Under the pieces are notes generated by a model. The model searched no databases. It was not told the DNA's origin and saw only the letters and a program-made list of their open reading frames with translations. Shown piece after piece: positions 1-64,000 of a stretch of DNA of 64,000 bases. Position 1 is the stretch's first letter. Each line of letters opens with the position of its first letter. The stretch is from Geosiphon pyriformis uo1. Lineage: Eukaryota > Fungi > Glomeromycota. The DNA is taken from positions 760,955 to 824,954 of the forward strand of contig JAAOMT010000328.1 in NCBI GenBank assembly GCA_016748015.1. The letters are read 5' to 3'. The translations under genes and the position numbers were made by a program.

Positions 1-550
1 AGATTCGACAAACCATTGAAGGAGTGGAAAGAACGTGGAACCGGTGAAGTTCGCTTCTTGCAACATAAACAAACCAAAAAAATTCGCTTGTTGATGCGAC
101 GTGATAAAACTCACAAAGTCTGCGCCAATCACTACAGTAAATATGACTTTTTTTTTACACCAACTTCTTAATATATTAATTAGTATTGTGGTTTAATCTG
201 ACCTGATTTTTGTTTATAGTTACGCCTGAGATGCAACTCTCCCCTAATGTCGGATCTGATCGTTCCTGGGTGTGGAATGTAACCGCGGATGTGTCGGATG
301 GTGAGCCGAAAGCCGAAACTTTAGCCATCCGTTTTGCTAACACTGAGAGTGAGTTCACTGTAAATTACTTCCTTCAGCCAACATTATCATCCAGTCTAAT
401 CTTTTTACATTGAACCGATCAGATGCAAATCTCTTCAAAGAGAAGTTCGCCGAAATTCAAAAATTAAACGTGGAACGTTCAAAGAAAAATGAGGATAGAG
501 GCAATGAGGAACCAGAAGAAACACCGGAAGTCGAGAAGAAATCGCAATGA
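1..550 (+). CDS. YRB1: Ran-binding protein 1 (RanBP1/Yrb1), 3' part; exons ~<1-137, 221-348, 423-550
   Basis: Spliced translation [36 protein letters not shown]|[25 protein letters not shown] is the RanBD signature; GT-AG introns; stop at 548-550. Confidence 0.95.
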
Positions 551-905
551 GATAGTTTTGGTTCTATTCTTTACCCCTGGGTTACTGATTGTATTTGCTT
601 TTACCCTAAGTCTCTATATTTATCCTCACCTACTTTTTTTTATTAGAAGCCAATGATTTCGCAGTTTGTAAATTGGGACCTTCTATATTCTAATTTTAGT
701 TCATTTAAAAGTGTGCTTATATGTGATAAGTCATTAAAATAGTTCTGACACCAAATCTCATTTTATTTTCTCTGGTTTATATTGATCCTAACTAATTCAG
801 GCGGAATAGTAATTTCCACCGATTTCTAGACTGAATCAGGCCAATGGAACCTGGACACTAACCACTAAAGACTATGATAAATAAGTAGGCTTCGAGAAAA
901 TTTAT

Positions 906-2067
906 CTAGACATTCTTTCGAAAGACTTGATCCCATTTATGAGCAATATAATCCCCAAAAGATTTACTGCCAAGGTCGCACATCGTGTCTGCATTTGGCG
1001 TTTGACGTATTGGTTTGTTGGCAACCTGGTCACCATCCATCGTCAATGTTTGATTTTGGAAAATACTCAAATCACGTAATTCGCTATCATCACTAAGGGT
1101 GTTTTGAACAAACGGAATATGAGAATCATATTTTGGATAATAAAAAAAAACCATCGAATATCTTTCGTTAATTCCATCACTTATAACCCGATGCAATGGA
1201 GACTTGTAGAGCCCACGAGTCAAAAGAGAAAGATAGTCGCCACAATTTACGACTATGTGGCCTGGCTTGCTAGGCACATCACGCCACTCGTTATCATAAA
1301 AAAGCTGAAGACCCGTAATTTTGTCAGGTTGCAGCAAAAGGGTCAGAAAGCCCCAATCTAATTGTTATTTTCAGGTCAATTCTATGGCTTAATTTCTGTG
1401 ATCTGTATTATGGGAATTTGATTGCAAACCAACCTGTATGAGGGGAACTTCCAATAAACTCTGGTTTTGATTCATTTGAATATGGGAAGTAGCGGAAAAA
1501 TCTCATCAATGAAATATTCTCACCCCCGACACAATACTTCTGTAATTCTATTTGTAGCGCCAACTCTAAACCTTTTACCAACAGTTCAGCTAAAGAAACC
1601 ATTTCTGAAAAGAATTTATTTAAGCTTTTTCGCCACTCAGTCCCAAGAGATTCTTCCAACTTTCCCCATTCATTTGGGCCTTCTAAGGGATTTGAAGGTA
1701 TCATGAGTGGGTCCCACTCATAACCATAGGAAAAGGCTTCCTTGAACTCAAAACGATAAGAGCCAGATTCAGCGCCTACACCTATGTATCCACGAGTGAA
1801 GCCACCGGATTTTACGGGTATACTACACTTGATAGAATCTGATAAGTTGAAGAACTCTCGCGCACGCTTTAGAATGTTTAGCTCTGCTTCACGATCGAAG
1901 AAAGAAGTGATATAGAAAGCACCATATTGCGTACAGGCGCTATGAATTTGAGCTGCAAGTTCCGAAAGCAAATATGAATCAGGTTGTCCCACAAATAACA
2001 AGGGAGAAACGTTCACGACTGGAAGGTCAATGAAGTTAGGTTCTAAAGAGCTCCCCAAAGACTCCAT
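906..2067 (-). CDS. 2-oxoglutarate/Fe(II)-dependent dioxygenase (IPNS/ACC-oxidase-like family), 2 exons
   Basis: DIOX_N-type start (LPVVNVSPL..ACTQYGAFYI..RGY); HxD motif split by the intron (SPHT|DWGFLTLL); VNCGDYL, distal His in SPLHRV, RYS 2OG-binding motif. Confidence 0.9.
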
Positions 2068-2459
2068 TAATAGTTAGGGTTCTTACTTTTATGGCATCTT
2101 TTTTTAGGATTCCTTGTACAAGAAATGTATGATGTCATTTATTCAAAAATTAAATTTTATGTTGTGAAACAGTATAATTAAAGATAAACATGAGTCATTG
2201 ATAATTAATATATATTTGCAAAAATATGTTAACACAATTTAAATTTAAATAAACTTATTTAAATTTTTTTACCAGTTTAATAAATTATAACTTTATAATG
2301 CTTTAATTATTTATAAAAAAAAACAATATTTTATGATAAATACATTATCAAAGTTAAATACTCAAAGAACTAAGATTTTTTAATAGCAAAATACCTATAC
2401 CATATTTCTGAAATATATGTGGAATTACACAAAAACGCTAACAATGATCAAATATGGGA

Positions 2460-2775
2460 TTGTAAGATTGTAATGAAGTTTGCCGGAAATATTTATCAAC
2501 AAATTCCATTCAATGAGTCGCGTGGACTAAATGAAATTCATTCTGCTGGTATGGTTCAATGTACGATATTATGAAAGATACAGTCGACATTAGATACCTG
2601 CATTGTGTTAACCTACAAATAATAAAGCAACGGGAAAGAAAAAGAAATATATGGAGTAATTTCATATATTTCTTAAGAGAAAAAGTTCACAACAGCTGGC
2701 GATATTTATAGTTACGGGATGATATCATGGGAATTCATAATTGGGATTTCAACTCTGAGAATCGTCCTATTGCTT
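2460..2775 (+). pseudogene. Degenerate tyrosine-kinase-like protein kinase fragment
   Basis: Broken pieces translate as GLNEIHSAGMV, KEIYGVISYI and KFTTAGDIYSYGMISWEF (kinase subdomains VI, VIII, IX) with frameshifts and deletions. Confidence 0.65.
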
Positions 2776-3022
2776 GAAAAGTTGAAGTCTGTTTAACCTT
2801 CTAAATTTGTATAAGAATGAGTCTTTTAATGAGAGTATAAAGTTTTTAGGATCAGAAAAATATACATAAAAAAAATTGCGGAAGGTGACAAAAAACTCCG
2901 ACAATAATTCGTTTTTTAATTTAATTTATTTTTTAAAAAAACGTGACCATTAGATTGTCAACAGAAAATTAAATCAAAATCACATGATTATCGAGTTTAG
3001 ACTTTCTCGCACCGCAAAAAAC

Positions 3023-4235
3023 ATGACTTCCCAGCCATTGCAAGAGCCTTTGCCCCGCGACGCCAAACTCATTTCACTTCTGTTACAAAATGCCGGTGTA
3101 GAAGACTACGAGCCAAAAGTGGTTCAACAATTATTGGAGTTTGCGCATAGTACGTGGTAATCTTCTCCTGCAAAGTAAATTTTTGGCTTCAATGTGGCTT
3201 TATTTAAAATTTACTTTAAAAAAAATCAAAAATAGGATACTCGGTAGACGTGTTACAAGATTCTTTAATATATTCAGAACATGCTGGGCGAATAAATGAT
3301 ATTGATATAGATGACGTAAAGTTGGCTATCCAAGGCCGTGTCAACCACTCTTTTACTTCACCACCACCAAAAGAGGTATTTAATAACGTTATTCTAACTT
3401 TTAGAATTAATTTCAATTGATTTTTTGGTAGAAAATTATACCTTAGAATTTATCAGTAAAAAATAGTATTGATTAAAATTGCTTCTGTTCATTTGAAATC
3501 TTTATTATTTGAAGATAAGAGAAATTAATTTATTATTTCCAAGGCTATTGAAATATGATCTCTATATTCTGTGGAATACCTGCGAGAGATTCTCTGATCC
3601 GAGATTTGGCACCTTATTAAATTACAGTTTCTAGCTGAACTTGCCAAAGAAAAAAATAAAGAGAAATTACCCGAAGTTGAAGAAAAATATGGTTTAAGAT
3701 TACCGCCTGAACATTATTGTCTTACAGCCGTTAATTTTCAATTAATTCCAGAGGTAAGAAGAGTGATTTGATTTAATGTTTAAAGTGCTTTTAACTAATC
3801 ATTAGCTGATAATTGATGCACATATGCGCGTGGTAGGGACGCCAAGAATTAGAACATCAATCATTAGGCCCTGTAGATGATCCTACACCCCCATCGGCTA
3901 GCACTACCACCACTCAAACGCCTTACTCAACAAATTATCCAATATACGATGAAGAGGATCCAATAGAATATCAAGAAGTTTTGAATGGTGAGGAAGAGGA
4001 GGACGAGGAGGATGATGATGATAATGTCCTTGCTACATTTCCGATACATACTATTTCGGTTTTACCGGAACAAGGGGACCGAAATGATGATCTGTTTTCA
4101 GCTGAGGAAGATGTAGTGGATTATGATATGCCGGAGGCTGACTCAAATACCCATAGTACTGTTACAAGCCCTCCAACTGTAGGTACTGAAGGTTGGAAAA
4201 GGCCACGACAAGAAGATGATGATTATGATGACTGA
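3023..4235 (+). CDS. TAF9: TFIID/SAGA subunit TAF9, 4 exons, acidic C-terminal tail
   Basis: [26 protein letters not shown]|[16 protein letters not shown]|[26 protein letters not shown] matches the TAF9 histone fold and CRD. Confidence 0.95.
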
Positions 4236-5120
4236 AGAGGTGTGTATTCATATCGAATTTTTACTTTGACAAAAATGGTTGGATATGATTGAGATTTTAA
4301 ACTTATAATAGATTCAATTGTATATTGTTGATTCCATTAAAGGTTGATGAATATGGAACATCATCGTCTCATGAGTCCGAAAAGCAAGGTTGAGATTTCA
4401 ATCATTTGTCAAAATCTGTTTTTAATTAACCTGAAAAGGCTCACTGATTTTATAACACATCACAAGATTAATTTTATATCTCCATCACCCAGTGAACATG
4501 GAGCATATACGATCAAACCTCGTGTCTTTATTATTACATATATATTTTGGTAATAAGTGTGACAATCCTTGTGCGGCATATGCCGCCGAAATTCATGAAA
4601 TGTGATGAAGTGGGACATTTAGTAAAAGCTTTTAAGAGCCAATGGAACAATCCCAAGAAAATGGTTAACAAGTACGATGGCATCAGTAAGCACATAACTT
4701 TCAATTTCTTCATATAAATAATAAGCAAACTGGATTAGTATAATGATATCGGGCTTGGTGAAATCAACAGTTTTCGGTCCCAAGATATCTATAGCATGAC
4801 ATGTTATGAATAAATTGAGGAAAATAATTACGCCCTTTGAATATTTAAGCCTATAAATACCTTGATTTTGATTTTTTTGTAAGCCAAAATTGTGCCACAA
4901 CGGGATAAGTTTGTAGTTTAGAGCGATCTTCGTCGTCTCATGAGAAACGCGGCTGTTTTTGAAGTTCGATGAAACATTGAGCAAAAAAAACATTTATTAA
5001 GCAGAATGCCCCGAATTATTATGGTCAAATGTATAAAACAACATTTAAACGAAAGGCCATGACCGTATATTTTACAAATATATTTAGAGTGTAACATAGT
5101 TAATGGTGTAATTTTTGATG

Positions 5121-6970
5121 TCATACCTTCAACGGGAGGACGGATTTTATCGTGGACGTGGGTATTCTTCGCATTGAATGTATCAACCACAGAGCGATAG
5201 TAAGTAGTGTCAAGCTTCCAGCTTGATGTGCTGATGCTAATGGGATGGGTACCATATATATCAATGTACTAATCCCCAATGTCGCTTGCATGCTTACAGC
5301 ACCAAGTAGATAATTACTAGCGCGACGAGCATTGGCCGTAATCGGAACACGACGAGAGTAAAACCATAAAGCCGTAATGGCCCCTAAAGTAGTCATGGCC
5401 TAAAAATGACGAAAATTAGACTTTATCGTACAAAATAATAAATGAATGGGAACTTACCAAGACACGATGATTGAATTGAACAGTAGTGGGGTTATCAAAA
5501 AGATTTCTCCATGGGGCTATATCCCCATCATGAACATAATTCTTTGAAAAAAGTTCATCTTTTGGAGGAATAATGTGGTGACCCATGAAAGGAAATTCGT
5601 TGTAAATCAAACCAGCATCTAAACCAGCTACTAGGGCGCCTTAAAATTCAAAGGTGATGTTAAAATTGATATATCACTTGAAAATTAATGAGGCTTTCCA
5701 CTCACCAGAAAGAGTTGTTAAGAAAATTAATGCCGCCGTGGCAATAGCAGAACCACGAAAGCGCTTGAGAGCAGGATTGATCAACGTAGTGGTAATAGAC
5801 TTGGTTACAGGATTTTTTCATGATTTATAACGAATAAGTGAATAAGGAGCAATTAATTTAAATACAAAAAATATCATTTTCCAACCTCACCCTCACCCTC
5901 ACCCTCACCATTGGAAAAGTTCCTTTGCCAATTTTTGCATCTCTCAAAATTTGTAAGCCAGTCAATAGCATCCCAGTATATAGAAGAAAAGCGCTGGCTA
6001 AATGAGCAGCCAATCGATAATGACTGACGCGTGGAACAGCTCCAGGAGTTGATAAAAGCTCTTCAGATAGCCCAGACTTCACCATATACCAACCCAAAAA
6101 TCCCTAGCGATTTCAAGAAAAATGATTCAATCATGAAATCACAAATGAGCTTTCAAAGGATTATCTTGTTACCTGAAATCCTAAAAGCCCAGCCAATCCA
6201 ATAACTTTATAAATGGTTGACTTGGTCATATATCCTCGAATTCCAAAATAAGCAGCGGGCAAAACAAAAGACAATCCTATAGCGCGTCCCCATACACGAT
6301 GCGCCCACTCCATGAAGTAAATGAATTTGAAATCAGATATTGACATTTCAGAGTTGAGTCTATATCAAAGATCTTGTAAGATTGGGTAGGGGGATTTAGC
6401 ATTTTTTTTTCTCATGATAGATTGGTAAATTAAAAGGGCATACTTTTTATATTCTGGAAATTGTTTGTACTTTTGAAATTCCTCTAACCATTGACTTTGA
6501 CTGATGGGTAAAAATATTCCAGTGATAGGTTTCCATTCAACAATGGATAAACCACTTTCTGTTAGTCTTGTAAGGCCACCTAACACAACGATACCAAATA
6601 CTAATGCTGCTGTTCCAAGCAACCAGTAGCCAACGATTGGCTTAGTATAAGAGACGGAAGGAGCTTCCACTGGCCTTTCAAAGCGGTATAAAGACCGAAG
6701 AAAGAATTTGGGTTCGGAAGAAAGAAAATTTAACTTTTTTTTTGTGTAAGTCTGGAATAGACCAAGGTAATTTTTTTTTTCTTTAAAAAAGATCCCGGTT
6801 TGAGGGCGTCGGGTGAAGTATGAAATAGGTTTGTTTTGAAACCAATTCAATCTTGGGAAACTGCTCAGCACCTTATTTTGCCGAAAGATGGTAGAGACAG
6901 TTTTACAGGAAGAACACGGACGTCTCGGGATATAGAAGAGATCAGTACCTATTACACGAAGTGGGAACAT
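5121..6970 (-). CDS. COX15: Heme A synthase COX15, multi-exon, with mitochondrial presequence
   Basis: [67 protein letters not shown]; start placed at the ATG at 6970. Confidence 0.95.
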
Positions 6971-7127
6971 CTTCCAAAGGCTATTATTAAGATAAAAAGT
7001 AATATCTTTCAATTTCATGAGATAATATATAATTTTTATGATCTGCAATCATGATATTTGGGAGGATCCATCCAAGTTTCTTCATCTTGTCACTTTGAAT
7101 TTATGATTTTCTGAACGCTCACGCACG

Positions 7128-7891
7128 ATGTCTCAAAATCTCATCGAATCACCTTACGGATTAACGTTTATAGAGATCGCAAAAGCTTTGGGAAATTCAG
7201 CAACAGTTCATCTTAAAAGCGGACGAAAAATTGATGGATATCTTTATAACATTGATCCAACAACTTTTACAATCTTGTTGTTGAAGGTTTTTAATTGGGT
7301 TCCATTTTTATCAATTTTAACACTGTAGGAAATTATTAGAAACTTTGAAAAAAATAGGGAGAATTTTCGGAAAGCAAAAATCCCAATGAATTCAAAATCT
7401 TTGCAATCATGAATCATGCTATAGACAAATTACAAGGTTTCAAAAAAGAAAAAAGTTTCTTGTGTTTCTTTTTAAAGCGAAACAGGGATTAAATCTTTTC
7501 GATTATATTCTATAGTAAAATCCACAGAAGATTCTATTCAGAAAGAAACTTTGGACTCCCTCATCAACACTAGGATAGAAGAGTTTGCCGTTGATTCGGA
7601 GGAAATGCAACAACGTAAAAAGAGCGTAATTAGCTTATTTGAATCGGTAAGGAAAATGGGAGAAGGTTTGAATTTTATTATCGAAATTTTTAAGGATTCA
7701 CTTTGGACTTTTGCTTTCCTCAGAATAGGATACCAGTGAAATACAGCTTGAAAGATCCAACGCTTCACATAATGGAAAGAGCACATATCAATCCTCCATA
7801 TGTATCAGATTCGATTAGCTGTGATAACGAAATCATTTTGAAAAGGGTCAAGGAAATGATTTCACAAATTCCGTTTAGCTCGTCAACTTGA
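7128..7891 (+). CDS. GEMIN6: Gemin6-like Sm-fold protein (SMN complex subunit), 4 exons
   Basis: Sm-like N-terminus (GYLYNIDP) plus C-terminal RKKSV..NRIPV..INPPY..SCDNEIILKRVKEMI, matching the Gemin6 C-terminal pattern as I recall it (N.IP..I.PPY..NEIIL.RV). Confidence 0.8.
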
Positions 7892-8524
7892 TTTTAGTTT
7901 CAAAAGGTTAAAGAAGGTTCGTAAGTATAAAATATGTAGTGGTCAAGTTGGAGACACATCAAAGGGGAAGAGAAAAATATCTCTTTTTGACGTGCACTAT
8001 GCACCCACAAAGGTTTTATATGTCAGAGATCTCACTGGCATTCAAAGTTAGTTGGGCAAAACGCCCAAAAAAAATTTGTGCTTAGCATATTTTAGAAGGC
8101 TCTCGAGATAAAAGCTCTTCGAAAGCTAAGCAGCCTAATAAGATGGAGTTAATGACAAGTAAATGAGAATATTTTCAAATGGTTGATTTCTTTTTATTTG
8201 GATCAGTCACATTTTTTTTTTGTTCCCTAATTAGTGTTGCGGCTTTTCTGGCTTTTTTTAATTATCACAATTTTTTTATTTGGCAAATTCAGCTAGAAAC
8301 TGTAATCTTTCGCAGATATTCAATAGAATATAGAGAACATATTTCAATAGCCTTTCGGAAATTAAGAATAAAATTAATTTCTCACATCTTTTAAATAATA
8401 AAGATTGCAACTAAAACAGAAGCAATCATTCTATAAGTTTAGATGGTTGATAAGATATTAAATAATCAGCTTTTTACTTGAATCTTGGAAAATTTGAACA
8501 GTTATTTTTTTATTTATCATTAAA

Positions 8525-8568
<44 letters not shown>
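8525..8568. repeat. (TAT)n microsatellite
   Basis: Visible trinucleotide run. Confidence 0.9.
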
Positions 8569-8569
<1 letters not shown>

Positions 8570-9700
8570 AAGTATTTATTAATAATTAATCATATTTGGT
8601 TCAAAGTTTATAGATTTTTACTTATACAGTATTTTCAACATTTATATAAAATTTATAATCAAACAATTTGTTTAATCTTTAATAGATGATGATAAGATTA
8701 CTAATCAAGATTGATCATGATGATAATATAATAATAATAATAATAATAATAAAAATAAAAGTAATATGATTTACAGACTCCTAACATGTGAAAAAAACGA
8801 TCGCCATTTTCTGACGTAAGTATTTCTTCATATTCTCGCATGAATCCGACGAAATGATCCACAACGTGAGTAAAAAAGAGCAACAAACAAAAAAAAAAAA
8901 AGAGAAATCTCGGAGGGAGTGATTAGAAATTTACATTTAGATTATTGGAAGGGATCATCATAAGAACTGGTTTTAATTCCTAAATCAAATTTATTACAAC
9001 AACAACAACAACAAATTCGGCAAAGATAAAATTTGGTTACACTACCAACTATAAATTGAAATCGATAATTTTTTTTGTTGTGTATTACACTTAAAGGAAG
9101 CTGACTTGTCAGTAAAAATTTAATTTTTCTTCTTCATGTGGGCGTAATAGAAAAACTTTATATATTATTTGGGCACGTTGAAAGAATTGGCTATCATAAA
9201 AAAGTATTGGAACTCTTTTTGGCTTAAATTTCTATGACTCAAAAAAAAACATTCTTTTAAAAATGAAAATGAGATTGTCTTTTGAATTAACAATGAACAT
9301 TGTATTAAACCTGATTAATCATACAATATTGCTTTTAATGAGGTTTAAATCACCCAACAATGATTCATGTTACTCAATGAACTAACTTTGGTGTGGTCTA
9401 GAAACAGGTAAAAAAAATTTGGTATCACCTAGGAAACCGAAAAGTACAGATGCACGTTAAAAAGATAATCCTCACACGCTGTTCACAAATGGTTGGTTCT
9501 GTAAATGTCATTAAATTTTTTAGCAATTTTTAGCATTTTACAAAAAGTTTAATCACTGACATCATGTTCAACATACTTACTTGCCATTTCTAGTAAGGGG
9601 AACTTCTTGGGCTGATTTAAACATTCCATGATCACTTGTATTTATCAAATATCTATAGCAGGATGGTTTCTAAAAGATTTCTTTGAAAATTTGTGGCCCT

Positions 9701-9710
9701 AGAGAAAGAA

Positions 9711-9778
<68 letters not shown>

Positions 9779-9811
9779 AGGAAGGAGGGAAGGAGGGAAG
9801 GAAAAAAAAAA
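9701..9811. repeat. (AAAG)n/(GGAA) microsatellite forming a pure-purine tract of ~110 nt
   Basis: Visible; no pyrimidine on the + strand in this span. Confidence 0.95.
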
Positions 9812-10263
9812 TTTTTTTTCCTTTCCTCGAATTTTTTGTGAAAAAAGCTGAAAAATAATTTCGCAACACCTGATGATTGATGGCAACGTGTAAACAATAT
9901 CATGGGAAAGTGTGCAAATTTTTGTGGGAGACACCACAGAAAATATGCACAGAAAGCAGATTTCAGAGTAATCCGTATTTTTAGCATTTAAAAAGGAGAA
10001 AAAAAAAACACCAACCAATTCTATTATTTTGGTCAAGTAACCATTTTCTCAGTTATTAACACGCATTTTTTTTTCCATAAACCAACCAATTAACTTCGTC
10101 ATCTTTTTACTCCAATAGTATAGACGCAATGTTGTCTGTATTACTTGTAAAAAGGTAAAATGCGGGAATGAAAATGTTTGGTGCGTTCACTATAAAAATA
10201 TTTTTAATATTCCTGTCACATTGTCTCTGATACCTTATTAATAATAGCATTAGTATTAGTGGT

Positions 10264-10298
<35 letters not shown>

Positions 10299-10350
10299 AT
10301 AGTAGTAATAGTAATAATAGTAGTAGTAGCAATAGTAGTAATAGTACTAG
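10264..10350. repeat. (TAG)n/(TAA) imperfect microsatellite
   Basis: Visible. Confidence 0.9.
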
Positions 10351-10784
10351 TAACTCTTAGATTCAATAGAGATTAATGTAGCAATTCTTTAGATGTAATA
10401 GAGATTGAAAAAAAAAAAAAAACCAAAAATCTTTTTCGATTTATGCAAGCCCTACCGAACCATGTTCCCAAATGTGTGATTTATTAATGATTGGTGAATA
10501 AAAAGGCACCCCTTCATTCGTTCAAAATTTTCAGTGAACTTGTAACCCTAGCCCAATTGATATTGATCCTATTTTGATTTTTTTTGCTTGATCCCCTCAT
10601 AACCCCCTTTCCCTTTTTAAAAACCTCACTTGATCATATTTTTCAAAAAGTTATCTTTCCTTCCACTTTAACCACTCTTTTTTTCTTTCAAAAATTCAAA
10701 TAATCTCCTCTTAAACTCTTTACCTCCAATAGGTAATCTTTCTTCAAAAAATATTATTTACATCAACTTTAATCTTCTTCAAAA

Positions 10785-12696
10785 ATGAGAGAAATTATTC
10801 ACTTGCAAACTGGTATGTACTTGTTATAGTGCTTTACTTTACTGTTTTTTACGCGCTTTTTTTCCTTTCACCCTTACTAACAAAACTATTAATTTGCCTT
10901 TTGTTTTTTTAATAACCCCCTGATCCTCAGGACAATGCGGTAATCAGGTAAACTATTCAAAAACAATCGAGATGTGTTAGTGGGAGAACCTTTCAGACTT
11001 TATCAAAAACTACGTGTTAAAAGACGCGTCTTATTTTGCTTTTGCTTCCGAGCTCATCTTGGGTTTATTACCCTTTTCTTTGCTCACGTTGATCTCTCTT
11101 TACTTTTCCATAGATTGGTCAAAAGTTCTGGGAGACCATCTCCGCGGAACACGGTCTAGACCCAAACGGTTCTTATGTAGGTGATAGTGATTTACAGTTA
11201 GAACGTATCAACGTTTATTACACTGAGGCGATGGGTGGCAAATATGTACCAAGGTAAGAAGAGATATTTGTCGATTTTCTTGTACAATTTCTTTCCATAT
11301 CATAATTCTCTTGTATCCGAAATTTATCAATCGATCGGAATTTTTTTCAGGGCCATTTTAATAGATCTCGAACCTGTCACCATGGACTCAATCAGATCCA
11401 GTCCATATGGAGGACTCTTTAGACCTGATAATTTCGTATTTGGCCAATCTGGTGCAGGTAACAATTGGGCCAAAGGTTACTACACAGAAGGTGCCGAACT
11501 CGTTGATTCCATCCTTGATGTCCTAAGGAAAGAAGCCGAAGCTGCTGACTGCCTTCAAGGGTTTCAAGTAACTCATTCTCTAGGTGGTGGTACCGGTTCC
11601 GGTCTAGGTTCCTTGCTCTTATCAAAGATCCGTGAAGAATATCCGGATCGTATGCTATGCACATTTTCCGTGGTTCCTTCACCAAAGGTTTCCGATACTG
11701 TCGTAGAACCATACAATGCTGTATTATCGGTTCATCAATTAGTCGAAAACAGCGATGAAACCTTCTGCATTGACAACGAGGCCTTGTACGACATTTGCTT
11801 CCGCACATTAAAATTAACCAATCCTACATATGGCGACTTGAATCATTTGGTTTCGGCTGTGATGAGTGGTATTACAACATGTTTGAGATTCCCTGGTCAA
11901 CTAAATAGTGACTTGAGAAAATTGGCTGTTAACATGGGTATGTTGTTTTATATTCATTTTTTGAAGCTTTCATCAATCTCTCTCTCTCTTCAACCTTGAA
12001 CTTATTGAGTGCAATTATTGAAATTTTCAAATAGTTCCTTTTCCTCGTCTCCACTTTTTCATGGTTGGTTTCGCACCATTGACCGCACGTGGATCACAAT
12101 CATTCCGTGCACTCACAGTTGCTGAACTGACAACACAAATGTTTGACGCACGTAATATGATGGCTGCATCAGATCCACGACATGGTCGTTACCTTACCGT
12201 AGCCACAATCTTTCGTGGAAAACTCTCAACTAAAGAAGTGGAACAACAGATGCATACCATCCAAACGAAAAATTCTTCCTACTTTGTCGAATGGATCCCG
12301 TCCAATGTCAAAACCGCAGTGTGCGACATTCCTCCTATTGGCCTCACGATGTCTGGTACTTTCCTCGGTAATAGCACCGCCATTCAAGAGCTCTTTAAAC
12401 GCATCAGCACACAATTCACCGCAATGTTTAGAAGAAAAGCTTTCTTGCATTGGTACACTGGTGAGGGAATGGATGAAATGGAATTCACAGAGGCCGAATC
12501 TAACATGAACGATCTTGTATCCGAATATCAACAATACCAGGATGCAGCTGGTAATTATCATTTTTCTTATTTTGAATTTCTTTTTTCCAAGCAAAACTCA
12601 TTAACCCTAAATCTTTTCCTTTCCTTTGAAGCCGAAGACGAGGGTGGGGATTACGAAGAAGCGGAGGACGAATACGTTGCTGAGGGCGAAGAATAA
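10785..12696 (+). CDS. TUB2: Beta-tubulin; exons ~10785-10812, 10931-10947 (17-nt micro-exon), 11114-11253, 11351-11937, 12035-12550, 12632-12696
   Basis: MREI start, [55 protein letters not shown], acidic tail; F167/E198/F200 positions are the unmutated type. Confidence 0.99.
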
Positions 12697-13314
12697 TAAA
12701 ATCTCCAAAAGTAGTTTGTCTACAAGTTATATATTGCATTTTATAAAATTTCTTGATTCTTTGCTTTTTTTAGAATATTCCTTAAAACATCATAAAATTC
12801 TCAGGTTATTTCTTCGTCTGTAATATAAATTTGCTGTTGCTCTCTTCCTTTCTTAATCTTCCTTCTATTTCTTTATTAATTTTTTTCCTCTTTGAGTCAA
12901 CCACCTCTTAATCACTGCAAAATAATTATTAGAAGATATGCTTCAGACAAGCAGAGAATTTGTATCGTAACCTCGCATCTATATCTTAATAATTTCTTGT
13001 GGAGGAACGAAAGAAATAACAATTTGAACATTTCCCCTTTTTCATCGGCGGTAGTTTGTATGATCAGCATTTGCAAAGTTTAGCCATTATTTTTTTTTAT
13101 GAGACACAATAAAGGGTGTTGTTATACATATAACCAGCGCAATCATTAAGATAAGGGAATTATCATAAATAAATAAAGATAATTCTATTTGGTGATATCC
13201 CAAGTGAAATTTACCAACCGCCCAGTTAAATTAGAGAAATTATGGGTTAAATTGATCAAGACAGAAACAGGGAAATAAGAATCCCCAATCACGTATTCTA
13301 TCTTTCCCTTCATT

Positions 13315-13629
13315 TCAATTCAAACGTTTGCTTTTATTTTGTCTTTTTCTCTCATCCTTCTTCCCGTTTGAATCTTTCGCAGCATCCTTTGTGTCTGTTT
13401 TCACAATGCTAAATTTCTTACCACCTCCGACCGCAGCAGCTTTTAATATCAATTTAGTTTCTATATCTTTATTGATGGCCGATGACAATTTCTTACGAAT
13501 GGCTTCTTGTTGAACGCGACCATGCTTTTTGGGCGCGATCACACGAGTCCCTTTCTTTAATACGGGTGGTGTGGATTTCTTGGAAGAGGTTGTGGAACGT
13601 GAAGGTTTTTTCAGGGTACCTTGGACCAT
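13315..13629 (-). CDS. UPF0390/DUF2462 small basic protein (C19orf53-like)
   Basis: MVQGTLK..KKG.RVIAPKK...KKLSSAINKDIE..L..KA pattern; single exon. Confidence 0.85.
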   Translation of the reverse strand: MVQGTLKKPSRSTTSSKKSTPPVLKKGTRVIAPKKHGRVQQEAIRKKLSSAINKDIETKLILKAAAVGGGKKFSIVKTDTKDAAKDSNGKKDERKRQNKSKRLN

Positions 13630-13809
13630 GTTTGATTGATGAAGTGATAGAATTTGAAATGTGAACAAGGTGAAATTAAACAAACCAATTCTATCCTATG
13701 AATCTTTTAAGAAATGATTTTGTTTTTGAATGGTATTTCAAAAGAGCAATAGAATAATTATAGCGTGTTTGATGACTGATTTCACGTGACTTTTTAAATA
13801 GATTGTGGA

Positions 13810-15300
13810 GTTTATTAAATGATTTATTCTTGTAACCAAATATAATCAACATTTATTTAAATTAGAAAAAAAAACATTATTAAAAAATTTTTTTTGAAAT
13901 AATATAAAAAAATTAAAACAATACCAACAAATATAATTTAAAACAATCTATTATTAAATATTAAAATATTTTTATTTAAAATAACAATAAACTAAATTTA
14001 TTTTAATACTAAATTTACATTATGAAATTAAATTATTTAAGTATTGTTTATATTAAATATAAAAAAATAAAATAGTTAAATTATATATTTATATGTATTA
14101 TCATAAAAAATATTAAAAAAAATATTATTTATAAATTTTAAAAAATATAAACTGCATAATTAAAGTTTGTAAAAAAAGTGTTTAAAGTTTTATAAAATTT
14201 TAAAAACATAAAATTTACAAACAAAAATAATAAATTAAATACTATAAAATAAATATATATATATAGTTTTAACAAAAAAATTTATATTAAAAAATTAATT
14301 TGTTAATATTTTAAAAATTTTTAAATTTATTAAAATAATAATAAATAAATTAATAAAATTTATGTATTATTTATAATTAAACACAAAAAATATATAAATA
14401 TTAATTGTTAAATTAAAAACAAATCACAAAAAATTTGACATATTTTTTAAAACAGTTTTAAAAATAATAGAAAACAATAAAATTAATAAGTTTTAAGACA
14501 TAATTTTAAAAAATAAAATTATGTTTAATTTAAATTAGCTAAACTATAATAAATTAAGTAATAAATTAAGTTTTTTTTTTTAATTTAAATTATTATTAAA
14601 CAGATTATATAACACACAATATTACAAATAGAAATGTTTTATATAATAAATAATATTGTTTTAATTAGTTTAAGTAAATTATATACAGCAAAAGTACAAG
14701 CTGTATTTATTATAAAATATTTTAGTTTTATGTACATAAACAGTAATTAGGCCATATTTAAGCAATAAAAAAAATAATAATTATTTTACTTGAACTTATT
14801 TATAATTAAAATTACACATAAAACAAATTTTAACAAAATAAGAATCAATTTACTTAAATAATTATTTTACTTATTTAAATTATTTATAATCAAAATTATT
14901 TTTTGAATTTACATTAATAATATTTAAAACAAAACATAGAATAAATACTAATAATTTTATTTATAGCTAAAAACAAAAACAGACTTTAAAAAGAGAAATA
15001 AATATAAAAATTCAAATCATATAAAGCAAAAAATGTTTGCCCAAAATTTTTTGTGTTTAATACTTTACAATTTATACAAATTATTTGTAACAAAATTTTT
15101 TTTTTTTTGAGAATTAATCAAGAATTCAAGTTAACTTAAAATGTAAAATTCTTTGCTAGTTTGTTTTCTTTTATTTTTTTAAATTACAATACTTATTAAG
15201 GAACAAAAAGAAAAATTTACCTGTTATCTTAATCGCAATTAGTTTTTAATCTCACTGAAGAAAAAATTGCTACGTTAAAAATCAAGGAATTCTTAGTCTA
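13810..15300. repeat. Extremely AT-rich eroded repeat relic
   Basis: Almost no G/C, no ORFs; 14650-14780 and 14330-14390 align by eye with relics at 45.06-45.16/45.83-45.88 kb and 63.85-63.97 kb. Confidence 0.65.
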
Positions 15301-15590
15301 ATGGATTTTTTTTAACAGGAAAAAGCCTGGATTAGTTTTATTTTTGCATCACATTTCGATGTCGATCAGACCGAACATGTATAAACTTATGGGGAAATTA
15401 GAAATTACTAATATACAATGGGAGTGAGCAGACTTGTCTCAAAGAGTCCAAGATCTAGAATAATCTTCTGCAAATCAATAGATCAATCATTAAAAAATGT
15501 AGGTCGCAGAAAATTCTTGAATAAAATATACTTTCCTTTCATTTCATATCGCTCTTTTTCATCCCTTTCCTGGTCCGAAGCTCCCTATAA

Positions 15591-18500
15591 ATGGGTTCTA
15601 AAGACGTATATGATGACTCTGGTCGCTTCGAACTTCAGCTTCTCGGAAGAGACGCAGTCGTAGAGGTTGACTGTCAAAGCCCTGAGAGTGTGGAAGAAAT
15701 TTTGGAAATCTTGCGTATTGAAGGAATCGCACTAAAATCCCTCATACCTGTGGCTGTATGTATATGCGGTCAACAGATAGGAAGAAAGTTCAAACCTTTA
15801 ACTATTGTTGTTTTTTACGAAGCTATATTTCAATGTGAACCGCAATCAACCCGATCCTGCCATCTCCATACTGGAACAAGGCCTTCGAACAGGTAGCTCG
15901 TTCGATTCCTTTTTAGTGAGACTCTTAAAAACGACTTTAGCTTTTCCTTATTTCCACTCTTGCATGCTTTCTCAAGCTAGTGGAAATCCTCAAGAAAGGC
16001 TTCCACTGATCAATTTGCTCGCCAGCCTGTACATAAAAAAAGCCAAAGAAGTTCCAAGCGCCAAGCGAGAAGAAAAAAACACTTATTTATCATCGGCTAC
16101 CGAAAGATACAATGAAGCCTCGCATTTAAACTATAGAGAACCAATCACATGGGTTGGAAAAGGCATGTATGATTGTTCTCTGAGAATTCATTTCCTTTTG
16201 AAAGATCTCAATTAACCCCCCCCCCCCAACTCTACCTGGGATTCTCTAAATTTAGGACTGCTATATTTAGCCAGAAATGATGCCGAATTAGCACACCGTG
16301 CTTTTATGAACGCGTTGGAAATTGCACCCACTAATATTCCTGCTCTTTTTGGCAAGGTGAGATTCTTTAGAAACCTGTTTCTTGAATCTTTGCCCGGTTA
16401 GCTTTGCTAATATCGGATTAATCACAGGCACGAGTTCAATACAATCATAGGGAATTCAATAATGCTCTGACAACCTACCAGACTATTCTCAAGCTAAATC
16501 CAAATTGTAAACCTGACCCACGTATCGGAATCGGTTTATGCTACAATAAGCTTAAATATGTTGATCAAGCATACATGGTGTTTCTGCGTTGCCTAGAAGT
16601 TGTAAGGCTAGCAACCTTCGAACGAGACTACTCTTCATTTTATCGAGACGCCTACCTCTCACTCACTCACTCACTCACTATTTTATCTCATTAGGACCCG
16701 GACAGTGTCGCGGCGAACATATTATTGGCTCAAATGGAAATCAACAAAATGAAAGATCCAAATACCCCCGAAGAACATCGTGCCCCTCTTCTCACCCAAG
16801 CAATGGGACGTATTCTTAGAGCACACGAACTTGATCCAAAGCATCCAACCGCCTTGAATCTATTAGCCAATTATTTGTTCTATCGGCGTCAATTCGATCA
16901 AATTGTTCAAACTGATGATGTTACTGAAGATGACACCGAGATATCATATACAACGGTACAATTCCCCCTCCCCCCTAGTGGCAAAATCACGGATTTTAGA
17001 TTATAAATTTCCTCTGTTTTATAGCTGTTTGATGTCGCCCAAAGGGCGGAACGATACAGTGATACTAAACCTATTCTTGCCGAAGCTCATTATCAGCAGG
17101 CCCGTGCCTATCATCTTTTGGTATATTCCTCAAGCCAAATCTCTTAACATGTCATCATTAGTTTACTTTGAGCCGTTATAAAATTTTGTCTTTTTCCAAA
17201 TCTAATAGGAAGATTGGGACAAAGCCTACTATCATTACGCTCAGGCCATGAAAACTTATGATGAACATAATCTGGCGCATTTCGGAATGTGCCAAGTTCT
17301 TTTGCGTAAAGGCAAGAACAAAAACTGACATAATGTGTTTTTGATTCATAGTTTCATCATTTTGGTGTCTTCAAAATTAAAATATATATTAACTTTAACA
17401 CCCCAGGTGCAATCGATACCGCTAGAGCCGGACTTGAAAGATTACAATCGAAAGTTGGACCAAATGTAGATATTATAACGGTATGATCGACCCGATAATA
17501 TGAGGATCTTTCCGTCAAATGTGATTTTATCAATAAAATTCATCCATCTCTTTTTGAATTCAAGGTCCTTGCTGCTATATACGCTTATAATTATAGAAAC
17601 GATATTAATGCCACCCAAGCTCGTGATGAGTTTGAGAAAAAGATTAAGATGATTAAGGAGGAGAAATTTGACGACCCTCAGGTTTTTATCGAGAAAGCAC
17701 AGTTATGGGAAGGACAAAATTGGCACAAAAGTTTAACGGGTGCGAAATTGCTAATGAGTTCATCTTTTTGCAGCTCGCATGCATGAAGTAAAGAAAAAAA
17801 TTAGATATTGTTTTGTGTATTTGAATTCTAACCCAACCCAAACTATCTATGATCCCTATAGCATACAAGCGGGCAGCTGACATATATTTTAACAGTGGAC
17901 TCCCGATTCCCCCGCAAGTGCTGAATAATATGGGAGTCATATATTTTAATCAACGTAAGATTCTTAAGATAGCTTGACTTTCGGTTAATAAACTCCGAGA
18001 TTTACTAATGATATCTTTAGCCTCCCAGGATAAGAATCACGAAAAAAATTATGCGGATGCATTGAAATGTTTCCAGGAAGCCCAAAAGAACGTGATCCTC
18101 CCATCTGACAAAGGAATAGCATTAACTATTGGGTACAACATAGCTCGTACTTACGAACAACTGGGTAGACCACAAGATGCAATCGAGGAATACTTTTGCA
18201 TGGCCACAGAACACCCTGGCTTCGTGGATGGTATATGTTTTCATTAAAAGGCTAAACTCTTGAATATTATTAGGCCCGCTAATTTTTATCTGAATACTTT
18301 ACTTTCCACATGTCAGCACATCTTCGTATCGCTGCGATCCACGAGGATAATATTGACTGGAACGAGGCCGCAGAAATATATGATACAATATTGAGACATG
18401 ACGAATCAAATATTAATGTTCGTATAGCCCTGGGACGTCATTATATTAAACGGGGCAAAAGTCGAGAAGGAAGACAATGTTTTGAAAAGGTTTTGCAACA

Positions 18501-19993
18501 TTTTGACCGTCACAACATTTACTCGTTATTGTCACTGGGAAGCTTTTGGCTCAACGTGGCTCGAGAAGAAATGAAGAAGCCCGATCAAGCAGAAGAGAGA
18601 AAACGTATATACAATAAAGCTCTCGAATTTTTTAAAAAAGTGTTACAATTGGAACCAAAGAGTATTTGGGCGGCCAATGGAATATTGGTTGCAAACGCGG
18701 AAAATAACTGGATTGAAGAGGCCAAAGATGGTTTTGCTACAGTCTGTGTGCAAGCTTTCCGTTTACGTGAGATACCTTTCTCCATTTGAAAACTTCTAAC
18801 ATCACATCATACTATATGCAGATTAGAGAATCCGCTCAGATGGCGGTGCCAGATATCTCAATCAATTACGCCCACACTTTAATGGAGTTGAAAGATTACA
18901 AAACCGCTATCATGGAGGTAGGCGTGTGGAATTTATCACGTTTTTGATGTGCTACACATTATTGTCATTCATGTTTCCTCGGCGTTACCCTTCACGCTAC
19001 AGTACGAAAGTGTACGCCAGAAAAGATTCAACACTGGGCAAGACATTGACATCCAGTTGTTGATGTGGTTAGCCAAAGCTTACTATTTGCATGGTAAGAC
19101 TGCGAAAAACGTGGCGTCCATGGAAAAGGCCTTGCTTTACACGCAAAAAGTGAGTTACACAATATATGCCAAGCCAAACGTTTTGTTTACGGCCACCATC
19201 CGCAAATAATGACCCGCAAAATATTCGCTCGGGTCGAACCCCACACCCATACGGAAATTAGGCATATATTCTCAGACCGGGGGATCAGCTGGTGATATAT
19301 GATGTCGCGGTTTGCCAACAAAGCCTTGCACAGCTTGTCGGTGAGCAAGGAAAGACGGAGAGATCATCTGCTATTCTTGAATATCAGACGAAACAGGTCG
19401 AGTGTAGTCGAAGGTACACGTATTAAGTCTACACCAATCAATGAGACCGGTGTGTGATGTGCTAATTGATTTAAATTGTGCAGGTTGTTTACTCGCTGTA
19501 TTACTTTGTACGAAGAGAATCAAAAAAGAGACCCAAAGAAAGAACCGGTGCAACATTTTGGTTTCAATCCCGATTTGGCACGTCAACGTGTGAAATTTGC
19601 CGACTCTGTGTTGAAAATGTTGTTGGCCAAGACCGCGGAGCAGAAAGATCATGAAAAGGAATCCCAAAGACGGCACGCGGCAGCCCTGGCGCTAAGAGCG
19701 GAAAAACAGCGAAAGGAAGAAGAAGCCAAAGTATTTATGTGTATTAATCACATGTTTACCAATCCCGATTTATGCAGAATATCAATTTTTTGTTCTATTT
19801 CTATTAGGCAAGAGAGGATGAAGTGCGGAGAGCAGAAGCTCTGCGCGCTGATGAATTGCAAAGGCAGTTCCAAGAGACTGCGCGTAGTTGGAACTTGGAT
19901 GGATCAAGTCGTGATTCGGAAGGTAGAAAGCGTCGGCGCAGAGATGATGACGATGATGGAGTCGAGAAACATCAGAATCCCGATGGAGTTTAG
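15591..19993 (+). CDS. CTR9: PAF1 complex TPR subunit CTR9, many exons
   Basis: Long TPR array with KPDPRIGIGLCY, TIGYNIARTYE, NIYSLLSLG, FFKKVLQLEPKSIWAANGI, followed by a coiled-coil/acidic C-terminus; stop at 19991-19993. Confidence 0.9.
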
Positions 19994-20487
19994 AATTTTG
20001 CGATCCCATTTACATGTCAAGAACAATTGATGCCTCTTAACTTAAAAATAACCGTAGTGTTCGTGAAAGGATTAACACATTGTACTGGGTTTTTTTTTTG
20101 ATTTTCGTACCACACTGTTAAAAAGATGATCTCTTGAATAGTTGCCCATTCTTGTCCATCAACGGATAAGTGCGCTTATCCGTTACATCCGCTGATAATC
20201 TTTAGCATCTCAAGTATGCTTGCCCTACCGTGGTAGTCTGTAATACATTATCATTGTCTTCGTCTCCAATTAATCACCGCTACTATTCTAATGATAATAT
20301 CAAATGGAAAAACCAGGAGCTCGAAGGATTTTTCTTCAAAAGGCTCTTGCGCTTAGTTCGTTGATAAAATACTTCTGTCCTTTGTCAATTTAAGCTTCTC
20401 TATTATAGAGAAAATCTGTAAAGAGCACGCGGTATTTGCTCTGGGTGTCATTCCGATCTGTGATTGCCTCAACAAATAATAGATAAC

Positions 20488-23400
20488 ATGGAATCAAATA
20501 ACCATCTTGCTTCTACAATCAAACCGCTTGAAATAGAGCAGCACGTATCATTTGCGATTCCGAGCCGAACACCTTCCTTGAAATCTGTGGCGTCTCTCAG
20601 ACAACCTCGTTATCATACGGTTTACCAGCCAACCAAACGCGAACAATTAGCTGTACAACTAGACAACTCTGCCATTGGGAGTATATGGAAGTTGGTGGAC
20701 GCTTTTCTCAACATTCTCTTGTGTGGTGCTTACATTGCGAACACGCCTTATTTTCTTAGCAGTCTGCCTGCTTTTAATGTGTGGTTTGAGTTTGTGATGG
20801 CCATCCTGTTGCTGATGGAATACCTTCCCAAATTCTACATTACCCATTTCAATTCGTGGAGATCACTTTTCACACACGTCTCTCCGATTCTCACCTTCCT
20901 TACGGTGTATCCGGTATTTAGTGTAGCACAAGATTCCAATTTCAAAGACACACCTGCCCTGGTATTTTTGTATCCTTTCCGATTCATCAGGTGTCACTTG
21001 TCCGTCCATGATTGCTTTGTAAGAAGCGAAAAGTCGGTGCTGAGGCTCGGACAAGTGACTAGTAAAGTCTTGATATTTATAGAGTCGATTATTTTTTTAA
21101 TCTTGACCGGATCTTCGTTGCTACATGGGGTAGAATTTGTTTATAAGGTGCTGAATCGTTACCATTCTCAATTCTTGTATCCTAATCGTTCTGACTGACT
21201 GACTGACTGAATCAACTTGAATCATTAAATCAATAATATATTAGGGGCAAGAAAACCTTTCCTTCCTAGATGGTATGGGAAAATTTATTAAAGTTACCCG
21301 CGCCATCGATTAGATCCGTTGTACCAATCGCTGACTGGAGTGCTGTTTTTTAGCTGTTTTTTTTACAACAATTATGTTGGGAACCGTGGGCTACTTGAGT
21401 GATGTTGTTCCTGATGGCGCTTTTCCTCGGATACTTTTGCTGGTGATTTTTACGATGGGCCTCATCTTCATTCCGGTAAAAATTTTAATGCTTCAAGATC
21501 ATTGATCACCTTTTAATATGAAGATAAAATCTAAAAGCAGCCCTATGGTTTTTCCTCCAATTCAGTACTCCATCTCTGAATTAACCATTTTGTTGCGTTC
21601 CAAATCGCCGTACGATAAAGCTTTTCGGAGAATATCACGGCAGCCTCATGTTATTATAATTACACCGACCATCGAGTTGCCTTCATTAAGGCACTTTTTG
21701 AAAGAATTTTATTCATTGGCTCATGGACCTGGAACAATCAATACCAAGGTTGAAAAAATTTTCCTAATCTTTGACCATTATCTAAATATTGGTCATCATT
21801 AATCTCCTTTTCAAAGGTGGTAATATTGAATCCTGTCGATCCCACTGAACGCGTCAAAACATTTCTTTCTGACCCAATGTACGCTCATCGTGTTCAATAT
21901 GTTCGTGGCAGCTCGCTCGAATCACGCAGTTTGAAAAAAATAAGGGCCAAAGATGCGGCCGCTTATTTTATCCTGGCAAAGAAGTACACACAGCAAAGTG
22001 AATCAATTGATGCCGAGAATGTATTGAAAGCAATGGTATTTTTTATTTTTGTACTTGGGTAGCTATCTGAATTTCAAAAGATTTCGTTTAATTCACCAGG
22101 GAATACCTTGGATACAACATTAGGCTTTGAGAAAATACGATGAAGGCCCAAAACTCTATATTCAATGCATCCTTCCCGAGAATAAGATTCACTTTGAAAG
22201 CTTACGTAAGTATTTCAAGGCATTATTTTAATGAGATCAGAAATATCCTAAAATTTTAATGCATTTCGTTGATTAGACCCTGAACAAATAATATGTATTG
22301 ATGAGTTGAAGCTGGCCATACTTGCTCATTCTTGTCTGACCCCTGGTTTCTCAACGCTATTGTACGGGCTTACAACTTCATTTACGAGTGAAACCGCACA
22401 TGAACTACGATATGCCAAACGTCGTAGAAGATCCCTCGGACTGGATAATGACTCAATCGAGGATTATATTTCTGGATTGACACAATCCATTTATACCACT
22501 ACTTTGTCCGATTTCTATTCAGGACAGGCATTTCTCTTAGTTGCTGGTCAGTCAAAAAAATCGCAGATATTGAGAACTCCGCGTCCTAGTTTCCAGAAAA
22601 TTTTACCTTCTTTGAATCCTTTTAGAAAACATGTATGTCATGCTTGGGGTGGTTCTTTTCGCAATCGGAATTCCTAAAAAGCGATCCTTCTCGCGTTATT
22701 CGCAGCATTGGATGTTTGATGAAAACGAGGAGGAAGGACAAGAGGATCTAAAGAATTATATGGTTCTCATCAACCCTGGTGATTATATTGTCAAAGGAGA
22801 TGAAATTGGGTTTATTATTGCGAGTGATGAGATTATAGCTGATGGGTTATCTAAGGTTGCGGCTGCAGAACAATCCGAAAGAAATTTCAGTGGTGCTCAC
22901 ATGATTCATGGAGATTCCCTCACGGAGAGGCAGCCCCTATTATCTCCCGACTCGTTGAAAAGTAGCGGAAGTGGTTATTTTGATCTGAAGAAAAAATATA
23001 GTTCGATACCTCCGATAACTCCGAGAACTCCCGAATATCCTCACAAACCCGATTCGATCCCATCAATCCGACGTCAACGTGCATTGTCAACACCACTAGC
23101 TTTTGGGGCCGAACACCCCCATCCTCATCCGCATCCGCATCCGCATCAAGAACTTCTTCATTCTCACACAATTGATCCCGTGGCAACTTCATCCACCGTC
23201 CCTCTTCCTGTTCTGCACGAAATTGAAGGCAAGGGCCTTTTAATAGATAATATTGATGGGCATATTCTTCTCTGTGACTATAGTACCACTACTTTCCCTC
23301 GAAATCTGGATTGTTTTGTGAGCCCTTTGCGCAAGTCACACCTTGGGAAATTAATACCAATCGTGATTTTATCACCTGCCAGACCAAGTCAAAGCCAGTG

Positions 23401-24333
23401 GCGTATATTGAGTCAGTTCGATCAAGTCTATTTCCAACAAGGGAATCCAATGACTCGTGAAGGATTAGAAAGTGGCCGTGTTACCCATGCAAAGCAAGTG
23501 GTAAGCTTTGTATAATTAATTCCAACTTAGAGACGGTTCTGGGGATCTCGTTAAGATTTTTTATGACGAAGCTTTATTTTAATTAGGTGATATTAACTGA
23601 TGCAACAAGAATATTAAGGTATGACGCTTTCCTTTCTTCCCCTTACTTTCCACATTTTTCCTAATTCTTCATAATCTCTTTTTAGAAATGGCGAGAAAAC
23701 TGAAGACGCATCAGCGATGCTAGTTTTCTTGAACATTAAAGCCATGTGCCAGCAGAATGTTGAGATTTTTGTGGAATTTGTGCACATGGATAACATGAAG
23801 TTTATGTCCGAGGATACGGCAGCCATAGATAAAGAGATGCAAGGTACTTGACGAATTTTGCTGTTTGTCTCAATTTGAAGGATCTTCTTTAATAAATCGC
23901 CTTCTACATTTGTACAGCACATCATTCCCCGGCTTTCATGGCTGGAACCTGTTTCTCACTATCCATGCTCGACAGTATTATCTGTCAATCGTTTTATCAG
24001 CCTCATTTGGTAGCTATAATCCAGCAAATGCTGTTTGGTGCCCCCCCGCTTCATCTGCCATCAGGTGCCACATGTCCTGCCCCTGCTCATTCTCATGTTT
24101 TCCAAATACCGATGCCTCAGCTTTATATCGGGGCTCATTATGAGGACTTATTTGTTTATATGGTTTCAGAAAAGAAGTCAGTTCCATTGGGTTTATATCG
24201 TACACGGACTGTACAAACTCCTTCGGGCGATTTAAAGGAACTCAATTATGTGTATACTTGCCCGAAGTCTCAAGTTATATTACGAAGTGACGATAGGTTG
24301 TTCCTGTTGAGCAGAAAGGCTCCATCGGTATAG
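20488..24333 (+). CDS. Slo-family (BK/KCNT-like) cation channel with two RCK domains
   Basis: TM segments; pore FLDAVFFTTIMLGTVGYLSDVVP; RCK motifs VQYVRGSSL, ICIDELKLAILAHSCLTPGFSTLL, GHILLC, VEFVHMDNMKFM, SMLDSIICQSF, PLGLYR. Confidence 0.85.
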
Positions 24334-24569
24334 GGAGAGAGCAGCATACAAATATTGTTGCTTCCAACAACTAGATCTCAACCTGTACATTCTATTAATT
24401 TGTATACTATTTATATATTATTATAACTCATAAAAAGACACATATTTAGAGACTACACATAGGGTGCTTTTTGATCGTCTTTATATTTGATCGGACATTT
24501 GAGTCAAAATCTTTTTATTAAATATTCTGATCACTAATCTACCAAAGGTTATTCTTACATTAACGTCTG

Positions 24570-27500
24570 ATGCTGAAGAAATATTTTTCAAGAAAGGGCT
24601 GCAGTCAGCACGGCTTGAAAATCTTTCTTTTATGTAGTTTTCCTCGCATACCTCTTACCCTCTTTTGTGCGAACAGTTGTTTTTGCAAAATTACATCAAC
24701 ACGTGCGATATCATCTTTCGCGGGAACCGAACTTTCTGAAGGTGTAAAAAAATCGAGCGTGAATAACCCAAATAAAGCGTACAGTGACACTCTGCTATTG
24801 CCGAAAACAGATTTCCCTCTGAGAGCAGACCCAATAAAGCGCGAAAAATTATTCAGAGAACGATGCACTACTGAGTTGTATCAGTGGCAAGTTCGTATCG
24901 GTTGTGCCCTTGATATTTTGTGCTGAAATTTTTTATGCAACCTTTTATGCTGGATTAAGTTAGGCGTTGTTACTTTGTTAGCTAGAGAATAACCCACAAG
25001 ACACGTTTATATTACATGATGGACCGCCCTACGCGAATGGCGAATTGCACATAGGTTTGATTTTAATGGCTCCCAATCTGAAACATCGAAATGTTTTCTA
25101 CCTAATTTCGATCTCAATTAGGGCATGCATTGAACAAGATATTAAAAGACATCATAAATCGTTACCAGATTCTTCAAGGATACAAAGTAAAGTGGGTTTT
25201 GATCAGACTAATACTTTTTTAAATTTTCACTTTATTAAAAGCCTTATATCATTCCGGATTTTTATTTCGATAAGCTATATTCCTGGATGGGATTGTCATG
25301 GGCTTCCGATCGAGCTCAAAGCACTTTCCGAATTAAAAGTAAATCAATTGAATTTCAGCGCAATCAAGTTTTTCTCTTTAATACTTGTTCAATCACACAA
25401 ATACTGGGTTTTTTCGGTACCTGAACAGGCAACAAATCGATCCGCGCTTTCACCAATTGAAATTCGAAAGATCGCTCGTGCAACCGCGTTGAATGCCATT
25501 GAAACGCAAAAGAGCGATTTTATCAGTTGGGGGATCATCGGCGATTGGGAACACGCATATCGTACTTTAGGTTTGTATTGAAAAATTTGATATTTATCGA
25601 ATTCATATCCCCAAAATGTGCTTCAAATTCATAATTCGTCTCTTTAAAACTATAGATAATGATTACGAGATAAGGCAATTAAAGGTTTTCAACAAGATGG
25701 CACAAAAAGGTATATGAAAACTGGTTTTTATAAATGGTTGTGGAAATTCAAAACTTATTGTGAAGAAAATAATTTACATTTATGGAAGGATACATTTACA
25801 GGCAAAATAAGCCAGTATATTGGTCTCCATCATCAAGGTAATGATGAGGATACCATTAAGGTTTTTGGAAAATCACGTGTTTGTCGCGTGACGTCATATC
25901 AGAACATTGTGAGCCCCACTTTGCTTTACAATTATCTTATCATCATTTATTATTCTTACTAAAGAACGGCATTAGCTGAATCCGAATTAGACTATCATGA
26001 TCATAAGAGCAAATCCGTCTACGTTAAACTTCTAGTCGAGAAACTACGTAAGTGAAGTTTAGCGTTTATATAGAATTTTTTTTCAAAGTAAAAACTATTC
26101 TTAATGTTTCAATTACATAGCATTATCCTTGCAAGGAATCCTTCCAGCAGACAATCTCAAATTGTCCGCCTTAATATGGACTACCACTCCTTGGAGCCTT
26201 CCCGCAAACCAAGTATTTTGACCTGATCAAACCACATATATGATTTATTTTTTACTATATGTCGGCTGATGTGTATGTAGGCGATAGCAGTAAACCCTCT
26301 GATTTCCTATTCAATCATCTCGGCAAATCCCATCGATGGATCAAGCCCAGAATATTATATTGTTGCTACCAATCGTTTTTTTATTCTGCAGCAGTTGGTT
26401 GGCTTAGAGACCACTTTGACCCAGATCGCTGAGTTTTCTGGCAAGCATCTCCTATTTTTCATTGATTATCATTAGTCCCCATTTATTTATGTGTTGTTTT
26501 CTTATCTGAAAAACAATCAGGGTCACAAATCGTCGGGATCTCTTATCTTCATCCAATTACCAACATATACCATCACGTAATTTCCGCATCTTATGTAACT
26601 GATGATAGTGGGACAGGTAAGCGACTCTCATCTAGTTGGCAATCAGATTTCAACTGCAAATAATTAATTTTTCAATCCAAAGGTTTGGTGCACATCGCTC
26701 CGGGCCACGGATTAGAGGATTATGAAATTTGCAAAAACTTAAATATCCCGGCGTTTTGCCCTGTTGATGACCTTGGAAACTTTACGTCGGATGTGGGCGT
26801 CCTTTCCCTTGAAGGGAAATTTGTACTGGATAACGGTACAACCGCAGTCATTGAATATTTAAAAGCGAAAAATTTGCTTTTAAGAGAGGAGATTATTTCA
26901 CACAAGTATCCCTATGATTGGAGAACCAAGAAGCCAATCATATTAAGGTCGGTGCCCGCGTTATGCAATGAATTATGATTTTATTTTGGTTTTAATTTCA
27001 TTAGTTCCAAACTTTTATCGTCTCGAAAATAGAGCCACATCACAATGGTTTGCAAATTTAGAAGATATTAAAAAAAAAGCATTTGCATCACTTGCTGGTG
27101 TCAAAATGATTCCAGAGAACTGTCGGTGATTTTTCTCTTTTGCATTTCAAAAGATGCTTTTATAGAATATTTATATTTGTTATATGGATTATAAAGCCCG
27201 TAACAGGCTCGAAGGATTCATTCAATCTCGAAGTGAATGGTGTATTTCACGACAGCGTGCTTGGGGAGTTCCGATTCCGGTGTTGTATGATACCGAAACT
27301 GATGAACCATTGTTGACTGATTCTTCAGTGAAATATATCCTTGAAATAATCAGAAAGCTGGGATCCGACGGATGGTGGACCACTGATGAGAGGGAATTAC
27401 TTGCCCCTGAATATCGTGATAATGGTATGCTAAAAGTGGATTAGCTATTCTAGTCTTGGTTTTTATTTGATCTCATTTTGACAATAGGGCGAGTTTATCG

Positions 27501-29551
27501 AAAAGGGTATGACACAATGGACGTGTGGTTTGACAGTGGGGTTTCATGGTCCTTGATTGATGAAAAGTTTCATCAAAGGTAACTTCAGCGTCATAAAAAT
27601 TGCTAGATTTTATGCTAAATTAATAATTACCAATAGACAAAAGCAGAGTTCTCTTGTCGACGTGTATTTGGAAGGAAACGATCAACATCGGGGATGGTTT
27701 CAATCCTCTCTATTGACTTCGAGTAAATATTGGCGTGGGGCCTGTCAAAATTATCTATAATTGGAGATACTTAGTTTTTTTTCAATTTATAGTTGCCGTT
27801 AACGAGAAACCGCCTTATTCAACATTAATAACGCATGGTTTTGTCGTGGATGAACAAGGTCGAAAAATGTCAAAGTCGTTAGGTAATATCGTGCAACCCA
27901 AAACAATTATTCAAGGTGGCAAGGTGATCCTATTCAGCTTCCGAAGTCGATCCATCTCACATAATAGAGACTTATTTTATATAAATTCTTTGTTTCAACA
28001 CAGAACATTCAAAAAGACCCACCCTATGGTGTTGATGTTTTGAGACTTTGGGTAGCCTCAGCAGAATGTGCTAAAGATGTGACAATTGGCCCGGCGGTCA
28101 TGAGTAAAGTTTTAAAGATTATAAATTTATTAAACGGCTTGAGTAAATCATTCTAATGTTCATTTCAAAATATAGGCCAAGTAGCAGAAAGTCTACGAAA
28201 ATATCGAAATAATTCTCGCTTCATGTTAAGTAACTTGAACGACTTTACTCATGATCAGCAAGTGAGCTTTGATAGATTAAGACCGGTGAATTTTCATTTT
28301 TATTTTGAACAATTTTTAAATCTGAAATTATCGATTTGATCCTAAGTTTTTTTTTTACAATGATTCAGATTGACCAGTATATGCTGCATGAGCTCTATCA
28401 ATTCGGGCAAAAGGTTCAAGAATCTTATCAAGATTTTTCTTTCCAGCGAGGTATATGTGTTTTGTCATAGAGCTTTGGGAAAAAAGATTACAAGCTAATC
28501 GTTTGCCATTATCTTCTTCATTTACAGTTGTGCAAACTCTCAACAATTTCTCCAACGTGGGATTGTCTGCATTTTATTTTGAAATCATCAAAGATTGCTT
28601 GTATGCAGATCATTCCGATAGTTTGAGCCGAAGAGCTGCCCAAACAGTACTTTACCATGTAGGTCTTTCTCTGGTTACTTTAATCGTATAATTTTTCACA
28701 TATTTCTTATTATCTACAGATCCTCAACGTATACACGCTATCTATTGCTCCCATTGCTCCCCATCTGGCAGAAGAGATATACGATAATTTCAAGCCATCT
28801 GGACCAGTTGCACATAGCTCGGTTTTCAAGCTTGGCTGGTATCATTTAGTGAGTTTGATGAAAGTTCGATTACTCTAACACTTCCATAAAAATTACTGAA
28901 TCTACATGACTTTTAGGAAGATCATTGGAACAATCCAATAATTGCCAAGGAATGGGAGATCATTAAGAATGTTCGGGGTGAAATCAATCAACTCTTAGCA
29001 ACAGCTAGGAAAAACAAGTAACCAAGTTATCCTTCATAGACACTGATGAATAATGCATTTCAAAGCATGATCGGGACTTAATTATAATTTTATTTAGATC
29101 AATAAAAAGTTCTTTGGAGGCAAAAGTTTATTTGCTGAACATGGATGAAAAAACAATTATATATGAGGTACTCAAAAAACATGGTAAGTACATGATCAAT
29201 AAAAATCCTGATTTTAGGTAATCATGAATACTAAAGGGAATTGCCTGACTATTATTAGAATTGGGTTTGAAAGGCATTTTCATAACATCTGATGCCAAAA
29301 TATATTCTGAAACAACCGACATGCCTTTGCAAAGTCTTACAGAGAATGTCTCCTTTATTAATGGAAAAATCAATGAGATACCAATATATGAGAAGTGGTT
29401 TAGCTTTTCAGACGGGGGAAAATGTCGAATTATAGTTAAAAATGCAACAGCGAAAAAATGTCCGCGATGCTGGAATTATACAGTAACTAAAGAGAATGAT
29501 ATTTGTGATCGATGTGAAAAGGTTGTTAAGAAAAATCGCAATCTCAGTTGA
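24570..29551 (+). CDS. ISM1: Mitochondrial (bacterial type 1) isoleucyl-tRNA synthetase, many exons
   Basis: Presequence; [20 protein letters not shown]|H (HIGH), [38 protein letters not shown]; C-terminal CPRCW..CDRC zinc finger. Confidence 0.95.
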
Positions 29552-29752
29552 ATGCTTATATGCATCAAAAATTACAACATAGCTATTAATCGGTTGAAAC
29601 CAATGTTTGGAACTTGAAAAATATCAAATTCAATTTCTATCTATAAAAGACCTAATACTTATATACTGCCATTTTTTGGAAACGCTCCATATCTTTCCAT
29701 TTTGAAACCTAATAGTAAATTTGCCAATTTGGTCTGTATTATCCTCAGTGGC

Positions 29753-32700
29753 TCAGATGCCTAAAGTCTCATAATAGCCTGTATTCGCCTCATAGGTAGA
29801 AATAACTTGGGCGTCTATACGCTTGTCATCTAAAATAGGATAAGATAGTGAGCATAAGTCAGAATAAAATGTATCAATAGAAAAAAAATCTACAAACCAC
29901 ATATTTCGAAATAGCCCGGTTCGGAGAATGCAGTAACTTTAGGAGGCTTTAGAATACGAAGGCGAGAGATAGCATTTCTCTTAATCAATTCTTCTAAACA
30001 ATCATCGATTTCGCAACTCGACATGACTAATCGCAGTTTACGATGAATGTTCGACTGCGGTTTAAAAAACTTCAGTCATTAATATACAAATTATTAATGC
30101 AGATATCTCATCCAAAAAACTTGCATTTACCTGATAGATGCCAGGTTTTTGCAAGACAGTCCCCAACACAGCTTCAAGGCACGCGTGAAAAACAGCATCA
30201 ATAAATTCACCATTAATATCATACCACATGCGTGGAGGCGCGAATAGTTTACTCATATTAACAGAATTCGATTGATATTCCGTGATCTGCTCGAAATTTT
30301 GTGGAGCTTCCCTTTGAGGCTTTTGCACTGTGCTGGGTTTGTAAACATTAGGACTTATCTTGACAAGCCAATAGTACCCATAAAAGCTACAAACATAGCG
30401 TGGGGAGTTGTATCCAACTTTTACGATTAATTTTGGCTCATTAGATTCTAAAATGGTTACATATCGAGTCAATAATGAATCATCGATATCGAATGAATTT
30501 TCTTTTAAAGAGGCCTATAAAGAAAATAATATTAAGATATGTATTTACTAAAGCTTTGCCATTAAATTTGGATATAAGATAGTCACCTTCAATGAAATTA
30601 AACTGACGCCCAATTTCCCAGAGTTTAATATTATTTTATAAACTATCTTGATACCTGCTTTACTTTTCGAATCTTGCGATGCGAATAGTTCAAGAAGCAC
30701 TTTTCTAGTATCTTTTTCATCGAGAAAGTCGGAGGTATTGAGATTTATACGTTTTGAGCCTCGACCTGGAAGCTCCTGAACTTTTATTTTTTTTGATGCG
30801 ACAGGATTATTTTTATTATCGGCTTGAATTTCTTCACTTATTTCTGGCCGTGCTTTTTTGGGATGCTTTGAGTAATGATCGTCATTAACATCATTATCCG
30901 TAGACCGCGAAGCAAATACCGGGAAATCCATTTTGGGCTTTAGTATGACCGTGAAATTCAAGGTCGCAAGATCTGGGAAATAAAATAAATAAATAAATTT
31001 ATACAACTGGTATTAGTGAAATGGCCTAAATCGGAGATGAAAAAAATTTCAGTCAAGTTTAGCTCACCAACATTACGACTTTTGTGGTTTGGTATAGAGG
31101 TTTGTTTGATCACAGGAGGTAATGAGGTTTCACATAATGTAAGCTTTAATAGCAAAATTAATTTAACATGATGATATATTACCCAACTATTTCAAAGCTT
31201 CATAGAATACCTTTTTTTGAACCAACAAATCTAGTATACAAGCCATGGTTCCACTATCAGCAAATTCCGAAAATTCATGCTCCTGCTTAGTCCGTTCTAG
31301 GTAAGCGGCGGCTTGCTTAAATAAACCATCAGGTAGGGTTCCACATAGGATCTTACGAAATCTAAGCAAAAATGAAGTTCATCAGTAATGGCAAGATAAT
31401 GATATTGATATTGAAGAAGGGAAAATATATACAAATTTATGAACTTACTTGTTAGAAAAATAATATCCCCGTCCAGGAATTCTCCTATCTTGGCCCCTCT
31501 TAACCTTAACCATGGCACCCGTTTCGTTAACTTTTTCCAATGTTCGGTTGACAATTTTATCAGAATAATGATTATTGAGAATAAAATAAGCATGTGAGGT
31601 GACATATTGATCATCGGGAGTCATGAGTATCATCTGGTTTCGAAGTGAGAAAAGACCATTAGAGGATTTAGAAAATAAAATTCGAGAATTGATAAGAATT
31701 AATTTACCTTAAATAAGGCCTGTAGCAATTCAGATTGATTATTTTGTCGTTTCCCAATTTGAGGAAAATCATTTTCGGTATAGTTGAGACGACATGTAAA
31801 GGCATGCGCGTATAGTAACCTCATTTTAGCACGAAGTGAAAGTCCTACAAGTTTATCTTCGAAAAATAAGGGTTTCTTCAGAATTTCAGGCGAACGGGTC
31901 ACCTCAAATAGTTTATCAAAATCTCCGATATCAAGTGGAAGAGAAAAAGTTTTGATGGGATCAGGGATGCTATTTTCGAATAATACCCAAGATATGAAAA
32001 TTTTAATATTCATGATGCTTGTATAAAATAAATGCTCAAAAGTTTAGTACTCACTTTGGTCTGTTTGACATATAATTCATAAAATATTGAATGTGTCCAG
32101 GGAGATCAAAATCAATCATGTCGCTTTCATCGTCATCAATTATCTCGCCTTTGCTTAAAGCTTCCGGATAAATCTTTTCCCAGTGTGCAAGAAGATTGTT
32201 GAAACGCTCTTGTTTCATCGGATTATTGAACAATACATTGATACGACGACGACACATTTCGTTGGTTCGAGATGGTAAAACTTTTGTAGCAGCAGCCCAA
32301 AGGAAGCGTCGCGCTTTTTGTGAGCGATGTCGCAAGATCGCGTAAGCGTGGATAATAAGTTCATCTTCTTCTAAAGTCCAATTAGGACGTTTTCGAAGAG
32401 TGGTCGTTTCATATTGAGTCTGGATAAGATCTTTGATGTAAATAACAAAGCTAGCGTAAGCAAAAGGAATACTTTGAAAATTTCGCAATTAACATTAAAG
32501 ATTCACAAGGGTTTACCCTCGTCAGTTATGATGGGTAAATTTTCTTCTTGGGCAACAACTGGGATCTCATCAACTTTTTGAGCGTTAGTTGGTACACTCT
32601 TAGCGCCATATGAATTTCTAACATTTCGCTTCTTTTTTAATACCAAGATTCCGTCTTTAGAAGCTAGAATACCGTGAGATTTGGCAGTAACCCTGATTCG

Positions 32701-35700
32701 CGATTCTTTTTCTCGGCGAGTTTTCTTGGCTAATTTGTCCTGATATTTTTTTTCGTAGGCATCAAGCACCCTTTTAAAGTAAGCCTTAACCCTTTGGAAA
32801 GGTATCCCAACCTCTTGAGCAATCTGCCGACAATGAAGGTCGTCTCCATATGGTGTTTGACCATTTTTACGGTTAACATAAGATTCAAGAATTTTTTTCT
32901 TCAGAGATGTGAGAGGATAAGTTGGTAGCCAATTTCTGGGATTATTAATATTGCGAAGAGGATCAGACTCATCTCTTTGTGAAGCCGAGGAATTGATCTT
33001 AGGCTTCGGATCCCCATCTGTAGGATTAGAAGAATCTGATGTTAATTCTGCTTGATCTCCTTCGTTATTCGAATGATTAGCTTTGGGAAAGAGCCTCGCT
33101 TCATCTGAAGCTTTTTGTAGAGATATATATTGTAATTCATGCCAATAACGCTCCACATCTTCTCGAGTATCAAGAAAGCATTCACGAATTAACGACTTAG
33201 TGGAGCCGGGAACAGAATAGTCAACTATTCGAACATGATTTAATAATTGATATGCCGGGGAAAGTCCAGATGATTTGGAAATTGAGAGCTCTGAGGAACT
33301 TCCCATCTGATCATCGATATCAAAGCATTCATTCCCATATTTGTCAAAATTCCGGGCTATTGGTCGAAGGATCTTCAAGGCCACAAGGATATCAATCAAC
33401 CGTTTAATGTTTTGACGTAGCTTTGAGTTCCCAGGAAAGATTCCACAAGAGCGAAGTTCGATCGGCAAATCAAAAACGTTCAAAGTCATATCTTGTCCAG
33501 AATTTATATAATCACTAAGATTTTGGTTAGCCATTGTCAAACCAATTAGCTTGAGGTATAGATCCAAAGATAACCCGCTAAGTAGCATAACCGTTTGAAA
33601 AATTTTCTTCTTCGGAATAATCCATTTATCGTCGTAAGATGCCTTCTGAATTTTTTGTATTATAAACTCATGCAAAAGTTTCGCTCGAATCATCTTGGCA
33701 TTAATATAGCCATAATCTTGTGCAGTATCAAGCCACCACATCTCATTATCACGATCGGTATTTTTAGAGTTAATATCCATTGAGCACGAGGCATCATCAT
33801 CAACAGCATAATCAATAAGAGGATCAACTGTAGCGCCAGAATCTGGCCGTGATTCTTTGTTGGTTTGGGATGCTACACGTTTTTTCATTTCTTGAAGTGA
33901 CTCCAATTCAACGTTCGTTTGATCAATTGTAATTGTCTTATAAGTCCCACCGTTAAGAATAGCTTTATCTCTCATTTTAGCTACATACTCTCCCGTCTCT
34001 CGACTACTCTCTGTTAAGCTCTTATGCAAAAAGAGAATTCTTGTGTTGCAATTTCCTTTTAAAGTTTGAAGCTCAGGCTTATACATTTTGAGTTTTTGGT
34101 CTTTTTGCATGTTTTCAGCAATTCGTGCTAAAGTTTTCTTGTCAATAGTATATCGAGACAATTTTTGAAGAGTTTGGTCTTCTCTCATCTTTACTTCGTT
34201 GACAAGATCATTATTGCACTCAAGAATTTTCCGCTCTTCTAAAAGTTGAAGTAAGATTTTCCCGCGAATTACACTATTGAAGGAAGGCTGCAATTTAGAC
34301 ACCTGCTTGTTTAATCGTTTGGCAGAAACTTTTCCAGGAACATCGTTAAGGTTTTCATGATGGCAATTGTTAGAGCTTGACAGCAATATTTCTGTTGGTT
34401 CCTGATTAGATTCGATAGCATGAGAAATTCCTTGTTCTGAACTTTGTACTTTGGCAAACCTCACTCTTTTAGAAGGATGATAATCACTGTTTGTGTCAGT
34501 AGCTGTAACGCATAGATTCTGTTCAAAAGAATCATTGTCTCTTTCGAAACTTAATCGTGCTACACCATTATCTGTATTCATTTGACTGAGCTTGTGAACT
34601 TCAGACGTACTAATTGGTCGGCTGCGTTTAGCGGGTAATACGGGTTGGATGGATGGTACTTGACGAGCAGGTCGGAATGAATTTGTCTCCTCTTCTCCCG
34701 AGTTCTTTGGTACATCTTTTGGTTCCGTTTGCATTTCTTTAGAATTAGAGGCTATGAGATCATTGGGTAAAATCTGTTCAACCGCGTCCTTAGAACTACC
34801 GATCATGGGACATTCTACTTTTTGTTTTTTGGACGGTCGTTCTTTTTGACTATTCTTAAGAGGACGTCCCCTTTTCTTTGGAATTGGAACACTCTCATTA
34901 AGGCTAGAAGGTGTTTCTCGAGTATTTTGATCAAGATCCACCGAATCGACATTTTTTTCAATCGTGCTAAATGTTTTTTTAACTGAAGATTCCACAATAC
35001 TTGAGTTTTTAAGGTTTTTGTGAGGAGTTCCTCTTTTTTCAGTAACCTTGGGAACAATCGAATAGTGAACTTTTGGATATATTGACTATTATACATAAAA
35101 TAAATAAATTTCTCCATCTTTTGGATATTACCTTCTTCCTTCTAGGAACGAGGTAATCTTCATTTTTATTCTCCTGTCCCTTTTCCAATAGAGTTAACAC
35201 AGTTGCAAGGGGATCGACCCCCTCTTGATTTGAGCCCTCCAAATCTTTTGCTTCCTGAGAATCAGGTTCAATCAAGCCATGTTTTATGGCGAAATTCTTG
35301 TACGCCTGATATGAAAAATAACGATAATGTCGTTCGCGCCCTTGAAATTCCGAAATACGTTTTACGGCGAAGTGCGATAGAGCTTTGTGTGTCGGTTTGG
35401 AAAGTCGATTAAGAATTTTATACAAAATCCGACCATTTATTCTATTAAGAGCACGATGAAGTTGCTAATAATAAATGTATACTTAATAAGGAATCGCAGA
35501 AAAAGAAAAATAGATTTCAGAAATTTACCGCTGGAATTATCCCTTTGTCACCGGAGGCCTCTATCATATGGTAGATTTGATACTCAAGCGGGATATTTGA
35601 TAAAAGCCCTTTGGGACGTTTTCGCGAAGGTTGAGCAGAATCAGGGGGTTTTTCTGAAGCAAGAGGTATAGTTGACGATAGTTTTTCTGTTATGGGTGAG

Positions 35701-37345
35701 ATTTTGGGACACGATTTCTTTGAATTTAAGATGGTTTCAGATGATTTTTCTGATAAAGGTGGCATATTTGTCATTGGTTTCTTTAATTTTCGTAATGATC
35801 GTAATTTCTGTTTTGCTTTTTTAAACATGATTGAGCGATAAAGATTGAATTTTTTGCGAGACTTAAATGCAACTTTGGCGAAAAACTATTTCATGTACCT
35901 TTTATTAATCCCTCTTTTTTCTTGGTTTTTTCATACAACTTCACCAACTTCACACATCGATCAACGCTTTTGCTTCCTTTTTGTGTCACATTCACCTTTT
36001 CAATATAACCTTTGCGCTGTAAGCTGCCTATGGTACGATTGAACCACCGTCGTTTTTTAGGACAAGGATTAGACATCCCCTGTTCGTATCATGACATTAG
36101 CATTAAGGGTTGATTGTATATTTGGTTATATAGAGAATTTTTAAGAATAAAAAATCATAAACATCATAGTCATCAGATTGGAAAAACAACAAACCAATGC
36201 TTTCATCAAATCAGTAGCTAGCATTATTTGATTTTTTGCTTGAGCTAATATTTGAGTCATTCGCATTCTAATCAAGTCCGAATTAAATGAAACCCCATCA
36301 TTTGACTGATTTGTACTTTTATCACTAGAATTTTGACTATCCTTAGGTAAATAAACGGTTTTTCCTGTGTAAGCTTCATTATCCTCTGCACATCTTGCCA
36401 GGATACAAAGATTTGTATATGTCCCTTGAGTTACAACTGGCATTTTTACGCTGAGAGAAGAACTCGAACTTAGTTTTGAATTCTATTTTGCTAGAAACAA
36501 AATAGGATTCCCTTTAAAAAGAACATACATCAATTTATAATCAAGGAGGGTCTTAAGGTAGTGATACACTGATCGTGGGTCAATTTCAAATATCTTTGCA
36601 AGCTCATTTTGGGTAGCACCTAGGGCTCGGCGTCGACCTATGAGTTGTAAGATCTCGTAGACTATAGGTGTAAGACGTCGGGAAGTCTATTTGAGGGATT
36701 TATATTGAAGGATGTGAGTCTAGAGAACTTTCAATAAAAAGAAATATAATCAAAGTCTTACATCTTGTCCTGAGAACAAGGCATCTCTGCGAAGCTTAGG
36801 CTTAGCAATCATCACGAAAGAATCCCCATACTTGGATATTAGTTGTTGTAATGACATGCTTTTAACATCGACGATATTAAGAAGTTCAGGGATCGGCTTA
36901 ATAAAAAATAAATATTGATTCAAGTCGATAACTTATTCTTAGATAGAAAGGATCACACGATATATACCTCCTTCCCTGGACCCCTTTTAATTTGTGCTGG
37001 AGTATTTTCGAGAGGTTCAGTGGAATTCCCGTTTTGAGGGAGTTTTCCAAAGTCTATATCAACACAGTGGACAAAAAATTTCCAGAAGTATTGCTTGAAG
37101 GCATCGTCTGGTTCCTTCAGTGAATTCGCACCTTGTCTTTCAGTAATCGAAGTAGTGCCAACTGATTTCTTTAGGGATCTTAAAAAGCCGATTATGTATT
37201 TCCAAAGTCGAGAAAAGTTGGCCCCTTTCAAGTAAAAAGAAATTATTTCCACCATTGAATAACAGCAACCATTTGCTTTAAACTTACCTTGCTCTCCGTC
37301 CAAAGCGATTTCCTCTACACAATATGGTATTAGTTCGTCGAGCAT
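29753..37345 (-). CDS. RNA polymerase III factor TFIIIC largest, B-block-binding subunit (Tfc3/Sfc3/GTF3C1-like), many exons
   Basis: N-terminal MLDELI..CVEEIALDGEQG; winged-helix ILQLIGRRRALGATQNELAKIFEIDPRSVYHYLK; PLEYQIYHMIEASGDKGI; IDKKTLARI; stop at 29753-29755. Confidence 0.85.
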
Positions 37346-37917
37346 TTTGATTTTTGAACAAGATAAAGAATGATATGCAAGTTGGTTATTCTCAGATGTC
37401 GGTTTTTTGAATTGATAACTAATAGTTGAAAAAATCTGGTATTTCATCTATACAATCACATGATCTAATGAATTGCTGTATTTGTTTTAATTAACTAATT
37501 TAAATTGATTTCGTAATTCAATTTGGTATTTTACTATTAATATTATAAAACACAAAATATAAAATCAAAATACCATCAAAGATGGTTGGAATTAGTCATA
37601 AAGGAGATATTTGATTGAATTGCTTTTTCTCTCTAGTTCTTAATTTTATTCTACCTCAGATTTTATAATAAGCTTCGAAGTCACGGAGTTTTTCAACTAG
37701 TCTTTCGTTTTCATAACTACCTTTAAGTTCATTATCTTTGATTATTCTACCGCCTTCAAAACCTTTGCAATTTATATTTGGGAACAAATTAACTACAAAT
37801 TCCGAGTCAAGACTATGATTTTGCCCTAGCATAAGCTATAGGCAGATAACGCAGATCGCCAATTCAAATTATATCTATTTGTGAGACAGCTAAAATGAAC
37901 CCTGGAAAATTTTGGAA

Positions 37918-38720
37918 ATGACCAGTGTAAATCCAAATCCAAATTATGCCGGCTTTCTAACGTTTTCGTTTTGCTCAGGAACTTTTGCCGCGCTCGCTTC
38001 AGTGTTTGCAAAGCTATTGACAGATCCAAAAACTGTTTTACTCGGGGAATATTTATGTAAAATATTCGATGAGGTTAGTTTAGTTTTTGTCGGGTGTAAA
38101 GTGAACCCGGTGGTAAAAAATTTAGGTAAAGAGGAAGAAACGAAACAAAACGGAGGTGGCAATGAACTGACGGTACGTAGGTTAACCAGGGTTTTTGGCC
38201 AACCTTTCTGGACTACATAATATCATAAACAATGAATTCTTTTTCTGTTCTCTTTTGATGTTTTCTACTAGATAATGTACGTGATTCGGATTTGCTGTTT
38301 CGCCTCAGTATTCATATGCAATGCATTAATGTGGACCTTGTTCACCAAAGCCTTAAATAGATCTACGTCATCGATTCAAGTCACTGTGTTTAACAGCGCG
38401 ACAAATTTTTGCATGACGGTAATACAAAATTCAGAACGAATATTTATGTTCAGTGATTTTTGGCTAATTACCGGTGAAACGTGTATTTCGATTATCATAC
38501 CAAAGAAGACAAAAAAGCAAGTTGACATTGAAATTTTTTCAATTTTTAGGCGATTTTTGGAAGCTTGTTGTTTGGAGAGACTTTAAACCTTCAATGGTGG
38601 TTGGGTGCTAGCTTGATAATCTCTGGAACTGTGCTGGTTAATTATGGAACTGGTGGTGGGTCAAACGAGCGGGTCAGCGATTCAGATCTTGGCCGCGATT
38701 TTAAGGAAAAGTCCCAGTGA
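37918..38720 (+). CDS. TMEM42-like (DMT/EamA-type) small membrane protein, 3 exons
   Basis: SGTFAALASVFAKL..CNALMWTLFTKALNRSTSS..NSATNFCMT|AIFGSLLFGETL..WWLGASLIISG. Confidence 0.85.
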
Positions 38721-38948
38721 CGCTGATTCGAATAAACAACTGTTTTTAATTAAACGCAGAACCGCAAAGATGTTTGGAAAAGGCTATGCGATACTCCATT
38801 GAGAATTCCATTCAATTTTAGAATATTTGAAGTTGATATCTAAATGCAAGACAAATAAAATTTCTTGGGCCGGATACTGATAGAAGAAACATTGTTGATC
38901 AGTCTCCCCAGTTTCAAGAGGATATCATCCTCAATTTATTGTATTAAA

Positions 38949-41093
38949 TTATTCAATTTGGTTTTTTAAAAGAATTTCTCGAGCTGAATCACGCCGTCGT
39001 TTAGACACCAAATAAAAGAACTTCGATTTACATGCTTTTGGCGTCCTATCGACCATGTACATTGCAATTGAATCCCAGTCTTTTATTTGCCTACGAAGAG
39101 TTATCATTTGGTTGATTTCTTCCGTTGTCCAAAATCGAAGGTTTCGAGTAGGAACTAGTTTTTTAATAGGCCCATTTCTCCTAAATTTAATTTTGATTGC
39201 CGTCATCGACCGGTTTGGGAGTATTTTTGCTAATGTAGCCCAATCTTTCCCGTGTTTTAAAAGAAATTCCTTCATCAACTCGATTTCCTCGTTTTCCCAT
39301 CTCGATCTATTATACTTTCGCCGAGGATGAGGAGATGTCTTTTCTGGTTCCGGATTGACTCTTGTTTTGTAGATGTCATAGAATTCCGGGAAAAAACCTG
39401 GATTGTTTTCTATATATGCCTGAACAACTGCGGGAATTCTTCCAATTTCTCTTGCTATGTTTTCCCACTCAATTCCATCTCTTTTCATGATCTTATTTAC
39501 CTTTTGTATTTCCTCAGTTGACCATTTTTCCCGTATATATTCTCCAAATATTTTTTTTCCAAAAAGATTCAGGAACTTTTTCGCACAAGATTTTGCAGTT
39601 CTCGAGGTCAAATAATCAGCAATTAAATTCCATTGGAAACCATATTTTTCTACCAATCTCCACAATATAAATCTTTCTGTTCGAGTCCATTCTCCACATT
39701 GGGCGAGAGTATCTTTTGAAATCATATGGGATAAATATCTCAAATGACACTCACTTGGTGTTCGTTCAGGCAGCTCTTCAGTTACCTTTTTCCATTCGAA
39801 TCCATGTTCTTTGACAAGAGCAATTAATTTATCAAGTTCACTTTGAGACCAATAACTCGGGTTTTCCTGTGTAATAGGCGATTTATTTGTGATCAGCTCT
39901 TCCTCTTCCGCCGTTGGCGTATTAATGCCCAATATAAAATCTCGTATTTGAGTATAATGTCTCCATTTCATATGCGACTCTATCATTTTCCATCGATCCC
40001 CATACATTTCGAAAAAATGTTGGACAGATTGCTTTTCTTTTTGAGTCCAAAACATATATTGGTCTCTTTTAAATTCTCTTGCTGAGCGCTTCCGATTTAA
40101 CCAACCAAAGGGATGCCATGTTTTTCCGAAACCCGTACCTTCTTTTAACGCATTAAAGTTAATATCTTTGTAAAAATCTAAAATTAAGTGATCCAGCAAA
40201 TATTTGCAACCTATTGGTGTTCTGTTGTGTAAATATGACGCGATTTTGTGTGCATCAAAACCGACAATCTTGACAAGTTTGTGAAATAAATCAATCTCAA
40301 TATTGGACCATCTTAATTTGGTTTTCCAAAAAAATTTTGAATTTTTGGAACGAGTTGAAGGTAATATGTGATAATTTGCAAACAAGAATTGCGAAACTGA
40401 AGTAGGTGTTCTGTCAGATATATGGTTTGCAATCAAGTGAGGCTGATTTCCATAATTTTCAACCAGATAATCAAGCATTTTGATCTCTTGGTTAGACCAT
40501 CTTTTCCACTTTCGTCCATCGAGATTAACTTCTGGAAACATATTAGGTGAATGCTGCACCTTATAAGCTAGTAAATGTGCTGGTCTAGTGCCCAAAGTCT
40601 TTTCAATTTTAACCCATCTAGCTCCACAGTTCTTTATACTCTCATTCAAGATCCGAACTTCTTGTATTGTCCATGGTTTTCCATATTGACTATAAGTTTT
40701 TTGTAGATCAAGCTTTGGATCAACTTGATTGAGAAATTTTTGCCTACATTCAAAGGGTGTTCTATTACCCAATTGTGATGATATACGAATCCAATCTTCT
40801 CCATGAACTTTCACAAGATAGTCCAAGAGACCACTTTCCATGCTCGCCCAAGGACCAGGGCTTTTGCGATGTTTCCTCTTGGATTTCAGGTCTTCAACAG
40901 CTAACTCAAGCTGTTTATCGGCCTCTAACTTTGAAGTAGAAGGGCCTAAAGGAGGTATTTCCTGTTGTTGGTGACTACTTTTGGAAAAAAGACGCTTGGA
41001 TAGAGTTTGCAACAAAATTCTCTGAAATTCTTGGTGGCAACGACAAAGCATTTTAGAGTCACCGAATTTTCGTCGATAAGTTCTGCAAAGCAT
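38949..41093 (-). CDS. Intronless 714-aa protein with ~10 Myb/SANT repeats and a presequence-like N-terminus
   Basis: Ten W(S/T)..E...L.......G..W..I......R repeats counted in the ORF translation. Confidence 0.85.
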   Translation of the reverse strand: MLCRTYRRKFGDSKMLCRCHQEFQRILLQTLSKRLFSKSSHQQQEIPPLGPSTSKLEADKQLELAVEDLKSKRKHRKSPGPWASMESGLLDYLVKVHGEDWIRISSQLGNRTPFECRQKFLNQVDPKLDLQKTYSQYGKPWTIQEVRILNESIKNCGARWVKIEKTLGTRPAHLLAYKVQHSPNMFPEVNLDGRKWKRWSNQEIKMLDYLVENYGNQPHLIANHISDRTPTSVSQFLFANYHILPSTRSKNSKFFWKTKLRWSNIEIDLFHKLVKIVGFDAHKIASYLHNRTPIGCKYLLDHLILDFYKDINFNALKEGTGFGKTWHPFGWLNRKRSAREFKRDQYMFWTQKEKQSVQHFFEMYGDRWKMIESHMKWRHYTQIRDFILGINTPTAEEEELITNKSPITQENPSYWSQSELDKLIALVKEHGFEWKKVTEELPERTPSECHLRYLSHMISKDTLAQCGEWTRTERFILWRLVEKYGFQWNLIADYLTSRTAKSCAKKFLNLFGKKIFGEYIREKWSTEEIQKVNKIMKRDGIEWENIAREIGRIPAVVQAYIENNPGFFPEFYDIYKTRVNPEPEKTSPHPRRKYNRSRWENEEIELMKEFLLKHGKDWATLAKILPNRSMTAIKIKFRRNGPIKKLVPTRNLRFWTTEEINQMITLRRQIKDWDSIAMYMVDRTPKACKSKFFYLVSKRRRDSAREILLKNQIE

Positions 41094-43884
41094 CAGAATA
41101 TACGATGCAGAAGAGTGTCTCTTGTTAAAAGTTATAAAAACAAATGTCGCTACATGAAAGGATAATAGGCGAGCCTGATAAAATTTTTGTGATCTGTTGT
41201 GGAAAAATTAACAAAAAAAGTTTATTTTAAGCACGATTTTCAAAAATCAAAATTTCCAATCATGTGATTATAACAATTAACCTAAAAATACGTAAAAGTA
41301 GGAACTAGAATCTTTGGCCAAAATATTTTTTTAAAGTAAGGTATTTTGTTCAATTCTTTACTTTTTGTTTTGCTAATTATATATTGAAGAATTATTAGAT
41401 TATAATTATAAATAAAGCATAATATATGTTGAAAAACTTTTTGAATATTTTTTAAATATTATTAATATATAAAAAACCATAAAAAAAATTAATAACTATA
41501 ATTTTATTTGAAATATATTAATAATTTGAAAATAAAATAAAAATGTTTTAAATTTTTGTAATTTTATTAATAATATCAAAAAATCTCAAAAATAAAATAC
41601 TATTTATATTTATTAATTTAAATAAATTTTAATAATTAATACTTATTCTACTTTATTTTTTATTAATTGAATTAATTTTCTTTTTGCATTTTAATACTAA
41701 AAATTAGCATTTTTTAAATTTTTAATTAATCATAATTTAAAAACAAAAAATTGAATATAATTATGCAAATTTTTTTTAATAATTGTTAAATATATTTAAG
41801 AAATTAAAACAATAATATTTTTTAAAGAATTTTAAAAATTGTAATTATTAATATATTTTTTGTGTTATAATTAATTTAATATACAATAATTAAATTGTAT
41901 TTTTTTTACCATATTAATTTACAAAAATTTTTGTAAAAAGTTTTAAATTGATTTAATCTAAAAAAAATAATAAAACTTTTTTTTTGTATTTTTATGATTA
42001 CAACCAAAATAAAAAGTAAAAAGTTGCAATTTCTTTATTTTTGAAGTATTTGGTAATATTTTTATTAATAAAATATTTACAACTTTTAAAACTGTTTAAT
42101 AATATTTTATAAAAGCACTTTTTTTAATAAAGTAATAATAAATTGGTTTTTTACTAATTTTAAAACATTATTTTTGTTTTTGGTTAAAAGTTTTTTCTTT
42201 TTTAAAGTTTTTTAAAAAAAATCATTTAAAATAGTCTTTGTTTTCTTTAAAAGTTTTAAAGTTTTTAATAAAAAATTAATAACTAAATTTTTTTACTATT
42301 TTTTTTACAGTTATTTAAATTATTAAAAAAGCCAAATTGGCCAAAAAACAATTTTTTTAAATTTTTGTTATATTAAATAACAATTTTTTTGAAGTGCTAA
42401 AAAGTTTTTTTCTAATTTTTTAATATTAGTTTTAATGTTTTAAAGCCAGTTTTTTTTTAATAAAAAATAAAGCTTTTGTTTTTTTTGGCTTTTTTATTGG
42501 TTTTATATTATTTGTATTGATTATAATGCTTGGTTTTATTATAAGTATAAATAAAAATATTTTTTATTTATATTTATAATAAAATATATTAATTAATTTA
42601 AATTTAAATTAATTTTTAATTATATTACTTAATATATTAGTTTTAAAAACAAAATAATTTATATTTTTATATGTGTTTTTAATTTATTAATTTATTAATT
42701 AAATAGAAATTTAAATTATTTTTTTTGTTTTTTAGTAATATTATTTTTAATAGTACTTAAAAAACAATTATTAATTATTAAGAATTTTTTAAATAAATAA
42801 ATTTTATTTTAATGTTTTTTTTTAAAATTAATTTGATTTATGTTAAATTTGCTTTTTAGTTTATATATGATTTTATTACTGTAAAATCAGTTTTAAAAAA
42901 CAATATAAAACTGTTTTGTATAAAGTTTGTCTTTTAAGTTTCTTTAAATACTATTATTTAAATTAAACTTGTTAATTTTGTTTCTTTTTCTATTTTTAAA
43001 ATTGCTAAATTTTTGTTATTGTTTTACAAAATATATTTAAGAGTATTTTTGTTATTAATCTTAAAAATATTTTTAACATTTTTGGTAAAATGTTTTAAAT
43101 TTTATTAAATTTTATTAATATTTAATAATATTTTATTGTTTATTTTAAATAATACTAATAATTGTTTATTAATATGTAATATTTGCTTAAAATATTAATT
43201 TTTATAATTATAATATTTAGGTTTTTATAAGAACTAAAAATAACAATTCTATATTTTAATTATTTAAAATAAAAAATAAAAAAAATTTAATTACAAATTT
43301 AAAAAACTAATTTGTTAAAACTATATAACTAAAAAACTTATTATAAAAAACAATAATTTTTTTAATTAATAAATAAAAATCTTAATATTGTTTTTAATTA
43401 CCAAAATTAATTAACAAATATAAACAGTTATAATTATATTAAAAAATTTAAAATAAACAATAATATATTATTAAATATTAACAAATTTTAATATAACTTA
43501 AAAAAAAAATTGATTACAAAAAATTGCAATTAACATATAATAATATATAATAATACACAATAATACATAATAATAATATTATTATTAAATAATATAAAAT
43601 AACATAAATAATAAATTATAGTTAATAATAAAATTACAAATTAATAAGCTTTTAAAAATTATTTTATAAAACAAAAAATATGTTAATAAATAAATAATTT
43701 TAGCTTAAAAAAAATTTAAAATTAAAATCTATTTTTTTATATATTTATTAATATTAATTAATTTATATATAATTTTTTACAAAAATTTTGTTTTTAAAAA
43801 TTGGTTTTAATAATTTTTGTCAGTTTTAAAAAAGAGTATTAATTTTGCATATAGTTTAATTATTAAATATTATAATAAAATTTA

Positions 43885-44245
43885 ATTATGTTGTTATCAA
43901 AGATTTTTTTATTTTTTTCTTAATATTATTAATATTATTTTGCTGTTAATTTTATTGTTAATAAAAATTAATAAACTTTTAATAAGTTAATTTTCTTTTA
44001 AAGTATTAAAAAATACTTTAAACTGTATATATTGTTAAATTTATAATAAAATAGCCAATTTTATGTCAATTACTTGAATAGTTATTTTATAGTAAAAATT
44101 AATTTTTTTACAAGAGAATTTTATTTGTAAGTTTTTTAAAATTATATGTAATTACTTTGTTATAAAAGTCAATTTTTTTACAGAAAATTTTGACTGTAAA
44201 CTTCTCAAAAAAAAAAAAAAAAAAAACCAAAAAAAAAAAAAAAAA
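43885..44245 (+). mobile_element. Eroded LINE 3' UTR plus poly(A) tail (homologue of ~52990-53350)
   Basis: By-eye alignment, e.g. ttgttatcaaagattttt..tttgctgttaat vs ttgttactggaggttttt..tttgctgtgaat; tandem hairpins retained; A-run 44207-44245. Confidence 0.8.
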
Positions 44246-44247
44246 TG

Positions 44248-44878
44248 TATTAAGAAAGTTGTTTTGAATTCAGACCTAAAAATTATTAATAGTTACTAAA
44301 ATTAATAGCTAATTAATTTCAAATTATTAGTATAGAATAGTAAATTTTTTAAACAAGAATAATTAAGAATTTTTATGTTTTTTAAAACAAATTTTATTGT
44401 AATTAATTTATAAAAAAAATAATTCTAACTAAAATATTTAATAAAAAATATAAATTTTAATGAAATTCTATTTTTTCGAAAAAAAAGCTCTTCTTTTATA
44501 TAATTTGGTATAACATTATTCTATAATCTAATAATTTTTTTTTTCTAATTTCTTGATAAACTAAAAATATATTTTGTTAAACTACAAGTTATTTTTATAA
44601 ACTAAAAATTATTTTAGTAAACTGTTGAATATTTTAATAAATTTTTAAATATTTTAACAAATTTTTAATATTAAATAATTCAGTATATTACATAATCTAA
44701 TTATTGCAATTTGGTTTTATTTGTGTTTTGTATAAATTAAGTTATTAATTAAATAATATTTCAAATAATTTAAAAAGATAATAAGTAATAAATTAAAATA
44801 ATAATATATATTAATTAATAATAAAAATTAAAAAACTAATTTTATGTCAAATAATATCTTAAATTTCGGCTAGTAATA
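44248..44878 (-). mobile_element. Eroded solo LTR related to the Gypsy LTR at 53357-53973
   Basis: Colinear over the full length (tattaag..tagctaattaattt..ttcgaaaaaaaagctcttcttttata..aaatttcggctagtaata), including the 20-bp repeat array; no internal region follows. Confidence 0.85.
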
Positions 44879-45164
44879 ATGTATATTTAAATATAAAACT
44901 AATATAAATAAGTTTAAATTTATATATAATAACAATTTAATATTTTTTATTATAATTTGCCAATTATTTTATTAAATATAACTAAGATTTTTAGTATAAG
45001 TTTTAAGATATATATATATTGTTTATTTTATTTAAATTTTAATAATAATATAACTATTAAAATAAACTTGTAATATTATTTTAATTAGTTTAAATAATTG
45101 GTTATATATAAAAAATATATAAGTTATATTTAGTTTAAAATATTTAATTATTATATTATATTAT

Positions 45165-45830
45165 TATTATGAGTTGAAGTAACAAGCTAACAGATAGCAA
45201 GAGAAAACAAAATTGTAGGGTGATAGAAATAATCAAAAAGAATTCAACTTTAAAGAGTGAATTGAATAAGTATAAATTCAATGTATGAGATTAGTCTCAT
45301 AAAATATCTCAGTTGCTATTCTTTTCAAAAAGATAATTGAAGAATCTGAAGATAGAAGGATAGTCTATACTGTCAACAAATGATCACACTTAGTATAATT
45401 CTATGCCTCATGTTGGCATTCTTAGAATTCAATATCAAGTATTAGATGTGCTTTTTAGTCATGTTTTATTCAATAATCTTCAAATGGTACACTTATACAT
45501 TTTAAGAAAAAGGATAAGAATTAACCAATAAGTAATCTTTTATCCTAAGATGTTTGGATACTTGAAGATAAGGAAAGAAAAATTAGCAATAAGAGAATAA
45601 TTGAAATAAAAGTTGTTATTTTATTTATTCTTGATTATTTTAAATATGCTTTTCTACAACTAAGAGATTCATCACTTATATAGCTGTCAAAAGTAGTCAA
45701 TAATCAGATTAATAGTCAAGTTATTGATCAAATTAATGATCACTATCTAAAAATAGAGTGGCTAATTTATATGATATCAATGGCTAAGACATATAATAAT
45801 TAATAAGAAGTATAAGTTTCAATCATAATA
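45165..45830. mobile_element. Probable solo LTR of a second family (~665 bp)
   Basis: Sharp island of higher GC; inverted termini TATTATGA..TCATAATA (eroded TGTTATGA..TCATAACA); TTAT on both flanks; no CpG seen; interrupts an older AT repeat. Confidence 0.6.
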
Positions 45831-46388
45831 TTATATTATATAATAATTAAATCTTACTTAAATTAATAATAAAAAATATATTAAAACCAAATAAAATATA
45901 TTTTTAAAAAATTAAAAAATTTTATTTAAAATTAAATATAATTTGTATATATTATTCTTAAAATTTTAATAATTGAAACCAATTATTTTTAATTATAATA
46001 ATTAAAAAAATTTAGTAATTTGATTATTATAATAAAATAATTTAATATTATAATAATTTCTTTTAAAAAAAAAAATTTTATAATTAATTTTATAAAAAAT
46101 TATTAACTTACCAAAAAAACAATATTAAATTTTATTAATTTTAATTAAATAATATAAGTTAAATTAAATAAAATTAAATAATAATTAATATTATATATTA
46201 TTATTAATATTTATTTTTAAAAAACTTTAATATCTTTTTTTTATTGATTTTATAAAGTATAATTCAATTATCAATGACTTCTCTCTTACTCCCAAAAATC
46301 CCAATAAGTTATTTTTCTGAAAAAAAAGTTTTTGTTTTTTTCTTATTAGTATTATATTAATATTTCTTTAACTAATAACCCCTTTGTC

Positions 46389-48256
46389 ATGGATTCAAAG
46401 GCTGCTTCTAGTGGCAGCATGTCTAGTAAGAAGACTTTTAAGAGCGTGTTTCATGGTCCTGCCAATGGTTTCTTTTCACAAAAAAAGAAGACTTCTCTTG
46501 GTAATGTTAAATACTCTGGTGATGAAAAGGATATTTCTTTGAAGTCTGGTTCTAGTGCTAGTGTATATTCCGATGTAGAAAGCCTTTCTGGTGATGATGA
46601 GGATGTTAGTATGTCTGGTGGTTTTAATGATTCTCTTTTGGATTCAGCTGTTAACACTCCCAAGGCTAAACGTGTGAATACTAGTGTGAATTTTGGTTCT
46701 CTTATTGGTTCTTCTGACTTTGAGATAGATGAAAAAGTGAAGCCCTTTCTGCCCCCCCTTATGAAAAAAATTCCTTTGGATAAGATCTGGATCGATCCCA
46801 AAATTATCAAAACTCCTATAGAGATGGCAGTTAAGAAATCTTTTGCCTTGGATATCAATCTTTCAGCTATTGAAAGCAAATCAGTGATGGCGAAAACTTA
46901 TTTAATCAGGAAGGTTTTTTCAAAGATCAATGGTTTTGGGGAGACCATTACCCTCTCAAAATTTGAAGGGATCATCTGATCGACATTTACATTTGAGGAG
47001 AGCATGAAGAAAGCTGTGTCATTGGCCGAAGAAGAGAGGATTGTCATAAACAATGATGTGAGAAAACAAGGGTTTCGTTCAGATCAGGCTGTGGTAATCA
47101 AAGAAATTTCCATGGATACACCAAAAGAAATAATCGTCATTGCAGTTTCTGAGTTTGGGCAAATTAAGTTGATCAAAATCCAGTTGGTTGGTATGTGGCA
47201 GAAGGCTGTGGTGGAATTCGCCAAATCAGGACAGGCAGAGCAATTGGCTTCAAAATGGTCCTTTTTAATTGAAAAAGACTCTGTACGTGTGGCAAAGGCC
47301 ATGAGAGATTGCAATATCTGGGTCTCTAGAGATCATTTTAGGACGCTTCTGTTTACACTGCTGGTGGGAACAACAACGCATGACCTTAGTAATCTTCTGG
47401 ATAAAACTGGTGGCAGAACTTGCATTATTAATCGTTTATTGAACACTGGCAATAGAGTTTGCTGTGCTGTAGTTGGCTTCAAATTCGAGAATGATTTGAA
47501 TTCCGCTTTTCTCACTGAGCCTGTTTTTGGTGGTGTTCGTCTTTCTTGGGCTAGGCTGGATTTGGTTCGATGTGAAAAATATGGACGTCTTGGACATTCG
47601 GCTTTAGAGTGTGATGCATCAGATATGTCGTCTTCTGATCTCTTGAATAATTTTAATAAAAGGCATGCTCCTAGTGTAGATCATCTCTAGTTGGCCAAGT
47701 TATATGTAAAGAAAAATGTTCCTATATCCCACCCTGCTGCCTTTGGTGGCAAATTATGGGCCCAGATAGTCTCTTTTGCTTCCTTTTCTGGTGGCTCTCC
47801 TTCTGGTTTTGGTCTTGGTACTGGTTCCTCTCACCATACAACTCCAGATTTGGGTGGTGGTCCTCCTTTTTTTACACTTGCCGACTCTTCTTTGAATGCT
47901 TGCTTGGCATCTTTGAAATGTTCTCTCGAGTTGTTGACTAACCAAGTGTCTGATATTTTAAGGAAATTGAGTTTTGTTGAATTGGTGCCCCTCTTTTGGT
48001 TGGATCTGTGTCTTTGGCCCCTAGTTTGGATTCTGATATGGCTCTGGATGGTGAATTGGCATCATTTGATCACCATTTTCCAAGTATTGATATGGGTGGT
48101 GGCTTCAATTCAAGTAGTTCGAAGGTTTTAACTACCAAGATAGGTGGTTTGAAGTCTAAAATGTTGGCTCTGGAGGCTTCAGTCAGTTCTGTTTTGGCAA
48201 GATTGGATTTTTTGTGTGCTGGTTTGGGTTCCTCTTTACTGCTTTCACCCCAATGA
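46389..48256 (+). pseudogene. LINE ORF1 (RRM-like region plus CCHC knuckle), interrupted
   Basis: FGQIKLIKIQLVGMWQKAVVEF; knuckle CEKYGRLGHSALEC (second C changed to Y); stops at 46977 and 47688; frameshift near 47990. Confidence 0.85.
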
Positions 48257-51200
48257 GCAGTTTGGTCTGGAAATTTGCTACATGTAATATTCAGGACATG
48301 AACATTCCTGTGAAGCAGGATGATATAGTTTGTTGGCATGTAAACTCGGGAAACATGGTTTTTTTTATTACTAAAACAAAATTAAGATCCTCTTCTGGGC
48401 CATGGATAAAGGATAAATTTAATGGAGTGCAAATCTTTTCTTCAGGATTGGATAAAGGTTTTATGGGTGCTGAAGTTGCAATTATTATAAACATTTCTTT
48501 GGCTTGTCATGTATCTAAGATGGAGGAGATTCCTGGTCGGGTTGTTTCTGTTTGGCTCTTGTTTAAGAGCAAACTCTCGGTTACTGTTTTGGGGTTGTAT
48601 GCTGGTGCCTCTTCTGGAGCTAGGTTTGGTCAGGCTTTTGAAGTTAACTTTCTTATTGCAAAGGCTGTCAACTCCAGCAATTTTGTTATCTTGGGTGGGG
48701 ACTTTAATGAGAATGGATCTAGTAAAAGTGCTAGTTTCAAGTTTTTTTTGAGTTTGGGTTTGGTCAATTCATTTGTTGGTCATTATTTGGCTAATTCTCA
48801 TATGTGGAGCAATTCGAGAGGGGTTGGAAAAACGATTGATTACATTTTTGTTGGTGGTAATTTGTCTTCTGCTGTTGCTAGTCATCAAGTTGTCTCTGTT
48901 TCAGATTTCTTTGACACTGATCACAGGGCAGTTGTGGTTTTGGTCGGTTTGGATGGGCTTTTGAATGTACAGTTGAATAGTTTGCACAAGCAGACGAATA
49001 AAGATTGTTGGAAGTTTAAAATCAAGAATACTGACTGTGCTGGATGGACTAAGTTTAAGGATCTCTCTTCAGCAAAACTCTTGTCTTTGGGTGAGGTGTT
49101 CTCTGGTGCTGAAATGCATGGTGATGTGGATGCTATGTGGGCAGTTTTGGTGGGGGCTGTGGTAGATTCTGCTGATGTGACATTTTTGAGACATTGGTTT
49201 AATGAATTCAAGTGTTCAAGAAACAAACATTCTTTTAGGTTTTTTGGTCTAGAATTGTTGGTGGCCAAGATTGTCAAGAAATTTTGCTCAGGTGACTTAC
49301 TGGGTACTAATCGTCTTGTAAATAAATGGTCAACTCTGAATGATGCAAAGGCTTGTGCTTTCAAGGACTTGGTTGGCTCAGGTGTTAAATCTGATGTTGT
49401 TGTTAGGCATTTGTCATTGGTTTGCAGAGATTACAGGAGGTTGAAGATGTTTGAGTCAAGATTGGCTGAGGAAGCTTTGATTAGGAAGGCAATTGAGAAG
49501 CACATAGATAATTTCTGTTTGGATAAAGGTAGTATGATTAGGAGTGTGTTGGAAAAGCCTTTTCGCAAGGTGGTGTTGAATTACTTGATAGTTGATAATG
49601 ATCTAGTTTTGTTGCCTGAAGAGGTGAAGTCGAGCGTGGATAAGATAATGGAGAGATGGACAAAGAAATGCTCTGTGCAGTCAGAGCTTCCTGATCTTTG
49701 GGCTTGTCAGTACACACCTTTGAACCATGTTTGGGATGATGCCTTTTTGGGTGTTATGAGTGCAATCAGTATGAGCGAGTTACTTTCTGTTGTTGGTGGT
49801 CTGCCTGATGGCAAAGCTGCTGGTTTGTCTGGTGTTTCTAATGAGTTGTAAAAACATGGTGGTAAAATGGTTTTGGGGTGCCTGTTGGTGCTGTTTAATA
49901 AGTGTTTGTCTGTTGGAGTGGTGCCTGTTTTGTGGAAGAAAACTTGGGTGTCAATGATTCCTAAGCCTTACGATTGGGATGGAGTTCTTACAAACACTCA
50001 GCCCATTGCTTTGATTGAGAGTGCCAGGAAGATTCTTTTCAAGGTTCTGTCTGATTGTATTTCAATGGCTTGTAGCAAGTTCAACATTCTTCAAGGTGAC
50101 AATTTTTCGGTGCTGAAGGGTACATCCACACAATCTCTAGTGTTTGCTGTCGGTTCAGTGATTAAGGATACTATTGAGAAGAATAGGGAGTTATGGTTGG
50201 TCTTGCAAGATATGCAGAAAGCTTATGATTCAGTTGGATGGCATTATTTAAGAGCTAGTTTGCAGCATGTCAAGATGTGTGAGAGGTTCATAAGGTTTTT
50301 TGGTGGTATTTATGAGGATAGAGTTAATAGGGTAATGACTGACTTTGGTTTGTCTGGTGGTTATAAGGTGCATGATGGGCTGGATTAGGGTGAGGTCTTT
50401 TTGCTGCTTCTATAGAGAATTTTTTATGATCCACTTTTGTGTAAGGTTAAGAGACACAAACAATTGTGTGAGTACCAAATTAATACTAAGTTTGTTGCAA
50501 AGTCTGGCAGAATTGAGAGCAGTGATGGTTTGACATTATATTTTTTGGCTGGTGTATTTGTTGATGATACAATCTGGGTTGGAAATTGTTAGGCTTCTAC
50601 TCAATATGCTCTGAACATTGCCAGTGAATTTTTTGTGATCAATGATATTTCTATCAACAGTGAGAAGACGATAGCTATTCCCATTAATCAGGGTGTTAAA
50701 GTTGCTTCACTGAGCATTTGTGGTCAGCCAATTTCTATTGCCAAAAAAGAGGAAGCACATCGGTATCTAGGTATTTTTCTGTCAACTGAGGGGCTCTCCA
50801 AGCCAAGTGTTGCCAAGGCTCATGTGGATGTGCATTTCTTTATCAATGTTGTGCTTAGGAAAGCTATTACTGACAAACAGTTCTCCTATCTGGTGTCGGC
50901 TATTTTATAGCCTATTGTTAGCTATTATATTCAGTTCAGTTTTGTCCCTTCTAATGTTTGTCACAAGTGGGATGTCTTGGTTAGAAAGGGTCTTAGGTTT
51001 AAGGCTTGTCTCCCCCATGATTTTCTTGATGCTGCTTTGCATCATCCCTCATTGTATGGCCTGAAGCCTTTTAAGCAAGTGCAGTCAGAGGGGAAGATTG
51101 CTGCTCTGATAATGTTCTCTAATCCCTTTGGTATTCTTGGGCGTTTGTTTAGACATAGGTTTTTGGATCTGCAGGTTCTTGGTTGGGCTCCTTTGGATTC

Positions 51201-52938
51201 TTTGCAGTTTCCGGTCAGGTTGTGTGTTAGTCCAGTAAACAATTTTTTGGCTGGGATGGTGAAGATTTTTTTGGGCAATAAGCTTTCTTTGGTGAACAAC
51301 CTCCCCACTGCATTTTGTAGTCCTGGTCATTTTTTGTTGTTCTTTATTCTTGGAAAGTCTCTGTATTTTGACTTGGTCAAATCTCTTAGACGCTTTGGTG
51401 TCACTTTTGGTGATCAGCTTTTTGATAAAAAAGATGTTTTGTTGGATTGGAAAACTTTTTGTTGTTGGAAGAGATTGGATCTGCGTGGCCCTGTGCCTCA
51501 TTGGTTCTTGGTTTCTTCAGAGTTTTTGAAAAGTCAGGGTTGTTCATTTTCTGGTTTTATTGACTCTGCGGAAAAGATTGGTTTGGACATTTTAGAGTCT
51601 GGAGAATTTTTTGTGGTAATAGATAGATTGCATGACATTTGGTTAGGCTTTTTTGAAGTTTTTACAGATGAGTCTTTGAGGAATACAGGCTCTGCTGAGG
51701 TCACCTGTGGTGCTGCTGCATACTTTTCAGTCTTGGATAAAAGCATTGGTATTGCTGTTAATGGCCTTTTGTTATCTACTATGGCCGAATTGCAGACTGT
51801 TACTTTGGCTTTGGAATGTGTTCCTTCTTCAAGTACTGTGGTGTTACATCTTGACAGCCAGGCTGCTATTGACGCATGTATGTCTGAGATGTCTTTGGTC
51901 ACCCCTGATTTCCGTAATCAATGCTGGCTGAAGAGGCATTATATTTTCAATTTGGTCAGAGATAAGGATCTTAGTGTGAGTTGGGTTAAGGTAAAAGGCC
52001 ACTTTGGAATTCCTGGTAATGTGGAAGCTGACTTGGCTGCTGAGGCTGTCTCTGGATCTCCCTTTTCCCTTTGTGCCAATGTGCATGAACATTTTTTGGT
52101 TGCTGAGAATGTCGCTATTTCTGGTAATGCCCATCATTTTGTTAGGAATATTTTTCGGTCTGTTTGTTCTGCTCATTGGGAAGCTGGGCCTGGTTGTGAT
52201 GTGGTTCCAGATGTGATAATTGGTTGCATAGACTGGGTTGTCATGGCAAAGGTGTGGCATCCTGATTCTCATATGCTCACTGAATTTACTAGCTGGGTGT
52301 CCTCAACACTTCGCACTTATATTATGAAGGCTGTGCACAGAAGATTACTGGTGGTGGTGAGAAAAAGGTTGTATGATAAGTGCTACCCTAGTGTATTATG
52401 TTTGTTTTGTGGTGGAGTGGAGTTCTCTAACCATGCTTTTACTTGTGTTTATGAGTCTGGCATTCATGGTGAAATTTTGGCTGAGGCTTCTGCCCATTGG
52501 TCAGCTTTGGCTGACGGTTCCCTTGCTTCTGCTGTGTTGTGAGTTTTGTCTCAATGTTCTATTGATGTTGGGTTGTACACTCTGGTTTGCAAAGGGTTTG
52601 TGCTGAGGGAGTGGTATGAGGAAGCTTGCAGTATTTTTGAGAATAGAAAGGTGGCAGCTACTCAGATTATTGATTATGTCAGGTTCGTGGTTGAGTTACA
52701 TCGTGCTAAAGTGTGATTGGCTAGGGCCAGCCACCGGGTGGTGATGGAGAAAGCTGGTCTGGTTTGTGACAGTGGTATTGTTTCTGGGCTCTCTCATGGT
52801 GTGTCTTCAGTTTTGTCTGATGATATTGTAAAATTGCTTGGTGTGGCCAATTCTTTTGCTGTTAGCTTTGGTCATCGGAAGCCTTATTGTTTTTTTTCTG
52901 GTCTGGGTGGCAGTGTGTAGGTTATTATTGGTGTATAG
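48253..52938 (+). pseudogene. LINE ORF2: AP endonuclease, reverse transcriptase, RNase H, CCHC finger; multiple premature stops
   Basis: GDFN/IDY/TDH (APE); KAYDSV, FVDD, YLG (RT); FTDESL, AEL, DSQ, KVKGH.G..GN..AD (RNase H); CLFC..E..NH..TC. Confidence 0.93.
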
Positions 52939-53356
52939 TGTTGTCTTGTCTGGCCTGAGTGGCTAGCCACATGTAGAAAGTGTGTGAGTTGCGTTGTTAC
53001 TGGAGGTTTTTGGTCTCTTTTCTATAATGTTGTTGATACTTATTTGCTGTGAATTCACGTTTTCTGGATGTGGTTGAACCTCTAGTAACTGAATTTATCT
53101 TCAAATTATCTCCTATAATTTGAACTGCTGGGCTTATAAGTGGAATGGCCAATTCTTTGCCAGTTACTTTATGTAGTTACATTGTAGTAAACGTCAACTC
53201 TTTCCCAGGAATTGCTTGTCTGGAAGCTTACTAAAATGTATAGTTACTTTGCTGTGAAAGTCAACTCTTCTACAGAAATCTTGTCTGTAGGCTACCCTAA
53301 TGATTATAATAAGAAAAGAAAAGAAAAATAAAAGAAATGTAAAAGAAATAGAATTT

Positions 53357-53973
53357 TGTCAAGGGAAACGTTTTCTATCCAGGCCTGGAGTCACTAACAG
53401 TTTACTGAAATTGGTAGCTAATCAATTTTGAAATGTTAGTTGGGTTTTGGGGATTTTCCAAGTACAATAATTAAAGAATTTGGTTTTTCAAATTATTTGA
53501 TATTTATTTCTTTTTGTGTGTATAGGAACAGTTTTAAGAGATAAATCTAAAGTAAGATACATTTTCTCGAAGAGAAAAGCTCTTCTTTTATACAACTTGT
53601 CGTAACACTATTCTATGAACTTGAACTTTGCTATTTTCTACAATTTTGCTGAACTAAAGATACATTTCGGCAAACTACAAATTATTTCTGCGAACTATTA
53701 GATATTTCGGTGAACTATCAATTATTTCGGTGAATTTCTATAAATTTCGGCGAACTTTTGAATGTTACATAGTTCAGGGTATTGCATGATTGATCATCGC
53801 AATTAGGTTACATTTGTGTTGTGTACAATTTGGGTTATTAATTAAATGATAATTTCGGATATTCTTTGCTAATGTAATAAGTGATAATTTGAAACAATAA
53901 TATATGCTAATTAATGATAGGAATTATGAGATAGTTTTATGCTAAATGATATCTCTAATTTCGTCTGGTAACA
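53357..53973 (-). repeat. 3' LTR (617 bp)
   Basis: TGTCAAG...GGTAACA on the + strand; ~96% identical to 62232-62761 over the shared part. Confidence 0.93.
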
Positions 53974-54661
53974 TAACCTCCTTCTCAAGACTGAGCTTCA
54001 TCGAAGTCCAAGTACTGTCTGTTATTTCCAGATAATAATCCAAAATTATTGAAGAAATTTGGTCTGAAAATTGTTGAAATTTCAGTTTTGTGAGCTTTCC
54101 AATGTATTGAATCTTCAAAGGTTGAAAAATTGGGTTTTGTAGTACGTTTTCACAAGTGTGGAATAGATCATAAAGTCTAAGAGCAGCTCTAAGCCTATAG
54201 TGACTGTTTGTTAATCCAGCTGTTGTCTTGAATTCGTTGTGGAGTTGTTTCTGAATAGCTTCTTTTGTGAGGTTTGCTGTTGTAAGTTCCAGTTTCTGTT
54301 CGTAGAGTGTTTTTCCAATGTGAAAATATCTATAGATTGGAAGATATTCAGTGTTTTCCTCATTGAGACACAGTTGAAGTTTTTGTTGACTTGTAGTATT
54401 TAGTGGGATACTAATCGGAGTGAGCATTAGGTTTTCTTTTAAAGCAAGCTTTAAAAGTTCTGGCAGGTGAATTCCAGTATAACTTCTTGTGTTCTTTTTA
54501 TATGGGTGATATTTTCGTGAATTTGGGGCTAAATTTATAACTACTTCTGTTTGGGTATAATTTATGTGGTTTCCAGTAACAGTAATGGATAATTCGGGTA
54601 TTGTTTTTAAAGCTAACATTAGTTTTTGGGATAATTGTTGAATGTTTTGAGGAATAGTCAT
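53942..54661 (-). CDS. Gypsy accessory ORF3 (~239 aa, no obvious TM segment, unknown function)
   Basis: Uninterrupted ORF after integrase; runs through the PPT and ends 32 nt inside the 3' LTR. Confidence 0.7.
   Translation of the reverse strand: MTIPQNIQQLSQKLMLALKTIPELSITVTGNHINYTQTEVVINLAPNSRKYHPYKKNTRSYTGIHLPELLKLALKENLMLTPISIPLNTTSQQKLQLCLNEENTEYLPIYRYFHIGKTLYEQKLELTTANLTKEAIQKQLHNEFKTTAGLTNSHYRLRAALRLYDLFHTCENVLQNPIFQPLKIQYIGKLTKLKFQQFSDQISSIILDYYLEITDSTWTSMKLSLEKEVMLPDEIRDII
53974..53986 (-). promoter_or_regulatory. Polypurine tract
   Basis: GAGAAGGAGGTTA on the minus strand immediately before the 3' LTR TGT. Confidence 0.85.
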
Positions 54662-54775
54662 TATAAGCACTTGAAAAAATAAAAATTTATTTTTGGTTTA
54701 TGGGTTTTTATGTTATTTTTGTTTTGTTTTTGTGAGATTGTTCTAAATTATAAGAGAATAACTAGTAAAATTAAA

Positions 54776-57700
54776 TTAAGTGTTCAGGTTGGAAGGTTGT
54801 TCAATGACAACTATTGGTTCTAAGTTTCGGGGAATATCTTCAGGACTGATCAAAGAGGAATGTGTACCAATTTGTGGAATTAATGGTTCAGGATTGTTTC
54901 TGGAATGATAGTGTTTCAAACAATCTCCATGTGCAACTTTTGCTAGGATTTTGTCATCAAGTCTTAGCTTGTATGATCCATTGCCTAGAACTTTATGAAT
55001 AAAGAATGATCTATCCCATTTATTTTCAAATTTTCCACTCCATTGTTTTTCAGCTTTAGTTCTGTGTAAGAGAACTTTGTTTCCAATTTTGAATTTATTG
55101 GTGACTAAAGGCAATTTGTCATCATGCCGTTTTTTTTGTTGAGCTTGAGAGTGTTCAATATGGGTGGTTGCTATTTGTCGTTTTCCTTCCAATATGCTAA
55201 GCAGAGTGTAGACTCTTCGCTGAAGCATTTCTTGAAAATTGTTTTCATCGATCGGTTGTGCTGGGTATGTTTCCACTGTGAAACTAATTGGTAATGTTGC
55301 CATCCTTCCATAAGTTAAATCAAATGGTGTGTGTTTCGTGGTATCTTGTTTTAATGTCCTATATGCTAGTAATACTGATGAAATAAAGAGATCCTATTCT
55401 TGCCCAAAATCGGTTGAGACTTTGGCTAATGAATCACACAATGTTCTGTTAAAACGTTCCACAAGTTCATTTGTTTGTGGATGGTAGGGCGAAGACAGAG
55501 GTCTTTTGACACTGAATCGTTCACAAATTTTTTGTATCAGGTTGTTTACAAAGTGTGTTCCCTGATCAGATAAAAGTTCAATTGGACATCCATGTCTATA
55601 AATGATGTCTTCGTAGATGAAATTTGCTACTGATTTTGCATCTGCTTGTTGAATGGCTCTGGCTTCAGGCCATTTAGTAAAATAGTCTACAGCTACTGCA
55701 ATATAATGGTTTCCTTGAGTGGTGATAGATAGTGGTCTGACTAAATCGATACCAACTTTGTCAAAAGGCTGTCCAACTTTGATTGGATTTAAAGGTTCCA
55801 TAGAGCGAATTCCTCCTCTTCTTTGACAACTATCACAAGATTCGACATATTTATGAATGTCTTTTCTCATTCGAGGCCAAAAGTAGTATTCTAGTGTTCT
55901 TTGGGGGGTGCTATCTTTTCCGAAGTGTGCTGATGAAGGATCTGAGTGCATATTGTATAAAATGGTCTCTTTTTCCTGTTTTTGTATTAATCTGAGTGGT
56001 TTGGTTGGGTTTTTGAAATTTCGATGATAGATAATGTTGTTGTGTAGAAAATATTGTTTGGCTTGTTGTTGTAACTGATGTTTTTCGTCTGGGGACCAAT
56101 CTGTTGGGATTGTTAATGTCTCCAAATATTGTTTGAAATTGTTGTAGTTTTCAGGATTCATTGTTTGTTGTTTTGATGCTGTTAATTCAAATGGGTGTTG
56201 GTTTTGTTTTCTAATCTTGCCTCATTCTTGAGAGACAATCAACGTTGGTGTGGAGTTTTCCTGGTTTGTGGTATACAATGTATTGATAATTAGCTAAAAA
56301 TCCTGTTCATTGGGTTTGTTTTGCGTTCAGCTGGGTGTTTTTGTTTTGAAGCCATTTAAGTCCAATATTATCAGTGATAATATCAAATTCTTTGGGTCTA
56401 AGGTAAAGGTTGAAGTGATGTAGGGCCCAAATTACTGCTGTGGTTTCTAATTCTGTTGCGGAGTAGTTCTTTTTGGCTGGCTTTAATGTTCTACTAGCAT
56501 AAGCAATTACTCGCTCATTTCTATTGTCATCTAACTGTAATAAGATGGCACCAAAGGCAGTATAAGAGGTGTCAGTTGCTAACCAGAATTGGTTGCTGAA
56601 ATCTGGGTAGGCAAAAATTGGAGCTGTTGTGAGTTTTTCTTTAAGTATCTCGAAGGCATTTTGGTGTTCTTCTGTCCATTTGTATTCGACATTTTTAGTA
56701 GTAAGCTGGTTGAGGGGTTTTGCAATTTCTAAAAATCTTTTGATAAATTTTCGGTAATAGGATGATAATCTAATAAATTCTCTTAATTCTGTGGTATTTT
56801 GTGAAGTCTTGAAGTTCTTGACAGTACTGATTTTTCTGGGGTCTGGTTTAATTCCATCTTTGCTAACAATGTGACCAAGAAAAGTTAAACTTGTTTTTCC
56901 AAAGTAGCATTTTTCAATGTTCAGTTTCAATCCTGCTTTCCATAATCATTGAAAAACTTCTTGCAGGTGGATTAAATGTAGCTTGAAAGATGATGAATAA
57001 ACATCAGTGTCATTGAGATAAACTACTACTGATTTCCAAAGGAGGCCTTTGTAAACAACATCCATGAGTCTTTGGAATGTTGCTGGTGCATTGCATAATC
57101 CAAAAGGCATTACATTGAATTCGTAATTTCCTCCTTGAGTGGTGAATGCTGTTTTGGGGCGGTCTTTGAGATCCATAGCAACTTGCCAGTATCCACTCTC
57201 CAAATCTAATGTTGAAAAGTATTTGGACTTTCCAAGGGCATCTAACATGTCATTAATTCGGGGAAGAGAGTAGGCATCCCCAATGGTGACACTGTTGAGT
57301 TGTTGGTAATCAACACAAAATTGTATCTTTCCATTTTTCTTTTTAACTAGGACCACAGGTGAGGCCCATGGGCTCATTGATGGTTGAATAAGCCCATTGT
57401 TAAGCATCCGTTGTACTTCTTCTCGGATAAATTGGTGACTTTCTGGGGCAACTCGGTAGGCTTGTTGTTACCTTGGTTTGGCATCTCCTGTATAGATTTG
57501 GTGTTGAACCAAATCAGTTTTTCCTAAGTCATTGTTGTTTTTGGTGAAGATGTCAGCAAATTCTGCAATTAGCTCTTTGAGCTGGGTCTGTTGTTGTGGT
57601 TCAAGTTGTCCTATGTTGATTCGAGATAGTTTTTCCATGACAACATGGTAGTTTTCAGAGCTGGGGTTTGGATTGGTTTTTGGTATTGAATGTCCAATAA

Positions 57701-60700
57701 TTTCAGAGAAATCGGGAACTATTTGGGGTAATTCTTGTTGAAATATATTACTGTGAATAACTCCAATTTTTAAATTATTTAATAAAATTATGAGGTAATT
57801 ATTGGGGTTGTAAAAAGTAACTCGGACTTTCTTTGTTCCTTCTGGAATATAAATGTTTGGGATTGAAATATTATGTTCCAAGCAGACTTGTTCATTGGAC
57901 TCAAAAATTTATTGTGTGGTTGTTGACTTTGGGCAGGTGTAGATTTCCGGATGTTCTCCAAAGGGTGAGATAGTAATCAGTTGTGGAAGTCTGAGAATCT
58001 GGTGGGATTCGTTCTGTGTGTTAAGAGCTATATTAACTGGAACTGTGAATCGTCCAGTTGAACCAAAACCTTGGGTTTCTCTATTGTTTTTTCCTAATTG
58101 TTTTCTTTGATTGACTAGTTGCAAACCCAAAATGTTGATTAAGAGTAGGTAAATAGCTTGGGCAATTTTTTCAGCATGTTCAATCTTGAATGGTTTGTCA
58201 GTTTCATTTTGAAGCATCACTGTTATGTCTCCAGTATATTCAGCATCNNNNNNNNNNNNNNNNNNNNGTCTGAGAATCTGGTGGGATTCGTTCTGTGTGT
58301 TAAGAGCTATATTAACTGGAACTGTGAATCGTCCAGTTGAACCAAAACCTTGGGTTTCTCTATTGTTTTTTCCTAATTGTTTTCTTTGATTGACTAGTTG
58401 CAAACCCAAAATGTTGATTAAGAGTAGGTAAATAGCTTGGGCAATTTTTTCAGCATGTTCAATCTTGAATGGTTTGTCAGTTTCATTTTGAAGCATCACT
58501 GTTATGTCTCCAGTATATTCAGCATCAATTATTCCTCCTCTGACATTGATTCCTTTGCTTGCCAGAGAGGACCGGGAGGCGATTTGAACCATTGCTCCTG
58601 ATGGGATTTTGAGTGCAATTTTGAGGTTGATTTTTGTAAGAGATTTGGGTTTGAGAACAAGAGTATCCTTGCCTGGATATTTTAGGTCATATCCAGCATC
58701 AATTTCGTGTGCTTTTTCAGGTTTTATTCCTTGTCTGTTGTTGTTAAGGTATTTAAGTTGTAAAACAGACTGATTTTTGATAAGGTAGATGGGTGTTGTT
58801 TCAATTTCTTCCGTTTCTTCAGGTTCTCTGAATTCAATTTGATTCTCATCATTTTCACTGGGCAAGAGGATACTAAGAGCATAATATTCAGGACACCATT
58901 GTTTATCGCAAGGCATAATGCATTCTTCACATAGCCTAATGTTCATTTGCTCTAATTGTTGAATTTGAGCTTCTTGGATTGGGTAGGTGTGACTTGCAAT
59001 TTGGTAGTAGACTTCTACTTCATCTTCGTAATCGAATCCAGCTAATTTTATAGTGTATTCAATGTATTCTGCTTCTTTTATTTGATGAACATCTTCTTTG
59101 GTAATTCCATTAATTAATGTCATTGCTAAGTCAAAAATCATCTCGGCATCATGAGAGTAGTGATAAAGTTTGTTGAGAGCACTATTGTATACTGCATTAA
59201 AGGGTGTTCCTCTTTTTACTTTTTCTGAAATTGATAAAGCATATTGGCAGGTCTGATCGCAGATGCCTCCTCTCATTGCTACATCAATTCAATTGCATTC
59301 TTTTGGTAGCATCTCTTCACAAGTCAAACAAGGAGTGTTGTCCCATTTTTCGCTCCTTTTTATTAGATGGCCCCATTGCTCTCTGTGGCAAGCCTTGCAG
59401 TAATAACAAGTATGATTCTCATATTCTTCTTCAGGTGAAATGCAAGCTCCCATTGATGATAGTTTCTTGTGACAGTCCTTACATTTAAGGGGAATATAGG
59501 GGCGTTGTTTCTTTGGTTCGGGTTTTGAGTAAAGTATATTCTATCCAGAGGTTTCGGGTTTAGTGTGTGGGGTGAAATGTTCTTGTTCTGTTTCATTGGC
59601 CCAGTTGGATACTGATCCAAGAGCCATGAATGTTTCGATTATTGGTTTTTTTTCTTCCGGTTCAAATTCAAAAGCTGGGGCTTTTTCAGAGCATTTGTTG
59701 AATGTACCACAAATGGCAGATACCTGGGCGTGTTGTCCTTGGTAGGAGATTGTTAACTCTTGTGTTTCCCAATTCAGATTAGCATTGGCTTCTTGAAGCC
59801 AATCATTTCCGATGAGAGCTTGATACTGGGGTGCATTTATTACAAGAACTTTGACTGAAATGGTGATTCCATCAAGAGTGAATAGAAAATTGTCAATTTC
59901 TCCTACTGGGGTCTTTTTCATGCCATCAGCAGTGATGATTACTGTTTGAGCTGGTCAGTCGACATTTCTTTTCAACTGTTGCATTAACTAGTAGGTAATA
60001 ATGCTTCTGGCGGATCCACTGTCTAGGATTAAGCGAATTGGCTTTCCTTCTACTTCAGCTTCTGTGTACATTGCAGTGATGGTTTTTTGCTCATTAGCCA
60101 CTGTATTGCTAAGCAAGAATGGTGATTCATTTGTTTCAAATTCAAAAGGAAAGATATCAGAGAGATTGGCGTTTTCAGCAATTTGGGCTAGTGGAATAGT
60201 AGTGTGGTTATGAGAAGGGTTTCGTTGTTGTTGTGCTGTAGCTTTACCTTCTGAAAGTGCAGTATAGTAAAAATTCTGTTCTTCCGGCATTGTTAAATAA
60301 CTGGGTTGAGTGTGGTAATGGTTGGGTCTTGTTTGAGTGGTATTTCGGGGAACCAATTGGTTGTTCGAACTGATTCTACTGTTGTTTACTTGGTATCGGT
60401 TTTGTGGTGTAATTTAATTTTGTGTAATCAGTCTTCAAGCAGGTACTTGATAATGTTGGGTGGGTGGTTGTTGGTATTGCTGTTGGATTGGTTGTGGGGC
60501 AGGCTGATAATAGTTATTTTGGTATTGGGGTCTTGGTGGATAGTAAGCTGGTGGTGATGGTTGATAATAAGATTGCTGTGGTGAAGAATAACGTTGATTA
60601 CTCCTATTTTGTTGGTCTCGTTGCAGCTTTCTGCAATCTCTTTTCCAGTGGCCAGAGATTCCACAGTAATGGCAATTCTGGGGCTGGTTATTGGAAAGTA

Positions 60701-61928
60701 GTACAAAGTTATTTTGATTTCGTCTTTGGGGTGGTTGATATCTTTGGGGTTGTTGTTATTGTTGGTTGGTAAAATAGTTTTCGACTTTCTTTGTGAGTTG
60801 GTCAATTTTTTCCTCAGCTGCTGAGCTGGTTTCTCCAATTGCCAAATTTACAAGTTTTGTTTAATTGGTTTTTTCCATGGCCATTTCATATCTTTTCGCA
60901 TGCTGTATGGCAGAGTTTAAATCTTCTGGTGCGTGTAGGCAAACCTTTTTAATTAGTTTATCTTTTAGACCAGCAATAAATTGATCCAAGATTTGAGCAT
61001 CAGAATAATAATTGTTTGTCTCGAGTTGGCGAATCCGTCTGAGAAGTTTGTTGAATTTCTCAATATAAGTCATAATAGATTTGGAGGGTTCTTGTTTGAT
61101 ATTTCGAAAACGATTGCGAAGAGTGATGGAGGTATTATTGTCGGTGAACTGTTCAAGGAAAGCTGCTTTGAAAGCATTCCAATCATTGAATGGGGTGGCA
61201 AAGTTTTCAAACCATTCTCCTGCTGTTCCTTTGAGAAAGTAGGGTATTGTTCTTAACATTCTGGCAGCATTCCATCCATTTGCATCTCCAGCTTTAGTAA
61301 CTTGGTTGAGCCATTCTTGGGGACTGGTCTCAATATCTTCTCCATTGAATTCAGGGATTTTTGCAATGTATGTTGTCATTTTGTCTTCTTCATTTTCACT
61401 GTCTATTGATTCTTCTTCAGTTATTTCAGAGTTGTTTTCTTTGTTTGCTGCTGTTTCAGAGTGTTCACTTTGATTTTCAGCTAGAAAATCAAGGAGATTG
61501 GAACTAGTTTGAAGGGGTTCTTGTTGTCTGGTAGAACTTCTGAGTGATGTAAAATCTTTTGGTCTTGCAAATCGATTCAAGGGTGAATTAGGTGTTTGTG
61601 CTTGTGCAAGTGAAGCTAGAAAAGGTGTGATAGTAAGTGGAAGTTTTAAACTGGTTCTCTGTTCAGGTTTTTGTAAATGTTTGGCAGTTGTTTTCGGTAG
61701 TATTGGAGTATTTGGGGTGGTTCTTGAATATTGCTTTAATTTGTTTTTGCCTTTGTTGCTTGTTTCTGTTTCCAATTCAAAATCAATAGTGTATTGAGAC
61801 TGCACTGGATATGTTTCTTTACAGTACTTGATAATGTTAAAATTAAGTTTGTGAAAGTAAGTGGCAAGTGTTTCACTATTAAGGTCTTCAGTTCCCAACT
61901 GTGAATAGTGTGCTAAATTATTGTAAAG
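54776..61928 (-). pseudogene. Gypsy gag-pol polyprotein, interrupted; 5' end lies in the N gap
   Basis: Gag (IPEFNGE..EWL..LKGTAGEWF), knuckle CHYCGISGHWKRDC, protease LDSG, dUTPase, RT (SPWASPVV, VMPFGL, YLND), RNase H (TDTS, YSATELE), integrase (H..H..CDSC, VDYFTKW, SDQG, YHPQTN). Gag to RNase H share one frame; frameshift near 56.2 kb. Confidence 0.93.
58330..58740 (-). other. Trimeric dUTPase domain within Pol
   Basis: All five motifs: AGYDL, ASRSS, GGIIDAEYTG, EKIAQ, R.TQGFGSTG. Confidence 0.93.
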
Positions 61929-62231
61929 NNNNNNNNNNNNNNNNNNNNNNNNNNNNNNNNNNNNNNNNNNNNNNNNNNNNNNNNNNNNNNNNNNNNNNNN
62001 NNNNNNNNNNNNNNNNNNNNNNNNNNNNNNNNNNNNNNNNNNNNNNNNNNNNNNNNNNNNNNNNNNNNNNNNNNNNNNNNNNNNNNNNNNNNNNNNNNNN
62101 NNNNNNNNNNNNNNNNNNNNNNNNNNNNNNNNNNNNNNNNNNNNNNNNNNNNNNNNNNNNNNNNNNNNNNNNNNNNNNNNNNNNNNNNNNNNNNNNNNNN
62201 NNNNNNNNNNNNNNNNNNNNNNNNNNNNNNN

Positions 62232-62761
62232 GTTTTGGGGATTTTCCAAGTACAATAATTAAAGAATTTGGTTTTTCAAATTATTTGATATTTATTTCTT
62301 TTTGTGTGTATAGGAACGGTTTTAAGAGATAAATCTAAAGTAAGATACATTTTCTCGAAGAGAGAAGCTCTTCTTTTATACAACTTGTCATAACACTATT
62401 CTATGAACTTAAACTTTGCTATTTTCTACAATTTTGCTGAACTAAAGATATATTTCAGTGAACTACAAGTTATTTCTGTGAACTATTAGATATTTCGGTG
62501 AACTATCAATTATTTCGGTGAATTTCTATAAATTTCGGCAAACTTTTGAATGTTACATAGTTCGGGGTATTGCATGATTGATCATCACAATTAGGTTATA
62601 TTTGTGTTGTGTACAATTTGGGTTATTAATTAAATGATAATTTCAGACATTCTTTGCTAATGTAATAAGTGATAATTTGAAACAATAATATATGCTAATT
62701 AATGATAGGAATTATGAGATAGTTTCATGCTAAATAATATCTCTAATTTCATTTGGAAACA
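62232..62761 (-). repeat. 5' LTR (inner ~87 bp and the PBS hidden in the N gap)
   Basis: Direct repeat of 53444-53973; ends GGAAACA. Confidence 0.93.
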
Positions 62762-62829
62762 GCATTTAGTTTGAGTCTCTTAGTTTGGCTCTATGTACTA
62801 GATAACGATTGGACTATACTTGTTAAATG

Positions 62830-63132
62830 TGTTAATAATAATTATCAATTATAAATTAAAATATAAAAACTTAAAATAATTATTATTTATGTTTTTACTA
62901 TATATAACTAGTTATTTAATTTAGTAAAAACCAAATTAAATTGAATTTATAGAAAAAAACCTATTTTAAACAAATATTTTTTACATAAAAACAACTAATA
63001 AACTACTGTTTTTATTAAATTATTTAATTATATAACAGTTTTATCTATATAAAACTTGATATTAAATAGTTAAAGTTTTTATAAAATTATTATTTAAACA
63101 TATATTTTATATTAATAATAATATTTATAATA

Positions 63133-63167
<35 letters not shown>

Positions 63168-64000
63168 ATTAAACTTTAAATTAAGCTTTGTAATTTTTAA
63201 ATTTAAATTTGCCAATACTATTTAATTTAGTTTAAAAACCAAAATACAAATCTCTTATTTTTATAATTAAAACAAAAAAAACATTAAATAATTTAATTAC
63301 CAATTAAATCAAAACACCAAAAAACTTAACAATAAATTTAATTAATAAAACCAAATTAATTATATTAAAATTTAAAAAAACCAAACAAAAACCAATTATA
63401 AAATTAACAACAATAACAACAAAAAAAGCAGCTAGTAAAACAACAATATAAATTATAAAAGCAAAAACCTTAATATAAAACTTAATACTAATAAAAAAAG
63501 AATTAAAAATTTTAAATCTAATAGTAAACTTAAAAAAAACTTAAAAAAAAGATAATAATATTAAATAATCTATAACCAAATAATTTAAACTTTAATACTT
63601 AAAACAATATTAATATTTAAGAGTTTTTTATTAAATACAATACTTTTTTAAAATATTAATTTTGATAATAATAGTATTTAAATTTTTTTTAAGACCAAAA
63701 ATAATATATAAAAATTATAATTATTATATAAAATTAAGAAATAGAAAATAAAATTATTATATAATTGGTTAATTTAAATTTTAATAATATTAAAATAATT
63801 AAAATTGTTTAAAAAATAGTTTTTTGATAAGTTTGTTTTTGTAATTTCAAAATAATTTAGCTTAAATTAAATTTGTGTTTAATTATATATAAAAAATACA
63901 TGAATTATATTTAATTTAAAACTTATTTAATAATTATATTATATTAAATAGTAGTTAAACTTTATATATTAATATAATAATAATAATAATAATAATAATA
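62830..64000. repeat. Extremely AT-rich eroded repeat relic with TAA/TAT microsatellites
   Basis: No ORFs; 63850-63970 aligns by eye to 45060-45160 + 45831-45860. Confidence 0.65.

Follow-up and report, generated by a model that had tools for sequence, protein, structure and literature searches.

C>T decay of transposable elements in Geosiphon pyriformis extends to all 3' contexts and is strongest at CpG and after a 5' T

Introduction

Each passage of RIP leaves numerous mutations, which lie in clusters and often favour one strand. According to a 2025 survey of 1,239 genomes, RIP-like signatures are essentially limited to Ascomycota (PMC12543289; its 19 text supplements contain 0 mentions of Geosiphon), and RIP signatures were reported absent from chytrids (PMC6572847). 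A mitotic route to C>T changes in repeats depends on Dim2 and acts at CpA in over 98% of cases, as described in the accessible part of PMC8016269; a 5'-T preference of DIM-2 is not established in the available portion of PMC11315935. For arbuscular mycorrhizal (AM) fungi, the available text of PMC8298701 states that DNMT1, DNMT5, DIM-2 and RID are present in the AMF clade and that 32.5-49.5% of cytosines are methylated in Rhizophagus irregularis, which would therefore be more than CpG could hold. A 2026 review (PMC13297926), in its accessible sections, treats 5mC as near-undetectable in early-diverging fungi and RID as ascomycete, and these portions of the two sources are in conflict on 5mC and RID in AM fungi.

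Here we analyze a 64-kb stretch of Geosiphon DNA (the window). A preliminary description, made from the sequence alone, had proposed RIP-like mutation by a repeat-directed mutator, or heavy non-CpG methylation, in a non-Dikarya host; the host indeed belongs to Glomeromycotina. Our literature search, which covered titles and the beginnings of abstracts and did not extend to the Geosiphon genome paper or bioRxiv supplements, returned no report of such decay in this group.

Results

The window contains a Ty3/Gypsy element on the minus strand. Its internal region (53974..61928) encodes gag, dUTPase, RT, RNase H and integrase (Pfam), carries a polypurine tract and is interrupted by in-frame stops. 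The 3' LTR (52942..53973, minus strand) is ~1030 bp long, its left boundary falling at 52939 or 52942, and between 53643 and 53756 it includes a tandem array of CpG-bearing 20-bp units; in the DNA run, depth was still high leftward to 53100. The 5' LTR (minus strand) is only half readable, with 530 bp visible (62232..62761) and the remainder in an N gap (61929-62231), and the LTR comparison thus covers 530 of ~1030 bp. Candidate target-site copies are found on the left (GTGT, 52938..52941, plus strand) and on the right (GCAT, 62762-62765); both are reachable by transitions from a single CpG-centred 4-mer. Because of this weak candidate 4-bp duplication, we tentatively treat 53444-53973 and 62232-62761 as twin LTRs of one element.

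Alignment of these two segments over 530 bp showed 21 mismatches and no gaps; 20 mismatches were C/T or G/A and one was T/A, exactly as counted earlier. Read per copy, the contexts are 9 CpG, 8 CpA, 3 CpT and 0 CpC; the earlier manual tally of 11/6/3/0 is reproduced if the neighbouring CA/TG pair at 53671-72 is taken as a single decayed CpG. Transitions affected 20 of 152 C/G sites, compared with 1 of 377 A/T sites changed (p = 9e-11), and the excess persisted at non-CpG sites alone (9/122, p = 2e-5). Within the LTR pair, CpA was not above CpT + CpC (6/54 vs 3/68, p = 0.18).

Coding damage follows the same direction. The premature stops had been attributed to CAA, CAG, CGA and TGG codons, and this holds wherever same-family proteins cover them: all 13 stops so covered correspond to Q, W or R. 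For two further stops, distant relatives have W at the aligned position; the stop at 56948 stands outside this tally. At the damaged DAEY motif the family majority residue is G, which bears out the proposed DAGY>DAEY change, and in YLND and TDES a single G>A separates the codon from that of the canonical residue. The knuckle C>Y change was located, by eye, near 47570 in ORF1 of a neighbouring LINE (46380..52938, plus strand). This LINE has an ORF1 with a knuckle as well as endonuclease, RT and RNase H, and its mutation spectrum is as in the Ty3 element; the natural stop of its ORF2 adjoins the Ty3 LTR.

To describe the spectrum across the Ty3 family (471 protein matches), we used 120 copies and 289/339 codons and expressed rates per site-copy. 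These rates were read from amino-acid replacements in predicted proteins and so do not register synonymous or nonsense mutations. C>T reached 0.102 (1806/17792), compared with 0.007 for T>C (212/30133) and 0.001-0.004 for transversions. By 3' base, C>T was 0.27 at CpG, 0.10 at CpA, 0.10 at CpC and 0.08 at CpT, and 1597 of the 1806 changes fell outside CpG; the excess beyond CpG on which the preliminary description depended is therefore present in every 3' context. "RIP-like" in the strict sense did not survive: the CpA excess read from the LTRs disappears family-wide, CpC equals CpA, and the preference lies with a 5' T. No effect of a 3' A, C or T was detected in three data sets (p = 0.08, 0.41 and 0.10). 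The 5' base, in contrast to the 3' base, strongly influenced non-CpG C>T in the Ty3 family (TC 0.149, CC 0.090, AC 0.066, GC 0.047; p = 1e-17), similarly on both strands (TC 0.136 coding, 0.154 template). TCG was the top trinucleotide (0.30, 7 sites), and TCA, TCC and TCT ranged from 0.13 to 0.17. The excess was not confined to TpCpG, with TCH at 0.149 and VCH at 0.05-0.09 vs 0.007 for T>C; cytosines outside TpC mutated at 7-13 times the T>C rate.

LINE rates, taken from those 28 and 40 proteins among 120 matches listed whose HSPs reached 65% identity or more, were 0.078 and 0.083 for C>T, again with TC highest (p = 9e-8 and 0.001). The order TC > CC > AC, GC was common to all three data sets; a further sub-analysis, of the region past the dUTPase, gave no matches. 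At the DNA level, 307 of 477 variant places in the DNA run were C>T/G>A, in a stretch with only 62 CpG cytosines, and the elements themselves show CpG depletion (o/e 0.22-0.33). We rejected a method artefact behind the TpC bias, because the amino-acid method matched the DNA-level, TpC-free pattern of a soil metagenome family (2 references). Two spliced runs yielded 14 and 2 transposon contigs, in which A>G/T>C changes and transversions were more frequent, a pattern that distant subfamilies would show.

C>T changes are present on both strands and in LTR and non-LTR families alike, and they behave as independent events. In the Ty3 family, linkage between sites was absent (mean r2 0.017 vs 0.015-0.016 permuted), as was strand coordination (0.551 vs 0.548). 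Inflation of the counts by shared ancestry was rejected, the sites being unlinked. Per-copy load ranged from 3 to 18% and rose with other changes. Among Ty3 copies the load was not bimodal, the changes were not clustered and individual copies showed no strand bias. Hence the copies lack the clustered, strand-biased bursts of RIP that "RIP-like" would suggest, and an APOBEC-type pattern (one-strand G>A, clusters inside single copies) was likewise not seen.

Older copies show where the decay leads. A relic LTR of the same Ty3 family (43880..44876, minus strand) was matched to the young LTR and differs from it by 163 C>T/G>A and 16 reverse transitions; 74 of 89 sites with a 5' T were changed, compared with 89 of 154 others (p = 4e-5), with no 3'-base effect (p = 0.46). 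A second fragment (45074..45169, minus strand) matches the LTR left end (~52939-53035). Old relics stand at 8-10% GC, near the 9-15% equilibrium predicted from the rates, and their TpA o/e is 0.87-0.97, i.e., at or below 1. AT-rich blocks occur at 41400..45150 (a relic block whose left part matched no element; 10% GC, CpG o/e 0.21, TpC o/e 0.51), at 62850..64000 (10% GC, zero CpG, TpC o/e 0.36) and between host genes at 13900..14750 (9% GC, zero CpG, TpC o/e 0.25); of four such blocks, that at 45800-46300 alone shows no TpC depletion (o/e 1.03). When relics and elements were compared in 72 pairings, follow-up upheld the LTR-end match alone, a few others lying just past 10 shuffles. For most AT blocks a transposon origin was not demonstrated by these comparisons, which counts against the explanation that we favour below.

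As a single-copy control we used 12 RNA-confirmed GT-AG introns (15756..19807, plus strand), which give the composition of 916 nt of intron and not a rate. The introns have 35% GC, CpG o/e 1.00 and TpC o/e 1.02, and fourfold sites have 34% GC. The claim that relics are stripped of G/C while genes keep CpG is thus upheld, and the spectrum of the repeats does not recur in these introns and fourfold sites, as judged from composition, not rate. Second-sample runs showed only 3 variant places in 19.9 kb of single-copy DNA. GC drops from ~35% to <10% over 200-300 bp from genes, the lowest 300-bp bin in 15500-41000 has 24% GC, and 33 of 316 200-bp bins lie below 15%, in a bimodal GC profile. By composition, repeats are hit and single-copy DNA is spared; no recent non-transposon duplication was found within the 64-kb window.

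Discussion

The explanation to which we give somewhat better than even weight is that C>T decay of transposons in all 3' contexts is caused by targeted CpG and non-CpG methylation followed by deamination. DNMT1/DIM-2-class enzymes would methylate cytosines in transposon heterochromatin, at CpG and abundantly outside it, and the methylated cytosines would deaminate to T across many, probably mitotic, divisions. Loss is quickest at CpG and where a T precedes the cytosine, introns show no such depletion, and the end state would be a relic at 8-10% GC. We infer 5mC as the intermediate; the writer may be a DIM-2-like enzyme preferring a 5'-T flank, and the process appears to be vegetative and gradual. 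Such decay would likely be a gradual, methylation-driven genome defence that resembles RIP with a different signature. Between the causes suggested earlier, methylation with deamination fits better and premeiotic RIP worse.

RID-dependent, homology-triggered RIP that is weak, spread over many sexual or parasexual cycles and aimed at a lineage-specific target (TpC + CpG) is an unlikely alternative, although several observations suit it. C>T falls on both strands and is limited to repeats, the GC profile is bimodal, and many weak rounds would also remove strand bias; RID is stated present in the AMF clade in the available text of PMC8298701, and fungal target sites vary (CpA, CpT, CpG, PMC4352252; TpCpG, PMC3318451). 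However, neither Gigaspora margarita nor Mucoromycotina showed RIP signatures, according to the accessible part of 10.1101/2021.03.30.436303, and the great size of the family (471 protein matches; LTRs make up 41.2% of the genome, PMC11952901) means that its copies continued to spread. CpA preference, per-copy strand bias, clustering and bimodal load are all absent, and we reject the RIP signature because the C>T excess is not CpA-specific.

APOBEC- and DddA-like deaminases share a TpC motif. Such an enzyme, or methyltransferase-catalysed deamination, could act on silenced repeats on top of CpG decay: outside CpG nothing influences the rate more than a 5' T, in two unrelated elements as well as the relic, and a related soil-eukaryote Ty3 family (metagenome) has equally strong C>T without TpC bias, which makes the bias lineage-specific, as expected if an enzyme's preference sets it. 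We nevertheless consider this distinctly improbable. The preference is just 2-3 fold, other cytosines still mutate well above T>C, same-strand clusters are absent, and Ty3 cDNA editing would mark a single strand, not both strands and the LINE alike as observed. Still less credit goes to genome-wide AT-biased mutation that shows only in neutral transposon DNA, with selection or GC-biased gene conversion maintaining 35% GC in gene regions. AM fungi have AT-rich genomes (25-29% GC, PMC9453076 Table 1), and the Ty3 family from an unrelated host has a similar all-context C>T dominance; but context-blind restoration of GC would leave CpG and TpC depleted, and introns retain both, while the steep GC drop beside genes and the 24% minimum in 15500-41000 also argue against it. 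UV damage, in which methylated dipyrimidines of a soil-surface, cyanobacterium-hosting fungus form dimers and deaminate, predicts the 5'-pyrimidine order seen in all three data sets and missing from the soil metagenome family. This seems very improbable: tandem CC>TT showed no significant excess (57 observed vs 47.9 expected, p = 0.11), cytosines after purines are also heavily mutated, and introns show no TpC loss.

A bolder claim, which we hold as a doubtful possibility, is that of a dedicated repeat-recognising cytosine mutator in Glomeromycotina, outside Dikarya, 5'-TpC-biased and 3'-blind, driving transposons below 10% GC, with a target that varies among lineages; our searches returned no description of such a signature. 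If that mutator needs RID and a premeiotic stage, the decay would be a genomic record of sex where sex is unseen.

If the repeat-directed decay reported here holds, mutagenesis of this kind would be older, or more often reinvented, than assumed, the DIM-2/RID homologues of AM fungi and their reportedly very high 5mC would gain a role, and LTR-based ages in the Geosiphon genome would be too old because nearly all divergence is targeted C>T. CpA-based indices would miss such decay, its bias lying 5' of the cytosine.

The decay in Geosiphon shares traits with each described system. Like RIP in Neurospora crassa and other Pezizomycotina, it is C:G>T:A-dominated in repeats on both strands and leaves Q/W/R nonsense decay and AT-rich relics beside intact genes; unlike RIP there, it has no CpA preference, no TpA excess (o/e 0.87-0.97), no bursts or strand bias, and relics at 8-10% GC. 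Dim2 mutagenesis in Zymoseptoria tritici (Moller et al. 2021, PMC8016269), as presented in the accessible part of that paper, is similarly repeat-restricted and nearly pure C>T, is tied to non-CG methylation and does not require sex; there, >98% of changes are at CpA and CpG is spared, a signature not seen in the Geosiphon families, where CpG is highest, the 3' base is otherwise without effect and a 5' T is favoured. TpCpG hypermutation in Pucciniomycotina (Horns et al. 2012, PMC3318451) likewise has a 5' T raising the rate and TCG on top, but in Microbotryum sites that match TpCpG only in part show no elevation, whereas in Geosiphon TCA, TCC and TCT reach 0.13-0.17 and other cytosines mutate too. 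With CpG-methylation decay (mCG in R. irregularis, as far as the available text of 10.1101/2021.03.30.436303 goes) Geosiphon shares the fastest loss at, and depletion of, CpG; it differs from plain CpG decay in that 1597 of 1806 Ty3 changes lie outside CpG.

Results

The Ty3/Gypsy element lies on the minus strand and matches gag, dUTPase, RT, RNase H and integrase in Pfam. Its left LTR extends from 52939 or 52942 to 53973 and is put at ~1,030 bp because its left part is matched by two relics; the right LTR (62232-62761) is visible for 530 bp, the remainder being inside the N gap at 61929-62231. At 303 N, this gap is shorter than the ~500 bp of LTR, primer site and gag start that need to fit there. 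A plus-strand LINE (46380..52938) adjoins the left LTR, which starts directly behind the natural stop codon of ORF2, at most 4 bases away (52936-52942); no LINE tail is visible left of that start. A candidate 4-bp target duplication reads GTGT on the left and GCAT on the right, and one CpG-centered 4-mer could yield both; it is weak because 8 equally degenerate matches occur in 744 bp. The LTR pair is probably a true twin with a weak candidate duplication, and conclusions about the mutation spectrum are independent of its twin status. An exact 259-bp duplicate (57989-58247 and 58268-58526) on either side of a 20-N gap was rejected as a real tandem repeat; it is an unmerged overlap of contig ends around this gap.

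When 53444-53973 was aligned with 62232-62761, 21 of 530 sites differed, 20 by transitions, as counted in the preliminary description; its sequence contexts are reproduced if one CA/TG pair is counted as a decayed CpG. The non-CpG transitions that it listed are in excess over changes at A/T sites (9 at 122 sites versus 1 at 377, p = 2e-5), with CpA not separable from CpT plus CpC (p = 0.18). A 20-bp CpG-bearing tandem array of 4.7 copies (53643-53756) holds 6 of the 21 differences. Consistent with the earlier reading of the premature stops, each of the 13 for which family proteins give coverage falls at a Q, W or R codon.

To obtain a family-wide spectrum, family proteins were aligned to the window's copy, and only codons where the window has the majority residue were used. 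Changed residues were counted where a single, unique base change could account for them, and context was read from the window's DNA. Geosiphon pyriformis is the source of every protein match listed: 120 of 471 for the dUTPase-region ORF, at up to 89% identity, and 120 of 213 for the LINE ORF, at up to 87%; the host was assigned on this basis. The Ty3 set comprised 120 copies and 289 of 339 codons, one base sufficing for 2,487 of 2,767 changed residues. Inferred rates per site-copy were 0.102 for C>T, 0.007 for T>C and 0.001-0.004 for transversions. The C>T excess reaches beyond CpG (0.27, 9 sites) to CpA (0.10), CpC (0.10) and CpT (0.08), as the preliminary description had proposed; its strict likeness to RIP was not supported, since a 3′ A, C or T had no significant effect family-wide (p = 0.08). 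The 5′ base had a strong effect on both strands (TC 0.149, CC 0.090, AC 0.066, GC 0.047; p = 1e-17). Two LINE segments, analyzed with those of the 120 listed proteins whose HSPs reached 65% identity (28 and 40), gave C>T rates of 0.078 and 0.083, with TC again highest. The window's own copies depart from the majority by C>T/G>A in 23 of 27, 39 of 47 and 18 of 18 differing codons.

At the DNA level, an old relic LTR of the same family (43880..44876) shows 163 C>T/G>A changes relative to the young LTR, compared with 16 transitions in the opposite direction. Its cytosines were lost at 74 of 89 sites after T versus 89 of 154 elsewhere (p = 4e-5), and no effect of the 3′ base on this loss was found. 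In a DNA run that may be the window's own source (24,910 contigs on 53100-55600), 307 of 477 variant places are C>T or G>A; the region has 62 CpG cytosines among 809 C/G. A 650-bp TG...CA segment inside a relic (45170-45821; 25% GC, without CpG) matches none of the window's elements and may be a solo LTR from a different family.

Derived states at different sites of the Ty3 copies are unlinked, and hits are therefore independent rather than inherited. They are not clustered within copies, and neither strand coordination of consecutive hits (0.551 versus 0.548) nor per-copy strand bias (chi2 73, 110 df) was detected. The C>T load per copy, 3 to 18%, is mildly overdispersed and tracks other changes (rho 0.35). 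Accumulation looks like a steady clock rather than bursts.

Host genes at 1400-41200 include, by Pfam, a 2OG-Fe dioxygenase, COX15, beta-tubulin, a many-intron TPR protein, a Slo-type potassium channel, a class I tRNA synthetase fragment, TFIIIC subunit 1 and a multi-Myb protein. Amid them lies an inverted 120-bp repeat pair (3478-3591 and 8304-8426, 84% identical), possibly a small non-autonomous element. Single-copy DNA at 15500-35400 is covered by one contig at depth 82.5 with 0 variants. From two spliced runs, 14 of the 15 joints listed (of 60) were used, and 12 parse as GT-AG introns, whose GC content is 35%, with CpG o/e 1.00 and TpC o/e 1.02; host exons have 34% GC at 1,010 fourfold sites. 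By this control, which is compositional and not a rate, single-copy introns show no depletion of CpG or TpC. Four AT blocks (41400..45150, 62850..64000, 13900..14750 and 45800-46300) have 8-10% GC and nearly no CpG, with TpC o/e of 0.51, 0.36 and 0.25 in the first three, respectively, and of 1.03 in the last. The equilibrium GC predicted from family rates, 9-15%, is close to the relic values and well below the intron value.

A metagenome scan yielded 75 loci related to the Geosiphon Ty3 family, 49 of which (among L005-L071) form one family from a soil eukaryote (~89% identity, 25-29% GC), plausibly another AM fungus. Its DNA-level spectrum, from transposon copies alone, has C>T at 0.107-0.111, T>C at 0.018-0.019 and transversions up to 0.006, in the order CpG > CpC > CpA > CpT; all-context C>T is therefore not unique to Geosiphon. 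There is a mild coding-strand C>T excess (0.12-0.13 versus 0.09). No TpC preference was found at the DNA level, and so TpC bias is not universal. The amino-acid method agrees with this pattern on two references; because it is TpC-free here, we rejected a method artifact as the source of the bias.

Discussion

We conclude that repeat-directed cytosine mutagenesis in Geosiphon is real and takes a new form. On balance, we favor methylation beyond CpG: repeat chromatin would gain cytosine methylation in CpG and other contexts, and methylated cytosines would then deaminate, mostly during vegetative growth. Sections of PMC8298701 report 32.5-49.5% of R. irregularis cytosines methylated by LC-MS and state that DNMT1, DNMT5, DIM-2 and RID are kept in the AMF clade; parts of a review (PMC13297926) are at odds with this for RID. 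According to portions of PMC11315935, DIM-2 methylates all contexts, with intercalation beside the -1 base and a flanking preference that is not settled.

Weak recurrent RIP seems unlikely: its outcome is alike in Geosiphon repeats, but its 3′ preference and bursts were both looked for and neither was found, and therefore we do not file the process as RIP. A TpC deaminase would act on the non-CpG context most affected in the Ty3 and LINE families, and a lineage-specific enzyme preference would fit the TpC-free soil family; we regard it as distinctly improbable. A genome-wide mutation bias would reach single-copy DNA as well, and with introns undepleted in CpG and TpC it is very hard to sustain. 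UV is scarcely credible, as tandem CC>TT changes are not significantly in excess (57 observed versus 47.9 expected).

The strings "RIP" and "C-to-T" are absent from an AM-fungal transposon survey (PMC11952901). PMC12543289, in the portions available and its searched supplements, treats RIP-like signatures as essentially Ascomycota-only and has no Geosiphon entry. As described in parts of the respective sources, TpCpG hypermutation (PMC3318451) is narrower than the Geosiphon pattern, and CpA, CpT and CpG signatures (PMC4352252) are unlike it. Sections of PMC8016269 describe mitotic C>T changes driven by Dim2 in Zymoseptoria repeats; that mutagenesis is at CpA, unlike the decay of Geosiphon transposons.
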